Assembly (NCBI GenBank): GCA_027459745.1
Contig: DAIDHL010000001.1
Location: 13,828-77,827, forward strand
Length of the DNA: 64,000 bases
DNA from: Candidatus Levyibacteriota bacterium
Lineage (GTDB): Bacteria > Patescibacteriota > Microgenomatia > Levybacterales > UBA12049
Reading direction: 5' to 3'
In this document: one piece after another, positions 1-64,000 of the stretch
How the letters are laid out: each line of letters begins with the position of its first letter
Numbering within the stretch: position 1 is the stretch's first letter
Program-made: the position numbers and the translations under genes
The notes under the pieces: generated by a model
Databases searched by the model: none
What the model was told of the DNA's origin: nothing
The model's input: the letters and a program-made list of their open reading frames with translations, nothing else

Positions 1-61
1 AGTTATTGCTTATTATCAGGATTATCGTCATAGCTTAAATAAAAAAAACATTATAAATTTT

Positions 62-1132
62 ATGATGGCAATTTTGGCTCCCTATGTTTTCTTTCTATTT
101 TATTTATTAGTCACAGGAAGTTTTTCTGATTATGCTTATCAATCCATAATTTTTAATGAAAAATATTATATTTACAACTATCCAGGATTACAAAACGGAC
201 ATATTAATCCAATACGTTTTGCCATTGTTATGGCATACAATTTTTATAGTAATTTTTATACCTTATTAGTCCAGGTAAAAAATTTCAATTTCCCTTTTCC
301 TCTAAATATTACCTTGGCTGTAGTAGACCTTACATTACTGGTGTATGTTTTTTTCAGACGAAATTATTCGCTGTTTATTTTTATAATTCTGTATATGATT
401 TATGCCAATGCAAGATCAAACCCTTTGGATTCTGGAGAAACCGACTATCAATCAAGTGTCTATCTTTTTATGTCTCTAATTTCGTTAGTATATGTCCTAG
501 ATTCTTTATATAGTGAACTTCATTTACAAATTAATCTGGGCAAGAAAGTAATTCTTTCTAGTCTCCTTATATTATGCACGATATATAGTTTTTTTAGTGT
601 GGCTATGTTAACAGATCGTTTTTTGGGGAAAGCTTATGGTAAATATATGGGTACAGCACCCCGGATCTATGACAACTATGATCCGGCAGTTAATATCAAC
701 AATGCTATATCCAGCCCAAATGACTATATTTGGATGGGACCACTAGATTTTCAGGACTATTATTATGCAACCGGCAAACTAGCCTCTAAGTATCATATTC
801 TGATTCCTGGTATGGGGAAATCCCAGAAGATTCAGAATGAATTTATTGCAGAGATATCTACTCACAAACCTAAACTTATCTTTTTACAAAAAAATGATTT
901 TATTTTAGGTTCAGATCCTACTAAATACGGCGTTTATTTTATGAACTTTCTTAGTGCTAACTATGTCACTTTGAGTCAATACCGTCAAGGATCGGTCGCA
1001 TATACATCAACTATACAAAATAGTAAATATAGCCTCGATGAAGATATGTTCATAAACAAAGATGACGCAGATAATATAATTTCTACTCTGCTTAATGATA
1101 ATTTTATTAAACCTGTATATGCCACTCATTAA
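62..1132 (+). CDS. Hypothetical polytopic membrane protein with a soluble C-terminal domain of about 170 aa. It may be 5'-partial, because the reading frame stays open back to nt 2.
   Basis: ORF track. The N-terminal half has several hydrophobic helices (ILAPYVFFLFYLLV, LAVVDLTLLVYVFF, VILSSLLILCTIYSFFSVAML). There is no in-frame stop between the window start and the ATG at 62. Confidence 0.4.
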   Translation: MMAILAPYVFFLFYLLVTGSFSDYAYQSIIFNEKYYIYNYPGLQNGHINPIRFAIVMAYNFYSNFYTLLVQVKNFNFPFPLNITLAVVDLTLLVYVFFRRNYSLFIFIILYMIYANARSNPLDSGETDYQSSVYLFMSLISLVYVLDSLYSELHLQINLGKKVILSSLLILCTIYSFFSVAMLTDRFLGKAYGKYMGTAPRIYDNYDPAVNINNAISSPNDYIWMGPLDFQDYYYATGKLASKYHILIPGMGKSQKIQNEFIAEISTHKPKLIFLQKNDFILGSDPTKYGVYFMNFLSANYVTLSQYRQGSVAYTSTIQNSKYSLDEDMFINKDDADNIISTLLNDNFIKPVYATH

Positions 1133-2627
1133 ATCTACAAAAATCTATTGGTTTTTATTCCTAGTTATTCTAATGATTTGTTCGTACCTAAGACTGCAAA
1201 GCTCATTTAGCGGTACTTTTGCCTATACCTATGATATTGGCAGAGACATGCTAAATATTGCTAGTATTGTATATGGACATCATATTACTCTAATTGGCCC
1301 CACAACCGGCCAGGAAGGTATTTTTTATGGACCCTGGTGGTATTGGCTGCTTTCACCTTTTTTTGTACTTTTTGCCGGAAGTGTCAAGGGGATAGATGCG
1401 GTTATGGGATTAACTGGCGTCATTACTGTTTTGCTAGCTTATTGGGTAGGGTATAAAGTAGCTGGGAAGTGGAATGGTTTATTATTTATGGTTTTGTTTG
1501 GTATAGCCGGTTCATTAATCGATACTTCTTCCCAAATTTGGAATCCTAATATAGCTCCTTTTATTTTGATGTGTATTATAACTGTTTTTATTAAGTATTC
1601 TGAAGAAAAAAAAGAATTCAAAAAAATACTTTGGATGTTAGTTGTTGGTATTTTATCCACTATAACTTTAGATTCATTGGAAATAGTATATGGCACTGTA
1701 CAGTTTATAGCCGTTGTAATATTCATGCTTTTTTATTTTAGAAATAAGCTTAATCTTTTTCAGATTTGGTCATTCATTTTAGGCATTCTAATTATAGAAC
1801 TACCAAGATTCTTATTTGAAATTAGGCATCAATTTATTATGTCTAAAGCCTTATTTAACTATATATTCCATCATGCCCCGGTTAGCCAGCAGGGAGGAAT
1901 ATTTGAACAATTTGTAAAAGTCTTAAATTTAATGATGCAATTATGGCAGTCGACTATTAGTCTTCCACTCATTTGGGCTATCGTTGTTTTTATTATTACA
2001 GTTTTGAGTCTTTTGTATTTTAAAAACAAAACGAAATTTCACAAGGTAGAGAACTTACTTTATGTATTTAGTGTTTGCTATCTGTTTTGTTATTTTGTGA
2101 TATTGTCCTTCTTTAAGGGGAATGTTTGGGATCATTTTGTGGTGGGCATTCCGGTTGTTTATGAAATTTTATTCTCACTTTTTATATATAAATTGTTTTT
2201 ACATCTTAAGAAAACGAACAACAATTATGCAAAACTATTTGTAGCATTAATGATTATATATGTACTGGAGGTTTTGTTCTCATATCGACCTACTAAGACT
2301 GATTTTTTTATCAATGATCCTTCGATTTATAATAATCAAGTTGCAGTTATTAAATACATTTACTCACAAGCAGGTGGTAGGCATTTTAACTATGATGTAT
2401 ATACACCTCCAATTCATCCTTATACTTATGAATATTTGTTTAATTTTTACAGCAAAAAATATTATCCACCTAGTAACGATGGACATTTGTTATTTTATAT
2501 TATTGAACAGGATAAAAATCACCCAACTCTTAGACAGAATTGGTTAACATTGCATGATAAAAGAGGTAAAGTTATAAAAACAATAACGCTTCCTGGACAT
2601 ATCATTGTTCAAACAAGGAATATTTAA
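1095..2627 (+). CDS. Polytopic membrane protein, candidate GT-C-type glycosyltransferase; tandem paralog 1 of 4.
   Basis: About 12 predicted TM helices. It shares the N-terminal loop motif D-x-G-R-D...L-I-G-P...G-x-x-x-G-P-W-W-Y-W with the ORFs at 2605, 4852 and 6426. Confidence 0.45.
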   Translation: MIILLNLYMPLIKSTKIYWFLFLVILMICSYLRLQSSFSGTFAYTYDIGRDMLNIASIVYGHHITLIGPTTGQEGIFYGPWWYWLLSPFFVLFAGSVKGIDAVMGLTGVITVLLAYWVGYKVAGKWNGLLFMVLFGIAGSLIDTSSQIWNPNIAPFILMCIITVFIKYSEEKKEFKKILWMLVVGILSTITLDSLEIVYGTVQFIAVVIFMLFYFRNKLNLFQIWSFILGILIIELPRFLFEIRHQFIMSKALFNYIFHHAPVSQQGGIFEQFVKVLNLMMQLWQSTISLPLIWAIVVFIITVLSLLYFKNKTKFHKVENLLYVFSVCYLFCYFVILSFFKGNVWDHFVVGIPVVYEILFSLFIYKLFLHLKKTNNNYAKLFVALMIIYVLEVLFSYRPTKTDFFINDPSIYNNQVAVIKYIYSQAGGRHFNYDVYTPPIHPYTYEYLFNFYSKKYYPPSNDGHLLFYIIEQDKNHPTLRQNWLTLHDKRGKVIKTITLPGHIIVQTRNI

Positions 2628-4092
2628 TATGAGAATTTCGCTGTTAATTGTAAAAAAATATCTTAGTTTATCAAATTTCCTATTAGTATTGATCCTTCTT
2701 GTTTCAGCATTTTTCCGTTTCTATAACACTCCAGCTCGATATGGATTTGATTTTGACCCAACCCGTGATGCATTGATTATTACATATGCTGCTAAATATT
2801 TTCATTTACCTCTTATAGGAGCAGCCTCAGGAATTGCACCTATTACCTTCGGCCCATGGTATTACTATCAGATGATTATATGGCAGATTATCTTTCCTTT
2901 TACTTATTCTGCATGGTACTTGGTCGGTATTACCTCAGTACTTGTGAGCTTTTTCCTTTATAAAATAGGGGGTATGCTGGAGAATAAGTGGTACGGTTTA
3001 ATTCTGGCCTTGTTTGCAGCAATTTCTCCATCTGAAACAGGACAAACCCAAGGATTAAGTAATCCCGATCTGATTCCCATTTATTCAACCTTGATAATCT
3101 GGATGTTTGTCAGGTTTAGTAATTACAAAAATGCAGATTGGAAATGGTTATTTATGTGGGGATTTTTATTGAGTATAGGAATTAATATCCATTATCAGAT
3201 GCTGGGACTGATTCTACTACCTATATTTTATTTTATTCTTTATCACAAAAACAATATTTTAAAAGTTAGTTCATTTACCATTGGATTCTTTCTACCTTGG
3301 ATACCTTTGGTTATTTTTAATGTGCTGACTAATTGGAGCACACTGACTGGAACAATATATTTTACGCATAATCATGGATATATCGCTAATGGATGGAAAT
3401 TATATTTAAGCAATTTCTGGCTGCCGTTTTGGTCTTATATTTGGGGTGTAAATAATCTAATAGGAATCTTGATATTTCTATTTACTTTAATTATCTTTAT
3501 CTATCTTTTAGTAAGAAAAAAATTAAGCACAACATATTTAATTCTCATAAGCGTATTTTTAATTAATTTTTTAATTTTGCGTTATGCTATTGCACAAAGA
3601 GACTATTATTATTATCTGTATTTACATAGTTTAATTTTTATTTTTTTTGCCACAGCTTTATGGCAGATAAAAAAAATAAAATTCGGACTGTTAGTGATCA
3701 GTTTGTTAATATTTGTAATTACTATTTCTATGTTGGGTAAGGATTTTATCCCTCTTCAAGCAAGAAAAGATCAAAGCGACATGCTAAAAATGGCGAACAT
3801 GTTTATTAATCAATCAAATGGTAAAAAAATAACCTTGTTCGCTTGCGGAAAGGCTGGGCAGAATTATGTACAAGGAGTTGAATTCTTTCTTATGCAGACA
3901 AACAAGTTATCTGACAATACAACTGGAGCAAGATATGGTATTGCGGATTTTAGTTGTCCTTTAAAATTAACCTCAACTATTATTACAGTTGATTTGAGAT
4001 CAAGCTCTCTTAAGGATATAAATAAACAAGGATGGAAACTAATTACACCAGAAATAGTCTATAATAATACTCTAGAGTGGTGGAAAAAATAA
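2605..4092 (+). CDS. Polytopic membrane protein, candidate GT-C-type glycosyltransferase; tandem paralog 2 of 4.
   Basis: Carries the same loop motif (DPTRD...HLPLIGAASGIAPITFGPWYYY). Multi-TM, with the C-terminal region weakly similar to the other paralogs. Confidence 0.45.
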   Translation: MFKQGIFNMRISLLIVKKYLSLSNFLLVLILLVSAFFRFYNTPARYGFDFDPTRDALIITYAAKYFHLPLIGAASGIAPITFGPWYYYQMIIWQIIFPFTYSAWYLVGITSVLVSFFLYKIGGMLENKWYGLILALFAAISPSETGQTQGLSNPDLIPIYSTLIIWMFVRFSNYKNADWKWLFMWGFLLSIGINIHYQMLGLILLPIFYFILYHKNNILKVSSFTIGFFLPWIPLVIFNVLTNWSTLTGTIYFTHNHGYIANGWKLYLSNFWLPFWSYIWGVNNLIGILIFLFTLIIFIYLLVRKKLSTTYLILISVFLINFLILRYAIAQRDYYYYLYLHSLIFIFFATALWQIKKIKFGLLVISLLIFVITISMLGKDFIPLQARKDQSDMLKMANMFINQSNGKKITLFACGKAGQNYVQGVEFFLMQTNKLSDNTTGARYGIADFSCPLKLTSTIITVDLRSSSLKDINKQGWKLITPEIVYNNTLEWWKK

Positions 4093-4093
4093 T

Positions 4094-4855
4094 ATGAAAA
4101 AACTATCATTCATAACCTCAACTTTTAATGAAGAGAAGAACTTAGTTGATTGTCTTGAATCAATTAAGGATATCGCTGATGAGATTATATTGGTTGATGG
4201 GAGTTCCCAGGATAAGACGGTACAAATTGCTAAAAAATATGGGGCAAAGGTAAAAGTGACTGATAATCCACCAATTTTTTTGATCAACCGACAAAAAGCC
4301 ATCGATATGGCAACTAAAGATTGGATTCTCAATCTAGATGCTGATGAGAGGATTACTCCTGAATTGGAGAAAGAGATTAAGGATGTTTTAAAAGACGATA
4401 ATGGAAGTTTTAACGGGTATTGGATTCCCCGTAAGAATTGGTACTTGGGACGTTATTTAATGAAAGGTGGGGTATACCCTGATTATCAGTTAAGATTATA
4501 TCGCAAAGGAAAGGTTCATTTCGCACTCAAAGACGTTCATGAACAGGCAATTGTTCAAGGAAAGGTGGGTTATTTGCAACATCCTATGATTCATTTATCA
4601 GATCCTGAGTTTAAACGTTATATATTACGATTAAATCGTTATACTGACCGTATAGCAGATGAGTTAGCAGATAAACATATCGGAAAAGACCCCTTTACAG
4701 CCTTTAACTATTTTTTTATTAAACCGCTTTGGTGGTTTATTTTAACTTATGGAAGACATAAGGGTTTTATGGATGGATGGCAAGGATTGGTATTCTCTTT
4801 TTTTTCAGCTTCGCGTTTTTCAGTTGCTTATTACAAGTACCTTAAAATTAAATGA
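4094..4855 (+). CDS. Glycosyltransferase family 2 (GT-A fold).
   Basis: N-terminal GT2 signature (LSFITSTFNEEKNLVDCLESI...ILVDGSSQD...NLDADE), with the DxD-like motif DAD. Confidence 0.7.
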   Translation: MKKLSFITSTFNEEKNLVDCLESIKDIADEIILVDGSSQDKTVQIAKKYGAKVKVTDNPPIFLINRQKAIDMATKDWILNLDADERITPELEKEIKDVLKDDNGSFNGYWIPRKNWYLGRYLMKGGVYPDYQLRLYRKGKVHFALKDVHEQAIVQGKVGYLQHPMIHLSDPEFKRYILRLNRYTDRIADELADKHIGKDPFTAFNYFFIKPLWWFILTYGRHKGFMDGWQGLVFSFFSASRFSVAYYKYLKIK

Positions 4856-6429
4856 ATGTAAAAAACCTCAATTTAATACTATCCTATTTTCATAAAAATT
4901 GGCTACTAATATTTTTTATTGGGCTTACAATATTGGGACTTTATTTAAGATTTTATAACCTGCCTCTGAGAGTCGAATTAGGTGAAGATAACGGTCGTGA
5001 TATATCCATAGCCAAAGAAGCACTACTTAGGCATGAGCTACCTTTAATTGGATCTTTTAGCTCAGCTGGGCCTTTTGTTTTTGGTCCAATATATCTTTGG
5101 ACCCTTATGTTTAGTTTTGTTTTAATTCCTTCTTTTTACGCTCCATGGATTATCCTTGGCCTGCTAGAAATTATCACAGTAGCTGTTAGTTACTTAATCG
5201 GCTTAAGATTGGGAGGTAAATTGTCTGGTTTGATAATATTCTTTCTAGCAATCTTATCGCCTCAGTTGGTAGACAGTTCAACATACCTCATGCAGCATTC
5301 TTTTGTGGGATTATTTTCACTACTTAGTTTATTATTTTTTATCTTACTGTGGCAAGTTAAAAAAAATATATTTTCTTTGTTTTTAGGTTTAAGTGTAGGG
5401 GCAGCTATTAGCTTCCATTATCAGGCTATCAATTTACTAGTCGTCTTACCTTTTATATTTTTTATACCACAAATTAAATGGCCAAAGAAAATATTTATAG
5501 TCTTTCTTTTCTTCTTAGGATTATTTCTTACTCTTATGCCCTTATTTATATGGGATTACCAGCAGAAATTTGCCAATTTTCGCAATATTTTAGATTATTT
5601 TCTAATCGCTCAATACAGGATATATGTACCAAATAGTTGGAAGTTATTTATGTTTAGTTATGCTCCTAATTTTTTGAGTTATATTTCCGGGGGTAATAGT
5701 TTAATATTTTTTTATGAGTTCATAATAATCATCATTTCCGGAGTTTTGGCGTGGTATAAGAAAAGTTTCAATAATATCCTTATATCTATAATATTTATGT
5801 TTGTGCTTCTTTTAATACTAAATCGTTATTACAGGGGAGAAAGATCAGAAGGGTACTTATATTATTTTGTCCCTTTCGTTCTGATATCAGTTGGTATGTC
5901 CATCTCTTATATCTTTAGATATATATATCAGATTAATAAACGTTATTATGTTGCTGTGGCATTTTTGATAATTAGCTTACTAGTCATAGGAGTAGGAGAT
6001 TATTTGCGGATGCAAAAGGTGCCCTACTCAGGAATCTCAGTTACTCAAAGAGGAGATCAAATCATTAACTCTATAACTTCTAAGTTTCCAGGTCAAAAGT
6101 TTAGTTTATACGATTATAGAGCTAAATCTATAAATACGACAGCCTATCTAAGTGTAATTATGACAGATAAAAATTTATTAACTGAAAACGGAGTACCTAT
6201 CGGTGTAGCCAATATAAAAGATTATACGAAAGTCTCTCTTCCTATAATTTTTAAAAATGGTGAAGTTTATTTTGTAGATCTTAGTTCTCTACATATAAAA
6301 AGAACAAATAAAAATTGGGAAAAAATGAATCAAGCAGATATTTATGATACATTGATTGGTTGGTCTAATAAACATGAACTAACTTCTACATTTGATTTAA
6401 ATAGTTATCTCTTATCAAAATTTAAATGA
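4852..6429 (+). CDS. Polytopic membrane protein, candidate GT-C-type glycosyltransferase; tandem paralog 3 of 4.
   Basis: Carries the motif GEDNGRD...HELPLIGSFSSAGPFVFGPIYLW. Its C-terminus (DIYDTLIGWSNKHELTSTFDLNSYL) is conserved with the ORF at 6426. Confidence 0.5.
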   Translation: MNVKNLNLILSYFHKNWLLIFFIGLTILGLYLRFYNLPLRVELGEDNGRDISIAKEALLRHELPLIGSFSSAGPFVFGPIYLWTLMFSFVLIPSFYAPWIILGLLEIITVAVSYLIGLRLGGKLSGLIIFFLAILSPQLVDSSTYLMQHSFVGLFSLLSLLFFILLWQVKKNIFSLFLGLSVGAAISFHYQAINLLVVLPFIFFIPQIKWPKKIFIVFLFFLGLFLTLMPLFIWDYQQKFANFRNILDYFLIAQYRIYVPNSWKLFMFSYAPNFLSYISGGNSLIFFYEFIIIIISGVLAWYKKSFNNILISIIFMFVLLLILNRYYRGERSEGYLYYFVPFVLISVGMSISYIFRYIYQINKRYYVAVAFLIISLLVIGVGDYLRMQKVPYSGISVTQRGDQIINSITSKFPGQKFSLYDYRAKSINTTAYLSVIMTDKNLLTENGVPIGVANIKDYTKVSLPIIFKNGEVYFVDLSSLHIKRTNKNWEKMNQADIYDTLIGWSNKHELTSTFDLNSYLLSKFK

Positions 6430-7994
6430 AAAAAATTATTAAAAGTTTTAACTCACATTGGTATTTTTTCACAATAATTTTAATAATTATCATAGCGGGA
6501 ATAATAAGATTCTATAGCTTTAATACTTCCTGGGGGATTGGGGGGACAGACACACCCAGGGATATAATGATTTCTTCAATCGCTTTACATAGACACGAAT
6601 TACCCTTAATTGGACCTTTCAGCTCAGCCGGTCCATTTGTAACTGGACCTTTATATTTTTGGATATTAATGCCGGCAATGCTTTTCTTGCCCTTTTCTTT
6701 ATCTGCACCATTTATTTACTTCATAATGCTATCGTTACTTTTTATATTAATAATGATTTTATTAGGAAAATATTTAGTAGGAGAAATGTTTTCTTTGTTA
6801 TTGGGAATTATTGTAACATTTAGTCCCGAGAGTATTCTCTCTTCCTATACACTTAATAATCCAAACCTGGTTCCTTTATTTACTGCTCTATCTTTGTTGT
6901 TTTTCGTAATGCTAATTTATAAGCAAAAGTGGTTATATGCATTATTAATGGGATTGAGCGTGGGTATAACAATTAGCTTACATTATCAAGGTTTAAATTT
7001 ATTAATTATGATTCCTCTAATACTGGCTATTTATAATATTAAACTGCTTAACCGTTTATTTAGTTTTTTACTCTCAATTATAGGACTAATAATAACTTTT
7101 ATCCCAATTATGATTTGGGACAGCCAACAAGGTTTTGCAAATATACGTAATGTGTTGGATTATTTTTTGATAGGCCAATATAGAATGTATGTACCCAACA
7201 GCTGGAAGATTTTCTTATTAAACTTTATGCCAGATCAGTGGGCTAAAGTAATCGGAGGTTTTTATATTATAAGTCTCGTACTTATGATTTTTACACTATT
7301 TTATATCTCGTATTTATTTATAAAATTCAAAAAACAAAAACTAGAGCTAGAGTTACTTGCTATAATTTTTGTGATTTTAATTGTCGTAAACCGCTTTTAC
7401 CACGGCCTGCGACAGGAATCGTATGTGTTATATTTTTCGCCATTTATTCTTTTATTCTCCACTTTGGCTATTTATTATTTATTTATTACTATTAGGAATA
7501 AATTCAAAAATATTCCTTACATTTTTAATATCCTAGGAGGGGTTTTTATTTTATTAGTCTTAGGTTCTGGTTTACTTAGTATTGAAAATAGTTTTATTAA
7601 ACCTCAGTACCAGATGAGTAATTTAAATAATTCTGTCAATAAATTAACATCATTATACCCCCATGATAAGTTTTTGGTATTTGATTATAAAAATATGCAG
7701 AATGGTAAAAGTATGCTTTTAAGTCTGGAATTATATCGCAGGGGTTTGGAGGCCCCTCAAGGAGTAAGAATTGGCACAAGTTGCGATGCTTCCTGTGCAG
7801 TTGGGTATAGGAAATTAAATATAAGTGATTTGAATCTCGTAGAAATTCCCAAGATTGTTAAAATTAGTCAGATAGACTGGGTAAATGATAATGCGGATAA
7901 TAATTATGACCTTTTGATCGGATGGTCTAAAAAACATTTACTAAAATCCAGTTTCGATTTAAGCCAATACCTTAAAATGAGTGGCGCTAAGTGA
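6426..7994 (+). CDS. Polytopic membrane protein, candidate GT-C-type glycosyltransferase; tandem paralog 4 of 4.
   Basis: Carries the motif GGTDTPRD...HELPLIGPFSSAGPFVTGPLYFW. Its C-terminus (NYDLLIGWSKKHLLKSSFDLSQYL) is conserved with the ORF at 4852. Confidence 0.5.
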   Translation: MKKIIKSFNSHWYFFTIILIIIIAGIIRFYSFNTSWGIGGTDTPRDIMISSIALHRHELPLIGPFSSAGPFVTGPLYFWILMPAMLFLPFSLSAPFIYFIMLSLLFILIMILLGKYLVGEMFSLLLGIIVTFSPESILSSYTLNNPNLVPLFTALSLLFFVMLIYKQKWLYALLMGLSVGITISLHYQGLNLLIMIPLILAIYNIKLLNRLFSFLLSIIGLIITFIPIMIWDSQQGFANIRNVLDYFLIGQYRMYVPNSWKIFLLNFMPDQWAKVIGGFYIISLVLMIFTLFYISYLFIKFKKQKLELELLAIIFVILIVVNRFYHGLRQESYVLYFSPFILLFSTLAIYYLFITIRNKFKNIPYIFNILGGVFILLVLGSGLLSIENSFIKPQYQMSNLNNSVNKLTSLYPHDKFLVFDYKNMQNGKSMLLSLELYRRGLEAPQGVRIGTSCDASCAVGYRKLNISDLNLVEIPKIVKISQIDWVNDNADNNYDLLIGWSKKHLLKSSFDLSQYLKMSGAK

Positions 7995-8055
7995 AGATTG
8001 GATTTCCTGACTATTCCAAACTGACAGCAGATTAATTATTTGCTACAATATTATC

Positions 8056-9024
8056 ATGAATATTCTTGTGACAGGTGGAGCAGGCTATATTGGCAGTATA
8101 ACGGTTCGTAGGCTACTCAAAGAAGGGCATAACGTTACAGTCTTTGATAATTTAGTCTATGGCCACAAGGAGAACGTAGACTGTCCTCTTATTGTGGGTG
8201 ATCTGACTGATAAAGAATTCCTATTTAGTTCTTTAAAAGATAAGCAATTCGATGGAGTTATTCATTTTGCTGCCTATGCCTATGTAGGAGAATCAATGCA
8301 AAATCCTTACAAATATTTTTATAGCAATTTGAATGGCGGTTTAAATCTACTAGAATATATGGTTGCCCGAAAGATTTCTTCGATTGTTTTTTCTTCCAGC
8401 TGTACTGTATTTGGTACTCCCAAGCAACTTCCAGTTAAAGAAACTGATCCGCAAGATACTGAAAATGTTTATGGAGAGACAAAGCTAATGTTTGAAAAAA
8501 TGCTGGTCTGGTATGACAAAATATTTGGTATTAAATCAATTATTCTACGGTATTTTAATGCTTCTGGGGCAGCTTTAGACGGAAGTTTAGGTGAAAATCA
8601 TAACCCTGAGACTCATATCATTCCTATAGCTCTTCAAGTGGCTCAGGGCAAGAGACAAGAGTTTGAAATGTATGGTAATGATTATGATACCCCTGACGGG
8701 ACATGCATTCGTGATTATATACATGTTGAAGACCTGGCTACCGCCCATATTTTAGCTCTTCATAAGTTAGCAAATGATAAAATCAGTGATAATTTTAATT
8801 TGGGTACAGGCCATGGGTATTCTAATAAAGAAGTTATTTCCATGATTGAAAAAATCACTGGCAAACAAATTCCTGTAATTTTTAAACCCCGAAGATTTGG
8901 TGATGCTCCAGCTATTTATGCCGATAATTCTAAAGCTAAGAATATACTTGGATTTACGCCGGAGCATTCAGATTTAGAAACCATTATTTCTACAGCCTGG
9001 GATTGGCATAAAAAGAGCAGTTAA
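8056..9024 (+). CDS. galE: UDP-glucose 4-epimerase.
   Basis: The N-terminus MNILVTGGAGYIGS is a Rossmann GxxGxxG motif. The active-site YGETK motif is present, and overall GalE-like SDR architecture runs along the whole length. Confidence 0.85.
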   Translation: MNILVTGGAGYIGSITVRRLLKEGHNVTVFDNLVYGHKENVDCPLIVGDLTDKEFLFSSLKDKQFDGVIHFAAYAYVGESMQNPYKYFYSNLNGGLNLLEYMVARKISSIVFSSSCTVFGTPKQLPVKETDPQDTENVYGETKLMFEKMLVWYDKIFGIKSIILRYFNASGAALDGSLGENHNPETHIIPIALQVAQGKRQEFEMYGNDYDTPDGTCIRDYIHVEDLATAHILALHKLANDKISDNFNLGTGHGYSNKEVISMIEKITGKQIPVIFKPRRFGDAPAIYADNSKAKNILGFTPEHSDLETIISTAWDWHKKSS

Positions 9025-9034
9025 ATTAGTTTTT

Positions 9035-10117
9035 ATGAACATAGCTCTAGATATAACGCCCATTAGCTCTAATAGTAATTCTCAGCACAAGGTAAGAGGA
9101 GTTGGTTTTTATATTAAGAATCTTAAAAATTCTCTTACAAAATATCTTCCTGATAATAATTATCAATTTGTTGATGACTTAAATAAGATTGATTCCTCTA
9201 CAAACCTTTTGCATATACCTTATTTCGATCCTTTTTTTGTACATCTACCTAAATTTAAAAAATATTCTACTATAGTAACCATTCATGATTTAACCCCGCT
9301 TATATTTCCGGAACATTTTCCAATTGGTTTAAAGGGAAATATTAAATGGCAGATACAAAAACATCTGGTTAAACAAGCGGATGCTATTATTACTGATTCG
9401 CAATCTTCAAAAAAAGATATTGTTTCTTTGTTAAAATTTAACTCAGAAAAAGTTCACGTAGTTTATTTAGCAGCAGGGGAAGAGTTTAAACGTAGTATAA
9501 ATAATCAAAAGCAGAAAAGAGAAATGCTTACAAAATATAATTTGCCGGAAAGATTTGTACTGTATGTTGGGGATGTTACTTGGAATAAGAATCTACCTCT
9601 TCTGATAAAAGCGGTCAAAAAACAACAAATTCCTCTTGTTATGATAGGTAGCGCTTTATCTCAAGCTAATTACGATAGAACAAATCCTTGGAATAGTGAT
9701 CTTAATATGATTAATAAAGAAATTGAGAATGTTAAATATATTCATACACTAGGCTTTGTTCCTAGTCAGGACCTGGTAGATATTTACAATTTGGCTACGT
9801 GTTTAGTTTTGCCTTCTATTTATGAGGGATTTGGTCTGACTGTCCTGGAGGCCATGCAGTGTGGTTGTCCCGTTATTACGACGAGAAATGGTTCTTTACC
9901 TGAAATAGCAGGAAATGCAGCTCTATATATCAATGGAGAAGATGAAAATGATATTATAGAAGGAATACAGAAGCTTTTTTCATCTGAAAAATTGCAAAAA
10001 GAACTTTGTCTTAAAGGGTTGGAACAAGCTAGAAATTTTTCCTGGGAAAAAACAGCCAAACAAACGATGAATGTATACAAGTCCGTCTATGAAGCAACAC
10101 ATAACTCGTCTTTATAA
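9035..10117 (+). CDS. Glycosyltransferase family 4 (GT-B, Glycos_transf_1).
   Basis: C-terminal EGFGLTVLEAMQCGCPVITT nucleotide-sugar binding motif. Confidence 0.75.
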   Translation: MNIALDITPISSNSNSQHKVRGVGFYIKNLKNSLTKYLPDNNYQFVDDLNKIDSSTNLLHIPYFDPFFVHLPKFKKYSTIVTIHDLTPLIFPEHFPIGLKGNIKWQIQKHLVKQADAIITDSQSSKKDIVSLLKFNSEKVHVVYLAAGEEFKRSINNQKQKREMLTKYNLPERFVLYVGDVTWNKNLPLLIKAVKKQQIPLVMIGSALSQANYDRTNPWNSDLNMINKEIENVKYIHTLGFVPSQDLVDIYNLATCLVLPSIYEGFGLTVLEAMQCGCPVITTRNGSLPEIAGNAALYINGEDENDIIEGIQKLFSSEKLQKELCLKGLEQARNFSWEKTAKQTMNVYKSVYEATHNSSL

Positions 10118-11354
10118 CAATCCTCTAATTTCCGGAAGTACAGTAATCTTAGTGGGGAGTTTTGTGGGCAATCTGGTAAACTTCTTTTTTAATCAGCAGA
10201 TGGTTTCTCGTCTCCCTTTGGATCAGTACGGTGTATTAGCGCTTATTCTTGCGTTTGTCAATTTGCCTGGCTTTGCCTTCAGTTTTATAAATTTGATTAT
10301 TGTTAGTTATACAGGTGGAATGTTTGTGAAAAAGGAGATGGGTAAAGTAAAAGGTTTTTTTATGACTGTTTATACTTTCACTTTGCCTATAATTTTTCTC
10401 CTCTTTGTTTTATCACTCTTTTCACTCACAGGTTTTAAATCTTTTTTTCATATTACTTCAACTCCATTATTGGTCATAGCCATTGTGATAATTGTTATAT
10501 CAGTATTTAGTGTAATTAATCAGGCATTTTTACAAGCAAAACTGTCATTTTTTTATCTTACTAGCATCAATTTCTTATCGGCTGTTATGAAGTTTTTCTT
10601 TACACTGGCAGCTTTTTTTCTCGGTTGGGGACTGGAGGGAATTACTTACGGCATTCTTCTTGCTTATCTTATTGCTTATATCCTAACATTTATTCCTATG
10701 ACTTTCCTTCGTACTCACGCTCGGGAATATCATGATATACATCCGGGTAATTTATTCTCTTATAGCTGGCAGTCAGCAGTTTCATTAATTTCCTTAACGG
10801 CTTTTATTTCTACTGATCTTTTTTTAGTAAAACATTTCTATTCGCCAGATCAGGCTGGATTGTATGCTGGACTAACATTTTTAGGTAGAGTAATCTTCTT
10901 TTTTAGCGGTCCTATTGCCTCAGCTATGTTTCCTATAATAGTGCAGAAACAGGAGAAAGGCGAAAAGTATATAAACACATATTGGCTTGCGCTGATACTA
11001 GTCACGGGTTTTTCTATTGCTATAGCTGCTTTTTATAGTATTTTCCCTCAATTTATTGTAAGTTTGTTCCTTAGGAAAAGTGATTATTTATCTATATCTT
11101 ATTTGGTGGGATACTACGCATTAGTAATGGTAGTTTATACAATGCTTTCAACAACAGTTAATTTTTATTTATCGATTAAGAAAACTTCAGTTTGGATGAC
11201 CTTATTTAGCGGGGCTGTGGTACAAGCTATTTTGTTGTATCTTTTTCATCAATCTTTTTCTCAAATTGTAACTATTAATCTGATGCTTGAATCAATTGTA
11301 TTGATTTTCCTTCTTATTCAGCTACAATTGACAGGACATGAAAAAAAGAACTAA
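10071..11354 (+). CDS. Polysaccharide biosynthesis protein, candidate Wzx-like oligosaccharide flippase. The true start is probably at an internal Met.
   Basis: About 12 TM helices in a protein of roughly 420 aa within a glycan cluster. The 5' end overlaps the upstream glycosyltransferase. Confidence 0.5.
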   Translation: MYTSPSMKQHITRLYNNPLISGSTVILVGSFVGNLVNFFFNQQMVSRLPLDQYGVLALILAFVNLPGFAFSFINLIIVSYTGGMFVKKEMGKVKGFFMTVYTFTLPIIFLLFVLSLFSLTGFKSFFHITSTPLLVIAIVIIVISVFSVINQAFLQAKLSFFYLTSINFLSAVMKFFFTLAAFFLGWGLEGITYGILLAYLIAYILTFIPMTFLRTHAREYHDIHPGNLFSYSWQSAVSLISLTAFISTDLFLVKHFYSPDQAGLYAGLTFLGRVIFFFSGPIASAMFPIIVQKQEKGEKYINTYWLALILVTGFSIAIAAFYSIFPQFIVSLFLRKSDYLSISYLVGYYALVMVVYTMLSTTVNFYLSIKKTSVWMTLFSGAVVQAILLYLFHQSFSQIVTINLMLESIVLIFLLIQLQLTGHEKKN

Positions 11355-12084
11355 GAAACTTTCAATAGTAGTTCCAACATACAGACAAGAAAAAACCATA
11401 GAGACAGATATAAAATCTATTGCAGGTGTAATCGCCAAATTAAATATAGATTATGAAATTATAGTGGTGGTGGATGGAGTTGTTGATAATTCTCATCTTA
11501 AATTAAAAAAAATTAATAACAAGGAAATTAAGATCATAATTTTTGATGAGAATCAAGGTAAAGGTAAAGCTGTATGTGAAGGAGTCTTATCAGCGTCTGG
11601 TGATGTTATAGGTTTTATTGATGGTGGTATGGATATTAATCCCAAAGAGATTGAACAAATGTTGGAAATTATGATATCAAACAATGCTGATATTGTTATT
11701 GGAAGTAAATTACATCCAGACTCAAAGGTCAGTTATCCACTAAGCCGAAGAATATTATCTTGGGGCTATCGTACATTAACACACATGTTGTTTGGATTTA
11801 ATGTCAAAGATACACAAGTAGGATTAAAATTATTTAAACGCAAAGTTGCACGAGATGTATTTTCGAGAATTTTAGTTAAGAGATTTGCATTCGACGTTGA
11901 GGTGCTGGCAGTGGCATATAAACTGGGGTATACCAGAATTGTTGAAGCACCAATAATTCTTGATTTTACTGGAGTTAGCAGTATAACTTCAAAAAGTTTT
12001 TGGCGTGTAATAGGATGGATGTTGTGGGATACAGCTGCTGTGTATTATCGGTTACGGATTTTACATTATTACGATAAAAAATGA
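11338..12084 (+). CDS. Glycosyltransferase family 2.
   Basis: N-terminal LSIVVPTYRQEKTI...VVVDGVVDNS; this is a GT2 fold signature. Confidence 0.7.
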   Translation: MKKRTKKLSIVVPTYRQEKTIETDIKSIAGVIAKLNIDYEIIVVVDGVVDNSHLKLKKINNKEIKIIIFDENQGKGKAVCEGVLSASGDVIGFIDGGMDINPKEIEQMLEIMISNNADIVIGSKLHPDSKVSYPLSRRILSWGYRTLTHMLFGFNVKDTQVGLKLFKRKVARDVFSRILVKRFAFDVEVLAVAYKLGYTRIVEAPIILDFTGVSSITSKSFWRVIGWMLWDTAAVYYRLRILHYYDKK

Positions 12085-13196
12085 CTATATTAATTCTTAA
12101 TTGGCGAGATCCCAAAAACCCACTGTCAGGAGGAGCTGAAAGTGTAACTTTAAATCATGCTAAATATTGGGTTAAACAAGGAAATGAAGTGATCTGGTTG
12201 GCACAAAGGTTAAAAAACTCTACGACATATGAGGAAATCGATGGTGTAAAAATAATAAGAAAAGGAGGGGCATTTACAGTCTATCTTATTGCACCTTTTT
12301 ATTACTTATTTTCTCAAATTAAATTTGACGTAGTTATAGATGAGATACATGGAATCCCATTTTTTACTCCTTTATATGTCTATAAAGCAAAAAAAATTGC
12401 ATTCATTCATGAAGTTGCAGGTGAAATATGGGATTATATGTACAAATTCCCATTTAATCTAATAGGCAGATTTATTGAAAGTCTATATTTCATTTTTTAT
12501 AGAAATATAACATTTTGGACAGACGCAGATTCAACTATCAAAGATTTAAGAGATCATGGAATTAATGCAGAAAATATTGTTGTTATTCCTTGTCCTGTAG
12601 ATAAAAATATTCGCCCCAAACTTCATAATAAAGAAAAAAATCCAACTTTCATTTTTGTCAGTAGATTGGTTAAAATGAAAGGGATTGAAAGAGTTATTGA
12701 AGCCTTCTCGGTCATTTACAAAAAAGAAAAAAAAGCAGTACTATGGATAGTAGGCGATGGGGATAAAGATTATGTAGTGTATCTAAAAAATAAAATATAT
12801 GAGATTGAAAAACAGGAAAAATTAGAAAACTTTTCTAAAGCTATTGTTTTGTGGGGAAGAGTGTCAGAAGTTAAAAAAATAGAATTAATGGGCAAAGCAC
12901 ATTTATTGTTGCATGCATCGATAAAAGAAGGGTGGGGGTTAGTAATTCTTGAAGCCGCAAGTCAAGGAACTCCTGCTATAGTATATAGGGTGGGTGGACT
13001 TGTTGATACGGTAATTAATGGACAGACAGGAATTGTAATAGATCTTAATACTCCCCAAGAAATGGCCGAGCAGGCTCTTAATTTATTAGACGACAAAAAT
13101 AGATACAAGTTAATGCAAAAGAATGGATTAGAAAGAGTGCAAAAGATGTCTTGGGAAGAGGCTGCACAGAAAAGTTTAGTTTTAATTAGTAAATAA
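12081..13196 (+). CDS. Glycosyltransferase family 4 (GT-B).
   Basis: C-terminal EGWGLVILEAASQGTPAIVYRVGGLVDTV motif. Confidence 0.75.
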   Translation: MTILILNWRDPKNPLSGGAESVTLNHAKYWVKQGNEVIWLAQRLKNSTTYEEIDGVKIIRKGGAFTVYLIAPFYYLFSQIKFDVVIDEIHGIPFFTPLYVYKAKKIAFIHEVAGEIWDYMYKFPFNLIGRFIESLYFIFYRNITFWTDADSTIKDLRDHGINAENIVVIPCPVDKNIRPKLHNKEKNPTFIFVSRLVKMKGIERVIEAFSVIYKKEKKAVLWIVGDGDKDYVVYLKNKIYEIEKQEKLENFSKAIVLWGRVSEVKKIELMGKAHLLLHASIKEGWGLVILEAASQGTPAIVYRVGGLVDTVINGQTGIVIDLNTPQEMAEQALNLLDDKNRYKLMQKNGLERVQKMSWEEAAQKSLVLISK

Positions 13197-13203
13197 CAAT
13201 GTT

Positions 13204-14055
13204 TTGTATTATATGAATAGACCATTAGTTAGTATAATTGTTCCAACTAAAAATTCAGCATCAACATTAAAAGCATGTTTAAAAAGTATAAACTCTCAAT
13301 CCTACTCTAATAGAGAATTAATCGTTGTTGACAATAATTCTATTGATGAAACTAAATCAATCGCAAACACATACACACAATTAGTATATGATAAGGGTCC
13401 GGAAAGATCAGCTCAACGTAATTATGGAGCAAGGAAGGCTAAAGGTGAATATCTACTATTTATAGATAGTGATATGGTACTGTCCAGAGATGTGGTTAGT
13501 GAATGTGTTCAGGCTGTTAATATAAATAAAACATTAGTAGGATTAATAATTCCTGAAGAATCAGTCGGAGAAGGATTTTGGGCCAAGTGTAAAACACTTG
13601 AACGGTCTTTTTATCTAGGTGTAGAATGGATGGAAGGTGCAAGGTTCTTTTCTAAAAATGCTTTCTGGCAATTTAAAGGATATGATGAAACCCAGACAGG
13701 AACTGAAGACTTTGATTTACCCCAAAGGATTAAATCAAAGATGGGAAAAGAGAAAATTGGTAGGATTGACAGTGTTATTTATCACATGGAAGGAAAATTA
13801 TCGTTGATATATACGTTGCAAAAAAAGTATTATTATACAAAGACAGCTAGAAAATACCTATTGAACTCAGTTAATAAGATGTATTTTAATAAGCAGTCAA
13901 GTATAATCGAGCGTTACATGTTATTCTTCAGTAATCCAAGAAAATTGTGTTCTAATCCTATAATTGGAATCGGGATGCTTTTTATGAAAACAACTGAGTT
14001 TGTTGCTGGAGGTTTGGGATATCTACAGTCATTGTTACTTACTAATAAGATTTAA
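13204..14055 (+). CDS. Glycosyltransferase family 2.
   Basis: VSIIVPTKNSASTL...LIVVDNNSIDET...FIDSDM, the GT2 signature with a DxD motif. Confidence 0.7.
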   Translation: MYYMNRPLVSIIVPTKNSASTLKACLKSINSQSYSNRELIVVDNNSIDETKSIANTYTQLVYDKGPERSAQRNYGARKAKGEYLLFIDSDMVLSRDVVSECVQAVNINKTLVGLIIPEESVGEGFWAKCKTLERSFYLGVEWMEGARFFSKNAFWQFKGYDETQTGTEDFDLPQRIKSKMGKEKIGRIDSVIYHMEGKLSLIYTLQKKYYYTKTARKYLLNSVNKMYFNKQSSIIERYMLFFSNPRKLCSNPIIGIGMLFMKTTEFVAGGLGYLQSLLLTNKI

Positions 14056-14061
14056 TTTAAA

Positions 14062-15162
14062 ATGATAAAACTTAGCAAGCCATACATAGATAACCGTGAG
14101 ATTGATGCGATAAAAGCAGTGATGCTGTCATCAAACTTGGTACAAGGAGAAAAAGTTAAAACATTTGAGTATAAATTTGCTAGGGAAGTTAAAACTAAAT
14201 TCGCTATAGCAGTCAATAATGGAACTTCTGCTTTACACACTGCCCTCCTGAGTTTAAATATTGGAGAAGGTGATGAAGTTATAACAACTCCATTTACCTT
14301 TGTTGCTACTGCCAATGCTATTTTAATGACTGGTGCCAAACCTGTGTTTGTAGATATAGACGAAAGAACATTCAATATTGATTTCAATTTGATTGAGAAA
14401 AAAATAAATAAAAAAACCAGAGCCATATTAGCTGTAGACTTATTTGGTCAGCCAGCAGATTATGATGAAATAAATAAAATAGCCAAAAAGTACAAGTTAA
14501 ATGTTATTGAAGATGCGGCTCAATCAATCGGAGCGAAATATCATGGTATACCTGCTGGTTGTCTATCTGATGTTGCATGTTTTTCTTTATATGCTACTAA
14601 AAATATTATGTCAGGTGAGGGTGGAATTATAACTACTCAGAACGAGGACATTAATCTAAAAGCCAGAATGATTAGAAATCATGGACAAAAAGAAAGTGAA
14701 AGATATACTTACAACTGTTTGGGTTACAATTATAGAATGATGGATTTACAAGCTTCAATTGCATTGGAACAGCTTAAAAAACTTTCATACATTAATAAAA
14801 GAAGAAGAGAGATAGCAAAAATTTATGATAAAGAATTAAAGGGAATAAAAGGATTAATTACGCCTGTTATCAAACAGGGTAACTTATCGTCTTATCATCA
14901 ATACACTTTGAGAATTACTAATGAATTTAAGGAAAGTAGAGATACTCTTAAAAGCGACATGGAAAAAAATGGAATTTTAACAGGTGTATATTACCCAATA
15001 CCCTTGCATTTTTTTAAGCATTTAAATTTACATAACTATAAAAAAGGTGATTTTCCTATTGCAGAAATGATTGCAAATGAAGTATTATCGATACCTATAC
15101 AGCCTTTACTAACATCTAATGAAGTACTTGATGTTATTAAATTTTTGAGAAACTATGCGTAA
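14062..15162 (+). CDS. DegT/DnrJ/EryC1/StrS-family PLP-dependent sugar aminotransferase.
   Basis: LSKPYIDNREIDAIKAVMLSSNLVQGEKV...AIAVNNGTSALHTAL...YATKNI. The conserved Lys region typical of nucleotide-sugar aminotransferases is present. Confidence 0.8.
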   Translation: MIKLSKPYIDNREIDAIKAVMLSSNLVQGEKVKTFEYKFAREVKTKFAIAVNNGTSALHTALLSLNIGEGDEVITTPFTFVATANAILMTGAKPVFVDIDERTFNIDFNLIEKKINKKTRAILAVDLFGQPADYDEINKIAKKYKLNVIEDAAQSIGAKYHGIPAGCLSDVACFSLYATKNIMSGEGGIITTQNEDINLKARMIRNHGQKESERYTYNCLGYNYRMMDLQASIALEQLKKLSYINKRRREIAKIYDKELKGIKGLITPVIKQGNLSSYHQYTLRITNEFKESRDTLKSDMEKNGILTGVYYPIPLHFFKHLNLHNYKKGDFPIAEMIANEVLSIPIQPLLTSNEVLDVIKFLRNYA

Positions 15163-16213
15163 TAAAAGTCAAATAAAAAAACATAAGGTCGGAATAATTG
15201 GATGTGGGGCAATTTTCTCAAGACACATACAAGCTATAGAGATAAATAGGAATAATTATAGTTTAGTTGCAGTTTGTGATATTGACGAGAAAAAACTAAA
15301 AGAAGCGACAGAGAAATATAAGGTTAAAGGATACTTAGACTACAAACAAATGCTTAAAGAACTTCAAGGGGAAATGGATTTTGTAGTCATTGCAACTCCT
15401 AACTCTTTACATTATGAACAGGCAATTGCATCTATAAAAAATGGCTACGATGTTTTGATAGAAAAACCCATTGCACTTGACTCAAAAAAAATTATATCTA
15501 TTGCAAATTTGAGTAAAAAGTTGAAAAGAAAAGTCTATGCGGTTCTTCAAGTAAGGTATAATCCTACAATTTCTATAATGAAAGACGTATTGCATAAAAA
15601 ACTTCTAGGTAATTTAAGATCAGTTTCTTTAGTACAAAGATGGCAAAGACCAGTTTCATATTTCCATACTTGGAGAGCTGATGTTAGTATTGGAGGAAGA
15701 ACACTATTTGAAGTGGGAATACATTATCTGGATATATTACAATATTTATTTGGTATGCCTGAAGTAGTTGCAACTACTACATTTAAACATAAGCACAAAA
15801 ATATAGATTTTGAAGACACAGTTTTTTCAATTATTCTTATTAATAAAACTATTTCTGGTTCTATAGAAGTTACAATTGCTGCAGAACCAGAGAATCTAGA
15901 ATGCTCTATATCGATTCTTGGAGAGAATGGTTTTATAAAAATAGGTGGTAAAGCTCTGGATAAAATAGAAGATGTAAAGTTTATTAACAAAAAAAATAGA
16001 CTTAAATGGGAGGAGATAAACAAAAAATATAAACCTGCAGTTGCACCCAATTCTTATGGCACTCATTTAGGTTCTTGCCCAAATCATCCTGATATCTATC
16101 GTGAAATAGCATTTGGTAGAGGTATCGATATTACCGAAGCCATAGCATCAGTAAAGTTAATTGAGGATATATATAATAAAGAATTAAAAACAAAAACCCT
16201 TTCGTCAAGGTAA
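15155..16213 (+). CDS. Gfo/Idh/MocA-family NAD(P)-dependent oxidoreductase, a candidate nucleotide-sugar dehydrogenase (WbpB-like).
   Basis: N-terminal Rossmann motif KVGIIGCGAIFSRH and EKP motif (VLIEKPIAL). It lies immediately downstream of the DegT aminotransferase. Confidence 0.75.
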   Translation: MRNKSQIKKHKVGIIGCGAIFSRHIQAIEINRNNYSLVAVCDIDEKKLKEATEKYKVKGYLDYKQMLKELQGEMDFVVIATPNSLHYEQAIASIKNGYDVLIEKPIALDSKKIISIANLSKKLKRKVYAVLQVRYNPTISIMKDVLHKKLLGNLRSVSLVQRWQRPVSYFHTWRADVSIGGRTLFEVGIHYLDILQYLFGMPEVVATTTFKHKHKNIDFEDTVFSIILINKTISGSIEVTIAAEPENLECSISILGENGFIKIGGKALDKIEDVKFINKKNRLKWEEINKKYKPAVAPNSYGTHLGSCPNHPDIYREIAFGRGIDITEAIASVKLIEDIYNKELKTKTLSSR

Positions 16214-16223
16214 TCTCATCGCT

Positions 16224-16937
16224 ATGCGCACCAAGAATATAATGCTCTTTGCTTACGATTTTCCTCATAAAAAAACACAAGATTTTTTATTTAGACTTAT
16301 TATTGAAAAATATAATATAAAATATGTAATCGCGGCTCCTAGAATAAAACTTAATATTCCTGAATCACCTCAAAGAATTACTCCTATTAATGAAGGACTA
16401 ATACATCCTCGAACAATTTGTGAATATTTTCAGATACCATATTTTGTAAGTGGTCACAACGAAGAAAAAGCGATTAACATTATTAACAAATACCCAGTTG
16501 ATTTATATATTATTGCAGGTGCGAGAATACTAAAAAAAAACGTTATCAGCGCTGCTAAAAATCGAGTAATAAATGTTCATCCTGGATTATTGCCAGAGGT
16601 AAGAGGTTTAGATACAATTTTATGGTCTATAATCGAGAATAAACCTATAGGTATATCAGTACACTTCATTAGCACTAAAATGGATCTAGGTAGGTTAGTT
16701 TGTAAAGAAAAATTGGAACTTCGTCAAGATGACGACATTAAAGATGTTTCTTTAAGATTACTGGAAAAACAAACTGATGTACTAATAAAAGGACTTAATT
16801 TACTTCGTAAAATGACCTTAAAAGAGCTTAATAAAAATGAACTGAAATCAAATAATTATCATTCAAAAATGTCTCAAAAACTTGAGAAACAGGCTTTAGG
16901 TAACTTTAATGAATGGCTAAAATCAAATACGGGATGA
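16224..16937 (+). CDS. Formyltransferase-domain protein, candidate sugar N-formyltransferase.
   Basis: NVHPGLLPEVRGLDT resembles the Fmt/PurN/ArnA formyl-transferase catalytic motif (HxSLLPxxRG). The protein is about 240 aa. Confidence 0.55.
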   Translation: MRTKNIMLFAYDFPHKKTQDFLFRLIIEKYNIKYVIAAPRIKLNIPESPQRITPINEGLIHPRTICEYFQIPYFVSGHNEEKAINIINKYPVDLYIIAGARILKKNVISAAKNRVINVHPGLLPEVRGLDTILWSIIENKPIGISVHFISTKMDLGRLVCKEKLELRQDDDIKDVSLRLLEKQTDVLIKGLNLLRKMTLKELNKNELKSNNYHSKMSQKLEKQALGNFNEWLKSNTG

Positions 16938-18058
16938 AAATACTTATTATTACACCAGCCTTCTCTGGAGGAAGTTGGGTTTGTATAGAAAGATTAATAG
17001 AAAATTTAAAAAGAAAATACAAGATATCTATTATAGGACTTGGAAAAGTAGTACAAACAATAAATAATGTTGAGATTAAAAATATACCTTATCCTAGATA
17101 CGACCGATGGGCTAGAGTTGCAGGAGTTGGAGTTAGTCCCTTTATCTCTTTTGCCTGGAATTTGCCACTGTTAGTATTAAGCATAATTAAGTTATTTAGT
17201 TACAAGCCAGATCTAATTATAATAAATGGTTTTACAACAGGTCTGTTAATTTCGCCCTTAGCTAATTTACTCAAAATTAAGACTGTAGTATCATTTCATG
17301 GATTTATATCTGGGCATTTGAGTGGTATAGGTCAGTCTTATGCAAGATTATTAGCCAGGAGCGTTGACTTAGCGATTGTGAACTCTGAAGGAGCTAAAGA
17401 TGATGTAAGCCTTATTATGAGTAGTGATAGAATAATTATAAATGAACATTTTGCTGATGATATTTTCTTTAAAGGCATAATAAAAAAACATAAGTTTAAA
17501 AAGCTTATAATTTCCTATGTGGGTAGACTTGATATAGAAAAGCTATGTAGAACACTTGTCGATATTGCAGAAGATAAACAAAATGATTCTAGGTTCGAAT
17601 TTAATTTTGCAGGCGTAGGTGAATTAGAAGAAAGAGTAATTTCTTTGACAAAAAAGTCAAAAAACATTCATTATTTAGGTTACATTAAAGATAGATTAAT
17701 GCTTAAAAAGCTTTATGAAGGAACAGATATCCTTTGGACATATGCTGATGTTACGTATCTAGCTCTTCCTGCCATTGAAGCTCTTGCTTGCGGTGTTCCA
17801 ATTATGGTGACTGATAAGTCAGTAGTTCCTAATAAAAAACTTATAAACAAAGTAAACAAAAAATTAGTCCCAAAAGAAATTGGATGGCTTATTGATGCTA
17901 ATAAGAAAGATGATATACTTCGTATTATGGAAAAAATTGCAGAAAATCCCTCACCATATTCTATGAAGGAGAACTGTAGGAGATACGCTATGAAAAAATA
18001 CAGTAAATTCAATCTGCATAGCTCGATAAGTAAAATCAATAGTTTGATAATGAAATAA
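16913..18058 (+). CDS. Glycosyltransferase family 4 (GT-B).
   Basis: LPAIEALACGVPIMVTD motif and N-terminal GT4-like domain. Confidence 0.65.
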   Translation: MAKIKYGMKILIITPAFSGGSWVCIERLIENLKRKYKISIIGLGKVVQTINNVEIKNIPYPRYDRWARVAGVGVSPFISFAWNLPLLVLSIIKLFSYKPDLIIINGFTTGLLISPLANLLKIKTVVSFHGFISGHLSGIGQSYARLLARSVDLAIVNSEGAKDDVSLIMSSDRIIINEHFADDIFFKGIIKKHKFKKLIISYVGRLDIEKLCRTLVDIAEDKQNDSRFEFNFAGVGELEERVISLTKKSKNIHYLGYIKDRLMLKKLYEGTDILWTYADVTYLALPAIEALACGVPIMVTDKSVVPNKKLINKVNKKLVPKEIGWLIDANKKDDILRIMEKIAENPSPYSMKENCRRYAMKKYSKFNLHSSISKINSLIMK

Positions 18059-18060
18059 AT

Positions 18061-19173
18061 ATGAAAAAAAAGATAGTTTATATACTTGGTACTCGGCCAG
18101 AAATTATACGCTCAGCGGCAATTATTAATAATCTTAGGAATGATAAGAGCGTCGATTTTAAAGTTGTACATACAGGTCAGCATTACGATTTCCTAATGAA
18201 TGATATCTTTTTTAAAGAACTGGGGGTGCAACCACCTGATATTAATTTGAACATTGGCTCTATATCGCCTGCTAGTCAAATTTCTCGAATGATTCTTAGC
18301 CTCGAAGAATATTTTACAAAATTCAAGCCAGATGAGGTATGCGTTTTTGGTGATACTAATTCTTCTCTTGCTGGAGCTTTAACTGCATTGAAAATGAAAA
18401 TTACTCTAACGCACTTAGAAGCGGGTTTTAGAGATCGAGAAATGGATATTCCTGAAGAAACAAATCGTATTATGATTGATCATGTTTCTAATCTTTTACT
18501 ACCAGTTTCTGATATCTGTAGAAAAAATTTAATAAATGAAAAAGTCTCTGGAAAGGTTGTGGTTGTTGGAGACCCGTTATTTGATGTATTTGAGAACTCA
18601 CTATTAGATGTCAGTCTAACCACTTCACTAAAAAAAATAAAATCTCATGAAGATGACTATATATTAGTAACATTACACAGAGATAAAAATGTTGATGACC
18701 CTCTGAAACTAGAGAAAATATTAAATGCATTTGGAGAATTATCTAATTTGAGATTTATTTTTCCTGTTCATCCCCGAACAAGGATCGGTATAGAAAAACT
18801 GAAAAAACTTAATACTAGATTTAATAATATAGAATTAGTTGATCCATTAGGATACAAAAAAATATTAGAATTAGTAATGAATTCTAAGCTTGTTATTACA
18901 GATTCCGGAGGTTTACAAAAAGAAGTTTTCTGGTGCAATAAGCCCTGTTTAATTCTTAGAGATAATACAGGATGGATTGAGCCTGTAAATTATAAAGTCA
19001 GTTTTCTTTGTAAGTTAGAAACTAAAGAAATTATATCACAAATTTATTATGTTATTAACAATTACAAAACAATTATGAACAGATTTAGCAAGTTGCAAAA
19101 TCCATATTTTAAAAAAAACAATACGATTAGAATTGTTAATTTAATAAAAGACTATGCTGGCAGACAATGGTAA
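18061..19173 (+). CDS. wecB: UDP-N-acetylglucosamine 2-epimerase (non-hydrolysing).
   Basis: ILGTRPEIIRSAAII...VHTGQHYD...GDTNSSLAGALTALKM; these are canonical WecB/MnaA motifs. Confidence 0.85.
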   Translation: MKKKIVYILGTRPEIIRSAAIINNLRNDKSVDFKVVHTGQHYDFLMNDIFFKELGVQPPDINLNIGSISPASQISRMILSLEEYFTKFKPDEVCVFGDTNSSLAGALTALKMKITLTHLEAGFRDREMDIPEETNRIMIDHVSNLLLPVSDICRKNLINEKVSGKVVVVGDPLFDVFENSLLDVSLTTSLKKIKSHEDDYILVTLHRDKNVDDPLKLEKILNAFGELSNLRFIFPVHPRTRIGIEKLKKLNTRFNNIELVDPLGYKKILELVMNSKLVITDSGGLQKEVFWCNKPCLILRDNTGWIEPVNYKVSFLCKLETKEIISQIYYVINNYKTIMNRFSKLQNPYFKKNNTIRIVNLIKDYAGRQW

Positions 19174-21484
19174 TAAAATGTTCTCAATTATTCCTTCCAA
19201 AAAACAGTCGTTTTATATCTCTATACTGAACGTTTTAAGTATAGTTATTATATTATGGCTTCCTTATTATTTATTCGGTGATAAGTTATATATTGGAGGA
19301 GATGACACGAAACTTCTTTATAGTTATCCATTTGATTACTTTCGTAACGTCTCATTTTTTTCCTGGTTTAGTTTATCTTCATTACCTATGTACGATTCTG
19401 CTCAATTTTCATTGCCGTTGGCATCATTATTGGCAATATTATTGATAATATTTAAAAGCAGTATAGTTATAAATCATCTCGCATTTTCCTTAACAATAAT
19501 TTTTGGACTGATATTTTTTCAATTACTAACTCAAGAAATTATAGAAAATAGTAGAAGCTATAGGATAGAAATTTTTCTTGGATCACTGTTCTATGTGTTA
19601 TCGCCTATATTGATGTTTGATCAATATTCTAATTTTTATTCGTCTGTTTGGTTAATAGGCTTAATCCCTTGTGTAGGATATTTTTATATAAAATTTTTAA
19701 AAACTAAAAAATTTAAATTTATATTTTTTAATATCATATTTTGTACATTGTTGTCTTTGGGTTTGGCGGCTATACCATGGTTATTGGGAACTTTATTGTC
19801 ACTTTTAGCAGGGATAGTATTTTTGTTTTTTAGATTAAAAAACAAATTAGAGATCATCAGTTTATCTACATATTTCTTCATCATAACTTTGCTATCACAG
19901 GCATTTTGGTTCTTACCTTTCTTTATGTCTTATCTTATTACTGGCAAAAATAATGCAGCTTCGCAAATATTTTCTGATAATATCGCACAAAGTTTTAACG
20001 GAACAGTCCTTACTACAGCTTCAGGTAATATATTTTACCCATTATTAAATCTATTTCATAGACAAATAGCCTTTGATTATAGCTGGCCTTTGGCATTAGT
20101 ATTTAAGTATTTTTATGATAAAATCTATTATTTAAATCTGGTCTATGTCTTTATACTAATGTTAGGTTTGATATTATTTAAACCTATTATTAATAAAAAA
20201 GAAACAAATGTTTATTTATTCATATTAATTTTCTTTACTATCTCCCTTTATTTTTTTACTGTTAATATCGGTCCATTAAAATATTTGTTTTTATTGTTAG
20301 GTAATTTGCCTGGTTTTGTAATGTTTAGAAATTTTTATGACAAATTTACCTTAGGATTTTGTTTGTCCTATGCTATACTTATCACTTTTTCTTTGATATT
20401 GATTATTAGAAAATATAAAAAATGGCGGTATTTTTTATTGCTTATAGTTTTTATACTAATTTTAGTAAACGCTATACCTATTAAACAGATTGTTGATAAA
20501 CCATTATGGACTGCAAAAAATACAGCAACTAATATAAACTTACCGATAGAATATTTGAATTTTCTCAATTCTGTGAAAAACAAAATTGGCACTACTGATA
20601 ATGTTCTTTCTCTTCCACTCAACTCAGCGGGATATGCAGTTATTAGCGACTCAAATTCTAAAGGAGTATATGCAGGTACGTCTCCACTAAAAATATTTAC
20701 CGGGATAAATGACTATGCTGGAGACTTGTCTTTTGGACAAATTTATTCAAATAGGATTAATAAGGATTTACAAGACAAAAACTATAAGGATTTTGAAAAT
20801 GTATTAAAAAGATTGGATATAAATTATGTGATTTTGAATAAAAATATACCTAAGAGCGTTAAACAATCATTTTTATTTTCTGGAAAATTAAAAACACAAG
20901 ATGAAAATTTCGTAAAATCAATTACAGATAAGAAGCTGCTATCTAGCAGTCACGATAATTACCAATTGTATTCTACTAAAATCCACTCTAGTATATTTAG
21001 TGGAGGAAATATTACATTCAAAAAAATAAATCCCATAGAATATCATTTAACCATCAATAAAGTTAATAATAATACTTCGTTAATTTTTGTTAACCCTTAC
21101 AACTCAGGGTGGAAACTATATCTAGATAAAAATCAATTAAAGTGCGGTCTGGTAATTCATAGCATAGATTCATCTAAGCAATGTCAAAGCCAAAATACTA
21201 TTAATTTACTTGACGATATTAAATACATAACTTCTCCCAGCTTGAATACTGTTCACATCAATTACCTTAACTATGCTAATAAATGGAAGATTAGCAGTGA
21301 AGATATTATCAAAAACTTTCCTAAAAATGATTATAGCTTAAATAAAGATGGGACAATTAATTTAAATCTTACAGTTTACTTTTTCCCACAATTTTATTTT
21401 TATCTAGGGGTTGTTATTTCTGGATTAACATTTGTTATCATATCTCTATATTTATTTTATGAAAAAATTAAACTTAAAGCTTAA
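19154..21484 (+). CDS. Large polytopic membrane protein (776 aa) with a C-terminal extracytoplasmic domain; candidate GT-C-like glycosyltransferase; paralog of the ORF at 22477.
   Basis: About 14 TM helices followed by a soluble domain of roughly 330 aa and a terminal TM. It shares the motif LGNLPGFVMFRNFYDKF with the ORF at 22477 (FNHIPGFIMFRDPTKW). Confidence 0.45.
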   Translation: MLADNGNKMFSIIPSKKQSFYISILNVLSIVIILWLPYYLFGDKLYIGGDDTKLLYSYPFDYFRNVSFFSWFSLSSLPMYDSAQFSLPLASLLAILLIIFKSSIVINHLAFSLTIIFGLIFFQLLTQEIIENSRSYRIEIFLGSLFYVLSPILMFDQYSNFYSSVWLIGLIPCVGYFYIKFLKTKKFKFIFFNIIFCTLLSLGLAAIPWLLGTLLSLLAGIVFLFFRLKNKLEIISLSTYFFIITLLSQAFWFLPFFMSYLITGKNNAASQIFSDNIAQSFNGTVLTTASGNIFYPLLNLFHRQIAFDYSWPLALVFKYFYDKIYYLNLVYVFILMLGLILFKPIINKKETNVYLFILIFFTISLYFFTVNIGPLKYLFLLLGNLPGFVMFRNFYDKFTLGFCLSYAILITFSLILIIRKYKKWRYFLLLIVFILILVNAIPIKQIVDKPLWTAKNTATNINLPIEYLNFLNSVKNKIGTTDNVLSLPLNSAGYAVISDSNSKGVYAGTSPLKIFTGINDYAGDLSFGQIYSNRINKDLQDKNYKDFENVLKRLDINYVILNKNIPKSVKQSFLFSGKLKTQDENFVKSITDKKLLSSSHDNYQLYSTKIHSSIFSGGNITFKKINPIEYHLTINKVNNNTSLIFVNPYNSGWKLYLDKNQLKCGLVIHSIDSSKQCQSQNTINLLDDIKYITSPSLNTVHINYLNYANKWKISSEDIIKNFPKNDYSLNKDGTINLNLTVYFFPQFYFYLGVVISGLTFVIISLYLFYEKIKLKA

Positions 21485-22475
21485 TCTTTTAATTAAGCTA
21501 ATTATCCTTCTCTTTTTGGTCTTATCTGGTTTGAGTCTTGCTGTAATATTTAATTCTGGTACTGCGTTGTCGGCCATTACTGTAAGCGAATCAGGGAATG
21601 AGCTAAGATTTTCTAATACTAATCAATTATATAAAGGTGATAGCTTGACTGGGGTGTTTACTGCTAAGAATAATTATTTAGGAATAATTTATCTTAAGTT
21701 TGATAACGTTAAAAACCTGGATTATTACAATCAATCAGATTTTATTTTTAGAATAAAGAAAGACGGGGATAAATCTTGGTATGCTGTAAATAAATATAAG
21801 TCTGGTATAATTTATAATAATAACTACTTTCCATTTGGCTTTCCTCCAATAAGAAATTCACAAAATCATCAATTCGTTTTCCAGATTATATCCTTGAATG
21901 GAAATAAAACAAACTTTATCAAGATAGATACCAGTGTCTTTAATTTCGCTGCAAGTTATATCATTCCCAAAAGTGAAATTACATCAAATATTAGTTCTTT
22001 AGCAATATTTTTTATTAGGAAAGCCTTTTATTCATTGAATAATCCATATTTTGTTTTGAACTCCTTGAAGTACTTCATCCCAGCTCTTTTTTACTTTATT
22101 TGGATTACCCTACTTAATCGTTTTACGCAAATAAAGTATTCTTTAAGTCTAATAAGTATAACAATGGTTATATTAGATATTGTTTTCTTAAATGACATTT
22201 ACAGCGGGATACTTTTGGGAGCAGTAGGCTTATGGATATGGTCAGTTGTATTATATAAACTTGAATATAGCTTATCAATTTTAGTATCTTTATTATTGAT
22301 ATTATTAGGTACATTAACACTTAATATCGCTAATCCTAGTATGACTGATAAGATCTCAACGTGGGGATATCTGTTTTTTGTTTCTGGAATAGGTTTGGCA
22401 ATTTATCAAAGTTCTAATACTAAATCAAATTATATTACTATGAGACGATTTTTAAAGGATTTATCTAAAATCTAA
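21432..22475 (+). CDS. Hypothetical membrane protein: N-terminal TM, central extracytoplasmic domain, C-terminal TM bundle.
   Basis: ORF track and hydrophobicity pattern. The probable start is the internal MKKLNLKLN. Confidence 0.4.
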   Translation: MLSYLYIYFMKKLNLKLNLLIKLIILLFLVLSGLSLAVIFNSGTALSAITVSESGNELRFSNTNQLYKGDSLTGVFTAKNNYLGIIYLKFDNVKNLDYYNQSDFIFRIKKDGDKSWYAVNKYKSGIIYNNNYFPFGFPPIRNSQNHQFVFQIISLNGNKTNFIKIDTSVFNFAASYIIPKSEITSNISSLAIFFIRKAFYSLNNPYFVLNSLKYFIPALFYFIWITLLNRFTQIKYSLSLISITMVILDIVFLNDIYSGILLGAVGLWIWSVVLYKLEYSLSILVSLLLILLGTLTLNIANPSMTDKISTWGYLFFVSGIGLAIYQSSNTKSNYITMRRFLKDLSKI

Positions 22476-22476
22476 T

Positions 22477-24567
22477 ATGAAACATTGGATATTTAATTTA
22501 CTTTTTCTTCTTGTAATTATTAGAATTATCTTTCATGCCTGGTTTTTACCTGGAAGCCTTAACGGTGGAGACACTTGGTATTCAACACTATTATATTATC
22601 AACAGAATGAATTGCATCTTTGGGCTTGGCTGCCTACTTCTGGTAATGGTTTAGGAGCTTTCAACGCGTTTTTTAATTGGATTAGTTTATATTACCAGGT
22701 CCCGATAGCGTTTTTAGAAGGGATTTTTCATCTAAACTTATCATGGATTGAGCGTATAGGTTTTGTCTATCCATATTTGATTGTAGGAATTATTTCATCG
22801 ATATATTTAAGCAAGCTATTTAACAGAACTTCAAGCCTGTTATTTTTATTTAGTTTGATATTCATTTTTAATACATATTCACTCATGTTAATTTCGGGGC
22901 AGGTAGAATTAGCTTTAGCTTATGTCTTATCAGCATGGATTGTGTATCTTTTCTTAAATATTGTAAATAAAAGGCCAAACAGACAGACATATTTGTTCGC
23001 TTGTCTTCTTCTTTCGTTTCAAACCACAATAGACCCTAGAATTACCTACATAACTCTGTTAGCGATATTCTTATATTTTGTATTATATTTTATTCTAACT
23101 TTCCGTAACGATTATAAATTTTTTCATCGGATAATTAAGATTACATTTAAAATATTTATAATACCTGGAATCATTGATTTTTTAATAAACTCATACTGGT
23201 TACTACCGACAATAATCAATCACCAGAGTCCCCTTACTCAGTTAGGCTCTGCATATACTGAAACTGCTTCTGTGCAATATTTTAGTTTCGCAAAACTAGA
23301 AAATTCGATATCCCTACTGCATCCAAACTGGCCTGAAAATATATTTGGTTTGACACATTTTATGCAACCTGAGTTTATAATTTTGCCGATTTTGGCATTT
23401 ATCTCTTTACTGTTTATCAAAAGTGTTAATAGACAAGAAAAGATATACATTCTTTACTTTAGTCTACTTACTTTAATTGGATCCTTCTTGGCAAAAGGAG
23501 CTAATGCTCCATTGGGTATTCTTTATATGTGGATGTTTAATCATATACCCGGTTTTATTATGTTCCGTGATCCAACTAAATGGTATGTGTTAGTAGCGCT
23601 TGGATTTTCAGTATTAATTCCCTTCACTATTTTTAAAATTTATGAACTGTTAAAAACATGGGAAAACTTTAACATAAAAAAATATCTGGTTAGATTAAAT
23701 TTAAATAATAGTTTTTTTAATTTGTATAATTTATTTCTGTTTTTAGTTATTTTTTATCTACTTGTACTGATTATGCCTGCTTTATTTGGACAATTGACGG
23801 GTATGTTGAAGTCGACTCCCGTACCGATCGATTATGTCAATTTAGAAAAGTTTCTTAGTAATAAAAACAGGTTTTCAAGGACATTATGGATTCCGGTTAC
23901 ACAACGTTTTGGATATTATTCAAATACACATCCTGAAATAAGTGGAGAAAGTTTTTATAACATCTATGATCCAACGAAAGTTGTAAGTGAACTTAAATCT
24001 AATTCTGCTCAAATACAATTACAGGAAGCAGGTGTAGCATATGTAATTGTTCCTTATGATTCCGAAGGAGAAATATTTTTAAATGATCGTAAATATGATT
24101 CAAATTTATATGAGAAAACTATCGATCAGTTGAATAAGATTAAATGGCTCAAGGCTATTCCAGGTTTCGGTAGCGTAAAAGTATTCCAAGTCTCAAATTT
24201 TAAAAATCACTTCTGGTCACCCGATAAAATGTCTGTAAGTTATAAATATGTAAGCCCAGTTGAATATAAAGTTAATATAAGTAACGCCTCACATGGAGAT
24301 AAATTAGTTTTCGTTGAAGGATATGACTCTAATTGGGAGTTGGTAGATTCTAATAACCATATTATTCATTCTGGTGTATATGATCATCGATATAATAGTT
24401 TCTTGATCCCTGATAATGGCACCTACACAGTTTATTATTCCCCACAAATCTGGGTGGATAGGGGAGTAATTATTAGTCTAATTAGTTTGGGAATAAGTCT
24501 AATAATCCTCTTATATTTAACCTTTAAATCGAAGCTAAAAACTTTGTTTAAGTTCAGATTAAGCTAG
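22477..24567 (+). CDS. Large polytopic membrane protein (696 aa) with a C-terminal extracytoplasmic domain; paralog of the ORF at 19154.
   Basis: Multi-TM N-terminus with the shared PGF[VI]MFR motif and a soluble C-terminal domain. Confidence 0.45.
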   Translation: MKHWIFNLLFLLVIIRIIFHAWFLPGSLNGGDTWYSTLLYYQQNELHLWAWLPTSGNGLGAFNAFFNWISLYYQVPIAFLEGIFHLNLSWIERIGFVYPYLIVGIISSIYLSKLFNRTSSLLFLFSLIFIFNTYSLMLISGQVELALAYVLSAWIVYLFLNIVNKRPNRQTYLFACLLLSFQTTIDPRITYITLLAIFLYFVLYFILTFRNDYKFFHRIIKITFKIFIIPGIIDFLINSYWLLPTIINHQSPLTQLGSAYTETASVQYFSFAKLENSISLLHPNWPENIFGLTHFMQPEFIILPILAFISLLFIKSVNRQEKIYILYFSLLTLIGSFLAKGANAPLGILYMWMFNHIPGFIMFRDPTKWYVLVALGFSVLIPFTIFKIYELLKTWENFNIKKYLVRLNLNNSFFNLYNLFLFLVIFYLLVLIMPALFGQLTGMLKSTPVPIDYVNLEKFLSNKNRFSRTLWIPVTQRFGYYSNTHPEISGESFYNIYDPTKVVSELKSNSAQIQLQEAGVAYVIVPYDSEGEIFLNDRKYDSNLYEKTIDQLNKIKWLKAIPGFGSVKVFQVSNFKNHFWSPDKMSVSYKYVSPVEYKVNISNASHGDKLVFVEGYDSNWELVDSNNHIIHSGVYDHRYNSFLIPDNGTYTVYYSPQIWVDRGVIISLISLGISLIILLYLTFKSKLKTLFKFRLS

Positions 24568-24625
24568 AATTCAGATTTTATTGTTAAGGTTTGGTTTTAG
24601 CCTTATATCATGCTAAAATACGCCT

Positions 24626-25555
24626 ATGATCAGTTATGTAATTCCAGTCTACAACGAGGAAGAGAGTTTGTCCGCATTTTATAAAGAACTCAAAAAAGTT
24701 ATAAGCAAGATAAAAGATTCAGCTGAAATTATTTTTATTGATGACGGTTCTACAGATTCTTCTTTAAGATTATTAAAAGATTTATCTAAAAAAGATAAAT
24801 TTGTTAGAATATTTTCTTTTCGCAAAAATCAGGGTAAAGCAGAAGCTTTAACGCTTGGTTTTCAAAAAGCAAAAGGAGAATATGCAGTAACACTAGATGC
24901 AGATTTACAAGATCGTCCAAGTGAAATAAGTAAACTACTAAAACTTATTAAACAGGATGAGTGGGATATGGTTAGTGGATGGCGATATAAACGACAGGAT
25001 AGTAAGCAAAAAGTAATTTCCTCTAAATTTTTCAATTACCTAGCGCGTAATTTTTGGGGATTATATTTGCATGATTATAATTGTGGGCTAAAAGCATACA
25101 CCTCAGAATGCGCTAAATCTTTAAAACTGTATGGAGGTTTTCACCGTTTTATCCCACTTCTGGCTTATCAGGAAGGATTTCAGGTAACTGAAGTAGCCAT
25201 TGAACATGACAAAAGAAAATTTGGCAAGTCTAAATTCGGGTTTTCCAAGGTTTGGAAGGATCTGCCTGATATCTTTACCATGCTATTTTTGTATAAATAT
25301 AGTAAAAGACCCATGCACTTTTTTGGTATGTTGGGAGGAATAATATTTTTAATAGGTCTTGGAATTTTAATCTACTTGTCTATTATGCATTTTATTGGCT
25401 ATACAATAGGAGATAGACCGCTTTTAACTTATGGAATGCTATTTTTATTAGCCGGGTTACAATCCTTCTTGACTGGATTTTTAGCAGACCTCATAATAAA
25501 CACATCAGCCAAAGAAATTACGCATCATCCACTGCGTTTCTCGACTGATGTTTAA
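24626..25555 (+). CDS. Polyprenol-phosphate glycosyltransferase of the Dpm1/GtrB/ArnC type: a GT2 domain with a C-terminal TM pair.
   Basis: MISYVIPVYNEEESL...IFIDDGSTDSS...TLDADLQDRP. The C-terminus has two TM helices (MHFFGMLGGIIFLIGLGILIYL..., LLTYGMLFLLAGLQSFLTGFLADL), the classic architecture of polyprenyl-phosphate sugar synthases. Confidence 0.75.
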   Translation: MISYVIPVYNEEESLSAFYKELKKVISKIKDSAEIIFIDDGSTDSSLRLLKDLSKKDKFVRIFSFRKNQGKAEALTLGFQKAKGEYAVTLDADLQDRPSEISKLLKLIKQDEWDMVSGWRYKRQDSKQKVISSKFFNYLARNFWGLYLHDYNCGLKAYTSECAKSLKLYGGFHRFIPLLAYQEGFQVTEVAIEHDKRKFGKSKFGFSKVWKDLPDIFTMLFLYKYSKRPMHFFGMLGGIIFLIGLGILIYLSIMHFIGYTIGDRPLLTYGMLFLLAGLQSFLTGFLADLIINTSAKEITHHPLRFSTDV

Positions 25556-25776
25556 TGAAGATTCAAGATATTATCTTTTTAGTTATTCTGATCGCTTTTT
25601 TGTATAAAGCGAAACCTAACTGGTTTGTAGGAGCTGGGTTAGTAAGTTTTCTTATCTCCATTCCGCTTTTTGCTTTGCATATATTTTTTACCGCTGAAAG
25701 ATTAGTGTGGTATGCAGCAGGATTTTTGTTTGTAGCAGTTATAGTTAATTTATACCAAATGATGAGAGACAAATAA
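25555..25776 (+). CDS. Small 2-TM membrane protein (73 aa).
   Basis: Two hydrophobic helices. It is translationally coupled to the upstream polyprenol-P glycosyltransferase (ATG overlaps the stop). Confidence 0.4.
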   Translation: MKIQDIIFLVILIAFLYKAKPNWFVGAGLVSFLISIPLFALHIFFTAERLVWYAAGFLFVAVIVNLYQMMRDK

Positions 25777-25779
25777 GCT

Positions 25780-26316
25780 ATGAAAATAGGGGTTGATATT
25801 AGTCAATTAGTCTATATTAATACAGGCGTAGCAAACTATCTATCACAACTGATAGGTCATTTGTTGGACAAGGATCGGGAAAATGAATATATTTTGTTCT
25901 TTTCTTCGTTGCGCGGTAATATCCAAAGATTAGACTTAAATTTAGCGTCAAAAAAAAATGTTTCACTAAAAAAATATAATTTTCCTCCCGGTTTGTTGGA
26001 TTTACTTTGGAATAAAATGCATGTGATGCCGATCGAGTGGCTTATCGGAGATATCGATGTGTTTATTACTTCCGACTGGACTGAACCACCCAGTTTAAAG
26101 GCTAAAAAAATCTCCATTCTTTACGATCTGATTGTTTATACAAATCCCCAAGAGACGGATAAGAAAATTATCCAGACCCAGAAAAGAAAGTTAAAATGGG
26201 CGGTTAAAGAAGATAGCAGATTTATTTGTATTTCTGAATCAACTAAAAAAGATGCAGAAAAATGGCTTAATTTGTCCAGAGATAAGTTAGAGGTGGTTTA
26301 TCCGGGGGTTAAATAA
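25780..26316 (+). pseudogene. Truncated GT4 N-terminal domain. It looks like a partial tandem duplicate of the following gene, as either a pseudogene or a stand-alone N-domain.
   Basis: The 178-aa product aligns in pattern with residues 1 to about 175 of the ORF at 26319. Both begin M(K/L)IG(V/I)D and end ...KL/KVVV(I)YPG(V/I)K, and the C-terminal GT-B domain is absent. Confidence 0.45.
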
Positions 26317-26318
26317 AT

Positions 26319-27455
26319 ATGTTAATAGGAATTGATGGCAACGAAGCAAATGTAACAAAAAGAGTAGGTGTGAGCGAGTTTGCTTATGAATTGATTAATC
26401 AATTTGCACAAATGGATAATCAGGACTCTAGCTTCAGAATTTATCTTAAAGAACAGCCATTGGATGACTTCCCAACACAAACTAATAATTGGAGATACAA
26501 AGTGTTTGGTCCCAAAAAAATGTGGACACAATTTGCGTTACCTACGCGTCTATTACTTGAAACAAAAAAACCGGATGTATTCTTCACTCCTTCTCACTAT
26601 GCACCAAGATTATCCTTGTGCCCTACGGTAATATCAATTATGGATTTAGCATTTATCCATTTTTCACAGTATTTTGCCAAAAAAGACCTATATCAGCTTC
26701 AGAATTGGACTAAATATTCCGTGAAAAATGCAGTAAAAATCATTACTATAAGCGAAGCGAGCAAATCTGATATACTCAAGGAGTACGGTGTTGATCGGGA
26801 TAAAGTTGTAGTGATTTATCCTGGTATCAAGCCCAAAATGGATATGTCAACCTTAGAACCACATATTTATAAATGGCAAGAAGTTCAACGTAAATTTGAA
26901 ATTGCAGATAGGTATTTGCTGTTTGTCAGCACTCTCCAACCACGAAAGAATGCTGCTCGTTTGATTGAAGCATTTTCCCAACTTAAAGCTGTTAAAAAAG
27001 GTGAATTGCAATTGCTCATCGTGGGTAAAAAAGGTTGGCTATATGAAGAAATTTTGGCCGCCCCAGAAAAGTTTGGTGTAGAAAAGGAAGTAAAGTTTTT
27101 GGACTTTGTAAATAATGAGGACTTGGAAGTTTTATATAGGAATGCTCAGTTGTTTGTTTACCCCAGTCTGTATGAAGGATTTGGTTTACCAGTGGTTGAA
27201 GCGATGAGATATGATTGTCCAGTTGTAACCAGCAATGTCAGTAGCTTGCCTGAGGCAGGAGGAGACGCTGCATTATATTTTGATCCACTTAATGTTGACG
27301 ATATGACCAAGGTCATAGAAAAAGTTTTGAATGAGCCAGAGCTACGAAAGAAAATGATAGCCAAGGGACATGCACAAATTTTAAAATTCAGCTGGGAGAA
27401 AGCAGCTAAGGAGACGCTAGAGGTGTTGAGAGAGGTAGCGGGGAAGAAGGGGTAG
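26319..27455 (+). CDS. Glycosyltransferase family 4 (GT-B).
   Basis: EGFGLPVVEAMRYDCPVVTSNVSSLPE motif. Confidence 0.8.
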   Translation: MLIGIDGNEANVTKRVGVSEFAYELINQFAQMDNQDSSFRIYLKEQPLDDFPTQTNNWRYKVFGPKKMWTQFALPTRLLLETKKPDVFFTPSHYAPRLSLCPTVISIMDLAFIHFSQYFAKKDLYQLQNWTKYSVKNAVKIITISEASKSDILKEYGVDRDKVVVIYPGIKPKMDMSTLEPHIYKWQEVQRKFEIADRYLLFVSTLQPRKNAARLIEAFSQLKAVKKGELQLLIVGKKGWLYEEILAAPEKFGVEKEVKFLDFVNNEDLEVLYRNAQLFVYPSLYEGFGLPVVEAMRYDCPVVTSNVSSLPEAGGDAALYFDPLNVDDMTKVIEKVLNEPELRKKMIAKGHAQILKFSWEKAAKETLEVLREVAGKKG

Positions 27456-27497
27456 ATCCTTCGACTCGCCCCGATTTAATCGGTGCTCGCTCAGGAT

Positions 27498-27531
27498 GAC
27501 AGAAAAAGTGGGAAATTTTACTTTTTCTGTC
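27498..27531 (+). terminator. Stem-loop with a 12-bp perfect stem: a candidate intrinsic terminator or RNA structure.
   Basis: GACAGAAAAAGT(27498-27509), a 10-nt loop, then ACTTTTTCTGTC(27520-27531). It lies in the 108-nt gap after the GT4 gene. No strong U-tract follows. Confidence 0.4.
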
Positions 27532-27563
27532 AAGTAAATTACAGTTGATTACATTAATAAATT

Positions 27564-28169
27564 ATGCAAGATAAAACTGGGAAATCATTATCAGCGAACG
27601 AAATTATGAGTAAAGGAACAGGGCGTTTGAATGCAATTTTTATGGAATTGGGTAATATGCTGGAAATGTGGGTTGGTTATATACCTGTGCACCATGTTAG
27701 AAGATTTTTCTATCGTTTAGGTGGCATGCGTATAGGTAGTGGTTCGTCAATTCATACTGGTACGCGCTTTTATAATTTAGGTAATATTGCTGTAGGTAAG
27801 GATACGATTATTGGCGAAGGGGCAGTTCTAGATGGACGCTCAAAATTACAAATTGGTGATCATGTAGATATTGCCTCAGAAGTCATGATCTACAATGCGG
27901 AACATAATATCAATGCTGAACATTTTGCCGATGCTGATAGCGTCGTTCAGGCGCCAGTGATTATTGAAGATTATGTGTTTATCGGCCCAAGGGCAATAAT
28001 TTTACCAGGCGTGACTATTGGCAAAGGGGCAATCGTAGCAGCAGGTGCAGTTGTAACTAAAGATATCCCTGAATATGCTATTGTAGGCGGTGTACCCGCT
28101 AAGATAATTGGTGAGAGGCAAAATAAGGATTTACATTACAAATTAGGGCGAGCAGCTTGGTTTCGTTAA
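27564..28169 (+). CDS. Hexapeptide-repeat (left-handed beta-helix) acetyltransferase, candidate sugar O-acetyltransferase.
   Basis: Repeated [LIV]G-x-x-x-x hexads: IGDHVDIASEVMI...GPRAIILPGVTIGKGAIVAAGAVVTKDIPEYAIVGGVPAKII. Confidence 0.75.
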   Translation: MQDKTGKSLSANEIMSKGTGRLNAIFMELGNMLEMWVGYIPVHHVRRFFYRLGGMRIGSGSSIHTGTRFYNLGNIAVGKDTIIGEGAVLDGRSKLQIGDHVDIASEVMIYNAEHNINAEHFADADSVVQAPVIIEDYVFIGPRAIILPGVTIGKGAIVAAGAVVTKDIPEYAIVGGVPAKIIGERQNKDLHYKLGRAAWFR

Positions 28170-28178
28170 CTCTTCGTT

Positions 28179-29054
28179 ATGCAACTTTCTATCATCACGT
28201 TAAATTTTCGTAAGCCATTGTTAACCTTGGCTTGTATCGCCTCATTATACAAAACATATAGTAAAGAATTTGCTGAAGATAAATTTGAAGTAATTATAGT
28301 AGACAATTTTTCTCAAGATAATTCAGTTGAGGTGATCAAAGCAGAACTTAAGAAGAAAAATTACAAAAATTGTCATTTATTAGAAAATAGTAAAAATGCG
28401 GGTTTTGGAGCTGGAAATAACTTTGGCGTTACTAAAGCAAAAGGAGAGGCTGTTGTTTTTTTGAATAACGATACAGAGGTTAAAGATGGTTTGCAAGAAA
28501 TGCTTAATTTTCTAATGAGTCACAAAGAGGTAACAATTTTAGGTGGACAATTAAAAAATGATGATGGTTCACTGCAAAATTCAAGCGGTAAATTCTATAC
28601 TCTTTGGAATTTAGCCTTATTTTTACTCGGTTTGCAAAATTTTGGTTTAGTTGACAAAAGTCCTGCTCATATAGCAGAAGTGGATTGGGTGAAAGGTGCC
28701 CTTTTGATGATTAGGAGAGAAGCTTTTGAAGTATTAGAAGGATTTGATGAGCATATTTTTATGTATTTAGAAGATATGGAGCTATGTTTTAGAGCCAGAA
28801 AAAAAGGCTATAAAGTGTTCTTTTATCCTAATGTCAATATAATTCACCAAGATCAGGGTAGCTCTAATCGGACCTTTGCAATTATAAATATTTATAAGAA
28901 TATGCTGTACTTTTACGCCAAGCATAAAAGTAGTGTAGAATATATATTAGCTAAGTACATGCTGCTAATTAAAGCATATTTTGTTATACTTGTGGGTATG
29001 CTTTTAAATAAAAAGGAATTAGTTTCAAGGTATAAAGCAGCAATAAAATTCTAA
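28179..29054 (+). CDS. Glycosyltransferase family 2.
   Basis: LSIITLNFRKP...VIIVDNFSQDNS...FLNNDTEV, a GT2 signature. Confidence 0.7.
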   Translation: MQLSIITLNFRKPLLTLACIASLYKTYSKEFAEDKFEVIIVDNFSQDNSVEVIKAELKKKNYKNCHLLENSKNAGFGAGNNFGVTKAKGEAVVFLNNDTEVKDGLQEMLNFLMSHKEVTILGGQLKNDDGSLQNSSGKFYTLWNLALFLLGLQNFGLVDKSPAHIAEVDWVKGALLMIRREAFEVLEGFDEHIFMYLEDMELCFRARKKGYKVFFYPNVNIIHQDQGSSNRTFAIINIYKNMLYFYAKHKSSVEYILAKYMLLIKAYFVILVGMLLNKKELVSRYKAAIKF

Positions 29055-29058
29055 ACGT

Positions 29059-32000
29059 ATGAACTTAATGCATGAACTGAGTTACATTTTTTTAAATAAT
29101 GTTTCGGTTGACTCTTGGCAATTATATTCACCCATAGTTTTAATACTGCTAATGATAGTAGGATATGCCTTATCGCCCTTCATTAGAAAGCATTTGTTAT
29201 TTATTTATACATCGTTTTTAACTCTATTTATCCCTTTATATCCTAAGATTCCTATAGAAGGCGTACGCAATACTTTTGTATATCTAAGATTAGATGATAT
29301 TGCCGTGGCAATTGGAGTAGTATTATGGCTGTTTTATCTAGTTAAAAAGAAAACTACTTGGAAGACACCTTTAACTATTCCTATCTTAATATATTGGGTA
29401 ATAGGTTTAATTTCTACAGTAGTTGCTTTAATATTTATTTTCCCAACGCTTCCAAACGTATTCCCGCATAATGCGATACTTTTTTACTTGCGGCATATTG
29501 AATATTTAATTGTGTACTTTTTGGCCTTTTCAGCCATGCGAGATAAGAAATATTTGCCCTGGATGAGCGGTATTTTGGTATTTACAATGCTGTTAATAAT
29601 CGGATATGGATTTGGTCAGGCAAGATATCCGTCTGTCTTCTTGGCATATTCGACCATGAACGAACAGTTTGCCAAAGGTATTCCGTTGATTCTGCAATCA
29701 GGAGCTAGAATTCAGGCCACCTTTGCAGGTCATTATGATCTGGCTGCTTATCTAGTGCTCTTAATTCCTTTGATTGGTAGCTTAGTATTCGGGACAAAAA
29801 AATGGTACTGGAAGATATTGTTTATTCTGACTGCTTTGATGGGTTTAATTTTATTATTGCTTACAGCCTCCAGAACGTCTTATGCAGTATATATAGTTGC
29901 GGTTATCATGATGCTTATTTTGCAGAAGAAAAAGATTTGGATTGTACCAGTTTTGGTCGTAAGCGTGTTACTTCTGTTATCTTTTCATACATTAGCCCAA
30001 AGATTTGCTGATACCTTGACCCAGCAATCTGTAGTTATTGATGCGAGAACTCATCAGGTTGTAGGTTTGGCAAATCAGAATAAGAAGACTGGTAAGGTGA
30101 CTGTTGTAGAAAAAACCGCTGTAGGGCAAAATTTAGCTCCAGGAAGCGGGTATATTGTATCTAATACCCAACAACCTATTCAGAAAACCACGGACGTAAC
30201 TTTTAAGAAGACTACTTTGCGGGCCGGAAGTGAGTCAGCTCAAATTACTAACCTGCGTGGGGACTTTGTCGTGCAGAAGGCTTTAGCATATGATGATTCC
30301 TTTACGACCCGTTTTCAAGGAGAATGGCCCATTGCAATTGCTGCGTTCTTGCGTGATCCTTTGCTGGGAAGTGGATATTCATCTATTGGCTTGGCCAGTG
30401 ATAACAATTACTTACGTATGTTAGGAGAAACGGGCTTATTGGGATTTTTGTCATTTCTGTTCATTTTTCTTATGACTGGGATTTATGCCTATAGGGTATT
30501 GCCAGATGTAGATTCACCTTTGGCCAAAAGTATGGTTTTTGGTACTCTGTCAGGTATCTTTGGCTTGGGATTAAACGCTATTTTAATTGATGTTTTCGAG
30601 GCTTCCAAGGATGCTTATGCACTTTGGTTATTACTAGGTATAACCATAGGTATATTGTCTTTGTATCAAAAGCATAAAGTTAATTTTATTTCAGATTTAA
30701 AAATCTTAATTTCCACTCCAGCTGTCGCCGTCTATTTCTTAATCGCTTGTTTGGGACTATTTATTAATAGTTTGAATAATTTCTTTGTAGCAGATGATTT
30801 TACTTGGTTGCGTTGGGTAGCAGATTGCAATAAGGTAGTTGTAAATGGTGTTGGGACTTGTGAGTCTGTAAAAGTTACCTTGTTACACTTTTTTACGAAC
30901 GCTGGTGGATTCTTCTATCGTCCGATGGAAAAATTATACTTTTACTTTATGTACACGCTCTTTGGATTTAATCCCACACCTTTTCATGCAGTTTCTGTTA
31001 TTACTCATTGGCTAGTCACAGTATTAATTTACATATTATCTAAAAGATTATTTGCTAATAAAAAATTCCCCGCTTTCTTGGTGGCTGTAGTTTTCATGTT
31101 GCTTAGTAGTCATACAGAAGACATTTACTGGATTTCTGCATCGGGTCATCTATTCGTAGCTCTATTTAGTTTATTGGCTGTACTATTTTATGACAATTAT
31201 CGTTTACATAAAAAGAAAATACAACTTATTTTAAGCTTACTTGCAGCGCTTATTGCACCGATGTTTCATGAGTCAGGAGTTATGGCTTCTGTTCTAGTGC
31301 TGTTATATGCAATAGTAATGGATTGGAATAATCTGCATAAGAGGGGAGCAAAGATATGGAGCTATCTAGTATGGTTAATGCCATTACCAGTATATTTTGC
31401 GATGAGAATATATGCAAAAAGTATTTGGAGTGCAGGGGATTATAGTTATAACTTAGCCAAATTACCACTTAATTTCTTTGGCAACATTTTAGGTTATTTT
31501 GTTACTACAATGGCTGGTCTATCATTTGTTTCATCCTATACTTTTATGCGTGATTATGGTAAATCGCATGTTTTAATAGTCATTTTAATTCTTTTAATTA
31601 TTTTAGCTGTTTTGATTGGTATATATTTGTTATTAAGGAAATCTAAAAAAGCATGGAATTATAAATTAATATTAATAGGTTTATTATTTTTTGTGGTGCC
31701 TTTGTTGCCATTCTTGGGACTGGGAAATATGTCCCCAAGATATGAATATTTGGCCAGTTTTGGAATTATATTATTAGTTGTTTATTTATTAGAAAAACTT
31801 TTTAAAGCAGTTAAATTAAATAACACATATGCATTGGGACTAATAAGTGTTATTTTAGTAGGTTTATTTAGTTGGTATCACTATATACAAATTATAAATA
31901 CCAGTGAAGATTGGACTAAGGCTGGTCAAATAGCACAAAATTCCCTGGTGGAAATTTCTAATGAATATGCTCAGCCGGGTTCATTACCTCCGAGTCCTGT

Positions 32001-32250
32001 CTTTTATTTTAGTAATGTACCCGCCACGTATGGTAAAGCGTTAGTTTTTCCGACCGGTATGCAAGATGCAATATGGATGTATTTCCAGGATAAAAATGTC
32101 ATCGTAAAAGAGACGCCCAATATTAATATATCTATTAAAGAAGGCGAAGCCACTACTAGCGCTAGGTTTTATGAATTTGACAAAAATTATAATATCATCG
32201 AAACAGCTCGGACGGTAGTTACTATTACTAAAAATAAAAATGCAAAATAA
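29059..32250 (+). CDS. Very large (1063 aa) polytopic membrane protein in two parts. The N-terminal part is O-antigen ligase/polymerase-like (Wzy_C). The C-terminal part is a second multi-TM module that looks like a GT-C/PMT glycosyltransferase.
   Basis: The N-terminal module of about 10 TM helices carries an LLTASRTSYAVYIVAVIMM segment, matching the Wzy_C arginine region. There is a soluble loop at about aa 330-420. The C-terminal module of more than 10 TM helices carries a FFYRPMEKLYFYFMYTLFGFNP loop. Confidence 0.45.
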   Translation: MNLMHELSYIFLNNVSVDSWQLYSPIVLILLMIVGYALSPFIRKHLLFIYTSFLTLFIPLYPKIPIEGVRNTFVYLRLDDIAVAIGVVLWLFYLVKKKTTWKTPLTIPILIYWVIGLISTVVALIFIFPTLPNVFPHNAILFYLRHIEYLIVYFLAFSAMRDKKYLPWMSGILVFTMLLIIGYGFGQARYPSVFLAYSTMNEQFAKGIPLILQSGARIQATFAGHYDLAAYLVLLIPLIGSLVFGTKKWYWKILFILTALMGLILLLLTASRTSYAVYIVAVIMMLILQKKKIWIVPVLVVSVLLLLSFHTLAQRFADTLTQQSVVIDARTHQVVGLANQNKKTGKVTVVEKTAVGQNLAPGSGYIVSNTQQPIQKTTDVTFKKTTLRAGSESAQITNLRGDFVVQKALAYDDSFTTRFQGEWPIAIAAFLRDPLLGSGYSSIGLASDNNYLRMLGETGLLGFLSFLFIFLMTGIYAYRVLPDVDSPLAKSMVFGTLSGIFGLGLNAILIDVFEASKDAYALWLLLGITIGILSLYQKHKVNFISDLKILISTPAVAVYFLIACLGLFINSLNNFFVADDFTWLRWVADCNKVVVNGVGTCESVKVTLLHFFTNAGGFFYRPMEKLYFYFMYTLFGFNPTPFHAVSVITHWLVTVLIYILSKRLFANKKFPAFLVAVVFMLLSSHTEDIYWISASGHLFVALFSLLAVLFYDNYRLHKKKIQLILSLLAALIAPMFHESGVMASVLVLLYAIVMDWNNLHKRGAKIWSYLVWLMPLPVYFAMRIYAKSIWSAGDYSYNLAKLPLNFFGNILGYFVTTMAGLSFVSSYTFMRDYGKSHVLIVILILLIILAVLIGIYLLLRKSKKAWNYKLILIGLLFFVVPLLPFLGLGNMSPRYEYLASFGIILLVVYLLEKLFKAVKLNNTYALGLISVILVGLFSWYHYIQIINTSEDWTKAGQIAQNSLVEISNEYAQPGSLPPSPVFYFSNVPATYGKALVFPTGMQDAIWMYFQDKNVIVKETPNINISIKEGEATTSARFYEFDKNYNIIETARTVVTITKNKNAK

Positions 32251-33745
32251 AAAAATATTCTCTCTCATCTTACTATTTTTAATTCTGATAGGCGCATTTG
32301 TAGTTAGATTATACAGATTTAATAATCCAATCGCTGATTGGCATAGTTGGAGACAAGCAGACACATCTGCTGTTTCTAGATATTTTGTGCAACATGGGTA
32401 TGATATTTTACATCCACATTTTGAAGATATTTCAAATGTTCCTTCTGGCTTGGAGAATCCACAAGGTTATAGATTTGTTGAATTTCCAATATACAACGTT
32501 GAACAGGCATTTCTATCTCAAATGTTTCCGTTCTTGACGCTGGAAGAATGGGGGAGGATGGTGAGTATTTTAGCTTCTCTTTTAACTATAGTTTTTTTGT
32601 ATCTTTTAATTAAAAAATATACTGATAGTAATACTGCTATTTTCGTTGCATTCTTGTACGCTTTTATCCCTTACAATATTTACTATAACCGGACGATTTT
32701 GCCTGATACTTCTATGGTTACGGCAATTATTGGAGGAATATATTTTTTTGATAAGTGGCTTGAACAGCAAATAGTTATAAAAAATCATAAATCAACTATA
32801 AAGACTAGACTCATAAGTTTTATATATTTTGCACTGTCCTTATTATTTACAACCGCAGCATTTCTATTAAAACCTTACGCGTTATTTTTTACCTTACCAA
32901 TGATTTATTTGGCTATTATTCATTTTAGATGGAAGATTTTTTTACAGTGGAAATTATATATCTATCTAATAGTCTCAGTTGTGCCTTTAATCTGGTGGAG
33001 AAGCTGGATGCAACAGTGGCCTGCAGGTATACCTGCCAGTAGCTGGCTGTTTAATGGCAATGGAATTCGTTTTAAACCAGCCTATTTTTATTGGCTATAT
33101 GCTGACAGATTAGGCCGTTTAATTATGGGTTATTGGGGTATGTTTCTTTTTCTTTTGGGGATCTCATATATCAGTTCAAAAACTTTTTTTGAGAAATACC
33201 GTATTGCAGTTGGCTTACTTATCAGTTTTATTCTTTCAAGTTTTATATATATTACGGTTATTGCCACAGGCAATGTTCAGCATGATTATTATCAAATCCT
33301 TATAGTTCCAAGTATTGCTATATTTGCAGGTGTGGGTTGCTCTATGCTTTTTAAATCCTCAGGTTCGTTTATAAATCCTATTATGGCCAAGATTTTATTG
33401 TTTGTTACTTTAAGCTTTATGCTCTTCTTTGGTTGGTATTTTGTCCGAACGTATTTTGATATTAATAATCCCAGCATCGTGGTGGCAGGAGAAGCAGTCA
33501 ATAAATTAACTCCTAAAGACGCTAAGGTTATTGCTTCTTATAACGGAGACACTTCCTTTTTATACCAGACTAACCGTCAAGGATGGCCTGTTTTTGCGCA
33601 TAGTCTTTCAGAATTAATACAGATGGGAGCTGATTATATGATATTTGCCAATCCTGCTCCTAATGAACTTGCTTTTAAAAGTCAATACAGAGTGGTAGCT
33701 GAAACACCTCAATATATAATTTATAACTTACACGAGAAACCATGA
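32240..33745 (+). CDS. ArnT/PMT-family (GT39/GT83-like) polytopic glycosyltransferase.
   Basis: 501 aa, multi-TM, with an N-terminal VVRLYRFNNPIADWHSWRQADTSAVSRYF loop typical of the ArnT-like PMT_2 family. Confidence 0.55.
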   Translation: MQNKKIFSLILLFLILIGAFVVRLYRFNNPIADWHSWRQADTSAVSRYFVQHGYDILHPHFEDISNVPSGLENPQGYRFVEFPIYNVEQAFLSQMFPFLTLEEWGRMVSILASLLTIVFLYLLIKKYTDSNTAIFVAFLYAFIPYNIYYNRTILPDTSMVTAIIGGIYFFDKWLEQQIVIKNHKSTIKTRLISFIYFALSLLFTTAAFLLKPYALFFTLPMIYLAIIHFRWKIFLQWKLYIYLIVSVVPLIWWRSWMQQWPAGIPASSWLFNGNGIRFKPAYFYWLYADRLGRLIMGYWGMFLFLLGISYISSKTFFEKYRIAVGLLISFILSSFIYITVIATGNVQHDYYQILIVPSIAIFAGVGCSMLFKSSGSFINPIMAKILLFVTLSFMLFFGWYFVRTYFDINNPSIVVAGEAVNKLTPKDAKVIASYNGDTSFLYQTNRQGWPVFAHSLSELIQMGADYMIFANPAPNELAFKSQYRVVAETPQYIIYNLHEKP

Positions 33746-34941
33746 ATATTCTTGTAGTGAGCTCTTATCTGCCCTTCCCATTACATTCGGGAGGAGAGAC
33801 AAGGCTATATAATTTACTAAAGATTTTAAGCCAAAAACATAAAATAACTTTAGTTTGTGAAATGCGTTCTTTTCAAACTAAGCGGGATATTTTTGAACTG
33901 GAAAAATTTTGTCAAAGTGTCATCACAGTCCCTCGCAAAAAACAATGGAGTCTGAATAATATTTTAAAAACTGGCTTTTCTGCTAACTCTTTCTTAATAA
34001 CAGGACATACTAGTCAATCTATGAGAGATGCCATAACATCTATACTTTTTACACAGCACATTGATTTAATTCACGTAGAGACATCATATGTATTACAAAA
34101 TATTCCAGCAACTAAAGTACCCGTATTATTAGTTGAACATAATATAGAATACCTTGTCTATCAAAGATATTTGGATAAAGGAAATAAACTAAGTAAGCCT
34201 TTATTACAGGTAGATGTCAATAAACTTAAGCGTTTCGAGCAACATGCATGGCGAAGGGCTAGCAGAGTCGCAGCTGTTTCTCCGCAAGAAAGAGATGTAA
34301 TTAAAAAATTAAAATCTGATGTATCAGTTATACCAAATGGTGTGGACTTGGATACTTTCGCCATGAAACATGTACCTTCTTTCTTAAAAACAGTCAAAGA
34401 AAAAAGATTATTATTTATTGGTGATTTCAACTGGATTCAGAATAGAGATGCTGTCTCTTGGTTAATTTTGAAAGTTTGGCCTTTACTTAGAAAAAGATTT
34501 AGTGATAGTAATTTAAAGTTATGGATTGTGGGCAGGCATATTCCAGATAGTATTAAAAATATGTCTGGCCTGGATATTTTAGCAACAGAGTCCGCTCCCA
34601 GTGCCGCTGATGTATTTAGACAGTCATATTTACTACTTGCCCCGATAAGAGTAGGTGGGGGAACAAGTTATAAAATTTTAGAATCAATGGCATGTGGAAC
34701 TCCCGTTATTACTACCTCTCTGGGTGCTGAAGGAATTTTAGCAGATAAGGATAAAGACATATTAGTAGGAAATGAACCAAGTGAAATATGCGATATGGTG
34801 GAGAGGCTATTAGAAAATGATAAAATGTATACCAAAATTGCCGTAAATGCCAGAGAGAAAATCGAACAAAATTATTCTTGGTTAGGTATAGCTAAACAAT
34901 TGGATGAACTATATCACTTAACTGCAGTCACAAAAAAATAG
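33742..34941 (+). CDS. Glycosyltransferase family 4 (GT-B).
   Basis: Glyco_trans_4-like N-domain and C-terminal ESMACGTPVITTSLGAEGIL motif. Confidence 0.7.
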   Translation: MNILVVSSYLPFPLHSGGETRLYNLLKILSQKHKITLVCEMRSFQTKRDIFELEKFCQSVITVPRKKQWSLNNILKTGFSANSFLITGHTSQSMRDAITSILFTQHIDLIHVETSYVLQNIPATKVPVLLVEHNIEYLVYQRYLDKGNKLSKPLLQVDVNKLKRFEQHAWRRASRVAAVSPQERDVIKKLKSDVSVIPNGVDLDTFAMKHVPSFLKTVKEKRLLFIGDFNWIQNRDAVSWLILKVWPLLRKRFSDSNLKLWIVGRHIPDSIKNMSGLDILATESAPSAADVFRQSYLLLAPIRVGGGTSYKILESMACGTPVITTSLGAEGILADKDKDILVGNEPSEICDMVERLLENDKMYTKIAVNAREKIEQNYSWLGIAKQLDELYHLTAVTKK

Positions 34942-34968
34942 TAAATAATTTTAATTACTGATTTTAAA

Positions 34969-36360
34969 TTAGAAATCTTTTTTGAAAGGAAGTGTAAAAA
35001 GCTTATTATCCAAACAGTACTTTATTCGATTTAATATAGAAGTTGGGTAGTCTGTGGATAAATAGTCGAATTTTGGTCGATAATAAATGTTATTAATTGA
35101 GATACTGTCCACGTACGAATATAACTTATTTACAGCATCAGGAATACTTACGCCAGAGGCGGTTACGGGAGCAATGACTGTATCGTAACCAACATTGTAG
35201 TAATTGTCTTTTTTTAGAGCTAGTTCATAGAACCAAATATGTTCAGTGTATTTGTCTGGGAAATTAATTGAAATATTTGACTGATAATTGCCTGCTTTTA
35301 AATCTTGAATTAGATTGAACAATGTTATCGAAACTCCCACGCTTCCCAGTTTGTAAGGATTTTTTTTATTAACTACGCTTTCGAAATAATAAGAGAGATT
35401 GGGCATTTGTTCTAATGTAGTATAAAATGAGTTAAATCCAAATCTATTAGGACAAAATTCTCCAAAATATACTTTATTTGTTTTTCTATCAATCAACAAC
35501 GAAGCATCCCAGATGAATAATCCTTTATGTTTTTTTGCTATTTCATCGACAATCGGAGGGAAAGATAAATCATGAATTTTGCTATCCATACTTATCGGGA
35601 AAACTACATCCCCTGCACAGCCCACCTGGTATGAGAGATTGCCGCTACCTATAAACTTATTCTCAAACATGACTGTCATTCCTAGGGGTTGTCCATCATA
35701 ATAAATTTTTTCTGGAGTTATTTCTACTACATCTTCTATCTTCTTTTCTAAAATGAAACCAAACTTCTCATATTCGTGTTGGTTTTTATATAAGTTGTCA
35801 ATTAACTGTTTTCTTGCCTGAAGAGGATCATTTATAGGTGGAACAAATGTCGCGACAGAATCAGTCTGGGATTTTAGCACCCATACTTCTTTACTTTTAT
35901 TCAAAAAAGCTATAGCTTTATCAACAGAGTTAAATTTTTCTATTAACGATTCTGAAATATTAGGATAGTGTTTCTTAACGAATTCTTTTGCTTTATTCCT
36001 GTCCAATTCATACTCTCTATCTTCCTCTGTAGGGAATATGCCTTCAAATCCCATGGCCTGCAATTTTTGAGCGTATTTAAAAACATAATTAGATTCACAA
36101 ATGACAAAATAATCAGAAGGATTTTTGATTTTCTTAGCTTTTTTCAAGAAAACATCAGCATCGATCTTATTAATAATTTTGTTATATAAACTCAATCGTT
36201 GTTTTTTATCTAGAGGAGACTCTTTCTCAAAAGGTTCATTTGAAGTTCTGACATCTTTTAAATTTGCAATTTGGGCGAGTATTACTTCTTGACCTTCTTT
36301 TTGAAGTTTGTATGCAAGCGAGAAAATGAAACCTTCAAAGCCTATGATAATATATTTCAT
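34969..36360 (-). CDS. PurD-like (glycinamide-ribonucleotide-synthetase family) ATP-grasp ligase, paralog A.
   Basis: Segments are collinear with PurD. MKYIIIGFEGFIFSLAYKL matches the GARS_N MKVLVIGSGGREHALAWKL region. MGFEGIFPTEEDREYELDRNKAKEFVKKHYP matches AGLKIFGPT..A.LEGSKAFTKDFL. KVYFGEFCPNRFGFNSF matches PKVIEFNCRFGDPETQ. Confidence 0.5.
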   Translation of the reverse strand: MKYIIIGFEGFIFSLAYKLQKEGQEVILAQIANLKDVRTSNEPFEKESPLDKKQRLSLYNKIINKIDADVFLKKAKKIKNPSDYFVICESNYVFKYAQKLQAMGFEGIFPTEEDREYELDRNKAKEFVKKHYPNISESLIEKFNSVDKAIAFLNKSKEVWVLKSQTDSVATFVPPINDPLQARKQLIDNLYKNQHEYEKFGFILEKKIEDVVEITPEKIYYDGQPLGMTVMFENKFIGSGNLSYQVGCAGDVVFPISMDSKIHDLSFPPIVDEIAKKHKGLFIWDASLLIDRKTNKVYFGEFCPNRFGFNSFYTTLEQMPNLSYYFESVVNKKNPYKLGSVGVSITLFNLIQDLKAGNYQSNISINFPDKYTEHIWFYELALKKDNYYNVGYDTVIAPVTASGVSIPDAVNKLYSYVDSISINNIYYRPKFDYLSTDYPTSILNRIKYCLDNKLFTLPFKKDF

Positions 36361-36366
36361 GAGATT

Positions 36367-37830
36367 TTAAAAAGTGACCGGAAAAGGTAGTTTATATAGC
36401 TTTTTTTGTAATCCATATCTTAAACGATTTAATATTGAGCTAGGATAATCCAACGAAAGAAAATCTGATTTAGGGCGATAATAAATTCCTGCCAAAGAAA
36501 ATCCTTCAATGTTTTCAAACAACATTCTAGTCGCTTCATCAATAGAATGGCCAACTCCAGTTATTGGTGCAAGTTGCCAATCATATCCTACGATTCTCAT
36601 TTTATCATTTTTCTTTTTTTTGTAAACGTCCCAAGACCAGATGTGTTTAGAAGCTTCTTGAGTATAATTTACTGAAGCACCGGATAAAAGATGTCTCTCG
36701 GTCGGATCTCGTAATAAATTAAATAATGTAGTTGATACACCTACCGTACCCAATTCAAATGGATTTTCTTTTTTAACAATTTTTTCAAAAAAATAATGAA
36801 TTGAAGGTAATTGAGATAGACATGTAAAAAAAGAGTTATATCCAGGTCGATTAGGGCAAAATTCGCCAAAATAAATATCTCCTGTTTTCTTATCAATTAA
36901 TAAAGATGCGTCCCAAATAAACAGTCCTTTATGTTTTTTTGCCATTTTGTCAATTATAGGGGGGAAAGTTATCTTGTCGATTTTGTTATCTAAATCTATA
37001 GGAAAAACAAGATCAGCTGCACAGCCTGTTTGTAAAGATATATTACCGCTACCTATTTGTTTGTTTTCAAAATTTATAGTTAGAGATAAAAGTTTTCCGT
37101 CATAGTAGATTCTCTCTGGCGTGACCTCCGCAACAGAGATAATTTTCCTTTCCAGAATAAAGCCTGCATCTTCATAATAATCCTTAAATGCTTCCAGAGT
37201 TTCAATAACTTGCCATTTTGCAAGTTCGGGATCATCTGTGTTTGGTACGAAAGTCGGTGCCCATAAGTTTTTACCTTTAAGAACCCATACTTTATCTCCA
37301 TTATTTTCTTTTAAAAATTTCTTTCCTCTTCGGATAGTTCTAAATTCTGCTTTTTCTGCGATTTTAACATCCTTGTAATATTTTTTAACAAAATTTTTAG
37401 AGAAGTCTCTATCGACTTCAAATAAACGATCTTTCTCGGTTGGAAAATTCCCCCGTGTAAATCCTAGCGCCTTGACATGATCTGCGTATCTAAATAAATT
37501 ATTGTAGTCAAAAAAAACAAAGTAATTATCTTTATCTTTGATTCTTTTCATTTGTCTTAAAAGTTTTACGGCAGGAATCTTATTGATCATATTTTTGTAT
37601 AATGACAATCTTCTTTTTTTTTCAACACTGGTTTCGGAGTCATTAGTTTTTTTCTCAATTCTGGTTAAAGTTGTTTTTCTGTCCTCAACTATTCCCACAA
37701 TAACTTCTTGCCCTTCTTCTTGTAGTTTATGTGCAATTGGTAGTCCTTCTCCCGCATATGTGAAGATAATGTATTTCATACTAGTAATTAAAGAATAATT
37801 TCTGCGAAATTGCAAGAATTTATACAACAT
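36367..37830 (-). CDS. PurD-like ATP-grasp ligase, paralog B. The true start is probably the internal MKYIIFTYAGEG at about nt 37776.
   Basis: Same collinear motifs as paralog A: KALGFTRGNFPTEKDRLFEVDRDFSKNFVKKYY; DIYFGEFCPNRPGYNSF. It lies tandem to the ORF at 34969. Confidence 0.5.
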   Translation of the reverse strand: MLYKFLQFRRNYSLITSMKYIIFTYAGEGLPIAHKLQEEGQEVIVGIVEDRKTTLTRIEKKTNDSETSVEKKRRLSLYKNMINKIPAVKLLRQMKRIKDKDNYFVFFDYNNLFRYADHVKALGFTRGNFPTEKDRLFEVDRDFSKNFVKKYYKDVKIAEKAEFRTIRRGKKFLKENNGDKVWVLKGKNLWAPTFVPNTDDPELAKWQVIETLEAFKDYYEDAGFILERKIISVAEVTPERIYYDGKLLSLTINFENKQIGSGNISLQTGCAADLVFPIDLDNKIDKITFPPIIDKMAKKHKGLFIWDASLLIDKKTGDIYFGEFCPNRPGYNSFFTCLSQLPSIHYFFEKIVKKENPFELGTVGVSTTLFNLLRDPTERHLLSGASVNYTQEASKHIWSWDVYKKKKNDKMRIVGYDWQLAPITGVGHSIDEATRMLFENIEGFSLAGIYYRPKSDFLSLDYPSSILNRLRYGLQKKLYKLPFPVTF

Positions 37831-37886
37831 TGCTTATGTTTTGCTAATAAAATGGAGTTTAAACTCTTGTGATATACTAGCCATAT

Positions 37887-39005
37887 ATGAAAATTGGTAT
37901 TGATGTTCGTTTATGGAATGAAACAGGGGTAGGAAGATATATAAGAGAATTAGTAAAAAACTTATCAAAAATTGACAAGAAAAATAATTATGTACTTTTC
38001 GCTTTGTCTGAAAATATTGATGAAATAAATAATGTCATTGCAAGTAATTCATTCAAAATAGTGCAAGCAAATTTTCGTTGGCACAGTCTGGAAGAACAAC
38101 TATTATTCTCTATGGCAATTAAAAATGAAGGAGTGGACTTAATGCATTTTCCTTATTTTTCAGTGCCGATTTTATATAATTCACTTTTTGTAGTAACAAT
38201 ACATGATCTTATCTTAAATAACTTTCCAACAGGAAAAGCTTCTACATTACCGTTTTTTGTTTATCAAATAAAACGTTTTGCTTATAACGCTGTTATAGAT
38301 CATGCATTAAATAAGAGCAGTAAAATTATTGTACCCTTAAATGCAGTTAAGGCGGATATACTTAACAAATTTCATTTGAATGAGAATAAAATTGTAGTTA
38401 CCTATGAAGGGAGTTTAGAAGTATCTGATAATAAACGACATATTATTACTAATATTCCAAAGAAATATTTTTTACATGTAGGTAATGTCTATCCGCATAA
38501 GAACTGTGACCGATTAATAAAGTCATTTAAAAAATTGACAGAAGAACAGTTTGATGTAAACTTACTTTTTGTTGGTCGAGAAGATTATTTCATGAAAAGA
38601 TTAAAAAGTAATGTTGAAAATTTGAACTTGAGTAAAAATATTGTATTTGTAGGTGAGGTAACTGATCAAGAATTGAATTTTTATTATAGACAAGCGGTTG
38701 GTGTAGTAATTCCTTCTCTTATGGAGGGTTTTGGTTTACCTGCAATTGAGAGTTTGACAAATTCATCGCTAGTTTTAGCTGCTGATATTCCTGCACTTAG
38801 AGAGGTCTGTGGAGATAGTGCTATATTTTTTGATCCCTATAATGAGAATGATATTGCAGAGTCAATGAAAAAAGCATTAGAATTATCTCCCAATAAAAGA
38901 AAGGAATTATTACAGATTGGAATTACTCATATCAAACAATTCTCTTGGATAAGTATGGCTAAAAATACTTTAAAAATTTATGAAAGTTGCATTAGTCTAC
39001 GATAG
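37887..39005 (+). CDS. Glycosyltransferase family 4 (GT-B).
   Basis: EGFGLPAIESL...DIPALREVCGDSAIFFDP motif. Confidence 0.75.
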   Translation: MKIGIDVRLWNETGVGRYIRELVKNLSKIDKKNNYVLFALSENIDEINNVIASNSFKIVQANFRWHSLEEQLLFSMAIKNEGVDLMHFPYFSVPILYNSLFVVTIHDLILNNFPTGKASTLPFFVYQIKRFAYNAVIDHALNKSSKIIVPLNAVKADILNKFHLNENKIVVTYEGSLEVSDNKRHIITNIPKKYFLHVGNVYPHKNCDRLIKSFKKLTEEQFDVNLLFVGREDYFMKRLKSNVENLNLSKNIVFVGEVTDQELNFYYRQAVGVVIPSLMEGFGLPAIESLTNSSLVLAADIPALREVCGDSAIFFDPYNENDIAESMKKALELSPNKRKELLQIGITHIKQFSWISMAKNTLKIYESCISLR

Positions 39006-40065
39006 GGTAAATAAGTGGGGAGGAGCAGAAAGAGTGCTTCTTGCGCTGCACAAAATGTTTCCTGATGCTCCTCTTTATACATCAGTATATAGTCCTCGTT
39101 CAGCTACTTGGGCAAGTGTATTTAAAGTACATACATCTTTTTTACAGAGAATTCCGGTTATTCGCCGTAGACATGAATTAGTGCCATTTTTAATGCCAAT
39201 AGCTTTTGAGCAATTTAACTTCAGTAAATACGATTTAGTAATTTCTATAACCAGTGAGGCAGCAAAGGGGATCATTACGAATGGTAAAACCAAACATTTA
39301 TGTTACTGTCTAACTCCTACCAGATATTTATGGGGCGGTTACGAAACATATTTTTCTAGTCAAACCTTTAAGTTTCTAACAAAGCCAGCGGTTAATTATC
39401 TTAGAAATTGGGATAAGATTGCGAGTAGTAGACCGGATAAGATTGTTGCTATCTCCAAAGAAATACAATCCCAGATAAAAACATTTTACAAGCGGGAAGC
39501 TGATGTCATTTATCCTCCTTTGCTGCTTAATGAATTGAACAAAAAACGGCGTTCAAGTAGTACAAAAGAACAGCCTTATTTATTAATAGTGTCCCGCTTA
39601 GTGAATTATAAAAAGATTGATTTAGCCATAAAGGCTTGTAATCTGTTAAGATTACCATTATATATAATAGGTACAGGTAATGACTATTATAGATTACAGC
39701 TTATGTCAGGACCAACAATTAAATTTTTAGGCTCCTTGCCTGATGATGATATGATAGCTTATTACAAGAATTGTCGTGGCTTTATATTCCCAGGCAAAGA
39801 AGATTTCGGTTTGACAGCTTTGGAAGCACAATATTTCGGTAAGCCTGTTTTAGCTTATAATAAAGGTGGGGTAACAGAAACAGTCATTGATGGGAAAACT
39901 GGGATGTTTTTTAATGAATTAACTGTAGAGTCGCTAGCTGATGCGTTGACGAAATTTGTTAACTTCCGTTATAATCCAGATATCTGTAGAAAACAAGCGG
40001 AAAAATTTAGCTTAGAACGCTTTGAGAATGAATTTAACCGGGCAGTACATAGTTTAATTATATGA
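38980..40065 (+). CDS. Glycosyltransferase family 4 (GT-B).
   Basis: N-terminal KVALVYDRVNKWGGAERVLLAL and C-terminal EDFGLTALEAQYFGKPVLAYNKGGVTETV. Confidence 0.75.
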   Translation: MKVALVYDRVNKWGGAERVLLALHKMFPDAPLYTSVYSPRSATWASVFKVHTSFLQRIPVIRRRHELVPFLMPIAFEQFNFSKYDLVISITSEAAKGIITNGKTKHLCYCLTPTRYLWGGYETYFSSQTFKFLTKPAVNYLRNWDKIASSRPDKIVAISKEIQSQIKTFYKREADVIYPPLLLNELNKKRRSSSTKEQPYLLIVSRLVNYKKIDLAIKACNLLRLPLYIIGTGNDYYRLQLMSGPTIKFLGSLPDDDMIAYYKNCRGFIFPGKEDFGLTALEAQYFGKPVLAYNKGGVTETVIDGKTGMFFNELTVESLADALTKFVNFRYNPDICRKQAEKFSLERFENEFNRAVHSLII

Positions 40066-41147
40066 AAATTATTGTTTTTGCTGGTGGTGTAGGATCAAGA
40101 TTATGGCCTTTATCTCGTAAAAATACTCCGAAACAGTTCGGTAAAATTATTCAGGATCGTTCAATGTTACAAATAGCCGTGCATAAACTTTTTCCTGGTT
40201 TTGAGTGGAAAGACATTTATATTTCAACCGGTGAGCGTTATCAAGATATTATTAAGGAGCAATTGCCACTGTTGAACAAAGAAAATATAATTGTTGAGCC
40301 AGAAATGAGAGATGTGGGTCCAGCAGTTGGACTGGTTATCTCCAGATTAGTAAAAACTCATCCTGATGAACCAATAGTTCTGCTTTGGGGTAGCGATCAT
40401 TTAGTTAAAGAAGAAGCTAAATTTAGAAAAATTTTGAAAGCGGCAGGTAAGTTAATAGAACAAAAGCCGGATCGTATAGTCTTCATTGGACAAAAGCCTC
40501 GATATGGAAATCAAAATGTAGGATATATTGAATTTGGTGAAGAAATGAATAAGGCAGATGATTTTAATGTCTATAAATTTACAGGCTTCCAATATAGTCC
40601 ACCTTTGGAGATTGCACAAAAATATTCCACAGATGGTAAACACGCGTGGAATCTGGGATATTTTGCTACTACTCCTAAATTTTTATGGAAACTATTTGAA
40701 TCACTTGCTCCTGAGATCTTTGCAAAATTAAAAGTAATTCATGATGCATATGGCACTGAAAATTATGAACAAGTGTTGAAAGATGTTTATTCAACCATTG
40801 AGAAAATTTCTTTTGATAACGCTATTTTAGAAAAAATGGACACCAAATATGGTTGTGTAATTTCAGAAGATATAGGATGGAGTGATATTGGTGCCTGGGA
40901 AGCGATGAAAGAAGCTTTAAGCGATACTGTTGATGCTAACGTTACTAAAGGCAAGGTTATTCTTGAAGACTGCAAGGACTCTATTGTTCATAATGAAACA
41001 GGGCAACTAATTGTAGGTATAGATCTAGAAGGTCTTGTGGCAGTAAGTACGAATGATGTGATTTTAATTTGTCCTAAAGAGTCAGTTCCAAAAATTAAGA
41101 AGTTTGTTGCTAGTTTAAAAGGAACGGAGCATGAGAATCTTACATGA
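40062..41147 (+). CDS. manC: Mannose-1-phosphate guanylyltransferase (GDP-mannose pyrophosphorylase), nucleotidyltransferase domain only.
   Basis: MKIIVFAGGVGSRLWPLSRKNTPKQF N-terminal signature of ManC/CpsB-type NTP-transferases. There is no PMI cupin domain. Confidence 0.75.
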   Translation: MKIIVFAGGVGSRLWPLSRKNTPKQFGKIIQDRSMLQIAVHKLFPGFEWKDIYISTGERYQDIIKEQLPLLNKENIIVEPEMRDVGPAVGLVISRLVKTHPDEPIVLLWGSDHLVKEEAKFRKILKAAGKLIEQKPDRIVFIGQKPRYGNQNVGYIEFGEEMNKADDFNVYKFTGFQYSPPLEIAQKYSTDGKHAWNLGYFATTPKFLWKLFESLAPEIFAKLKVIHDAYGTENYEQVLKDVYSTIEKISFDNAILEKMDTKYGCVISEDIGWSDIGAWEAMKEALSDTVDANVTKGKVILEDCKDSIVHNETGQLIVGIDLEGLVAVSTNDVILICPKESVPKIKKFVASLKGTEHENLT

Positions 41148-41815
41148 TGCCAACAGAAGAACTTAATCAATTTAGGGTTTATAATTTCATTAAAAGATTA
41201 ATGGATATAATTTTATCGATTATTCTATTAATAATTTTTTCACCTATAATACTAATTGTCGCATTAATAATAAAAATTGATTCTGAGGGACCAATTTTTG
41301 CAGATACTCCTAAAAGAGTGGGCAAAAATGGAGAAAGATTTTATCCTTATAAATTTCGCTCCATGATAACGAATGCTTATTATTTACTTAAGACAGATCC
41401 TAAATTTCGTAAGGCCTATGAGGAACAACAAAAAGGTGGAAATTATAAAATAAAGGATGATCCCAGAATTACGAAAATTGGCAAGTTTATCCGAAAATAT
41501 TCTCTGGATGAAGTGCCACAATTAGTAAACGTTTTAAAAGGAGACATGAGTCTAGTTGGTCCACGCCCATATTATCCGGAAGAATTAGAGAAACAGCAAA
41601 AACGTTATCCGGAAACTAAAGAGTTGGTAAGAGAAGTGTTATCTGTAAAGCCAGGTGTGACTGGATATTGGCAGGTTTCGGGGCGAAGTATGTTAAATTT
41701 TGATAAACGAATTAGTATGGATGCTGAGTATGCTCGTCGTAAATCAATTATTTACGATTTTTTTATCATACTTAAAACTCCGTGGGCTATGATTTCTGGG
41801 AAAAATGCCTTATAG
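41144..41815 (+). CDS. Polyprenyl-phosphate sugar-phosphate transferase (monotopic PGT, PglC/WbaP C-domain type), the initiating glycosyltransferase.
   Basis: Single N-terminal hydrophobic helix followed by the Bac_transf motifs KFRSM and DEVPQLVNVLKGDMSLVGPRP. Confidence 0.85.
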   Translation: MMPTEELNQFRVYNFIKRLMDIILSIILLIIFSPIILIVALIIKIDSEGPIFADTPKRVGKNGERFYPYKFRSMITNAYYLLKTDPKFRKAYEEQQKGGNYKIKDDPRITKIGKFIRKYSLDEVPQLVNVLKGDMSLVGPRPYYPEELEKQQKRYPETKELVREVLSVKPGVTGYWQVSGRSMLNFDKRISMDAEYARRKSIIYDFFIILKTPWAMISGKNAL

Positions 41816-41866
41816 AGTCAGAGTATATATTTGTGTGACGTGTCAAGTTGACAAGTTACACCTCGG

Positions 41867-43846
41867 TTGAGTAATATTATTACTGTAATGGATGGATTTA
41901 AGAAAATTGATTTTGCAGATAAAAAAGTTTTAGAGAAGCATGGTCTGTCTCCTGTTTCTCCGCAGCCTATGAGGACTAAAAGAACAAGTAAGAATTGGAA
42001 GAAAAAAGTTGGTGTAGGTGTAACTATTTTGGCAGTTGTTGTAATGATACTTATATTTGCAGTTGTAATTCCTGTAAAAAATCTTATTTCTTCTGCAAAA
42101 ATAACAAAAGCTTCGCTAACAGCTTTTTATGCTGCAGTTAAATCCCAGAATATTGATGATGCAGATAATCAATTACAACAAAGTAAAGCCGCTATGGCAG
42201 ATACAGCCCAAAAGCTAAATGCGATGGGTTATCTACAATTTGTCCCGATTGCCAATATGTACTATTCTGATGCTCAGCATGGTATGAAAGCAGGTACTGC
42301 AGCTTTGGATACCGCACAAGTAGTTATTAATGATTTAAAACCCTATGCGGATTTATTAGGCCTGAAGGGAAAAGGAAGTTTTGTGGGGGGGTCAGCAGCA
42401 TCACGCATTTCTACTGCAGTTCTTACATTGGGGAAGATTACTCCGGACATAGGTAATATTGCTACTAAGTTGGATCAGGTTAAGTCAGAAGTAGATGCTA
42501 TTGATCCTAATCATTATCCTGCTTGGTTATTTGGTAAGACAATTGGAGCAGATATCTCTCAAGCTCAGACTTATGTAGATGAAGGGGTAGTCGCAGTTAA
42601 CCAAGCCAGGCCATTTATTACAGAACTTCCTGCCTTACTAGGTGAAAATAGTCCACAAAAATACTTTATTATTTTCCAAAACGATAAAGAGCTTCGTCCG
42701 GGTGGAGGATTTATGACTGGATATTCAATTTTTTCTCTGGACAAGGGAGTGATAACCCCTGAAACATCATCTGATATTTATCCTTTGGATGACTCAATAG
42801 CAAATAAACCGGCTGCTCCAGCACCATTAGTTGAATATTTACATTTAACTGATCCCGTATATAACCTTCGTGATTCAAATCTCTCACCTGATTTTTTGAC
42901 CAATATAGACTTGTTCAAGCAAATGTATGCAAAATCATCTAGTTATCAGCCGGTAGATGGATATATCGCTATTGATACGTATGTATTAACATCCACGATT
43001 AAAATATTGGATAATTCTGTTTATGCAAATGGTATAGAATTTACTACTAACAATGATCCAAGATGTGATTGTCCCCAGGTTATCTACCAGCTAGAAAATG
43101 ATATTTCCCGTCCTGTTAACTATTTGAGAACGGACAGAAAAAGTTTGTTGGGTGCATTGTTGGTGTCTATTATGCAAAAATCCTTGCAATCTTCACCAAA
43201 GAAGTATTGGGGTCCTCTATTCCAATCCATGATTACTTTAACTTCTCAGAAGCATATCTTGTTCGATTTGAATGATGTTCAGGCGCAAAAAGGGTTAGAA
43301 GCCTTGAATGCAGCAGGTCAAATATTGCCGTTTAATGGAGATTATTTGTCAGTTAATGATGCTAATTTTGGAGGGGATAAGGCTAATTTATATACAAAGG
43401 AGGCAGTAGAAAGTGACTATACAATTGGCTCAGATGGTACAATTACGAAAACTGTTACACTTAACTATACCAATAATCATGCCCCTTCAAATTGCAGTCT
43501 TGCCAGTGGCGGGTTGTGCTTGAATTCAGACTTGAGAGACTGGATAAGAATTTATGTCCCACAGGGTAGTCAGCTGGTATCAAATACCGGATCACAAGTT
43601 ACAATGAAGACTTATAACCAACTTGGCAAGACAGTGTTTGAAGGTTATACAGATATCAGACCATTGGGTAAAGCTACCTTGTCAGTAACGTATAAGTTAC
43701 CTTTCAAGTTACAAAATGGATCGTCATTACCATTGATGATTCAAAAACAAGCAGGAACTGACGGTAACGAATATACAATTGTTTATAACGGACGACAAAT
43801 AGATCAATTCCCCTTGTTAACTGATAGAACTTTACAATTGAAGTAG
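41867..43846 (+). CDS. Hypothetical membrane-anchored extracytoplasmic protein (659 aa).
   Basis: N-terminal TM (VGVGVTILAVVVMILIFAVVI) followed by a large hydrophilic domain. It sits at the 3' edge of the glycan cluster. Confidence 0.4.
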   Translation: MSNIITVMDGFKKIDFADKKVLEKHGLSPVSPQPMRTKRTSKNWKKKVGVGVTILAVVVMILIFAVVIPVKNLISSAKITKASLTAFYAAVKSQNIDDADNQLQQSKAAMADTAQKLNAMGYLQFVPIANMYYSDAQHGMKAGTAALDTAQVVINDLKPYADLLGLKGKGSFVGGSAASRISTAVLTLGKITPDIGNIATKLDQVKSEVDAIDPNHYPAWLFGKTIGADISQAQTYVDEGVVAVNQARPFITELPALLGENSPQKYFIIFQNDKELRPGGGFMTGYSIFSLDKGVITPETSSDIYPLDDSIANKPAAPAPLVEYLHLTDPVYNLRDSNLSPDFLTNIDLFKQMYAKSSSYQPVDGYIAIDTYVLTSTIKILDNSVYANGIEFTTNNDPRCDCPQVIYQLENDISRPVNYLRTDRKSLLGALLVSIMQKSLQSSPKKYWGPLFQSMITLTSQKHILFDLNDVQAQKGLEALNAAGQILPFNGDYLSVNDANFGGDKANLYTKEAVESDYTIGSDGTITKTVTLNYTNNHAPSNCSLASGGLCLNSDLRDWIRIYVPQGSQLVSNTGSQVTMKTYNQLGKTVFEGYTDIRPLGKATLSVTYKLPFKLQNGSSLPLMIQKQAGTDGNEYTIVYNGRQIDQFPLLTDRTLQLK

Positions 43847-43885
43847 ATAATTTTTTTAGTCTTGCACAAAAATCTATTTAGATTT

Positions 43886-43897
43886 AAAAGGCCTTTT
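43886..43897. terminator. Short palindrome AAAAGGCCTTTT between convergent genes: a weak candidate bidirectional terminator.
   Basis: Perfect 12-nt palindrome flanked by A/T runs in the 68-nt gap between the converging ORFs at 41867(+) and 43915(-). The stem is short, so support is weak. Confidence 0.25.
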
Positions 43898-43914
43898 TTA
43901 TCTTACAAAATATT

Positions 43915-45306
43915 TTAATTGCCAAACCATGTCCACGAAGGGGTACCTGAATAGGTAAGTGTAATAGATTGTCCTGCTGGTACATAAAAAGAACCAGCAG
44001 TACTTAACCCTGTAGATTGTCCTCCAATGGCAACTCCTGTTATGGTTCCTCCGAAGAGGGTAACAAAGGCATCAAAACCAAAGTTGTTAGTGTATGCAGT
44101 TCCAGAGGCGGGAATTGCTGGTTGAGCAGGTGAGGTGAAATATCCCACGGGGTTAAATCCTTTGTTATCCTTTATTATATGTCCGGTGCCAGTACCTAAT
44201 TGAATCGCACCGCTACTCCAGGAACCACTGTCGGTACTAAAGTTGTTGCCTAGGATCATTATGTTGGTTGGAGTGCCGGAGGTTAAGTTTACACAGCTTC
44301 TTCCACTGCCGCCAGGGTTAAATTGGTTTCCTTGAATTAGAGTTTCAGAAATATTATCAGGTAATATTCCGTCGGCTGTTCCATGTGCACCTACATTATA
44401 GAAAATGTTACCTTGAATAATAATTCTATTTCCATTTAATCTTATATTTTCAGTACCCCCGACTCCATCAAAAGTACAACCAATAATTTTACCATTATCG
44501 CCTTGTATCTTAATACCTCTTCCATAAGTGCTATATATTGGGCCGACGAATACACAGTTCATATAGCTATTTAGTCCTGTCAAATCCACTATATGGAAAG
44601 ATCTATCAGTGTGTACTCCTCCCAGACCATTATTCTCAAAGTCACTGTTTAGTATCATATTTTCATCACTAGCATCAATTTGTAAACCGATTCCATCCCC
44701 TTCGTTACTAGATATACCATTATCAAATAGACAATTTACTACCCGATTGTGATGACCTGTACCTGAGTTGCCATCTTGAGATATATGAAGTCCTGCCCCC
44801 CAGGGATTGGTAAAATGACAATGATCCCACAAACATTGGATTGCTCCGTAAGCATAAAATATATCTCCGGCAGTTTGATTAGCGCCTTGTCCATCGAATA
44901 TGAGATTAGAAAAAAGCGCTCCTACTATGCCTTTACCAGCGGCTGGAGTAAATTGAATTAAATTGTCGTTTAAGGAAGCTTTAGCAATAATTTTTGCACC
45001 CATTCCATCAGCTGTACCCCAGCCTCCTTGTCCCATAACTCTAATAGAGTCTGAGATAGTAATTTTAGAACAGAGGTATTTACCATTGGGTAAAAATAAA
45101 GTTCCACCACTTGCAACGGCAGCGTTTACTGCATTTTGTAGGGCTGTTGTATCATCAGTAGTGCCATCTCCCACTACCCCATAATCTTTAGCATTGATGA
45201 AAAGATTTTTTAGTGTCCCATCTGAATTATGAGAAATTGCAAGAAAACTATTGAGAACATTGCCCCAATTTCCATCATCTCCTCCAACTGTAGGTAATCT
45301 AGCCAT
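43915..45306 (-). CDS. Right-handed parallel beta-helix protein of the pectate-lyase-3 / phage-tailspike-like superfamily: a candidate polysaccharide depolymerase or surface protein.
   Basis: AKDYGVVGDGTTDDTTALQNAVNAA is the hallmark Pectate_lyase_3 motif. Numerous G/N/D-rich beta-helix rungs follow (NCLFDNG, ILNSDFENNG, IQGNIFYNVG, LGNNFS). There is no signal peptide. The gene is visibly more GC-rich than its neighbours. Confidence 0.6.
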   Translation of the reverse strand: MARLPTVGGDDGNWGNVLNSFLAISHNSDGTLKNLFINAKDYGVVGDGTTDDTTALQNAVNAAVASGGTLFLPNGKYLCSKITISDSIRVMGQGGWGTADGMGAKIIAKASLNDNLIQFTPAAGKGIVGALFSNLIFDGQGANQTAGDIFYAYGAIQCLWDHCHFTNPWGAGLHISQDGNSGTGHHNRVVNCLFDNGISSNEGDGIGLQIDASDENMILNSDFENNGLGGVHTDRSFHIVDLTGLNSYMNCVFVGPIYSTYGRGIKIQGDNGKIIGCTFDGVGGTENIRLNGNRIIIQGNIFYNVGAHGTADGILPDNISETLIQGNQFNPGGSGRSCVNLTSGTPTNIMILGNNFSTDSGSWSSGAIQLGTGTGHIIKDNKGFNPVGYFTSPAQPAIPASGTAYTNNFGFDAFVTLFGGTITGVAIGGQSTGLSTAGSFYVPAGQSITLTYSGTPSWTWFGN

Positions 45307-45320
45307 AATGTTATAAAAAA

Positions 45321-45497
45321 TTATCTTCCGTAAGGACCTGAACCAAACCCTTGTTCTGTTTTAGTTTGAGAAATAGAGTTTAAGGATTTAATAATGCCTG
45401 AAATTCCGGTTATGGTAATAATAAATAATCCAATGAGAAGCAGAAATTCTTTTCTGGTAACTTCTTTTTGAAGAAAATTATTATTGAGGAAATTCAT
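45321..45497 (-). CDS. Small ORF (58 aa) with one hydrophobic helix preceded by TRKEFLL, a twin-arginine-like motif. It is uncertain whether this is a real gene.
   Basis: ATG at 45497, stop at 45321-45323, not in the supplied ORF track because it is under 60 aa. Translation: MNFLNNNFLQKEVTRKEFLLLIGLFIITITGISGIIKSLNSISQTKTEQGFGSGPYGR. It lies between tatC and the beta-helix gene. Confidence 0.2.
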   Translation of the reverse strand: MNFLNNNFLQKEVTRKEFLLLIGLFIITITGISGIIKSLNSISQTKTEQGFGSGPYGR

Positions 45498-45548
45498 AGC
45501 TATAAAAAGTATAGACAGAAATATTGTCGTATTTCAAGGTCTGCTATA

Positions 45549-46304
45549 TTAGAGATTGCCAGCCTGTTTGTTAAAAAAATAAATGATGACTACTGAAAGA
45601 TAAAATAAAATAATCAAAGGTATTGCCATAATAGTTTGGTCTATAGGATCTAGAGTAAAAATAGCCGAGACTACAAAACAAGCCACAATTAAATGTCTCT
45701 GATATTTTAAAAGAACATTTATTTTTAGAGGCAAAACAAAATTTATTAATATTAAGACAACTGGCAGCTGAAATAGTATAGATATGCCTATGAAATATTG
45801 CATCACAAAAGATAAATATTCATTGCTGGAAATTAATGGGTGCAGTTGGCCATTATTGAACAAATTAAAAAAATGTAGAGTAGCGGGAAGGCTTACTAAA
45901 TATGAAAAACTAAGTCCACAAATTAATAAAAAAACAGAAAGAAACATTAAAAAAAATATTGCTTTACCTATTTGTAAAGAAAATGTTGGTTGTATAAATT
46001 TAAAAATTTGATATACCAGTATAGGTAAAGAAATAATAAAACCAAAGATAACTGAAACTTGAAAGGCAAAATTCAGACCTCCCACGGGTGATGTGTAATA
46101 TAATGGCTCATTTAATGGGGTTATAAGAAATTTAATAAGAGTGCGATAAAAGTAAAAACCTAGGCACGTACATAAAAATAATGACAATAACCACCAAAGC
46201 AATCTGGAACGCAATTCTAATAAATGACTGTTAATTGAATTTTTTTTCGGAAGAGGATTATCTCGATTTAGTTTTTTTCTTTTTTGTGACTGATTTTTTT
46301 TCAT
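45549..46304 (-). CDS. tatC: Sec-independent protein translocase TatC. The annotated start overlaps tatA by 47 nt, so the true start may be downstream.
   Basis: HLLELRSRLLWWLLSLF is the conserved N-terminal TatC motif. Six TM helices in about 250 aa. Confidence 0.85.
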   Translation of the reverse strand: MKKNQSQKRKKLNRDNPLPKKNSINSHLLELRSRLLWWLLSLFLCTCLGFYFYRTLIKFLITPLNEPLYYTSPVGGLNFAFQVSVIFGFIISLPILVYQIFKFIQPTFSLQIGKAIFFLMFLSVFLLICGLSFSYLVSLPATLHFFNLFNNGQLHPLISSNEYLSFVMQYFIGISILFQLPVVLILINFVLPLKINVLLKYQRHLIVACFVVSAIFTLDPIDQTIMAIPLIILFYLSVVIIYFFNKQAGNL

Positions 46305-46461
46305 TGGTTAAATTCTCATCAGTTTTTTCATTCAGTCCTTTTCTAAATTCTTTTAAAGCTTCTCCCAAACCTCGAGAAATTTCTGAAATTCTTTTTCCTC
46401 CGAAAAGAAGCAATAAAATTAATAAAATTAAAAGTAACTCTTCAAATCTTAGTCCAAACAT
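46258..46461 (-). CDS. tatA: Sec-independent translocase TatA/E.
   Basis: MFGLRFEELLLILLILLLLFGGKRISEISRGLGEALKEFRKGL is the classic TatA architecture: a TM helix, a hinge FGxK and an amphipathic helix. Confidence 0.85.
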   Translation of the reverse strand: MFGLRFEELLLILLILLLLFGGKRISEISRGLGEALKEFRKGLNEKTDENLTNEKKSVTKKKKTKSR

Positions 46462-46526
46462 AAGCTTGCAATATTTCTTATCACATTATATGCTGGTATA
46501 TATCCCTCGTGCAATAGGTAATTGTT

Positions 46527-47315
46527 TTGACAAATAATATGTTAATTCTACAAAAAGTTAAAAGAACAATATTTATTTTATTTTACATAATCGTCTTAAC
46601 AACATTTACGCAACAAAATGTTTTTGCGTCTACATACGGTTCCGGAAACTATGGCTCAAGTATTTATAATAATGGATCATCAAATTCATCTGCCAGTTCG
46701 GGATCTTCTTCCTCTAGTGGAGGAAGTTCTGGGAATAATAATCATAGTAACCCCTGTACAAACATTCCGCCTGTTTCTTATCCAGACTTATACGAGATTG
46801 ATATAAAAGGAATCAATGCGACTTTGTACTTAGCACCACCTCCGATGCCTTATTCTAACTATCAAATCAGTTTTGGTAACGGTTCCAAAGATGAAGGATA
46901 TAATGTGACTTTTCCTATGAACAATGCGAAAGGGGCTATAGCCTATACTGTACAGGATTTGCAACCGAATACTAGTTATACATTCAAAGTCAGAGCGTTA
47001 AATGGCTGCATGCCCGGTAAGTGGTCATCAGACTTAGCGGCAAACTCTCAAGGTAAAGATAGTTCTTTTGTAGAGAAATACTATCCTTCTACACCTCCTG
47101 TTATACCATATGTTCCAGTAAAAAATGTGGTCACAACCCAGAGTGGTACTTATCAGAAAGGTTCACCTGCACAGTTTGTTGTACCACCACAACAGAGGCA
47201 GACGGTAACACAAAATGTCCAACCTAAAAATTCTAATTCCACATCTGCCAAGTCATCTGGAGGAAAATCTTGGTGGGGTAGTATTATTAACTTTATCTCA
47301 CATTTTGGACTTTAA
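46527..47315 (+). CDS. Secreted protein with a Ser/Gly-rich low-complexity linker and a fibronectin-III-like domain.
   Basis: Signal-peptide-like N-terminus (IFILFYIIVLTTFTQQNVFAS) followed by SSNSSASSGSSSSSGGSSG. The FN3-like motif is YTVQDLQPNTSYTFKVRALNG. Confidence 0.5.
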   Translation: MTNNMLILQKVKRTIFILFYIIVLTTFTQQNVFASTYGSGNYGSSIYNNGSSNSSASSGSSSSSGGSSGNNNHSNPCTNIPPVSYPDLYEIDIKGINATLYLAPPPMPYSNYQISFGNGSKDEGYNVTFPMNNAKGAIAYTVQDLQPNTSYTFKVRALNGCMPGKWSSDLAANSQGKDSSFVEKYYPSTPPVIPYVPVKNVVTTQSGTYQKGSPAQFVVPPQQRQTVTQNVQPKNSNSTSAKSSGGKSWWGSIINFISHFGL

Positions 47316-47364
47316 GGGGGAATAATTAAGTTAATTATATTATGGAAGTGAATAGTGTTTCCTT

Positions 47365-47910
47365 ATGAAAATTCTTAAAACAGAAGGCATTGTTATTAGA
47401 CGAAGAAATTTTGGTGAAGCGGATAAGCTATTGACTATATTTACTAAATCAAATGGTAAAATTACAGTTAAAGCACCTGGTATTCGCAAAGTAGCTAGTA
47501 GACGCTCACCTCACGTTGAATTATTAAATCGTACAAAATTAACTTTATATACCAATGGCAATATGCCTTTATTATCTGAAGCAGAAATGATATCTGATTA
47601 TAAGTTTATAAAGAATGATTTGTTGAAGGTAGGTTTTGGTTATCATATTTGTGAAGTCATTGATGGTCTATGTCCAGAAAATGAGTACAATGAAGATGTA
47701 TTTACTTTATTAGTGCAAACCTTAGATACGCTTTGTGTTGAAGAAGATACACATGAATTGATAAGGAACTTTGAATTAAGATTACTGGATCTATTGGGTT
47801 TTGCCAATAGACGTATGTGGACAAGTGACTATTTTAATGTACAGGCCTATATAGAGAGTTTGATGGAAAAAAAATTGAAGAGTAAAGATATCTTCTTGAA
47901 TAAACCCTAA
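47365..47910 (+). CDS. recO: DNA repair protein RecO (short form, 181 aa).
   Basis: The N-terminal OB-fold region MKILKTEGIVIRRRNFGEADKLLTIFTKSNGKITVKAPGIRK matches RecO. It lies immediately upstream of glyQS, as in the era-recO-glyQS synteny of Firmicutes. Confidence 0.6.
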   Translation: MKILKTEGIVIRRRNFGEADKLLTIFTKSNGKITVKAPGIRKVASRRSPHVELLNRTKLTLYTNGNMPLLSEAEMISDYKFIKNDLLKVGFGYHICEVIDGLCPENEYNEDVFTLLVQTLDTLCVEEDTHELIRNFELRLLDLLGFANRRMWTSDYFNVQAYIESLMEKKLKSKDIFLNKP

Positions 47911-48086
47911 TATCTTAAGTATATTAATTTGAGTTTCGAAGTACAGATTTCGAAAGTATTTAAAAATTATAAACGCAAAAAATACCGCCCAGACTCTTTA
48001 ATTTATCCCGATTTTGGCTCGTGGATTTTGTTATTTGAGTTTGTATGATGCTTAGATTTTTAGACTTTTTATGATATGATAGACGT

Positions 48087-49397
48087 ATGGCAGAGAATCT
48101 AATGGAAAAATTAGTTGCATTGTGTAAACGTCGGGGATTTATTTATCCTGGTTCTGAGATATATGGTGGTTTAGGTGGAACTTGGGATTATGGACCAGTT
48201 GGAAGTTTACTTAAAAAAAATCTGAAAGATTTGTGGTGGAAAGAAATGGTTCAATTGCGTAACGATATTGTTGGCGTTGATGCAGCTATTATGATGAATC
48301 CGAAAGCATGGGAAGCATCAGGGCATGTAGAAGCTTTTACGGATCCACTTGTAGAATGCAAAATTTGTCACCAAAGATTTCGCGCAGATAAACCTGAAGA
48401 AATTGCACTTCATGAAAAGTCTCATAAAGACGTCAGGATTGAATGGACAGAGCCACAACAGTTTAATCTCCTTGTTAAATCTTATTTGGGAGTTTTGGAA
48501 GGCAAGCAGTCAGAAATTTTTTTACGTGGAGAAATTACTAACGGAGTGCATGTTAATTTCCGCAATGTAGTTGACTCTACACGCGTCAAAATTCCATTCG
48601 GGATTGCCCAAATAGGAAAGGCATTTCGTAATGAAATTACGCCAGGTAATTTTACATTTCGCTCTCGTGAATTTGAACAGATGGAAGTGCAATTTTATAT
48701 TAAACCTGAACAGAACGAAGGTAAGAAATGGTTTGAATATTGGAAAAAGAATAGGATGGATTTTTATCTTTCTTTAGGAATGGCTAAAGAAAACTTACGT
48801 TTTAGGGACCATGCAGATAATGAGCGGGCACATTATGCAAAGGCTGCGACAGATATTGAATATAAGGCTCCATTTGGCTGGTCCGAGTTCATGGGGATTC
48901 ATCATAGAGGAGACTGGGACCTTAGTCGTCATCAAAAATATTCTGGAAAAGATATGACATACAAAGATCCCGTAAGTGGAGAGTCATATATTCCCTGGGA
49001 TATTGAAACTTCTGCAGGGGTTGACCGCTCAATTTTATTTTTATTATTAGATGCATATACAGAAGAAGAAAAACGTATTGTGATGAAATTGAGTCCGAAA
49101 ATCGCGCCCTATAAAGTAGCGGTATTTCCTTTATTAGCTAACAAAGAAGAACTGGTTGGAAAGGCCAGAGAAATTTATGAAAGCTTGCGCAAAAACTTTA
49201 TGACTGCTTGGGATGACCGTGGAAATATTGGGAAGAGATACTTGGCACAGGATGAAATAGGAACACCCTGGTGTGTGACAGTTGATTTCCAAACATTAGA
49301 AGATGGAATGGTGACAGTGCGTGATCGAGATACTGCACAACAGACTAGAGTAAAAATTGGAGAGCTTAAGGATTACTTTGTTTCTCATTTAATCTAG
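48087..49397 (+). CDS. glyQS: Glycine--tRNA ligase, alpha2 homodimeric (GlyQS) type.
   Basis: N-terminus LVALCKRRGFIYPGSEIYGGLGGTWDYGPVG and class II aaRS motifs (FRNEITPGNFTFRSREFEQME motif 2 region). The length is 436 aa. Confidence 0.9.
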   Translation: MAENLMEKLVALCKRRGFIYPGSEIYGGLGGTWDYGPVGSLLKKNLKDLWWKEMVQLRNDIVGVDAAIMMNPKAWEASGHVEAFTDPLVECKICHQRFRADKPEEIALHEKSHKDVRIEWTEPQQFNLLVKSYLGVLEGKQSEIFLRGEITNGVHVNFRNVVDSTRVKIPFGIAQIGKAFRNEITPGNFTFRSREFEQMEVQFYIKPEQNEGKKWFEYWKKNRMDFYLSLGMAKENLRFRDHADNERAHYAKAATDIEYKAPFGWSEFMGIHHRGDWDLSRHQKYSGKDMTYKDPVSGESYIPWDIETSAGVDRSILFLLLDAYTEEEKRIVMKLSPKIAPYKVAVFPLLANKEELVGKAREIYESLRKNFMTAWDDRGNIGKRYLAQDEIGTPWCVTVDFQTLEDGMVTVRDRDTAQQTRVKIGELKDYFVSHLI

Positions 49398-49404
49398 TAC
49401 TTCA

Positions 49405-51300
49405 TTATTGAAGAGCAAATCCTTTTAACTGTCGTATTCTATCTCTTCGTCGCTTTAATAAGCTTTTCTCAGAAAGTCCTTTTACTTTTAAGAAAGCATA
49501 TCCAAGAGCATCATGTATGGCCTTTGCAGTTATGTAAGGATTTTTATCTTCAGGAATAACTTCATCAATAAGCCCGAGGTCTTTTTGATCGGCTGCTGTC
49601 GCCCTCATATTATTTATTGTAAGTTTAATGTCTTCAACTGTAGGGTTTGCTTCATTATTAAGAATGGCAGTTGCCGAACGTGGTTCTGCCACAAAAGCCA
49701 TGCTTTTTCCCGTCATAGCTACATGATCTCCAAGTGGTGTGGTGGCCAGTCCGCCACCACTTCCGAGTGCGCCTATCACCACAGAAATAACTGGATGTGG
49801 GTAAGTTATTCCTGCTTGGATTGACTTGGCTATTTCTCTTGACTGACCGTTCTTTTCTGCTTCCAGAGTAGGCTTTGCTCCGAGGGTATCTGTAAAAAAT
49901 ACTACTGGTAAGTGCAATCGCTCACCCATAGCTAACATCCTTTGCATATATTCAAAATCAGCGGGACCCGGGCTTGACGGGATTTTATTTACTTTATCTC
50001 CGACTTGAATATAACTTGGCTGATTACCAATTGCTAAGAAAGGCTGCTCACCAATTTTGCCTAGTCCAGCAATAATTGCAGGATAGTTTATATTTCCTTG
50101 GTCTTGAAAGCTATTGTATAAAGGCAAAAAGTCACTAAAAGAATGGGACATAAAAAATTCAGAGTCTGGTCGATTTGCATTCTTAATTAATGATTCATAT
50201 TGTTTATATAATCTATCCTCAGTAGATTCTTGTGTTGATGGTAAATCTTTTCCCCATAGTGTACTCGCCTCACTGGGTTGTCGATTTACATTGGAAAATT
50301 GGGATGTATTAGCTCCTTGTACATCTTTATACGAAATACCAGGTTGTACTTGGAAATTAGCTATCATTTCAGGAGTAATAACTCTATGATCTCGTTTTGT
50401 TAGTCTTAAATAATGATGAAGAAACTTTAATAAATCATGTTGATCATCAACTAAAAGGTCAACATTCCTTTGTATAAGATTAATCTCTGCACTTTGTTCG
50501 CCTTTAAGAACTGGCTTTTTCGTATATGTTTCAATAACTCTAGGTCCGGAAAAACCGTAGTCAGTTCCTCGAAATGCTACGACGAGATCTGCCAAAGGAA
50601 CACCACTTGCAGATACACCACCCCATACTTGCCCATTCAGAACTGCTACTGATGGTTGATCTGTGAGTCTCTTATGTGATTCTATGGCTTGTACCATTCG
50701 GGTCATCTGAATAAGGCCTGCGAAATTTTCTTGTTGACGCACTCCTGCTGATGAATATATTGAAACAAGTGGTAAATTTCTACTTATAGCCAGGTCTGAT
50801 GCAGCTTGAAGTTTTTCGCCGGCAACAACACCTAAAGAACCTGCAAAAAAATCCCAGTGCATACTATAAAGGGCTATACTTTGCTCGCCTATTTTCGCAG
50901 TTCCCACAGCTGCTGCTTCATTTTTTCCCTTCGCTGCTTCCTTTGCTAGTTTATCAGTATATGTTTCAAATCCGCCGCTAGTCAGGCGACGAAGAAGGCC
51001 TATTCTATCTTCTCCAATTTGCCATCCTTTATGTCTTTCTCTGAATCGCAGTCTTACTTTCATACCTGCAGCAGTCTGTGCTGCATCAACTTTTGGGCGT
51101 AATGTCATAATACGACTCAGAGGAGTTGCCACTTCTTTAAAAGGAGGAAGTGCCTCTACTAATCCTGCAACATCACCTTGATCTGCATAATATTCTGAGG
51201 GTTCTTGAGGGATATGGCGATTTTTAAATAATTTAGCTTGGCTTGGAATTTCAGCTGATGACATAGTGCGTATTCTAGCAAAGCAAGAATGGTTGTGCAA
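49405..51300 (-). CDS. Acetyl-CoA (acyl-CoA) carboxylase carboxyltransferase, fused beta (AccD-like) and alpha (AccA-like) subunits.
   Basis: The N-terminal half reads AKIGEQSIALYSMHWDFFAGSLGVVAGEKL...IYSSAGVRQQE, matching AccD ...AFEFAFMGGSMG...SASGGARMQE. The C-terminal half reads HLPVVFFTDTLGAKPTLEAEKNGQSREIAKSI...VISVVIGALGSGGGLA, matching AccA [23 protein letters not shown]...VIGEGGSGGALA. Confidence 0.75.
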   Translation of the reverse strand: MHNHSCFARIRTMSSAEIPSQAKLFKNRHIPQEPSEYYADQGDVAGLVEALPPFKEVATPLSRIMTLRPKVDAAQTAAGMKVRLRFRERHKGWQIGEDRIGLLRRLTSGGFETYTDKLAKEAAKGKNEAAAVGTAKIGEQSIALYSMHWDFFAGSLGVVAGEKLQAASDLAISRNLPLVSIYSSAGVRQQENFAGLIQMTRMVQAIESHKRLTDQPSVAVLNGQVWGGVSASGVPLADLVVAFRGTDYGFSGPRVIETYTKKPVLKGEQSAEINLIQRNVDLLVDDQHDLLKFLHHYLRLTKRDHRVITPEMIANFQVQPGISYKDVQGANTSQFSNVNRQPSEASTLWGKDLPSTQESTEDRLYKQYESLIKNANRPDSEFFMSHSFSDFLPLYNSFQDQGNINYPAIIAGLGKIGEQPFLAIGNQPSYIQVGDKVNKIPSSPGPADFEYMQRMLAMGERLHLPVVFFTDTLGAKPTLEAEKNGQSREIAKSIQAGITYPHPVISVVIGALGSGGGLATTPLGDHVAMTGKSMAFVAEPRSATAILNNEANPTVEDIKLTINNMRATAADQKDLGLIDEVIPEDKNPYITAKAIHDALGYAFLKVKGLSEKSLLKRRRDRIRQLKGFALQ

Positions 51301-51356
51301 TTTAAATTAGTCTTAGTTGACAAAAGCTGTACGGCTGGTAAAATTGATATAAATAC

Positions 51357-51890
51357 ATGAAATATTTGCAAAATACTAAAATTTTAATAGGTGCCATAGC
51401 AGTATTAGTAATTTTAATTGTGGGTGGTGCAGCCTGGTTTTTCTTTAATAATAAAGGATTAACTAATCAAGCAGATCAAGGACAGGCAAATTCTCAGAGT
51501 GGAGGTCAATCCCAAACTATTGGATCCTTGTCCCCATCTGATATAGGATTGCAGATGGTATTAAGAAGTGACAGCAAAGCAATCAAGTTTACAGCTAATA
51601 AACTACAAGGGGTAAAGTCTCTAGAATGGAATTTTACCTATCAAGCCGATATACCTCAGAGTGATCAGAATCAGTACAATCAGGGGCAGAAAGTGACCCA
51701 GGAATTTGGTAGTGACAGTCCCGTGATATTGAATGGCAAGACATCTTACGAATCGCAGTTCCGTGAATTGGGGACGTGTTCGAGTGGTGTATGTAGATAT
51801 GATACCGGAGTGACTTCAGTACAACTACAAATGAAGGTCACTAAATTAGATGGGTCAATTTACAAAGTGGACGACTCAATTAACCTCTAA
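51357..51890 (+). CDS. Hypothetical membrane-anchored/secreted protein with a Gln/Ser-rich linker.
   Basis: N-terminal TM (ILIGAIAVLVILIVGGAAWFFF) followed by a low-complexity QADQGQANSQSGGQSQ segment. Confidence 0.4.
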   Translation: MKYLQNTKILIGAIAVLVILIVGGAAWFFFNNKGLTNQADQGQANSQSGGQSQTIGSLSPSDIGLQMVLRSDSKAIKFTANKLQGVKSLEWNFTYQADIPQSDQNQYNQGQKVTQEFGSDSPVILNGKTSYESQFRELGTCSSGVCRYDTGVTSVQLQMKVTKLDGSIYKVDDSINL

Positions 51891-52110
51891 ACTTCAAATA
51901 TATCTGGATAGAAAAGCCTTCATTAGCTATTAAATTGGTATAGACCGTTATTTTTAGGCATGCTAAGAATAAATTAAAGACACTTCTGTTATCCAAGTTT
52001 CAATTAATAAGAAAAGTTTCTGATGTTGATAGAAGTATTTCTTCTATTTATTTTCGTCTATTTTTGTATTGACTTTTCACAGAAATAAGCGCAAAATAAA
52101 TAATTAGTAC

Positions 52111-52130
52111 AAAGTAGGAAAAAGTAGGAA
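52111..52130 (+). promoter_or_regulatory. Perfect 10-bp tandem direct repeat AAAGTAGGAA x2 immediately upstream of mraZ. It is a candidate MraZ operator and also contains the RBS.
   Basis: aaagtaggaa(52111-52120) aaagtaggaa(52121-52130), followed by aaaat and the ATG at 52136. A TTGACT hexamer lies at 52069-52074. Confidence 0.35.
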
Positions 52131-52135
52131 AAAAT

Positions 52136-52573
52136 ATGTTGCTGGGACAGTACGAAGGAACGTTAACGAACAAACAACAAATCAGTCTGCCCAGTAAATT
52201 TAGACAGATTCTTGGTGAGAGAATTATCATCACTAAAGGGTTTGAGCATTGTTTAATTGTAGTTTCAGAAGGAATGTGGAAGACATTATTGGAGGGGACT
52301 GAGGGAAAACCATTTACAGATAAACCGGCAAGAGAAATACAAAGGTTTTTACTAGGAAACGCTACATTCGTAGAACTGGACAGTAAAGGTAGATGTGTGC
52401 TGCCTGCATACCTACGTGAATATGCCCAGATTATGAATGAAATTGTTTTTGCAGGTCTCTCCCGCTTTGTGGAGATTTGGGATAAAAAGGCCTGGAAAGA
52501 ACAACAAAGTAGTTTAAGTGAAAATGCAGTCAGTATTGCAGAACGCCTGTCCAGAGAGGAAAAAGATGAGTAA
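52136..52573 (+). CDS. mraZ: Transcriptional regulator MraZ.
   Basis: MLLGQYEGTLTNKQQISLPSKFRQIL...ITKGFEHCLIV and a second half-domain ...ATFVELDSKGRCVLPAYLREYA: the duplicated SpoVT/AbrB-like MraZ fold. It is the first gene of the dcw block. Confidence 0.9.
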   Translation: MLLGQYEGTLTNKQQISLPSKFRQILGERIIITKGFEHCLIVVSEGMWKTLLEGTEGKPFTDKPAREIQRFLLGNATFVELDSKGRCVLPAYLREYAQIMNEIVFAGLSRFVEIWDKKAWKEQQSSLSENAVSIAERLSREEKDE

Positions 52574-53492
52574 TTATCATACTAGCGTTTTGCCTGAGGA
52601 AACGATTGGATATTTAAACATAAAAAGAGGTGAAAAATATATTGATGCTACGCTAGGTGGAGGAGGACATACAACTCAAATTCTAGAGCAGGGTGGGAAA
52701 GTTTTAGGAATTGATGTCGACCAAGAAGCGTTGGACGAGGTTGAAAAAAGAATTAAAGATCAAAAGTTTTTAGTTCATGTATCAAGTGAAAAGGAACAGG
52801 CAAACATAAGATTGGATGCAGATTTAATTTTAGTTAAGGGAAATTTTAGAGATATAAGAAAAATTGCAAAAAAATATGGTTTTGAAAACGTTGCAGGCAT
52901 TATTTTTGATCTTGGTGTTTCAAGTCATCAGATTGATGACGCAAATAGAGGATTCAGTTTTAGTAAAGAAGGACCGTTAGACATGCGGATGGATAATAAT
53001 TTGTCTGTTACAGCCAAAGATTTGGTAAATGGATTACATAGGAATGAGTTGATTGAGATATTCAAACGGTTTGGGGAAGAAAATTTTGCGCACGGCATTG
53101 CAACAGAGATTGTTAAAACAAGAAAAGAGAAACCGATTGAAACAACTAAACAACTGACTGAAATTATTGAAAGAGTAATGCCAGCCAAGTTAAATAGAAT
53201 GGCGGCGGCGGCTAGAATATTTCAGTCTTTAAGGATAGTAGTAAATGATGAGCTACATGCCATTGAAGATGCGTTGCCTGAAGCTTGTAGTTTGTTGCAA
53301 ACAAGAGGAAAATTAATTGTTATTTCTTTTCATTCCTTGGAGGATAGAATAGTAAAGCATTTGTTCGTAAAATTCGAACAACAAGGAATGGGAAAAGCAT
53401 TGACACACCAACCAGTGTTGGCGACAGAAAAAGAAATAGCAATGAATGTTAGAAGTAGAAGCGCTAAATTAAGAGTGTTTGAAAAAATATAA
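52566..53492 (+). CDS. rsmH: 16S rRNA (cytosine1402-N4)-methyltransferase RsmH (MraW).
   Basis: HTSVLPEETIGYL...YIDATLGGGGHT is the SAM-binding motif of RsmH. The start is chosen at MSNYHT; the ORF-track start at 52518 would overlap mraZ. Confidence 0.9.
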   Translation: MSNYHTSVLPEETIGYLNIKRGEKYIDATLGGGGHTTQILEQGGKVLGIDVDQEALDEVEKRIKDQKFLVHVSSEKEQANIRLDADLILVKGNFRDIRKIAKKYGFENVAGIIFDLGVSSHQIDDANRGFSFSKEGPLDMRMDNNLSVTAKDLVNGLHRNELIEIFKRFGEENFAHGIATEIVKTRKEKPIETTKQLTEIIERVMPAKLNRMAAAARIFQSLRIVVNDELHAIEDALPEACSLLQTRGKLIVISFHSLEDRIVKHLFVKFEQQGMGKALTHQPVLATEKEIAMNVRSRSAKLRVFEKI

Positions 53493-53495
53493 AAT

Positions 53496-53786
53496 ATGAA
53501 ACTGCCTATTATTACTTTATCTATATTATTAATATTAGTTGTATCATTACTGATAGTTAATTTAACTGTTTCTAATATGATGTCTACGGGTGGCATAAGT
53601 TTAGATAACTTGCAGACTCAACTTGTCAACCTGCAACAGGAAGATACTAACCTGGAACAAAAAGTACTGGCTCTTTCATCATATACACATATTGCCTCAG
53701 CGGCTGCTACAATGGGATTTGCAGCGGATAAAAATACAGTTGCGTTTTCTACGCAGAATTCCATGCCGCTTGCCTATCAACAATGA
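53496..53786 (+). CDS. ftsL: Cell division protein FtsL-like.
   Basis: A 96-aa bitopic protein with a single TM (IITLSILLILVVSLLIV) followed by a coiled-coil-like LQTQLVNLQQEDTNLEQKVLAL. It sits between rsmH and ftsI. Confidence 0.65.
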   Translation: MKLPIITLSILLILVVSLLIVNLTVSNMMSTGGISLDNLQTQLVNLQQEDTNLEQKVLALSSYTHIASAAATMGFAADKNTVAFSTQNSMPLAYQQ

Positions 53787-55471
53787 GTCGCCGTTATCGT
53801 TTGACTTTAATAGCTTTTACGCTACTTTTCTTATTTGTCGCACTGCGTTTGTTTTATTGGCAGATAGTACGAGCCAATGAATTAGTCAACATGGGCAATG
53901 CTCAATATGGTAATTATGTAAAGGTAACTCCTAAAAGAGGTGAGATTGAGGCATCAGATGGTTATCCCATCGCAGCAGATAAAGTTGACTATACCGTCTT
54001 TGCTAACCCAAAACTTATAAGCAATTCTAGTCTGGTCGCAAGTGCATTAAGTCCGATTTTAAATGAAGATCCAGCATCAATAAGTGCATTGTTAAATTTA
54101 AATTTGTTTTGGGTGTCATTGGCTCCGAAAGTAGATAATACCGTTGAAGAGAAAATTAGTAAGTTAAATCTACCAGGAGTCGGATTCGAAGAAAAATATG
54201 GACGATATTACCCAGAGGCTTCCATGGCTGCTAATCTACTGGGTTTTGTAGGTAAAGATGCCAATGGAAATGATAAAGGATATTTTGGGTTAGAAGGTTT
54301 TTATAATCGGCTTTTAGCGGGACAATCTACCTATGAAATGGAAATTCATGATGCATTTGGCAGGCCTATTCTTTCAAAGTTACAAAGCTATACGCCAGAT
54401 CAGGAAGGTAGAACTCTGGTACTGAATGTAGATAGAGCTTTTCAATATGACATGGAAACTGAGTTGAAAAAAGGTTTGGCTTTGTATGGAGGTAAGAGCA
54501 TTATGGCCGCTGCTATTGATCCAAAGACAGGAGGAATTTTGGCTATGGCGCAATATCCAAGCTTTGACCCTGCCAATTATGTAGATTACTCTGACCAGGA
54601 GTACATAAATGGTTTTATTACAGATACTTATGAACCTGGTTCAACTTTTAAACCTCTGGTGATGGCCACGGCCATAGATAAGGGCCTAGTAACGCCATAT
54701 ACTAAATGTACGATCTGTGGAGGACCGGTTTCGATTGGTGGATATCAGATTCACACCTGGAATGACAAATATATTCCCGGTATAAATATGATAGACGTCA
54801 TTCAAAATTCTGATAATACCGGGATGACTTTTGTCAGCGAGAAACTTGGTATGGCAGGTATGGAAGACGTATTAAACAGATTTGGTATGAAAGATATAAC
54901 GGGAATTGATTTGCAAGGTGAAGCTTCGGCAGATATAAAACCGGAGAATCAATGGTATTCGATTGATGTAGCTACTGCGAGTTTTGGACAGGGTATAGCA
55001 GTAACTCCGATCGAGTTATTGACTGGGTTTGCCAGTTTAGCGAATAATGGGATTTTGATGCAGCCAGAAGTTGTGAAACAGATTATTAATCCTGATGGTA
55101 GCGTGGTTAATATTTCTCCAAAAATGGTGAGAAGAACTGTTTCAGTCCAAACGGCTAAGACCATGAATGAAATTTTGGTTAATTCAGTTGACCATGGTGA
55201 GGCGCAATTTTATAGAGTTCATGGGTACAGAATTGCGGGTAAGACAGGGACAGCGCAAATTCCCGTAAATGGTCACTATGATCCAACTAATACAATTGCT
55301 TCATTTATCGGATACGCCCCGGCAGATGATCCTAAATTTGCTATGTTAGTAATTGTTAATAAGCCTACTTTATATGAGTGGGGATCAGAAACAGCTGCGC
55401 CTACCTGGTTTAATATCGCTAAAGATATGCTGACATACTACAATATACCTCCCACTGGAGGGGATAATTAA
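53783..55471 (+). CDS. ftsI: Penicillin-binding protein (class B transpeptidase, FtsI/PBP2-like).
   Basis: N-terminal TM, then SxxK (GSTFKP), SxN (NSDNTG) and KTG(T) (AGKTGTAQI) motifs. Confidence 0.9.
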   Translation: MSRRYRLTLIAFTLLFLFVALRLFYWQIVRANELVNMGNAQYGNYVKVTPKRGEIEASDGYPIAADKVDYTVFANPKLISNSSLVASALSPILNEDPASISALLNLNLFWVSLAPKVDNTVEEKISKLNLPGVGFEEKYGRYYPEASMAANLLGFVGKDANGNDKGYFGLEGFYNRLLAGQSTYEMEIHDAFGRPILSKLQSYTPDQEGRTLVLNVDRAFQYDMETELKKGLALYGGKSIMAAAIDPKTGGILAMAQYPSFDPANYVDYSDQEYINGFITDTYEPGSTFKPLVMATAIDKGLVTPYTKCTICGGPVSIGGYQIHTWNDKYIPGINMIDVIQNSDNTGMTFVSEKLGMAGMEDVLNRFGMKDITGIDLQGEASADIKPENQWYSIDVATASFGQGIAVTPIELLTGFASLANNGILMQPEVVKQIINPDGSVVNISPKMVRRTVSVQTAKTMNEILVNSVDHGEAQFYRVHGYRIAGKTGTAQIPVNGHYDPTNTIASFIGYAPADDPKFAMLVIVNKPTLYEWGSETAAPTWFNIAKDMLTYYNIPPTGGDN

Positions 55472-55486
55472 AAAATAGGATTATAA

Positions 55487-55816
55487 TTAGCGAATAGTTG
55501 CACCAGGTTTGGTGTCTTCACTGGGTTTTAGAGGCAATGGTTTTTCTCCTTCAGCTGCAAGTATCATGCCTTCTGAATCTTCGCCCATCATTTTGCGAGG
55601 CTGCAGATTAAGAATAAAAATGAACTGTTTATTCTCCAAATCTTCGGGCATGTACCATTGTTTAATGCCAGACAAAATATTTCGTGTTCCTTCTTCACCA
55701 AAATTAACGGTTAACCTGAGCAATTTCTCAGAATTCTCTTTTTCTTCGGCCTTAATTACTTTCCCGACACGTAAGTCTAATTTGGAAAAATCGTCAATAG
55801 TGATTATTGGTTTCAT
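55487..55816 (-). CDS. csaA: tRNA-binding domain protein (CsaA/Trbp111/EMAP-like OB fold).
   Basis: DFSKLDLRVGKVIKAEE...KLLRLTVNFGEE...RNILSGIK is the Myf/tRNA_bind domain signature. Confidence 0.7.
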   Translation of the reverse strand: MKPIITIDDFSKLDLRVGKVIKAEEKENSEKLLRLTVNFGEEGTRNILSGIKQWYMPEDLENKQFIFILNLQPRKMMGEDSEGMILAAEGEKPLPLKPSEDTKPGATIR

Positions 55817-55842
55817 AATCAGAATTATACCATACCATAAAA

Positions 55843-55898
55843 GGGTTAAGGGTTAAGGGTTAAGGGTTAAGGGTTAAGGGTTAAGGGTTAAGGGTTAA
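55843..55898. repeat. Heptanucleotide microsatellite (GGGTTAA)x8.
   Basis: Eight perfect tandem copies at 55843-55898. On the minus strand the tract encodes the last residues (..LTLNP) and the TAA stop of the DUF192 gene. It lies in the upstream region of the csaA-like gene. Confidence 0.95.
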
Positions 55899-56195
55899 TT
55901 TGTCTCCAAGTTTGATATTCCTTTTTTTTATAAATGTAGGGGGTAATTCTAAAATATTTTTAAATCTGGGAGGCCAAAAAAATAATCTATTGGGTACCAT
56001 ATTTTTTTTTAGTTTCTTTACAATAAAGTTATTATCTAAAACAACTACATCAATAGGATATTGCATGCCAAAAGTGTGTATTCCCCAGCGAGTTTGAAAG
56101 TAGAGGGGTTTGGGATGAGAAGAGTTGAGGAGACCAATTACTTTGTTTATTAGAGTATTCGCATTGGTTACATTAAAAATTGTTACAGTTTTCAT
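55881..56195 (-). CDS. DUF192 (COG1430) family protein.
   Basis: The 104-aa product's central TRWGIHTFGMQYPIDVVVLDNNFIV segment matches the conserved core of DUF192. Confidence 0.5.
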   Translation of the reverse strand: MKTVTIFNVTNANTLINKVIGLLNSSHPKPLYFQTRWGIHTFGMQYPIDVVVLDNNFIVKKLKKNMVPNRLFFWPPRFKNILELPPTFIKKRNIKLGDKLTLNP

Positions 56196-56325
56196 AAGTA
56201 AAGTATAACGATTATTGTTCGATCGAATTGAGCACTAACCGTCTGGACCTTTCGCCTCTGGCTCGAGAAATATTACAGATCTTTATTACTAAAGTTTAAT
56301 ACTCTATACTAAATAATACTATCAT

Positions 56326-56904
56326 ATGACTGGGCGTACACATGACTTAGCCGCTTTCACTACATTGACTTATATAGTAGCTACTCAACCTGTTCATAGT
56401 ATTTCACTGGCTACAGGTTTAGTTGCTATTACTGCAAATTTAATTGGAGGAATTGCTCCTGATGTAGATCAACCTACCGCTCCTTTTTGGAAAAATTTAC
56501 CGATAGGCGGAGTGCTTGGTCGTATCTTTGATAAATTTTTGGGTGGACATCGTTTTATCTCCCATTCGCTAATTGGAGTGGCAATTTTTGGTTTTATTTT
56601 CCATTACATTTTACAGATTCTTCGCCCCAGCTTTCCTCATTTGGATATGAACTTGATATGGTGGGCATTTGTGGTAGGCTATTTGTCTCATTTAGTCATG
56701 GATACAATTACTAGAGAAGGTGTCCCTTGGTTATTGCCAATTCCCTATAAATTTGGTTTCCCTCCCATTAAAGAATTGCGTGTTCAAACTGGAGGTTTAG
56801 TAGAGCGCTTAGTCGTTTTTCCTCTATTACTGATTGGGTGTGGATATATTTTTTATACACATTATCATCAGTTTTTAATTCTTATGCACCAGATTGGAAA
56901 ATAA
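56326..56904 (+). CDS. Membrane-bound metal-dependent hydrolase, YdjM/DUF457 family.
   Basis: MTGRTHDLAAFTTLTYIV...GGIAPDVDQP; the family has conserved His/Asp residues in the TM segments. About 190 aa with four TM helices. Confidence 0.55.
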   Translation: MTGRTHDLAAFTTLTYIVATQPVHSISLATGLVAITANLIGGIAPDVDQPTAPFWKNLPIGGVLGRIFDKFLGGHRFISHSLIGVAIFGFIFHYILQILRPSFPHLDMNLIWWAFVVGYLSHLVMDTITREGVPWLLPIPYKFGFPPIKELRVQTGGLVERLVVFPLLLIGCGYIFYTHYHQFLILMHQIGK

Positions 56905-56960
56905 TTTATACAAAGAGCTTTTACATATTGCTTACAGCTTAACCTTTATTCCAGGTAAGT

Positions 56961-58226
56961 GTGACATATTATGGCGTTAGCGGTATAATCACAAATATGT
57001 GGCAAAAAGCTAAAAATGTATATCATTTCGGACAGGCAGTCACTGCACATGTGGCCAATGGCTTTCCAGCTCGTGGGGTAACGTTTATTGGTGTTACTGG
57101 AACAGATGGCAAAACAACTACTTCTAGTATGATTTATCATATTTTGCATAGTGTAGGTAAAAAAGTTGCTTTAGTCTCTACCGTAGCAGCTATTATTGAT
57201 GGCAAGTCTTATGATACAGGTTTCCACGTCACAAATCCTGACCCGGCAGCCTTACTGAAATATATCAAGCTGGCCATTAGAGCCAAGTCAGAATTTATCG
57301 TCTTGGAGGTAACATCACATGGCCTTGATCAGCATCGTGTTTTTGGGATTCCTTTCAAAATAGGAGTTATTACTAATATTACCCACGAACATTTAGATTA
57401 TCATAAAACTTACGACAATTACGTAGCCGCTAAATTTAAATTATTACAAAGCTCACAAATTGCAATTATTAATCGGGACGATCAATCATATGAAAATATA
57501 AAATTCAAGATAAAGCGAGAAGCTAGATTTAGTCAAAAAAAAGTTATAACTTATGGCTTAAGGTCTGATGCAGATATAAATCCGCGAGTTTTTCCCTTTA
57601 AAAATCATCTCTTAGGTGATTTTAATAATTATAATTGTTTAGCTGCAATATCAGTTTGTCTACAATTAGGTTTACTGCCTGATGAAATACGCAATGCCCT
57701 AGCTGATTTTAGTGCACCCGTGGGAAGAGAAGAGATTGTATACAATAAGGATTTTGCCGTAATGATAGACTTTGCTCACACACCCAATGCTATAGAGCAA
57801 ATATTATCAGCAATTAAAAAAGATATTAAAAAAACGGGGAAAATTATTCATGTGTTTGGAGCAGCTGGTTTACGTGATCATACTAAGCGTCCATTGATGG
57901 GAGAAGCCAGTGATAAATATGCAGACATTACAATACTCACCGCAGAGGATCCCAGGACGGAAAAAGTAAATGAAATTATTCGTCAAATTTGCAAGGGAAT
58001 GAAAAATTATGAGTTAAGAACTAAGAATAATACACTACTGATTATTGAAGATAGGCAGCAGGCAATTGATAAGGCGATAGCACTTGCAAAAAAAGGAGAT
58101 ATGGTGGTGGTGACGGGTAAAGGACATGAAAGCTCAATGAACTTTGGGAAAGATGAGGTTCCCTGGAATGATCATGAAGCCGTGAAATCTGCATTGGAGA
58201 AGAGAAAAAATGCTACAAAAAACTAG
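56961..58226 (+). CDS. murE: UDP-N-acetylmuramoyl-tripeptide synthetase (Mur ligase, MurE-like) with a short N-terminal domain.
   Basis: P-loop GVTGTDGKTTTSSM. The DFAHTPNAIEQIL motif matches MurE DYAHTPDAL. The C-terminus reads GDMVVVTGKGHE. Only about 45 aa precede the P-loop. Confidence 0.7.
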   Translation: MTYYGVSGIITNMWQKAKNVYHFGQAVTAHVANGFPARGVTFIGVTGTDGKTTTSSMIYHILHSVGKKVALVSTVAAIIDGKSYDTGFHVTNPDPAALLKYIKLAIRAKSEFIVLEVTSHGLDQHRVFGIPFKIGVITNITHEHLDYHKTYDNYVAAKFKLLQSSQIAIINRDDQSYENIKFKIKREARFSQKKVITYGLRSDADINPRVFPFKNHLLGDFNNYNCLAAISVCLQLGLLPDEIRNALADFSAPVGREEIVYNKDFAVMIDFAHTPNAIEQILSAIKKDIKKTGKIIHVFGAAGLRDHTKRPLMGEASDKYADITILTAEDPRTEKVNEIIRQICKGMKNYELRTKNNTLLIIEDRQQAIDKAIALAKKGDMVVVTGKGHESSMNFGKDEVPWNDHEAVKSALEKRKNATKN

Positions 58227-58947
58227 TACTGACTTCTATGAATTTAGTGAATTAAAAAGTTTAGGCCTCAAACAAGGCTTCTCCACTCGGGAAATGGGAG
58301 ACATGCAATTTTCTTCTCATCATGGTTTATCTAATTTGAAACGATTTGTTGAACAATTAGACCAGGTTAATAAAGGTATAATTAGGATGCAACAGATACA
58401 TGGAATTGAGGTAAAAATTGTCACTTTAGCAGATTCAGGTTCAGTTCAAGCCAAAGCAGACGGTTTAATTACTAAAGACAAGAGATTATTTTTGTGTATA
58501 AGAACGGCTGATTGTTTACCCCTGATTTTATTTGATAATAAGCAACAGACTCTTGCGGCTGTGCATGCAGGTTATAAAGGTGTATATGCCAATATCGCTC
58601 AGGAAGCTATTAGTAAAATGATTAAACTTGGTAGCAAGCCGGGAAATATAGTGGTTGGTATTGGGCCTTCCATCCGTGACTGCTGTTACTCAATCGACGA
58701 GTCTAGAGTAAATGAATTTAGGCACAAATATCCTGAAAAAATTGACTATTTGGTATATAGAGGCCAACAAGCTTTTTTGAGCTTGCAAAGTCTGGTAAAA
58801 TGGCAATTAAGAACAGCTGGGGTACTGCAGGAGAATATTTTTGATGCTATGATGTGTACACAGGACCATGATGATAAGTTTTTCTCTTTCAGAGCAAGAA
58901 AGGATAAAGCTTCAGGTGAGGTTTTTGCGACAGTTGTGGGATTATAG
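58210..58947 (+). CDS. pgeF: YfiH/PgeF-family (DUF152) purine nucleoside phosphorylase / peptidoglycan editing factor.
   Basis: CIRTADCLPLILFD and AVHAGYKGV motifs of the YfiH family (conserved Cys-His-His). Confidence 0.7.
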   Translation: MLQKTSTDFYEFSELKSLGLKQGFSTREMGDMQFSSHHGLSNLKRFVEQLDQVNKGIIRMQQIHGIEVKIVTLADSGSVQAKADGLITKDKRLFLCIRTADCLPLILFDNKQQTLAAVHAGYKGVYANIAQEAISKMIKLGSKPGNIVVGIGPSIRDCCYSIDESRVNEFRHKYPEKIDYLVYRGQQAFLSLQSLVKWQLRTAGVLQENIFDAMMCTQDHDDKFFSFRARKDKASGEVFATVVGL

Positions 58948-59087
58948 AGGGAAGGAAAGGGGAGTAAAGTTGTTCTACTGGTATATTGTTTAATTGTTAA
59001 CCTTACATAATCTCCCCCTACAAGACGGAGGAAAATGAGACTTGAACAATTTATCGATGTAACAATTTAGCAATTAAGTTTAAAATA

Positions 59088-60521
59088 TTGCCTAGAGCAA
59101 TCATATACACAATGAACAAGGTTAATTCAATACATTTTGTCGGAATTAAAGGAGTTGGTATGACACCACTGGCAATTATTGCCAAACAGGCAGGGATTGC
59201 AGTGACAGGATCTGATTTGCCGCAAGTTTTTATCACAGACGCTGTATTGGCTAAAAACGAAATTAAAGTCTTCGATGGCTTTTCTGCAGAGCATGTGGGT
59301 GAGATTGATCTTGTGGTGGTGACTAATGCCCATGGAGGTTATGACAATGTCGAAGTAAAAGCGGCAAAAGATAAAGATATTCCGGTTATCTCTCAAGCTC
59401 AGGCTGTAGGAGAATTCATGAAAGGTGAAATATTAAACCGTGAATTTGTAGGTATATCTATCACAGGTACACATGGAAAAACTACTACGAGTGCTATGAT
59501 TGCTTCTCTACTTACGACAGCTGGTAAAGATCCTAGTTATGTAATTGGTACAGCTAGTATTCCATCTTTGGGGCATGCAGGACATTTAGGCAAGGGCGAA
59601 TATTTTGTTGCGGAGGCGGATGAATATATTACGGAGATCAAATATGACCGGACTATAAAATTTTTATGGCAACATCCAAAGGTGTTGGTAATGACCAATT
59701 TAGAACACGATCATCCTGATGTCTACCCAGATTTGCAGAGTGTTAAACAAGCATTCTCTAATTTTATTCAGCAATTATATCCTGAAGGGTTGTTAATTAT
59801 AAATGGTGATGATAGTAATTTGAGGGAAGTTAGCAAGCATTCCAAGGCACAAGTTACGACTTATGGTCTATTAAAAGATAATGAATATCAAATTAAAAAT
59901 ATCCAGGTATCGACTCATGAAACCAAGTTTGTGTTAGCTCATAAGGGGATAGATCTGGAAGAGTTTATCTTGCATGTTTCGGGAGAGCATAATGTTTTGA
60001 ATGCGACTGCAGCTATCATTGTGGGGATTAGTGCCGGTTTATCCATTGATGATATTCAAATGTACATGCAAATTTTTAGAGGTAGCAAAAGACGTCTAGA
60101 ATATCGTGGAGACAGTAGACAAGGCTATGTTCTGTATGATGATTACGGACATCATCCGACGGAAATAAAAGCTAGTTTAAAGGCTCTAAAAAGCATGTTT
60201 CCTAACTTCCATTTGGTTTGTATTTTTCAACCGCATACTGCTTCACGTACAAAGGCCTTATTTGAGAGTTTCGCGCAAGCTTTTTCACAAGCGGATGAGG
60301 TTATATTAATGGATATTTTTACTTCTGCTCGAGAAGAGACTGATCCAACAGTATCTTCAGAATTGTTAGCAGAAGCAATACACAAAGCTGGTAAAAAAGT
60401 GAAATATGAGGCTAATATGGCTGATGTGGTAAAATACATAAATCACCAAAAATATCCCTCCAAAACCTTGATCGTGACGATGGGAGCGGGAGATGTTTAT
60501 AAATTAATCGAGGAGATATAA
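59088..60521 (+). CDS. murC: UDP-N-acetylmuramate--L-alanine ligase.
   Basis: HFVGIKGVGMTPLAIIAKQAGIAVTGSD N-terminal MurC Rossmann domain, plus P-loop ISITGTHGKTTTSAM. Confidence 0.85.
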   Translation: MPRAIIYTMNKVNSIHFVGIKGVGMTPLAIIAKQAGIAVTGSDLPQVFITDAVLAKNEIKVFDGFSAEHVGEIDLVVVTNAHGGYDNVEVKAAKDKDIPVISQAQAVGEFMKGEILNREFVGISITGTHGKTTTSAMIASLLTTAGKDPSYVIGTASIPSLGHAGHLGKGEYFVAEADEYITEIKYDRTIKFLWQHPKVLVMTNLEHDHPDVYPDLQSVKQAFSNFIQQLYPEGLLIINGDDSNLREVSKHSKAQVTTYGLLKDNEYQIKNIQVSTHETKFVLAHKGIDLEEFILHVSGEHNVLNATAAIIVGISAGLSIDDIQMYMQIFRGSKRRLEYRGDSRQGYVLYDDYGHHPTEIKASLKALKSMFPNFHLVCIFQPHTASRTKALFESFAQAFSQADEVILMDIFTSAREETDPTVSSELLAEAIHKAGKKVKYEANMADVVKYINHQKYPSKTLIVTMGAGDVYKLIEEI

Positions 60522-60542
60522 TATAGGTAATAGGTAAAAATT

Positions 60543-61883
60543 ATGGAAAACAAAAACCAGAAATATATCATAACTGGCGGAAACGCACTAAAAGGTTCTA
60601 TACGTCCTTCTGGTGCTAAAAATGTAGCTCTTAAAGCGATTGTAGCTGCATGTTTAACTGCAGAACCAGTAGTTATTCATAATGTCCCTTTAATATCTGA
60701 TTTTTTTGTAATGTCAGAAATTATCCAGGAATTAGGTGGGACAGTTGAGCTCAAAGATCATACTGCTACAATTCAGGTTAAAACATTTAGCAAAGATAAA
60801 ATCACTCTTGATCAAGCTGCTCATATTCGCACTTCTTCTATGTTTCTTTCTCCGTTGTTGGCACGTTTGCATCATGCGATTATCCCTAACCCTGGTGGTT
60901 GTCGTCTAGGTGCTCGTCCAATCGATCGCACTGTTGAAGGCTTGATTAAATTGGGTGCACGAGTGAATTATGAGAGCGAAGATGGATATTTTCATGCTGA
61001 AACAGATGGATTACAAGGATGTGAGTATACATTCAACAAGAACACCCATACTGGCACCGAGACTTTATTAATAGCTGCGACTTTAGCTAGAGGTAAAACA
61101 GTTTTACATAATGCAGCGGCTGAACCTGAGATTGACGAACTGATTGATTTGTTAAATAAGATGGGAGCCAAAATACAGAGAACTTCCACTCGTGAGATTG
61201 AAATAGAGGGAGTAAATAATTTACATGGGACTGAATTTACTATCGCACCAGATAGAAATGAGGTAGTAACTTTTGCTATTGCTGCAGTGGCATCCCAAGG
61301 AGATGTGTTTATAGAAGGCGTACAGGAGATGGGACTGAAAGAGTTTAATGATGTATTATTACAGGCAGGTGGTGGAGTTGAAATTAAAGATAGTGGTATC
61401 AGATATTTTTATAGAGGTCATTTAAAGCCAGTTGATGTTACTACTCAACCTTATCCCGGCTTTATGACGGACTGGCAAGCACCTTGGGCAGTCTTGATGA
61501 CCCAAGCCGAGGGTGAATCTGTAATACATGAAACTGTTTTTGAAGACAGATTTAGTTACGTTACGCAATTGAGAAAAATGGGTGCGAAAATAGATTTATT
61601 TAATCCACAAGTCGAGGATAAAAAATCTTTTTATAACTTCAATCTAGATGATGACAGACCAGAATTCTTCCATGCAGCAAAAATTTTAGGACCTGTTAAA
61701 CTACATGATGGAGTTGTAGGCGTATCTGATTTGCGCGCTGGTGCGTCGTTGGTAGTAGCAGCTTTAATTGCCAATGGAGAAAGTATCGTACATGGAGTAA
61801 ATACCATCAGAAGAGGCTATGAAGGTTTCGAAGAGCGTTTAAAAAAACTAGGTGCCAATATTAGAAAGGAACAAGATGAGTAA
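60543..61883 (+). CDS. murA: UDP-N-acetylglucosamine 1-carboxyvinyltransferase.
   Basis: YIITGGNALKGSIRPSGAKNVALKAIVAACLTAEPVVIHNVP with EPT-fold repeats. The length is 446 aa. Confidence 0.9.
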   Translation: MENKNQKYIITGGNALKGSIRPSGAKNVALKAIVAACLTAEPVVIHNVPLISDFFVMSEIIQELGGTVELKDHTATIQVKTFSKDKITLDQAAHIRTSSMFLSPLLARLHHAIIPNPGGCRLGARPIDRTVEGLIKLGARVNYESEDGYFHAETDGLQGCEYTFNKNTHTGTETLLIAATLARGKTVLHNAAAEPEIDELIDLLNKMGAKIQRTSTREIEIEGVNNLHGTEFTIAPDRNEVVTFAIAAVASQGDVFIEGVQEMGLKEFNDVLLQAGGGVEIKDSGIRYFYRGHLKPVDVTTQPYPGFMTDWQAPWAVLMTQAEGESVIHETVFEDRFSYVTQLRKMGAKIDLFNPQVEDKKSFYNFNLDDDRPEFFHAAKILGPVKLHDGVVGVSDLRAGASLVVAALIANGESIVHGVNTIRRGYEGFEERLKKLGANIRKEQDE

Positions 61884-61903
61884 TTATTCAATTACTCACT
61901 AAT

Positions 61904-62653
61904 ATGATGGAAAGTTACTCAAATATTGCTGCAGTTATATTAGCCGCCGGTAAGGGAACACGCATGCCCGCTGACAATAAAAACAAAGTTACTCATCATC
62001 TCAACGATCAGCCAATTATTTTACGTATTGTCAAAATGTTTGAAAGTTTGAAATTAGGAGCAGTAATTGTGGTAGTTGGTTTTGCCAAAGAATCTGTATA
62101 CCAAGTGTTAAATGGTCAGCAAGTTGTATTTGCAGAGCAAGATCAACAACTAGGTACGGCTCATGCCACACAAGCTGGTTTAGAAAAGGTTTCAGAAGGT
62201 ATTTCAGATGTCATAGTAATTTATGGTGATGATGCGTCGATGTATCCAAAAAGTTTATTAAAGGATCTAATTGTGCAACATCAACGAGAAAAAAATATGA
62301 TTACATTTGTTAGTTTCGAAGTTGAAAATCCCACCGACTTGGGCAGAATAGAGAGAGAAAATGACAAAGTTGTAGGGATTGTAGAAGAAAAGAACGCTAC
62401 GGACGAACAAAAGAAAATAAAAGAAATAAATTCAGGGCTATATATTTTTAACAAAAGTTTTTTAAAAGAATATTTGCCCAAATTACACGTTAATGATATA
62501 TCGAAAGAATATTATTTGACTGATTTAGTAGAAACTGCTTTACGAAACAATTTGCCTATCAGTGTATTACAAGCAGGAAAGTTACCTTGGTTTGGCATAA
62601 ATTCATTTGCTGATTTAGAAAAAGCTCAACAAGTTTACAAACAACAAAATTAA
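61904..62653 (+). CDS. Sugar-1-phosphate nucleotidyltransferase, like the GlmU N-terminal domain, without an acetyltransferase domain.
   Basis: AAVILAAGKGTRMPADNKNKV N-terminal NTP-transferase motif. The 249-aa product has no hexapeptide repeats. Confidence 0.6.
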   Translation: MMESYSNIAAVILAAGKGTRMPADNKNKVTHHLNDQPIILRIVKMFESLKLGAVIVVVGFAKESVYQVLNGQQVVFAEQDQQLGTAHATQAGLEKVSEGISDVIVIYGDDASMYPKSLLKDLIVQHQREKNMITFVSFEVENPTDLGRIERENDKVVGIVEEKNATDEQKKIKEINSGLYIFNKSFLKEYLPKLHVNDISKEYYLTDLVETALRNNLPISVLQAGKLPWFGINSFADLEKAQQVYKQQN

Positions 62654-62656
62654 TAT

Positions 62657-63919
62657 ATGCAAATAGTTTTATTAGCAGCTGGCAATTCTAGTAGGTTTTA
62701 TCCATATATAAATTATGGGCATAAGTCTTTTTTTCCAATATTTGATAAACCTATCATTTACCATACTCTTAAATCCATTCAAGCTACTGGTTTTAAAGAA
62801 GTTATTGTTGTAGTCAGAGAAAAAAAACAATTGGAAGAAATTCTTAAACATAATACAGATTTAGATTTAAATATTACGATTATTGAGCAACCAGAAGCAT
62901 TAGGTATGGGAGATGCTTTGCTGAGGGCAAGAGAATATTTACAGGATAGTTTTTTTGTTATGCATGCGCATCATGTTGACTTTGCTGATTTTGCAGAAAT
63001 AATCTCAAGAGAAAAAACAGAAAAAGATCAAGTGGTTTTATTGGCAAGAAAAGAAAATGATATCGCAAAATTTGGTGTTTTGAGAGTAGATGAGAATAGA
63101 GTTTTAGAAATTGTAGAAAAGCCAACCAATGCTGACCATGTTTCGAATTTGCGGTTGATTGGAATCTATTTGTTATCAATTAAATTTTTGGATTCTTTAT
63201 CTAGTACAAAATTAGAACATTATAATTTTGAAACAGCTCTGTCCGAGTTTGCTCAAAACAATTTGGTGACCTATGTCGAGACACAAGAAGAAAGTGTCTC
63301 CTTAAAATATCCCTGGAATTTATTTGCTCTTAAGAATTATTTATTTAATTCTCAAACCTACTCAATTTCTGTTAATTCAACTGTAGCCACTAATGTAACT
63401 TTAGAAGGAACTGTGATTATTGAGGACGGTGCTAAAGTTATGGAAAATGCGGTATTGAAGGGACCGGTTTACGTGGGAGCAAATTCAGTGGTGGGGACGA
63501 ATGCCATTTTACGTGAGGGGACTGTTTTAAGCGCCAACTGTATGGTAGGTGCAAATATGGAGATAAGAAATTCAATAATTTCTGCCGGCACACATTTTCA
63601 TTCTGGATTTGCGGGGGATTCTTTATTTGGACAAAATGGAAGATTTGGTGCCGGATTTAATACAGGAAACAAGAGATTGGATCGACAAGGAGTTGATATT
63701 AAATTAGATAATAAAATATTAACAACAGGTATTCATAATTTAGGGGTAATCGTAGGTGATAATGTTAAAGTTGGCATTAATGTTTCCACAATGCCAGGGA
63801 CAATTATCGGAAATGATTCTATTGTAGGTCCCCATACTATGGTTAGAAAAAATGTCGCAGATAAAACCAGATACTATACTAAGTTTAAAGAAATAATAAC
63901 TTCTATTACTGAAGATTAG
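62657..63919 (+). CDS. Bifunctional-type sugar-1-phosphate nucleotidyltransferase with a C-terminal left-handed beta-helix acyltransferase domain (GlmU-like).
   Basis: N-terminal MQIVLLAAGNSSRF. The C-terminal half contains many hexapeptide repeats (VYVGANSVVGTNAILREGTVLSANCMVGANMEI...). Confidence 0.65.
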   Translation: MQIVLLAAGNSSRFYPYINYGHKSFFPIFDKPIIYHTLKSIQATGFKEVIVVVREKKQLEEILKHNTDLDLNITIIEQPEALGMGDALLRAREYLQDSFFVMHAHHVDFADFAEIISREKTEKDQVVLLARKENDIAKFGVLRVDENRVLEIVEKPTNADHVSNLRLIGIYLLSIKFLDSLSSTKLEHYNFETALSEFAQNNLVTYVETQEESVSLKYPWNLFALKNYLFNSQTYSISVNSTVATNVTLEGTVIIEDGAKVMENAVLKGPVYVGANSVVGTNAILREGTVLSANCMVGANMEIRNSIISAGTHFHSGFAGDSLFGQNGRFGAGFNTGNKRLDRQGVDIKLDNKILTTGIHNLGVIVGDNVKVGINVSTMPGTIIGNDSIVGPHTMVRKNVADKTRYYTKFKEIITSITED

Positions 63920-63967
63920 TACTTGATTTTATAATCAAAATAATTACAATGTAACTCAACTTTTAAT

Positions 63968-64000
63968 ATGTGTGGAATATTTGCTTATATTGGTAAAAAA
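63968..64000 (+). CDS. glmS: Glutamine--fructose-6-phosphate aminotransferase, 5' end only; truncated by the window.
   Basis: MCGIFAYIGKK matches the invariant GlmS N-terminus (Met-Cys-Gly-Ile, with the catalytic Cys2). Confidence 0.6.
   Translation, partial: MCGIFAYIGKK

What the first reader, a model, noticed from the sequence alone, without database searches (positions are those of the whole stretch)
34969..37830. Two tandem PurD-like ATP-grasp ligase paralogs embedded on the opposite strand inside the glycan cluster
Both proteins are collinear with glycinamide ribonucleotide synthetase (PurD). The matches cover the N-domain MKxxIIG..G, the G(F/L)..(I/F)xPT...ELD(R/G)xK.F.K.F region, and the B-loop/A-domain KV(Y/I)(F/E)(G)EF(C/N)(P/C)(N)R(F/P)G motif, which corresponds to PurD EFNCRFGDPE. 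They sit between glycosyltransferases rather than with other pur genes. They are duplicated and each carries extra insertions, giving 463 and 487 aa against about 420 in PurD. PurD ligates glycine to the amine of a phosphoribosylamine. A co-opted PurD homolog here could amidate a sugar amine with an amino acid. The DegT aminotransferase in the same island could supply such an amine, giving N-aminoacyl sugars. No comparable system comes to mind. Streamlined genomes of this type often lack de novo purine synthesis, which would make a housekeeping role unlikely.
Basis: partly seen in the sequence, partly recalled or inferred. Interest (0 to 1): 0.75.

Follow-up and report, generated by a model that had tools for sequence, protein, structure and literature searches.

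The report
Phage-related PurD-fold ligase pair, function unknown
Two adjacent genes encode enzymes shaped like the purine-pathway enzyme PurD but lacking its substrate-binding residues; they belong to a large unnamed family rooted in phages, and their position inside a sugar-coat gene cluster looks incidental.

Summary
Window 34969-36360 and 36367-37830 (minus strand) encode two paralogues (49% identical) with the full four-domain PurD (GAR synthetase) fold: AF2 pLDDT 90.6, and the top 15 PDB matches are all PurD. They lie between GT4 glycosyltransferases.

They are not PurD. They score 22-24 bits against a cutoff of 288. All 77 relatives keep the ATP-grasp core (K163, E205, D285, E301, N305, R306, plus invariant C303). 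None keeps PurD's GGREHA site, GLAAGK loop or GDPE base.

The glycan reading is not supported. Of 122 genes flanking relatives elsewhere, only 2 are GT4, both from the closest relative. The pair occurs in at least 5 unrelated contexts. The DegT amine, 20 kb away, has its own formyltransferase.

New findings:
- The family is large (570 representatives) and has no Pfam or NCBIfam model.
- Its deep branches are phage-borne, including a Patescibacteria prophage, where the gene closes the virion-type operon.
- Some members carry an intein exactly at the catalytic GEF|C motif, or a possible Pnkp-like HAD domain.
- Single-copy cellular members pair with a conserved 145-aa protein (C1) or an Amidohydro_2 hydrolase.

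Most likely these are ATP-dependent amide-forming ligases of unknown substrate.

The parts
34969..36360 (-). Paralogue A (463 aa), the downstream gene: a PurD-fold ATP-grasp ligase of the faster-evolving 'A-type'.
   Evidence: ORF. AF2 pLDDT 90.6. Top PDB fold matches are all PurD. Keeps K163, E205, D285, E301, C303, N305, R306 and 106 of 121 family-conserved columns.
36367..37830 (-). Paralogue B, the upstream gene: 487 aa as the longest ORF, probably 470 aa from the ATG at 37779. This is the conserved 'B-type' (63-86% identical across lineages).
   Evidence: ORF. 49% identical to A. Keeps 113 of 121 family-conserved columns. The family N-terminus MKYI aligns to residue 18. B-type conservation across loci.
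36361..36366 (-). The 6-bp spacer between the stop codon of B and the start codon of A, implying a two-gene operon.
   Evidence: Sequence read.
37780..37886 (.). Divergent intergenic region between the probable start of B (37779) and the GT4 gene starting at 37887. It presumably holds the pair's promoter, but no signal could be distinguished from chance.
   Evidence: Sequence read. The promoter scan was not informative: 23 sites found against 15.8 +/- 3.5 expected.

Best explanation
The two genes encode a pair of catalytically competent ATP-grasp ligases with the N-B-A-C architecture of GAR synthetase. They are not GAR synthetases. They belong to a large, unnamed family whose deep diversity lies in phages, where the gene closes the virion-type operon; one such phage is a prophage in a Patescibacteria MAG. 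The cellular copies form one shallow clade scattered across Patescibacteria, Coxiellaceae-like Gammaproteobacteria, Udaeobacter/Verrucomicrobia, Anaerolineales and others.

In that clade the single-copy genes sit beside a conserved ~145-aa helical protein (C1) and/or an Amidohydro_2 hydrolase (C2). The window's genes belong to a sub-clade in which the ligase was duplicated instead. That sub-clade has a slowly evolving B-type and a faster-evolving A-type, inherited together as an autonomous two-gene operon that has landed in several unrelated neighbourhoods. The window's glycosyltransferase block is one of them.

Inferred mechanism: ATP phosphorylates a carboxylate to an acyl-phosphate, which an amine then attacks to form an amide, as in PurD. 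The substrates differ from PurD's, because the PRA and glycine sites are rebuilt. The two paralogues probably act as a heteromer, or perform two successive or alternative ligations.

The acceptor is unknown. My best guess, at low confidence, is a phosphorylated small molecule such as a nucleotide or sugar-phosphate derivative, because some phage members carry what may be a Pnkp-type HAD phosphatase domain fused at either end.

Shown: fold, family, residue conservation, contexts, phage membership. Inferred: catalysis, heteromer, substrate class.
For: Fold. Not PurD by score. Core residues invariant in 77/77 members, PurD-specific residues absent: judged against PMC2978367 and PMC8880213. Both paralogues keep the core. 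Family size with no names or domains. Patchy taxonomy and several copies per genome. Conserved partners C1 (30 of 77 loci) and C2 (16 loci), both present in L053. A C1-like gene also in phage locus L092 (E = 2e-14). Tandem clade with two subtypes. At least 5 unrelated tandem contexts, mostly divergent from the neighbours. No glycan enrichment (2 of 122). Phage contexts for 5 of 5 deep-branch representatives picked without regard to origin, plus 3 IMG/VR contigs. Cellular clade nested within the deep radiation. Inteins at the catalytic motif mark that site as essential. HAD-like fusions at either terminus, with best matches in phage Pnkp genes.
Against: No biochemical data exist and no substrate is identified. 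The HAD assignment is weak: no Pfam hit, no PDB profile hit, and tblastn E only 0.3-0.8 and 5e-3. No HAD-like domain occurs in cellular loci or in the window. The trees are NJ with midpoint rooting, so the direction of transfer (phage to cell or the reverse) is not established. Two of the tandem context types concern the cell envelope (glycosyltransferases; Mur ligases/MurA/GlmU), so an envelope-directed role for the tandem sub-clade remains possible. The window's pair has no C1 or C2 nearby, so what holds for single-copy members may not transfer to it. The Mg-ligand register of E-F-C-x-N-R against PurD E-F-N-C-R could not be checked in 3D.
Confidence: 0.6

Rival explanations
1. One reading: the pair is dedicated to the surrounding glycan cluster. 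It ligates an amino acid to an amino sugar, or amidates a uronic acid, to give aminoacyl-decorated surface polysaccharide.
For: The pair sits directly between GT4 genes in a long glycan cluster. The arrangement is kept in the 75%-identical relative L004. There is a known precedent for ATP-grasp amidoligases in glycan synthesis together with a phosphatase: Cj1438C/Cj1435 (PMC11800379). HAD-like fusions occur in phage relatives.
Against: Only 2 of 122 flanking genes in other genomes are GT4, and both come from L004. The pair occurs in at least 5 other contexts. It lies antisense to the otherwise co-directional cluster. The DegT amine has its own adjacent formyltransferase 20 kb away. There is no Pfam match to TupA-like or any other glycan ATP-grasp family.
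Confidence: 0.12
2. The tandem pair modifies peptidoglycan precursors. It would add one or two amino acids to the stem peptide or cross-bridge, as the ATP-grasp enzymes Ddl and D-aspartate ligase do.
For: In three loci (L005/L080, L088, L104) the pair is divergent from two Mur ligases, MurA and GlmU/GlmS, near mraZ-mraW-PBP. In L088 it is followed by another ATP-grasp gene and an Orn/DAP-decarboxylase-fold gene. L083 has an MR_MLE epimerase, Asparaginase_2 and an M20 peptidase nearby. The window carries the same mur/dcw synteny 15-25 kb away.
Against: The three mur loci share synteny, so they may represent a single event. Other tandem contexts are unrelated: PHP protein/Pth, SecA/radical SAM, SET proteins. 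The wider family also occurs in Gram-negative lineages and in phages. The partners C1 and C2 are not cell-wall proteins. That Ddl and D-aspartate ligase are ATP-grasp enzymes rests on my own knowledge and was not tested here.
Confidence: 0.12
3. The family acts on a macromolecule: a protein (C1, or virion proteins) or a nucleic-acid end. It would then resemble RimK/TTL-type protein ligases, or a healing-and-sealing system.
For: C1 has an invariant N-terminal motif (MRYDDVGDY) in a region predicted to be disordered, as expected for a docking or substrate peptide. Phage copies lie in the virion-type module, and some carry coiled-coil plus beta-rich tails. A KH-domain gene sits immediately upstream in L097 and L098. 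The possible HAD domain resembles that of Pnkp. Some cellular neighbours are a LigT-like gene, a DNA ligase, RNase HII and LigD/Ku.
Against: The C2 partner is an Amidohydro_2 enzyme, a family that to my knowledge acts on small molecules. C1's C-terminus is not conserved across subclades. The nucleic-acid-related neighbours are sporadic. The PurD fold is known only for small-molecule ligation.
Confidence: 0.12
4. One copy is simply a divergent housekeeping GAR synthetase (PurD).
For: The overall fold is PurD. UniRef's automatic name for the Aquicella homologue is 'phosphoribosylamine-glycine ligase'.
Against: The score is 22-24 bits against the 288-bit cutoff. Arg13/Glu14 of GGREHA, the GLAAGK B-loop and the Asp general base are all missing in 77 of 77 members. 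Genomes hold up to three loci. The family is present in ~40-kb phages. No pur genes lie in the window.
Confidence: 0.02

Closest known systems
GAR synthetase / PurD (EC 6.3.4.13; TIGR00877; Pfam GARS_N/A/C)
   Same: The same four-domain N-B-A-C fold, aligned over the full length (Foldseek E down to 6e-24). The order of sequence blocks is collinear. It keeps the B-domain Lys, the hinge Glu, and the Glu and Arg of the catalytic strand. By inference it uses the same acyl-phosphate chemistry.
   Different: Only 14-18% identity, and far below every curated cutoff. The GGREHA PRA site, the GLAAGK B-loop and the GDPE general base are all absent; E-F-C-x-N-R with an invariant Cys takes the place of E-F-N-C-R. 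It has an N-domain insertion and a C-terminal tail. There is no pur context, genomes carry several copies, and some members are phage-borne.
Biotin carboxylase, PurK and PurT branch of the ATP-grasp superfamily
   Same: These are the next-best structural neighbours (E about 1e-16 to 1e-14), with the same ATP-grasp core.
   Different: They score lower than PurD, and there is no sequence-level match. There is no biotin-carrier or carboxyltransferase partner next to the pair.
TupA-like ATP-grasp amidoligase Cj1438C with the phosphatase Cj1435 (Campylobacter capsule)
   Same: An ATP-grasp enzyme inside a glycan cluster that forms an amide and works with a phosphatase on a phosphorylated amine (PMC11800379).
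   Different: It belongs to a different ATP-grasp family, and no TupA Pfam hit was found. It is fused to a GT2 domain and consistently linked to glycan genes, whereas this family is not.
T4-type polynucleotide kinase/3'-phosphatase (HAD domain)
   Same: The ~115-aa domain fused to some phage members has D-x-D-G-T / T-G / K / (E/D)-D motifs. Its best tblastn matches are phage Pnkp genes.
   Different: The matches are weak (E 0.3-0.8 and 5e-3). The second Asp of motif I is N or H in several members. Neither Pfam nor PDB profiles confirm it. The domain is absent from the window's proteins.

Membership tests
PurD / GAR synthetase | Four-domain N-B-A-C ATP-grasp fold | tested here: met
   AF2 pLDDT 90.6. 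The top 15 PDB matches are PurD, with 450-466 aligned columns.
PurD / GAR synthetase | Score above the curated cutoff of TIGR00877 or Pfam GARS_N/A/C | tested here: not met
   22.1 and 24.0 bits against 288. GARS_C 12.6 bits against 34.8; no GARS_N or GARS_A hit.
PurD / GAR synthetase | N-domain GGREHA motif (Arg13/Glu14: PRA phosphate and ribose site) | tested here: not met
   The family has G10-x-(G/A/S)-x-P14-(I/V)-A16, with no Arg, Glu or His in any of 77 members. Residue roles are from PMC2978367.
PurD / GAR synthetase | Conserved Gly-rich B-loop GLAAGK | tested here: not met
   Replaced by K163-G-x-x-D167-x-x-x-T171-F-V-P174. The motif is from PMC2978367.
PurD / GAR synthetase | EFNCRFGDPE: glycine/acyl-phosphate Arg plus Asp general base and Glu | tested here: not met
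   E301 and R306 are kept. G-D-P-E is replaced by G308-Y309-N310-S311 (F309 in protein A). C303 and N305 are invariant.
PurD / GAR synthetase | Occurs together with other purine de novo genes | tested here: inconclusive
   No pur gene lies in the 64-kb window, and none was seen beside homologues. The rest of the source genome could not be read.
ATP-grasp superfamily (carboxylate-amine ligases) | ATP-grasp fold with a conserved Lys on the B-domain strand, a hinge Glu, and acidic/Asn Mg ligands and Arg on the catalytic strand | tested here: met
   K163, E205, D285, E301, N305 and R306 are present in 77 of 77 members. K, D, E and R are also invariant in 37 deep-branch representatives. The roles are assigned by alignment to PurD, not by 3D superposition.
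ATP-grasp superfamily (carboxylate-amine ligases) | ATP-dependent ligation through an acyl-phosphate intermediate | not testable with these tools
   This needs enzymology.
TupA-like glycan ATP-grasp amidoligases (e.g. Cj1438C) | Sequence membership (Pfam ATPgrasp_TupA) | tested here: not met
   No such hit even at E <= 10.
TupA-like glycan ATP-grasp amidoligases (e.g. Cj1438C) | Consistent linkage or fusion with glycosyltransferases | tested here: not met
   GT4 appears in 2 of 122 flanking genes, both from L004. The fusions found are HAD-like domains, coiled-coil tails or inteins, never a glycosyltransferase.
Known or candidate anti-phage defence systems (PADLOC-DB) | Match to a defence-system protein model | tested here: not met
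   No hit for A, B, C1 or the phage members P0266 and P0267.

The most novel reading that the evidence does not exclude
PurD-fold ligases form a previously unrecognised phage-encoded modification system. In this reading a virion-module ATP-grasp enzyme, sometimes fused to a Pnkp-like phosphatase or a virion-attachment tail and partnered with C1 or KH proteins, modifies a host or phage macromolecule or precursor during infection. Patescibacteria and other host-dependent bacteria would then have domesticated it, in this window as a duplicated heteromeric pair serving the cell envelope.
Probability: 0.15. Interest if true: 0.85.

Novelty: new variant of a known kind. Interest (0 to 1): 0.55.

Why it matters
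This family has at least 570 representatives at 50% identity. It has no Pfam or NCBIfam model and no characterised member, yet it conserves its active site strictly enough to host inteins at the catalytic motif.

It shows the PurD scaffold, so far tied to a single reaction in purine synthesis, reused for a different ligation in phages and in metabolically dependent bacteria (Patescibacteria, Coxiellaceae-like lineages, Udaeobacter).

Identifying its substrate would define a new ATP-grasp reaction. It could also reveal a conserved late function in phages of Patescibacteria, about which very little is known.

For annotation, it warns against two things: transferring the name 'phosphoribosylamine-glycine ligase' to these proteins, and inferring function from a neighbourhood seen in only one lineage.

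Tried and rejected
1. Pfam, NCBIfam and PHROGs on A and B gave no usable family.
2. phmmer of A against the PDB gave nothing.
3. afdb50 Foldseek was unavailable.
4. GenBank phages and PLSDB plasmids by tblastn with A, P0266 and P0267 gave no match, so the phage members are absent from deposited, annotated phage genomes.
5. BFVD fold search found only generic ATP-grasp proteins, TM <= 0.40.
6. PADLOC gave no defence-family match, so a known-defence-system role was rejected.
8. The idea that C1's C-terminus (WKVR) is a conserved substrate end was rejected, because it is limited to one subclade.
9. The idea that the N-terminal extension of phage members is fused C1 was rejected: no C1 HMM hit.
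10. A relationship among the ~450-511-aa neighbours of tandem pairs (L080, L082, L083, window 501 aa) was rejected: no similarity. A later test showed that only the PHP/MJ0043_C-type neighbour recurs, in L006, L007, L105 and L106.
11. Scanning the viral collection with a broad alignment failed, because no stretch was conserved enough.
12. The promoter and terminator scan was no better than shuffled sequence.
13. Literature searches for PurD-like ATP-grasp proteins in Patescibacteria or their phages found nothing relevant.
14. Neither paralogue is a pseudoenzyme: both keep the catalytic core.
Full report
**1. The observation**

The window has two minus-strand ORFs, 34969-36360 (A, 463 aa) and 36367-37830 (B, 487 aa), separated by 6 bp. 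They are 49% identical over their whole length, E = 7e-162.

They interrupt an otherwise co-directional plus-strand series running from 62 to 43846. Pfam identifies that series as GT2, GT4, PMT_2, a Wzy_C-like protein, a flippase, nucleotide-sugar enzymes, an NDP-sugar pyrophosphorylase and the initiating Bac_transf. The immediate neighbours are GT4 genes on the other strand.

The family-wide N-terminus MKYI corresponds to residue 18 of ORF B. B therefore probably starts at the ATG at 37779 and is 470 aa.

**2. Is it PurD-like?**

Ordinary annotation fails:
- Pfam gives nothing significant.
- NCBIfam TIGR00877 gives 22-24 bits against a cutoff of 288.
- phmmer against the PDB gives nothing.

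A profile of 35 homologues (A1) does pick out several PurD chains in the PDB, collinearly, but at E 0.002-1. hhalign to E. coli PurD is collinear over 307 columns at low probability.

The structure prediction is decisive. The model has pLDDT 90.6 and pTM 0.89. The 15 best Foldseek PDB matches are all GAR synthetases over 450-466 columns (E 6e-24 to 2e-17). Biotin carboxylases follow at about 1e-16.

**3. It is not PurD**

Published structures assign the PurD-specific functions as follows (PMC2978367; PMC8880213):
- Arg13/Glu14 of the N-domain GGREHA motif form the PRA phosphate and ribose site.
- The B-loop GLAAGK is conserved in GAR synthetases.
- In EFNCRFGDPE, the Arg binds glycine and the acyl-phosphate, and the Asp is the general base.

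In an alignment of 77 family members:
- The ATP-grasp core is invariant: K163, E205, D285, E301, N305, R306, plus C303.
- GGREHA is replaced by G-x-(G/A/S)-x-P-(I/V)-A.
- There is no Gly-rich B-loop.
- GDPE is replaced by G-Y-N-S (F309 in protein A).

Both window proteins keep the core and most family-conserved columns: A 106 of 121, B 113 of 121. Neither looks like a pseudoenzyme. I infer that they are active ATP-dependent ligases using acyl-phosphate chemistry on substrates other than PRA and glycine.

**4. The family and its partners**

The 5.8-billion-protein search found 431 relatives. Nearly all are about 467 aa, named 'hypothetical' and without a Pfam domain.

A scan of one genome per species found 76 loci. 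The taxa are Levyibacteriota and other Patescibacteria, Coxiellaceae-like Gammaproteobacteria (including the isolate Aquicella lusitana), Udaeobacter and other Verrucomicrobia, Anaerolineales, Nitrospirota and Fimbriimonas. Some genomes hold several loci.

Clustering all neighbouring ORFs gave only two recurrent partners, each immediately 3' of the ligase gene:
- **C1**, about 145-170 aa, in 30 loci on either strand.
- **C2**, 261 aa, in 16 loci.

C2 is an Amidohydro_2 metal-dependent hydrolase. C1 has no Pfam family. It is a tightly conserved family of its own, with 146 hits at about 70% identity and invariant MRYDDVGDY, HEFxE and YHR motifs. It has no PDB relative by sequence or fold. L053 carries the ligase, C1 and C2 together.

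The window has neither C1 nor C2.

**5. The tandem pair**

In an NJ tree the tandem pairs form their own clade, which splits into two subtypes.

Every tandem locus has one well-conserved B-type gene, 63-86% identical to window B. It also has a faster-evolving partner. B usually comes first, but the order is reversed in L086 and L100, and L103 has three copies.

The pair occurs in at least five unrelated settings:

| Setting | Loci |
|---|---|
| GT4 genes | window and L004 only |
| Two Mur ligases, MurA, GlmU/GlmS, near mraZ-mraW-PBP | L005/L080, L088, L104 |
| PHP/MJ0043_C protein and peptidyl-tRNA hydrolase | L006, L007/L082, L105, L106 |
| SecA upstream, radical-SAM gene downstream | L086, L099, L100 |
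| Unannotated 504-aa protein, Asparaginase_2, GNAT, MR_MLE, SET proteins | L083, L101 |

In most of these the pair is transcribed divergently from its neighbours. It behaves as a self-contained two-gene unit.

The window itself carries the same mur/dcw block as L080 and L088: MraZ, MraW, PBP, YdjM, Mur(M+C), PgeF, MurC-like, MurA and NTP-transferases at 52136-63919. There, however, the pair lies about 19 kb away from it.

**6. Test of the glycan hypothesis**

I took the first gene on each side of the ligase unit in every genome locus (122 proteins) and scanned them all against Pfam. No family occurred more than three times. Glycos_transf_1 occurred twice, both times in L004.

From general knowledge of amino-sugar pathways, this is the usual layout for an N-formylated amino sugar, so that amine already has an acylating enzyme beside it.

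ATP-grasp amidoligases in glycan synthesis are in fact known: the TupA-like domain of Cj1438 working with the Cj1435 phosphatase (PMC11800379). This family does not match that Pfam model.

The glycan reading is therefore unsupported by comparative evidence, though it is not excluded for this one lineage.

**7. A phage connection**

A profile search of 1.84 billion representatives found 570 proteins at E <= 1e-3 and 148 at E <= 1e-30. Many are more distant than the cellular clade, and several are longer.

Four carry an intein with a LAGLIDADG endonuclease. It is inserted between F302 and the invariant C303. The N-junction reads GEF|CF(S/D)xxTx(I/V)LT. In P0310 the C-junction reads SSN|CGNRPGY, so the family's invariant Cys serves as the +1 nucleophile.

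Eleven have an N-terminal extension of 112-137 aa with D-x-D-G-T / I-T-G / K / (F/Y)-(E/D)-D motifs. Two have the same kind of domain at the C-terminus. Pfam and PDB profiles do not recognise it. Its best tblastn matches in 2.3 Gb of phage genomes are Pnkp 3'-phosphatase/kinase genes, at E 0.3-0.8 and 5e-3. I treat 'HAD phosphatase' as tentative. Three others have coiled-coil plus beta-rich tails.

All five representatives whose contigs I could read, chosen by length or fusion type and not by origin, are on phage-like contigs:
- P0266: L090/L091, with ERF.
- P0267: L092, with Cpn10, HNH and M23.
- P0310: L093, a VirSorter-named contig.
- P0248: L097, with Gp80, a glucosaminidase, HNH, Cpn60/Cpn10 and NT5C.
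- P0254: L098, in a Patescibacteria MAG, with the same module ending at a phage integrase next to host GluRS.

Three IMG/VR genomes of about 40 kb also carry the gene.

In all of these the ligase closes a co-directional block of large ORFs. From reading the sequences myself, that block includes peptidoglycan-binding, SLT-type and Gly/Ala-rich internal-virion-like proteins, followed by a tail-spike-like protein and an M23 lysin.

L092 also encodes a C1-like protein (E = 2e-14).

In an NJ tree the whole cellular clade, window pair included, is one shallow branch inside this deep radiation. This is consistent with acquisition from phages, but the rooting is only midpoint.

No member is present in GenBank phages, PLSDB, BFVD or PADLOC. 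I found no description in the searchable literature.

**8. Best explanation and rivals**

The window's genes are a duplicated, probably cooperating pair of ATP-dependent amide-forming ligases. They come from an uncharacterised, phage-related, PurD-fold family. They are not PurD, and their position in the glycan cluster is most likely incidental.

The substrate is unknown. The Amidohydro_2 partner and the possible phosphatase fusions lean towards a phosphorylated small molecule.

Envelope-directed roles (glycan or peptidoglycan precursor) and macromolecule-directed roles (C1, virion proteins, nucleic-acid ends) remain live rivals at roughly 0.1 each. A housekeeping PurD role is about 0.02.

**9. 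Verdict**

The finding is a new family-level variant of a known enzyme kind, with unexpected phage roots and inteins at the active site. Interest is moderate (0.55): it is uncharacterised and surprising in its distribution, but no function has been established.

Noticed in passing
Proteins P0285, P0310 (locus L093 10001-12550), P0323, P0327: These relatives of the window's ligases carry an intein with a LAGLIDADG homing endonuclease. It is inserted exactly between F302 and the invariant C303 of the catalytic GEF|C-x-NR motif, so the family's conserved Cys acts as the +1 splicing nucleophile.
   Followed up: partly
window 14062-16937: A three-gene block: a DegT/DnrJ/EryC1 aminotransferase, a GFO/IDH/MocA oxidoreductase and a Formyl_trans_N protein (the PurN fold). 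It looks like a pathway for an N-formylated amino sugar. The formyltransferase is a homologue of the enzyme that follows PurD in purine synthesis, but here it sits in a sugar context.
   Followed up: partly
window 52136-63919: A dcw/mur block: MraZ, MraW, PBP, YdjM, a Mur ligase with only the M+C domains, Cu-oxidase_4 (PgeF/YfiH-type), a MurC-like ligase, MurA and two NTP-transferase genes (one GlmU-like). The same order occurs in L080 and L088, where the ligase pair sits between YdjM and the Mur(M+C) gene.
   Followed up: partly
L003 11418-11855 and 38 other loci; alignment A2: C1 is an unannotated, highly conserved ~145-aa protein family (invariant MRYDDVGDY, HEFxE, YHR, EN-G--W). It lies next to single-copy ligase genes and also occurs in phage locus L092. 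It has no Pfam, PDB or fold relative. L053 has the ligase, C1 and the Amidohydro_2 gene together.
   Followed up: partly
L005/L080 (CAYQEE010000001.1) and other MAGs labelled 'uncultured Gammaproteobacteria': L080 shares the mur/dcw gene order with the Patescibacteria-type window, and its B-type ligase is 70% identical to window B. The 'Gammaproteobacteria' label of these MAGs may be wrong, or it may reflect recent transfer.
   Followed up: no
window 62-2627, 4852-7994, 19154-24567, 29059-32250: Several large ORFs inside the glycan cluster have no Pfam family at E <= 1e-4: 356, 510, 525, 522, 776, 347 and 696 aa. There is also a 1063-aa membrane protein whose only hit is a sub-threshold match to the Wzy_C O-antigen-ligase domain.
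   Followed up: no
window 49405-51300 (minus strand): A 631-aa protein combines carboxyltransferase beta-like (Carboxyl_trans) and alpha-like (ACCA) regions of acetyl-CoA carboxylase. This is unexpected in a genome type usually said to lack fatty-acid synthesis.
   Followed up: no
L097 15918-17832: A ~36-kb phage contig that carries the ligase also encodes both Cpn60 (GroEL-like) and Cpn10, together with GT2, a polysaccharide deacetylase and an NT5C nucleotidase.
   Followed up: no
L103 6454-12538: One metagenomic locus carries three ligase paralogues (an A-type, a B-type and a third), with a 588-aa gene between the first and second.
   Followed up: no
window 14052-14426 (minus strand): A 124-aa ORF lies antisense to the DegT gene and overlaps the end of the preceding GT2 gene. 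It is probably not a real gene.
   Followed up: no

Follow-up and report, generated by a model that had tools for sequence, protein, structure and literature searches.

A conserved Patescibacterial operon of tatA, tatC, a small signal-peptide-like protein and a tailspike-like beta-helix protein as a candidate Tat hitchhiker module

The genes tatA and tatC, a small signal-peptide-like ORF and a cargo gene in last position form a conserved operon of Patescibacteria. In the genome studied here, the cargo is a 463-aa protein of tailspike-like fold that has no export signal of its own, and the gene directly in front of it encodes 58 aa that resemble a Tat signal followed by a short tail. We propose that the operon is a specialised module for hitchhiker export and tethering of signal-less cargo by the Tat pathway, a reading that we regard as evenly balanced between right and wrong. 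The window, i.e. the whole stretch of 64,000 nucleotides that was analysed, contains the following features.

46258..46461, minus strand: tatA, 67 aa, first gene of the module (PF02416, E 5.7e-15)
45549..46304, minus strand: tatC, 251 aa, member of a divergent clade (PF00902, E 3.9e-44)
45321-45497, minus strand: small ORF of 58 aa, containing TRKEFLLLIGLFIITITG (family alignment, profile scan)
43915-45306, minus strand: ORF of 463 aa, containing NAKDYGVVGDGTTDDTTALQNAVNAA
45202..45306, minus strand: N-terminal module of the cargo, aa 1-35, MARLPTVGGDDGNWGNVLNSFLAISHNSDGTLKNL, the common start of cargo genes
44152..45201, minus strand: predicted right-handed parallel beta-helix body, about aa 36-385 (PF12708, PF13229, AF2, Foldseek)
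43915..44151, minus strand: predicted C-terminal beta-sandwich, about aa 386-463, plus stop codon (AF2 strands, PHROG matches)
46527..47315, plus strand: Sec-type secreted fn3 protein, 262 aa, divergent (fn3, E 5.8e-9)

All elements listed in an earlier note on this DNA were found where it had placed them and on the same strand. By profile and structure prediction, the 463-aa protein is a right-handed beta-helix of the pectate-lyase superfamily, which bears out the beta-helix or tailspike-like fold assumed before. PF12708 matches residues 36-232 (51.8 bits, cut-off 27) and PF13229 is matched as well. The AF2 model (mean pLDDT 90.2, pTM 0.84) shows regular three-strand rungs and C-terminal strands at residues 404-462, with a pLDDT of just 55-69 across aa 1-35. 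At E<=1e-3, Foldseek with this model returned 146 matches in the PDB and 442 viral ones, with tailspikes at the top; the structures matched comprise 7chu, AlgE4/6, the tailspikes of Sf6, HK620 and Dettilon, and phi29 gp12, and the probability was 1.00 both for AlgE4 and for tailspikes. Two PHROG tail-spike C-terminal profiles cover the end of the protein (phrog_11182, residues 395-460; phrog_31370, residues 342-460), and in the alignment with its eight closest homologs D214, E215, D222, E224 and the pair H185-H186 are invariant. The beta-helix body is a probable glycan depolymerase domain. Membership in GH28, which had been put forward for comparison, found no backing: PF00295 was not matched in the profile search, and the NCBIfam rhamnogalacturonidase/polygalacturonase models gave 12-37 bits against cut-offs of 500-800. 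The protein was rightly described as lacking a signal peptide, as its N-terminus (MARLPTVGGDDGNWGN...) contains no signal-like hydrophobic stretch. A reading of LPTVG at the N-terminus of the cargo as a sortase LPxTG signal was rejected, since neither the sequence of residues nor their place in the protein fits.

The 58-aa ORF is composed of an n-region, T-R-K-E-F-L, an uncharged h-region of 19 residues, a Lys, a 13-aa linker and the C-terminal QGFGSGPYGR. It belongs to a real family and is not a chance ORF: 59 relatives are present in a 90%-clustered database, and a full HMM scan (E<=1e-3) yielded 1327 cluster representatives, of which all 150 that were listed are 48-94 aa long. The family layout is [T/D/S/N]-R-K-E-F-L, a hydrophobic stretch of 19 residues, Lys or Arg, a linker and a C-terminal GFGSGPYG. 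Measured against the consensus S/T-R-R-x-F-L-K, the cap, the first Arg, Phe and Leu agree and the second Arg does not (Lys), so that the Tat-like N-terminus with RK in place of RR was correctly noticed, and its cap, first Arg and F-L are conserved in the family. In motif statistics over 197 members, the pair begins with Arg without exception, and its second place is taken by K (151 members), R (35) or some other residue (the rest). The pair is preceded by T in 80 members, D in 63, S in 22 and N in 18, each a helix N-cap residue; the cap is T/D/S/N in 183 of the 190 members fitting [RK][RK]-x-F, and F-L is nearly invariant. The uncharged run measures exactly 19 residues (IQR 19-19) and is followed by K/R in 176/197. 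The h-region exceeds classical Tat signals in hydrophobicity (KD 2.30+-0.26, compared to about 1.5 in TorA and SufI), and higher hydrophobicity of this region suppresses defects of the twin-arginine site of TatC (PMC5539426). The family alignment holds no conserved small-x-small motif (A-x-A signal peptidase site) after the h-region, which may stay uncleaved and serve as an anchor. PF02416, the TatA/B family, did not match the 58-aa ORF in the profile search. Across 251 kb of module loci (740 ORFs), Tat-like N-termini occur in the small ORFs and in one other protein only. We found no paper on this family, and for Tat in Patescibacteria passing mentions only. Scans for promoters and terminators remained at background level, the sole notable hit being a promoter-like site (10/12) that immediately precedes the small ORF. 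That small ORF and cargo might be one gene split by a frameshift was also considered and rejected: they are separate genes in all loci, in different frames or overlapping, and no fused homolog exists among 431 retrieved proteins.

The tatA-tatC pair upstream on the same strand, pointed out in the earlier note, is confirmed by the PF02416 and PF00902 matches, and tatA adjoins tatC in related loci as well. The tatC product reaches 151 bits with PF00902 and 140.8 bits with TIGR00945 (cut-off 132.7). Its residues are numbered here as in E. coli, based on an alignment to Aquifex TatC (4hts). In a cryo-EM structure of TatBC with substrate, the first residue of the motif caps helix H1, Arg1 contacts E15 and F94, and Arg2 is salt-bridged to E103 and stacks against Y100. 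Substrate no longer binds to the E103A variant, and a TatC lacking E103 counts as inactive when judged by E. coli (PMC13323110). The TatC of the window keeps the equivalents of H12, E15 and F94, with Y100 replaced by Ser and E103 by Ile. The clade of 36 TatCs formed by the module-linked proteins and the 12 closest homologs likewise retains H12, E15 and F94. None of the 36 has E/D at position 103 or an aromatic residue at position 100, compared to E103 in 102/102 and Y/F at position 100 in 94/102 of the other TatC hits. The loss of Y100/E103 matches the change from Arg to Lys in the motif of the small protein, i.e. in these alignments the TatC pocket and the motif co-vary. A whole TatC clade without Glu103 and Tyr100, which are held to be essential for binding of the second arginine, together with an R-K partner with an unusually hydrophobic h-region, amounts to a natural experiment on Tat recognition; the combination resembles what suppressor studies obtained in the laboratory and offers a new setting in which to test how Tat targeting works.

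The linkage of these genes is tight. In 27 of 28 evaluable non-redundant loci the small ORF lies directly 5' of a signal-less gene, whose start is found -7 to +81 nt from the end of the small ORF, and tatA/tatC are no more than about 2.3 kb away in each of the 23 loci whose flanks are long enough. The cargo always begins with MARLPTVGGDDGNWG..LN.FL..HN.DGT and continues with varied domains of phage receptor-binding type, either beta-helices (460-655 aa) or proteins resembling tail-fibre tips (138-168 aa), the first 35 aa being constant. At least three gene orders occur (fn3< tatA tatC small cargo; fn3< small cargo tatA tatC; <tatC <tatA | small cargo), and the small ORF stays beside the cargo where tatAC relocates. 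One locus, L048, has tatA-tatC-small ORF and no cargo downstream. The N-terminal module is common to most of the 120 listed cargo homologs; proteins with this N-terminus also stand alone in Saccharimonadales genomes (e.g. CP025011.1), with neither small ORF nor tat nearby, and Streptomyces phages have the module too. In view of both, its primary role may be a different one, e.g. oligomerisation. A search with a degenerate DNA pattern (K=AAA only) recovered 2 loci from GTDB genomes and 53 stretches from metagenomes, of which 24 are true family members and the rest chance matches such as a recurrent human-gut gene.

The divergent fn3 gene is probably a partner of the module, judging from a shared motif and from its position. 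The mature N-terminus of its product, STYGSGNYGSSIY, carries the [Y/F]GSGxYG motif that also ends the small ORF, and a six-frame translation of the window contains [YF]GxGxYG just twice, in these two proteins. Orthologs of the fn3 protein flank the module in 14 loci, even where tatAC has moved elsewhere, and in these orthologs the signal peptide is directly followed by a (YGxGx)2-3 repeat.

The cargo has clear relatives in phages, as a search proposed earlier revealed. Phage contigs contain tailspikes that share 47-53% identity with it along the helix and C-terminus and are encoded next to a head-tail adaptor, and Streptomyces phages Alone3 (gp41) and BRock (gp186) encode full-length homologs (34% identity overall, E 1e-43; 73% over 33 aa of the N-terminal module). 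The module also clearly illustrates how receptor-binding proteins of phages and genes of cells are exchanged. The description of the gene as phage-derived holds in terms of homology. No prophage was found at the locus, and the proposal that it is a prophage remnant or a recent foreign acquisition marked by its higher GC is largely refuted and in our view very improbable. Apart from the phage homology and the head-tail adaptor beside the closer relatives, this proposal can draw on the GC content of the gene, 0.400 compared to 0.338+-0.035 in 52 window genes (z 1.8, second highest rank). The gene was called GC-rich with some reason, as its overall GC is modestly raised, but its GC3 is average (0.259, mean 0.263; z -0.1, rank 27/52). 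The excess is concentrated at codon position 2 (z 3.2) and tracks the Gly+Ala content of the protein (23% vs 12%); it is explained by this richness in Gly/Ala, and GC was dropped as a signal of horizontal transfer. Moreover, neighbour annotation and a tRNA scan of the window revealed no phage, integrase or tRNA genes near the 463-aa gene, an Rfam scan of the window was empty, and the neighbours of the module are, tatC-side genes aside, DUF4012, glycosyltransferases, RecO, GlyRS and ACC. The same module is kept with orthologs 58-59% identical in other chromosomal contexts. In the viral contigs scanned, the small ORF had no match, and two pattern matches to close cargo relatives were not confirmed by tblastn.

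Among the three options raised in the earlier note, the best fit is a surface enzyme that leaves the cell with the aid of a helper peptide, given the linkage in 27/28 loci, the presence of tatAC and the altered TatC, from which we infer export. The 463-aa protein would be a chromosomal, tailspike-like beta-helix that depolymerises or binds a glycan. The small protein would represent a Tat signal with a short tail: a helix cap, Arg, Lys, x, Phe, Leu, a hydrophobic segment of 19 residues, a basic residue acting in 'Sec-avoidance' and an exported tail of about 20 residues with GFGSGPYG at its end. This protein may be the cognate ligand of the TatC clade that lost the pocket for the second arginine (Y100/E103). 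The cargo most probably folds in the cytoplasm, likely as an oligomer like tailspikes, and would bind the small protein, plausibly through contact of its 35-residue N-terminal module with the GFGSGPYG tail. The complex would then cross the membrane via TatAC as a 'hitchhiker', and the cargo would remain tethered outside by the uncleaved hydrophobic segment. A further transfer to the fn3 protein may follow, given that the YGSGxYG motif is exposed there as well. The analysis shows the fold, the existence of the small-protein family, the gene linkage and the co-variation of TatC with the motif, and from there we infer physical binding, co-export, the place where the cargo ends up and its substrate glycan. 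The Tat pathway is known to carry signal-less proteins across the membrane in this hitchhiker fashion (PMC4273604, PMC10924467). Several observations count against such a carrier role, i.e. the tiny exported part of about 20 residues, a TatC without E103 that E. coli standards would class as inactive, the absence of cargo in L048, N-terminal modules found elsewhere without small ORF or tat, no evident signal-peptidase site, and the name of the related family NF038009, which says merely 'Tat system-associated'.

Two other roles of the small protein have to be weighed against that of a carrier. It could be an accessory or pseudo-substrate of the minimal TatAC, e.g. a TatB substitute or a primer occupying the degenerate site for signal binding, with a cargo that is just co-transcribed and either takes another route or remains inside the cell. 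These systems have no TatB, the small ORF is tied to tatAC in every locus with enough flank, L048 has precisely this set of genes minus the cargo, the related NCBIfam model is named 'twin-arginine translocation system-associated protein', and the length of the family and its h-region of 19 residues are very uniform. We nevertheless consider this role unlikely, as the small ORF shows every hallmark of a Tat signal, from the N-cap through R, F and L to the basic c-region, lacks those of TatA/B, keeps with the cargo and not with tatC when the gene order changes, and accompanies a tailspike-like protein of a type acting on extracellular glycans, yet without an export signal of its own. Alternatively, the small protein might be an N-in, C-out anchor inserted by Tat, whose GFGSGPYG tail acts outside by docking the fn3 protein or the wall; the cargo would be freed otherwise, e.g. 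by lysis or by a further pathway with specificity for its N-terminal module, and could bind the anchor later. A segment of 19 hydrophobic residues without an evident cleavage site can span the membrane, Tat is able to insert signal-anchored and tail-anchored proteins (PMC10924467), the fn3 neighbour bears the same motif extracellularly, and proteins with the N-terminal module occur without the small ORF in Saccharimonadales and phages. An anchor alone, however, gives no reason for keeping a pathway for folded proteins in order to export 20 residues and leaves the tight translational coupling to a signal-less cargo (27/28 loci) unexplained, which makes it improbable.

Where the cargo would act can be weighed independently of the export route. 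The enzyme may shorten or modify the envelope glycan of its own cell, a product of the adjacent ~40-kb glycosyltransferase island, for chain-length control or the removal of phage receptors, and not attack or bind the surface of another organism; we see this as possible, if doubtful. The 463-aa gene abuts DUF4012, Bac_transf, ManC-like and GT1/GT4 genes, and the nearest non-cellular relatives of its product are tailspikes, whose phages presumably have similar bacteria as hosts and hence recognise the glycan on their surface. The link to the glycan island proposed before is possible at this locus, where gene and island abut, but the adjacency is not conserved: elsewhere the module is found next to MerR, hydrolase/Fic, primase/recombinase, ProRS or SecDF. 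Swaps between depolymerases and small tip-like binding domains further look like diversification of specificity and not like housekeeping. We also offer, tentatively and with no more than modest expectation, a broader interpretation of the module as a Patescibacterial system for surface display, in which a re-tuned TatAC, a carrier of 60 residues, an fn3 stalk with the YGSGxYG docking motif and interchangeable phage receptor-binding modules on a 35-residue adaptor arm the cell against a host bacterium. If so, the tailspike-like proteins would recognise, bind or breach the surface of the host, and their specificity would be swapped by cassette exchange with phages. This would suggest a role for the minimal Tat of ultra-small Patescibacteria in exporting folded, phage-derived, surface-active proteins. 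Host recognition by these episymbionts is poorly understood, and a conserved operon mounting swappable tailspike or fibre-tip domains on the cell would be a specific candidate for the way in which they attach to their host or break through its envelope.

The closest parallels to the proposed export are the hitchhiker pairs and trios of E. coli (HybO/HybC, DmsA/DmsB, PaoABC), in which, as here, a signal-less folded protein is encoded beside the sole bearer of a Tat signal. Those carriers are full-size cofactor-binding subunits with RR signals and a canonical TatC, whereas the module combines a 58-aa carrier, a tail of about 20 residues, an RK motif and a TatC without E103/Y100 with a cofactor-less, tailspike-like putative glycanase, whose co-export is suggested by the genes. 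To our knowledge, the signal-bearing partner in any described hitchhiker pair is far larger than the roughly 20 exported residues of the small protein. Genes of redox enzymes can have as neighbours small proteins, up to about 70 aa in length, in which a Tat signal is followed by a short conserved C-terminal motif, e.g. TIGR02811 ('formate dehydrogenase region TAT target'); these presumably go along with the enzyme next to them. They differ from the small ORF in family, RR motif, redox context and canonical TatC. NF038009, a profile of 70 residues, aligns nearly full-length with the 58-aa ORF and ten relatives (E 1e-11 to 1e-16; 6.4e-11 and 42.3 bits for the ORF, 45-60 bits for the relatives), but since these 42-60 bits remain below its cut-off of 100 bits, the small-ORF family is a homologous sister group and not a member. 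The association with Tat was thus known to curators, and the model name includes neither the link to a cargo nor the co-variation with TatC. TIGR03808 ('TAT-translocated repetitive protein') also comprises parallel beta-helices that use Tat, with weak similarity in the first rungs (E 2.3e-4); its proteins carry an RR signal in cis, and the 463-aa protein, with 19.9 bits against a cut-off of 120, is not one of them. The homologs in Alone3 and BRock share the N-terminal module, yet they are phage-encoded without small ORF or tat and lie among tRNA genes, beside a peptidase and a TerD-family gene. The cargo itself, in which a short module at the N-terminus is followed by the right-handed beta-helix and then by the beta-sandwich, has the three-part build of phage tailspikes and depolymerases (Sf6, HK620 and Dettilon TSPs, phi29 gp12, Geobacillus virus E2 ORF18, 7chu), which are its top structural matches. 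Unlike in these phages, the 463-aa gene lies outside a virion cluster and inside a tat operon, and its product starts with a cellular N-terminus of the MARLPTVGGD type in place of a particle-binding domain.

The gene arrangement described in the earlier note is correct: the beta-helix gene (the cargo, a name also used for its counterparts in other loci), the 58-aa ORF, tatC and tatA, together called the module, lie on one strand. A divergent fn3 gene stands beside them.

43915-45306, minus strand: cargo, 463 aa, PF12708
45321-45497, minus strand: small ORF, 58 aa, from the ORF listing
45549-46304, minus strand: tatC, 251 aa, Pfam TatC (E 3.9e-44)
46258-46461, minus strand: tatA, 67 aa, Pfam TatA (E 5.7e-15)
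46527-47315, divergent from the module: fn3 protein with Sec signal, mature N-terminus STYGSGNYGSSIY

The small ORF is separated by 14 nt from the cargo gene and by 51 nt from tatC, and tatA and tatC overlap by 47 nt as called (46258-46304), so the true tatC start may be further downstream. In the gap that separates tatC from the small ORF, a sigma-70-like site (TTGAAA-18-TATACT, 10/12; 45508-45537, minus strand) might serve the small ORF and cargo gene as an internal promoter, promoter-like sites in total being about as many as expected from shuffling. One flank of the module carries two GT1-type glycosyltransferases (one also with a GT4-type N-terminal domain), a ManC-like nucleotidyltransferase, a Bac_transf sugar transferase and DUF4012, the other RecO, a class-II aminoacyl-tRNA synthetase (GlyRS-like) and an acetyl-CoA carboxylase carboxyltransferase. 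Positions 1-43846 form a large surface-glycan island of ~40 kb with nearly all genes on the plus strand (glycosyltransferases, ManC-like, Bac_transf, DUF4012), including the lowest GC of the window (0.26-0.27 at 19-22 kb); for two of its ORFs, on the minus strand at 34969-37830 (463 and 487 aa), Pfam gave no match. The carboxyltransferase (49405-51300, minus strand) is a single 631-aa chain joining the Carboxyl_trans (beta) and ACCA (alpha) domains; this group of organisms is usually described as being without fatty-acid synthesis, which makes the fusion notable.

The cargo belongs to PF12708 ('Rhamnogalacturonase A/epimerase, pectate lyase-like'; 51.8 bits against a Pfam cut-off of 27) and to the beta-helix fold class, bearing out the tailspike-like fold proposed from its sequence. 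It matches 21 PHROGs families, mainly tail/tailspike proteins (phrog_2234 over residues 23-382), and its top PDB sequence match is 7chu, the pectin-lyase-like protein of Geobacillus virus E2. In the AlphaFold2 model (52 homologs; mean pLDDT 90.2, pTM 0.84), a regularly built right-handed beta-helix leads into a C-terminal beta-sandwich, and confidence is low at residues 1-30 only (pLDDT 55-69). Foldseek returned 146 PDB matches at E<=1e-3, led by 7chu, the epimerases AlgE4 and AlgE6, the Sf6, HK620 and Dettilon tailspikes, phi29 gp12 and Klebsiella/Acinetobacter depolymerases, and 442 matches to viral models, mainly 'pectate lyase superfamily protein [Caudovirales]'. No model tested supported GH28, and by its gene context the protein is not a virion tailspike. 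As noted earlier, the protein has no signal peptide; its N-terminus (MARLPTVGGDDGNWGN...) contains no hydrophobic segment.

The relationship to phages is one of descent and modular exchange. Four homologs (P0005-P0008) share 47-53% identity with the cargo across the helix and C-terminal domain, with unrelated N-termini. One of them, P0008, is encoded in a phage contig immediately behind a head-tail adaptor gene, in the vicinity of genes for an HNH endonuclease and for virion proteins. The N-terminal module (cargo residues 1-35, MARLPTVGGD type) occurs in most of the 120 cargo homologs listed and is not confined to a Tat context; stand-alone genes carry it in Saccharimonadales contigs and the 1.45-Mb genome CP025011.1, with no small ORF or tat gene within 7 kb. 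Finally, BRock-type Streptomyces phages encode full-length cargo homologs with this module (MxRLPT..GD.G.W..LLN.FL..HN.DGTLK; 73% identity over 33 aa; 34% overall to the window protein, E 1e-43), namely Alone3 gene 41 (L068 4001-5398) and BRock gp186 (L069 3791-4738, annotated 'collagen triple helix repeat-containing protein'), which lie amid tRNA genes and outside the tail module, their neighbours being a peptidase and a TerD-family gene. The contigs with the 47%-identical tailspike P0008 after the adaptor (phrog_442; L003 224-5390 and L004 43-5220), in which the HNH endonuclease is accompanied by a virion protein of 785 aa, probably belong to phages that infect related bacteria, and the glycan target might be deduced from them.

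The suggested phage derivation thus holds for the descent of the protein, but its gene in the window is a resident chromosomal gene. Its raised GC is real (0.400 vs a mean of 0.338+-0.035 over 52 window genes; z 1.8, second highest), but it is no marker of foreign origin: GC3 is average (0.259 vs 0.263; z -0.1, rank 27/52), and the excess sits at codon position 2 (z 3.2), mirroring a Gly+Ala content of 23% against 12%, and hence is an effect of amino-acid composition. The window scans found no tRNA genes, Rfam matches or phage genes, and the neighbours are glycosyltransferases, RecO and the GlyRS-like gene, so that a prophage remnant or horizontal acquisition, which the phage homologs and GC had brought to mind, is highly improbable.

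The small ORF encodes a genuine, widespread protein, in line with the conservation asked about earlier. The two closest cargo orthologs (58-59% identity), on one JGI and one Logan contig, stand in the same full order (divergent fn3, tatA, tatC, a 68-70-aa ORF, beta-helix gene), and the small ORFs of all three are clearly homologous. A profile search found 59 relatives in a 90%-clustered database, and an exhaustive HMM scan across 1.84 billion cluster representatives yielded 1327 at E<=1e-3 (334 at E<=1e-10), with lengths of 48-94 aa in all 150 listed. Across 197 members, a short n-region (..LL.KEM) leads to a residue that is T in 80, D in 63, S in 22 and N in 18, an invariant first Arg, a second position (Lys in 151, Arg in 35, another residue in the rest) and E-F-L. 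Next comes a run of exactly 19 uncharged residues (IQR 19-19), with a mean best-window hydropathy of 2.30+-0.26; it is followed by Lys/Arg in 176/197, a variable linker of 12-20 residues and the C-terminus (Q/K)G-F-G-S-G-P-Y-G, usually plus one residue. The proposed likeness to a Tat signal therefore stands for the cap residue, Arg, F-L, h-region and basic residue, and departs from it at the second Arg.

Gene linkage was surveyed with a degenerate DNA pattern, which gave 2 GTDB loci (one 'Microgenomates group bacterium') and 53 metagenome stretches, 24 of them true members; loci from protein look-ups raised the set to 37 (30 non-redundant), analysed by script. Sequence downstream of the small ORF was available for 28 loci, and in 27 of them it holds a gene that begins at -7 to +81 nt and opens with the N-terminal module, M-A-(R)-L-P-T-V-G-G-D-D-G-N-W-G-T-I-L-N-x-F-L-x-V-x-H-N-x-D-G-T. 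Behind these ~35 residues follow PF12708 beta-helices (460-655 aa), a 547-aa beta-helix-like protein matching a phage minor tail family, or 138-168-aa proteins whose C-terminal halves resemble phage tail-fibre tips (phrog_9017, phrog_4549, PF26209, PF25692). tatA and tatC are present in 23/23 non-redundant loci with enough flank, the other seven being contigs of <=3.4 kb that break off too early. The genes stand in at least three different orders.

fn3< / tatA tatC small cargo: window and most other loci
fn3< / small cargo tatA tatC: L011, L015
<tatC <tatA / small cargo: L024, L030, L044, L059, L064; TatC about 345 aa

That the linkage outlasts rearrangement argues for function. The last group is a distinct subfamily (small ORF ..KEMDRKEFLKYSG..GFGSGKYGA, cargo N-terminus MAEQRLPTVNGDDGAWG.ILNQYI.KEHY) with divergently oriented tatA-tatC and the long TatC; no fn3 YGxGxY gene was detected in the sequence covered at these loci. 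The sole exception to cargo linkage is L048 (contig Ga0247778_1000740, 1177-3056), where tatA-tatC-small ORF meets a convergent groEL fragment; such lineages may encode cargos elsewhere. Its divergent neighbour is a minimal YGxGxY protein of 86 aa (start MYYTFASTYGSGQY, terminal membrane anchor), adjoined by a sortase-like gene. In L005 (1592-10321 of a 374-kb contig) a Prim-Pol/AAA_25 primase-helicase and a serine recombinase flank the module, and behind its short, tip-like cargo (138 aa, PF26209) comes a protein of 572 aa with a GDSL-lipase domain; mobile DNA or cassette exchange may have a hotspot at this end of the module. Among 740 unique ORFs of >=50 aa in 251 kb of module loci, Tat-like N-termini were limited to the small ORFs and one 239-aa protein encoded near a module (TRKAFL; L040 73-792, minus strand, ..NTRKAFLIVLGTIVIVILM..). 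This RK-type protein may be another substrate that the variant TatC accepts.

A divergent fn3 protein with a Sec signal is encoded beside the module in 14 loci, including loci with tatAC elsewhere. Its mature N-terminus is always (x)xYGxGxYGxGxY, the motif of the small ORF C-terminus, in two to three copies and often with a C-terminal membrane anchor; in six-frame translation of the window, [YF]GxGxYG matches these two proteins only.

The TatC of the module has co-varied with this Tat-like signal. Cryo-EM of the E. coli TatBC complex occupied by its substrate, published in 2026 (PMC13323110), shows helix H1 capped by the first consensus residue, the first Arg in water-mediated contact with TatC E15 and stacked under F94, the second Arg in a salt bridge to E103 and packed on Y100, and the Phe in a pocket of F94, L9, H12 and L13; E103A is binding-negative and transport-inactive. 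We aligned 24 TatCs of small-ORF loci and the best 114 database matches to the window TatC, giving a clade of 36 (the 24 plus 12 closest homologs, 33-100% identity) and 102 others from other phyla. H12, E15 and F94 (Tyr in a few) are kept in 36/36, so that the contacts of cap residue, first Arg and Phe are retained on both sides. However, E/D at position 103 occurs in 0/36 versus E103 in 102/102, and an aromatic at position 100 in 0/36 versus Y/F100 in 94/102; a few clade members have a non-conserved acidic residue elsewhere in the same loop. The second-Arg pocket is thus lost in exactly the clade whose partner relaxed that Arg to Lys. The family h-region is also more hydrophobic than those of TorA and SufI (about 1.5). 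Huang and Palmer showed that signals with a more hydrophobic h-region regain binding and transport even if the TatC twin-arginine site or the RR motif has been inactivated (PMC5539426). We are highly confident that the small protein is a true ligand of its TatC.

The mechanism that we favour, at about even odds for the whole of it, is that the cargo leaves as a hitchhiker on this protein. The cargo would fold in the cytoplasm, where it probably forms oligomers as tailspikes do, and associate with the small protein, for which the carrier's GFGSGPYG tail and the cargo's N-terminal 35 residues are conserved contact candidates; the low model confidence of the latter is as expected for a segment ordered on binding or oligomerisation. 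The T-R-K-E-F-L signal would engage the E103-less TatC, and the complex would pass via TatA as in hitchhiker export (PMC4273604, PMC10924467). Given no evident peptidase site and the 19-residue hydrophobic span, the carrier would probably remain in the membrane as an N-in C-out tether, and the fn3 protein, with the same motif two to three times at its distal end, would be a plausible second docking platform. The observed basis consists of gene linkage, motifs and TatC co-variation, from which we infer folding, association, TatA passage, retention and docking.

Against a carrier stand the N-terminal modules without an adjacent small ORF, the cargo-less L048 and an exported tail that is very short for this role. 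The small protein might instead be a Tat accessory or pseudo-substrate, but it stays beside the cargo through rearrangements, which argues for service to the cargo and against a core Tat subunit, and we regard this as rather unlikely. An independent Tat-inserted anchor, with the cargo leaving by another route, is unlikely. As to biological role, remodelling of the cell's own glycan would be compatible with hitchhiker export and has the adjacent island in its favour, but this adjacency is not conserved in other loci, and the idea is doubtful. Equally tentative is the idea of a system dedicated to displaying interchangeable phage receptor-binding modules, with which these episymbionts would recognise their hosts.

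Of described families, NF038009 (NCBIfam 'twin-arginine translocation system-associated protein') is homologous to the small ORF, its model aligning to it and ten relatives over nearly the whole length of the model (E 1e-11 to 1e-16), yet the scores (42-60 bits) are below its 100-bit cut-off; curators were evidently aware of a related subfamily, and our literature search found no paper on it. The module would work in the same way as a Tat hitchhiker pair, but none of its components is the usual one: a mini-protein made up of a signal alone would act as carrier, the signal motif is R-K, the TatC clade is without residues considered essential for the second arginine, and the cargos are beta-helix or fibre-tip proteins of phage derivation that are cofactor-less and have an N-terminal adaptor in common.
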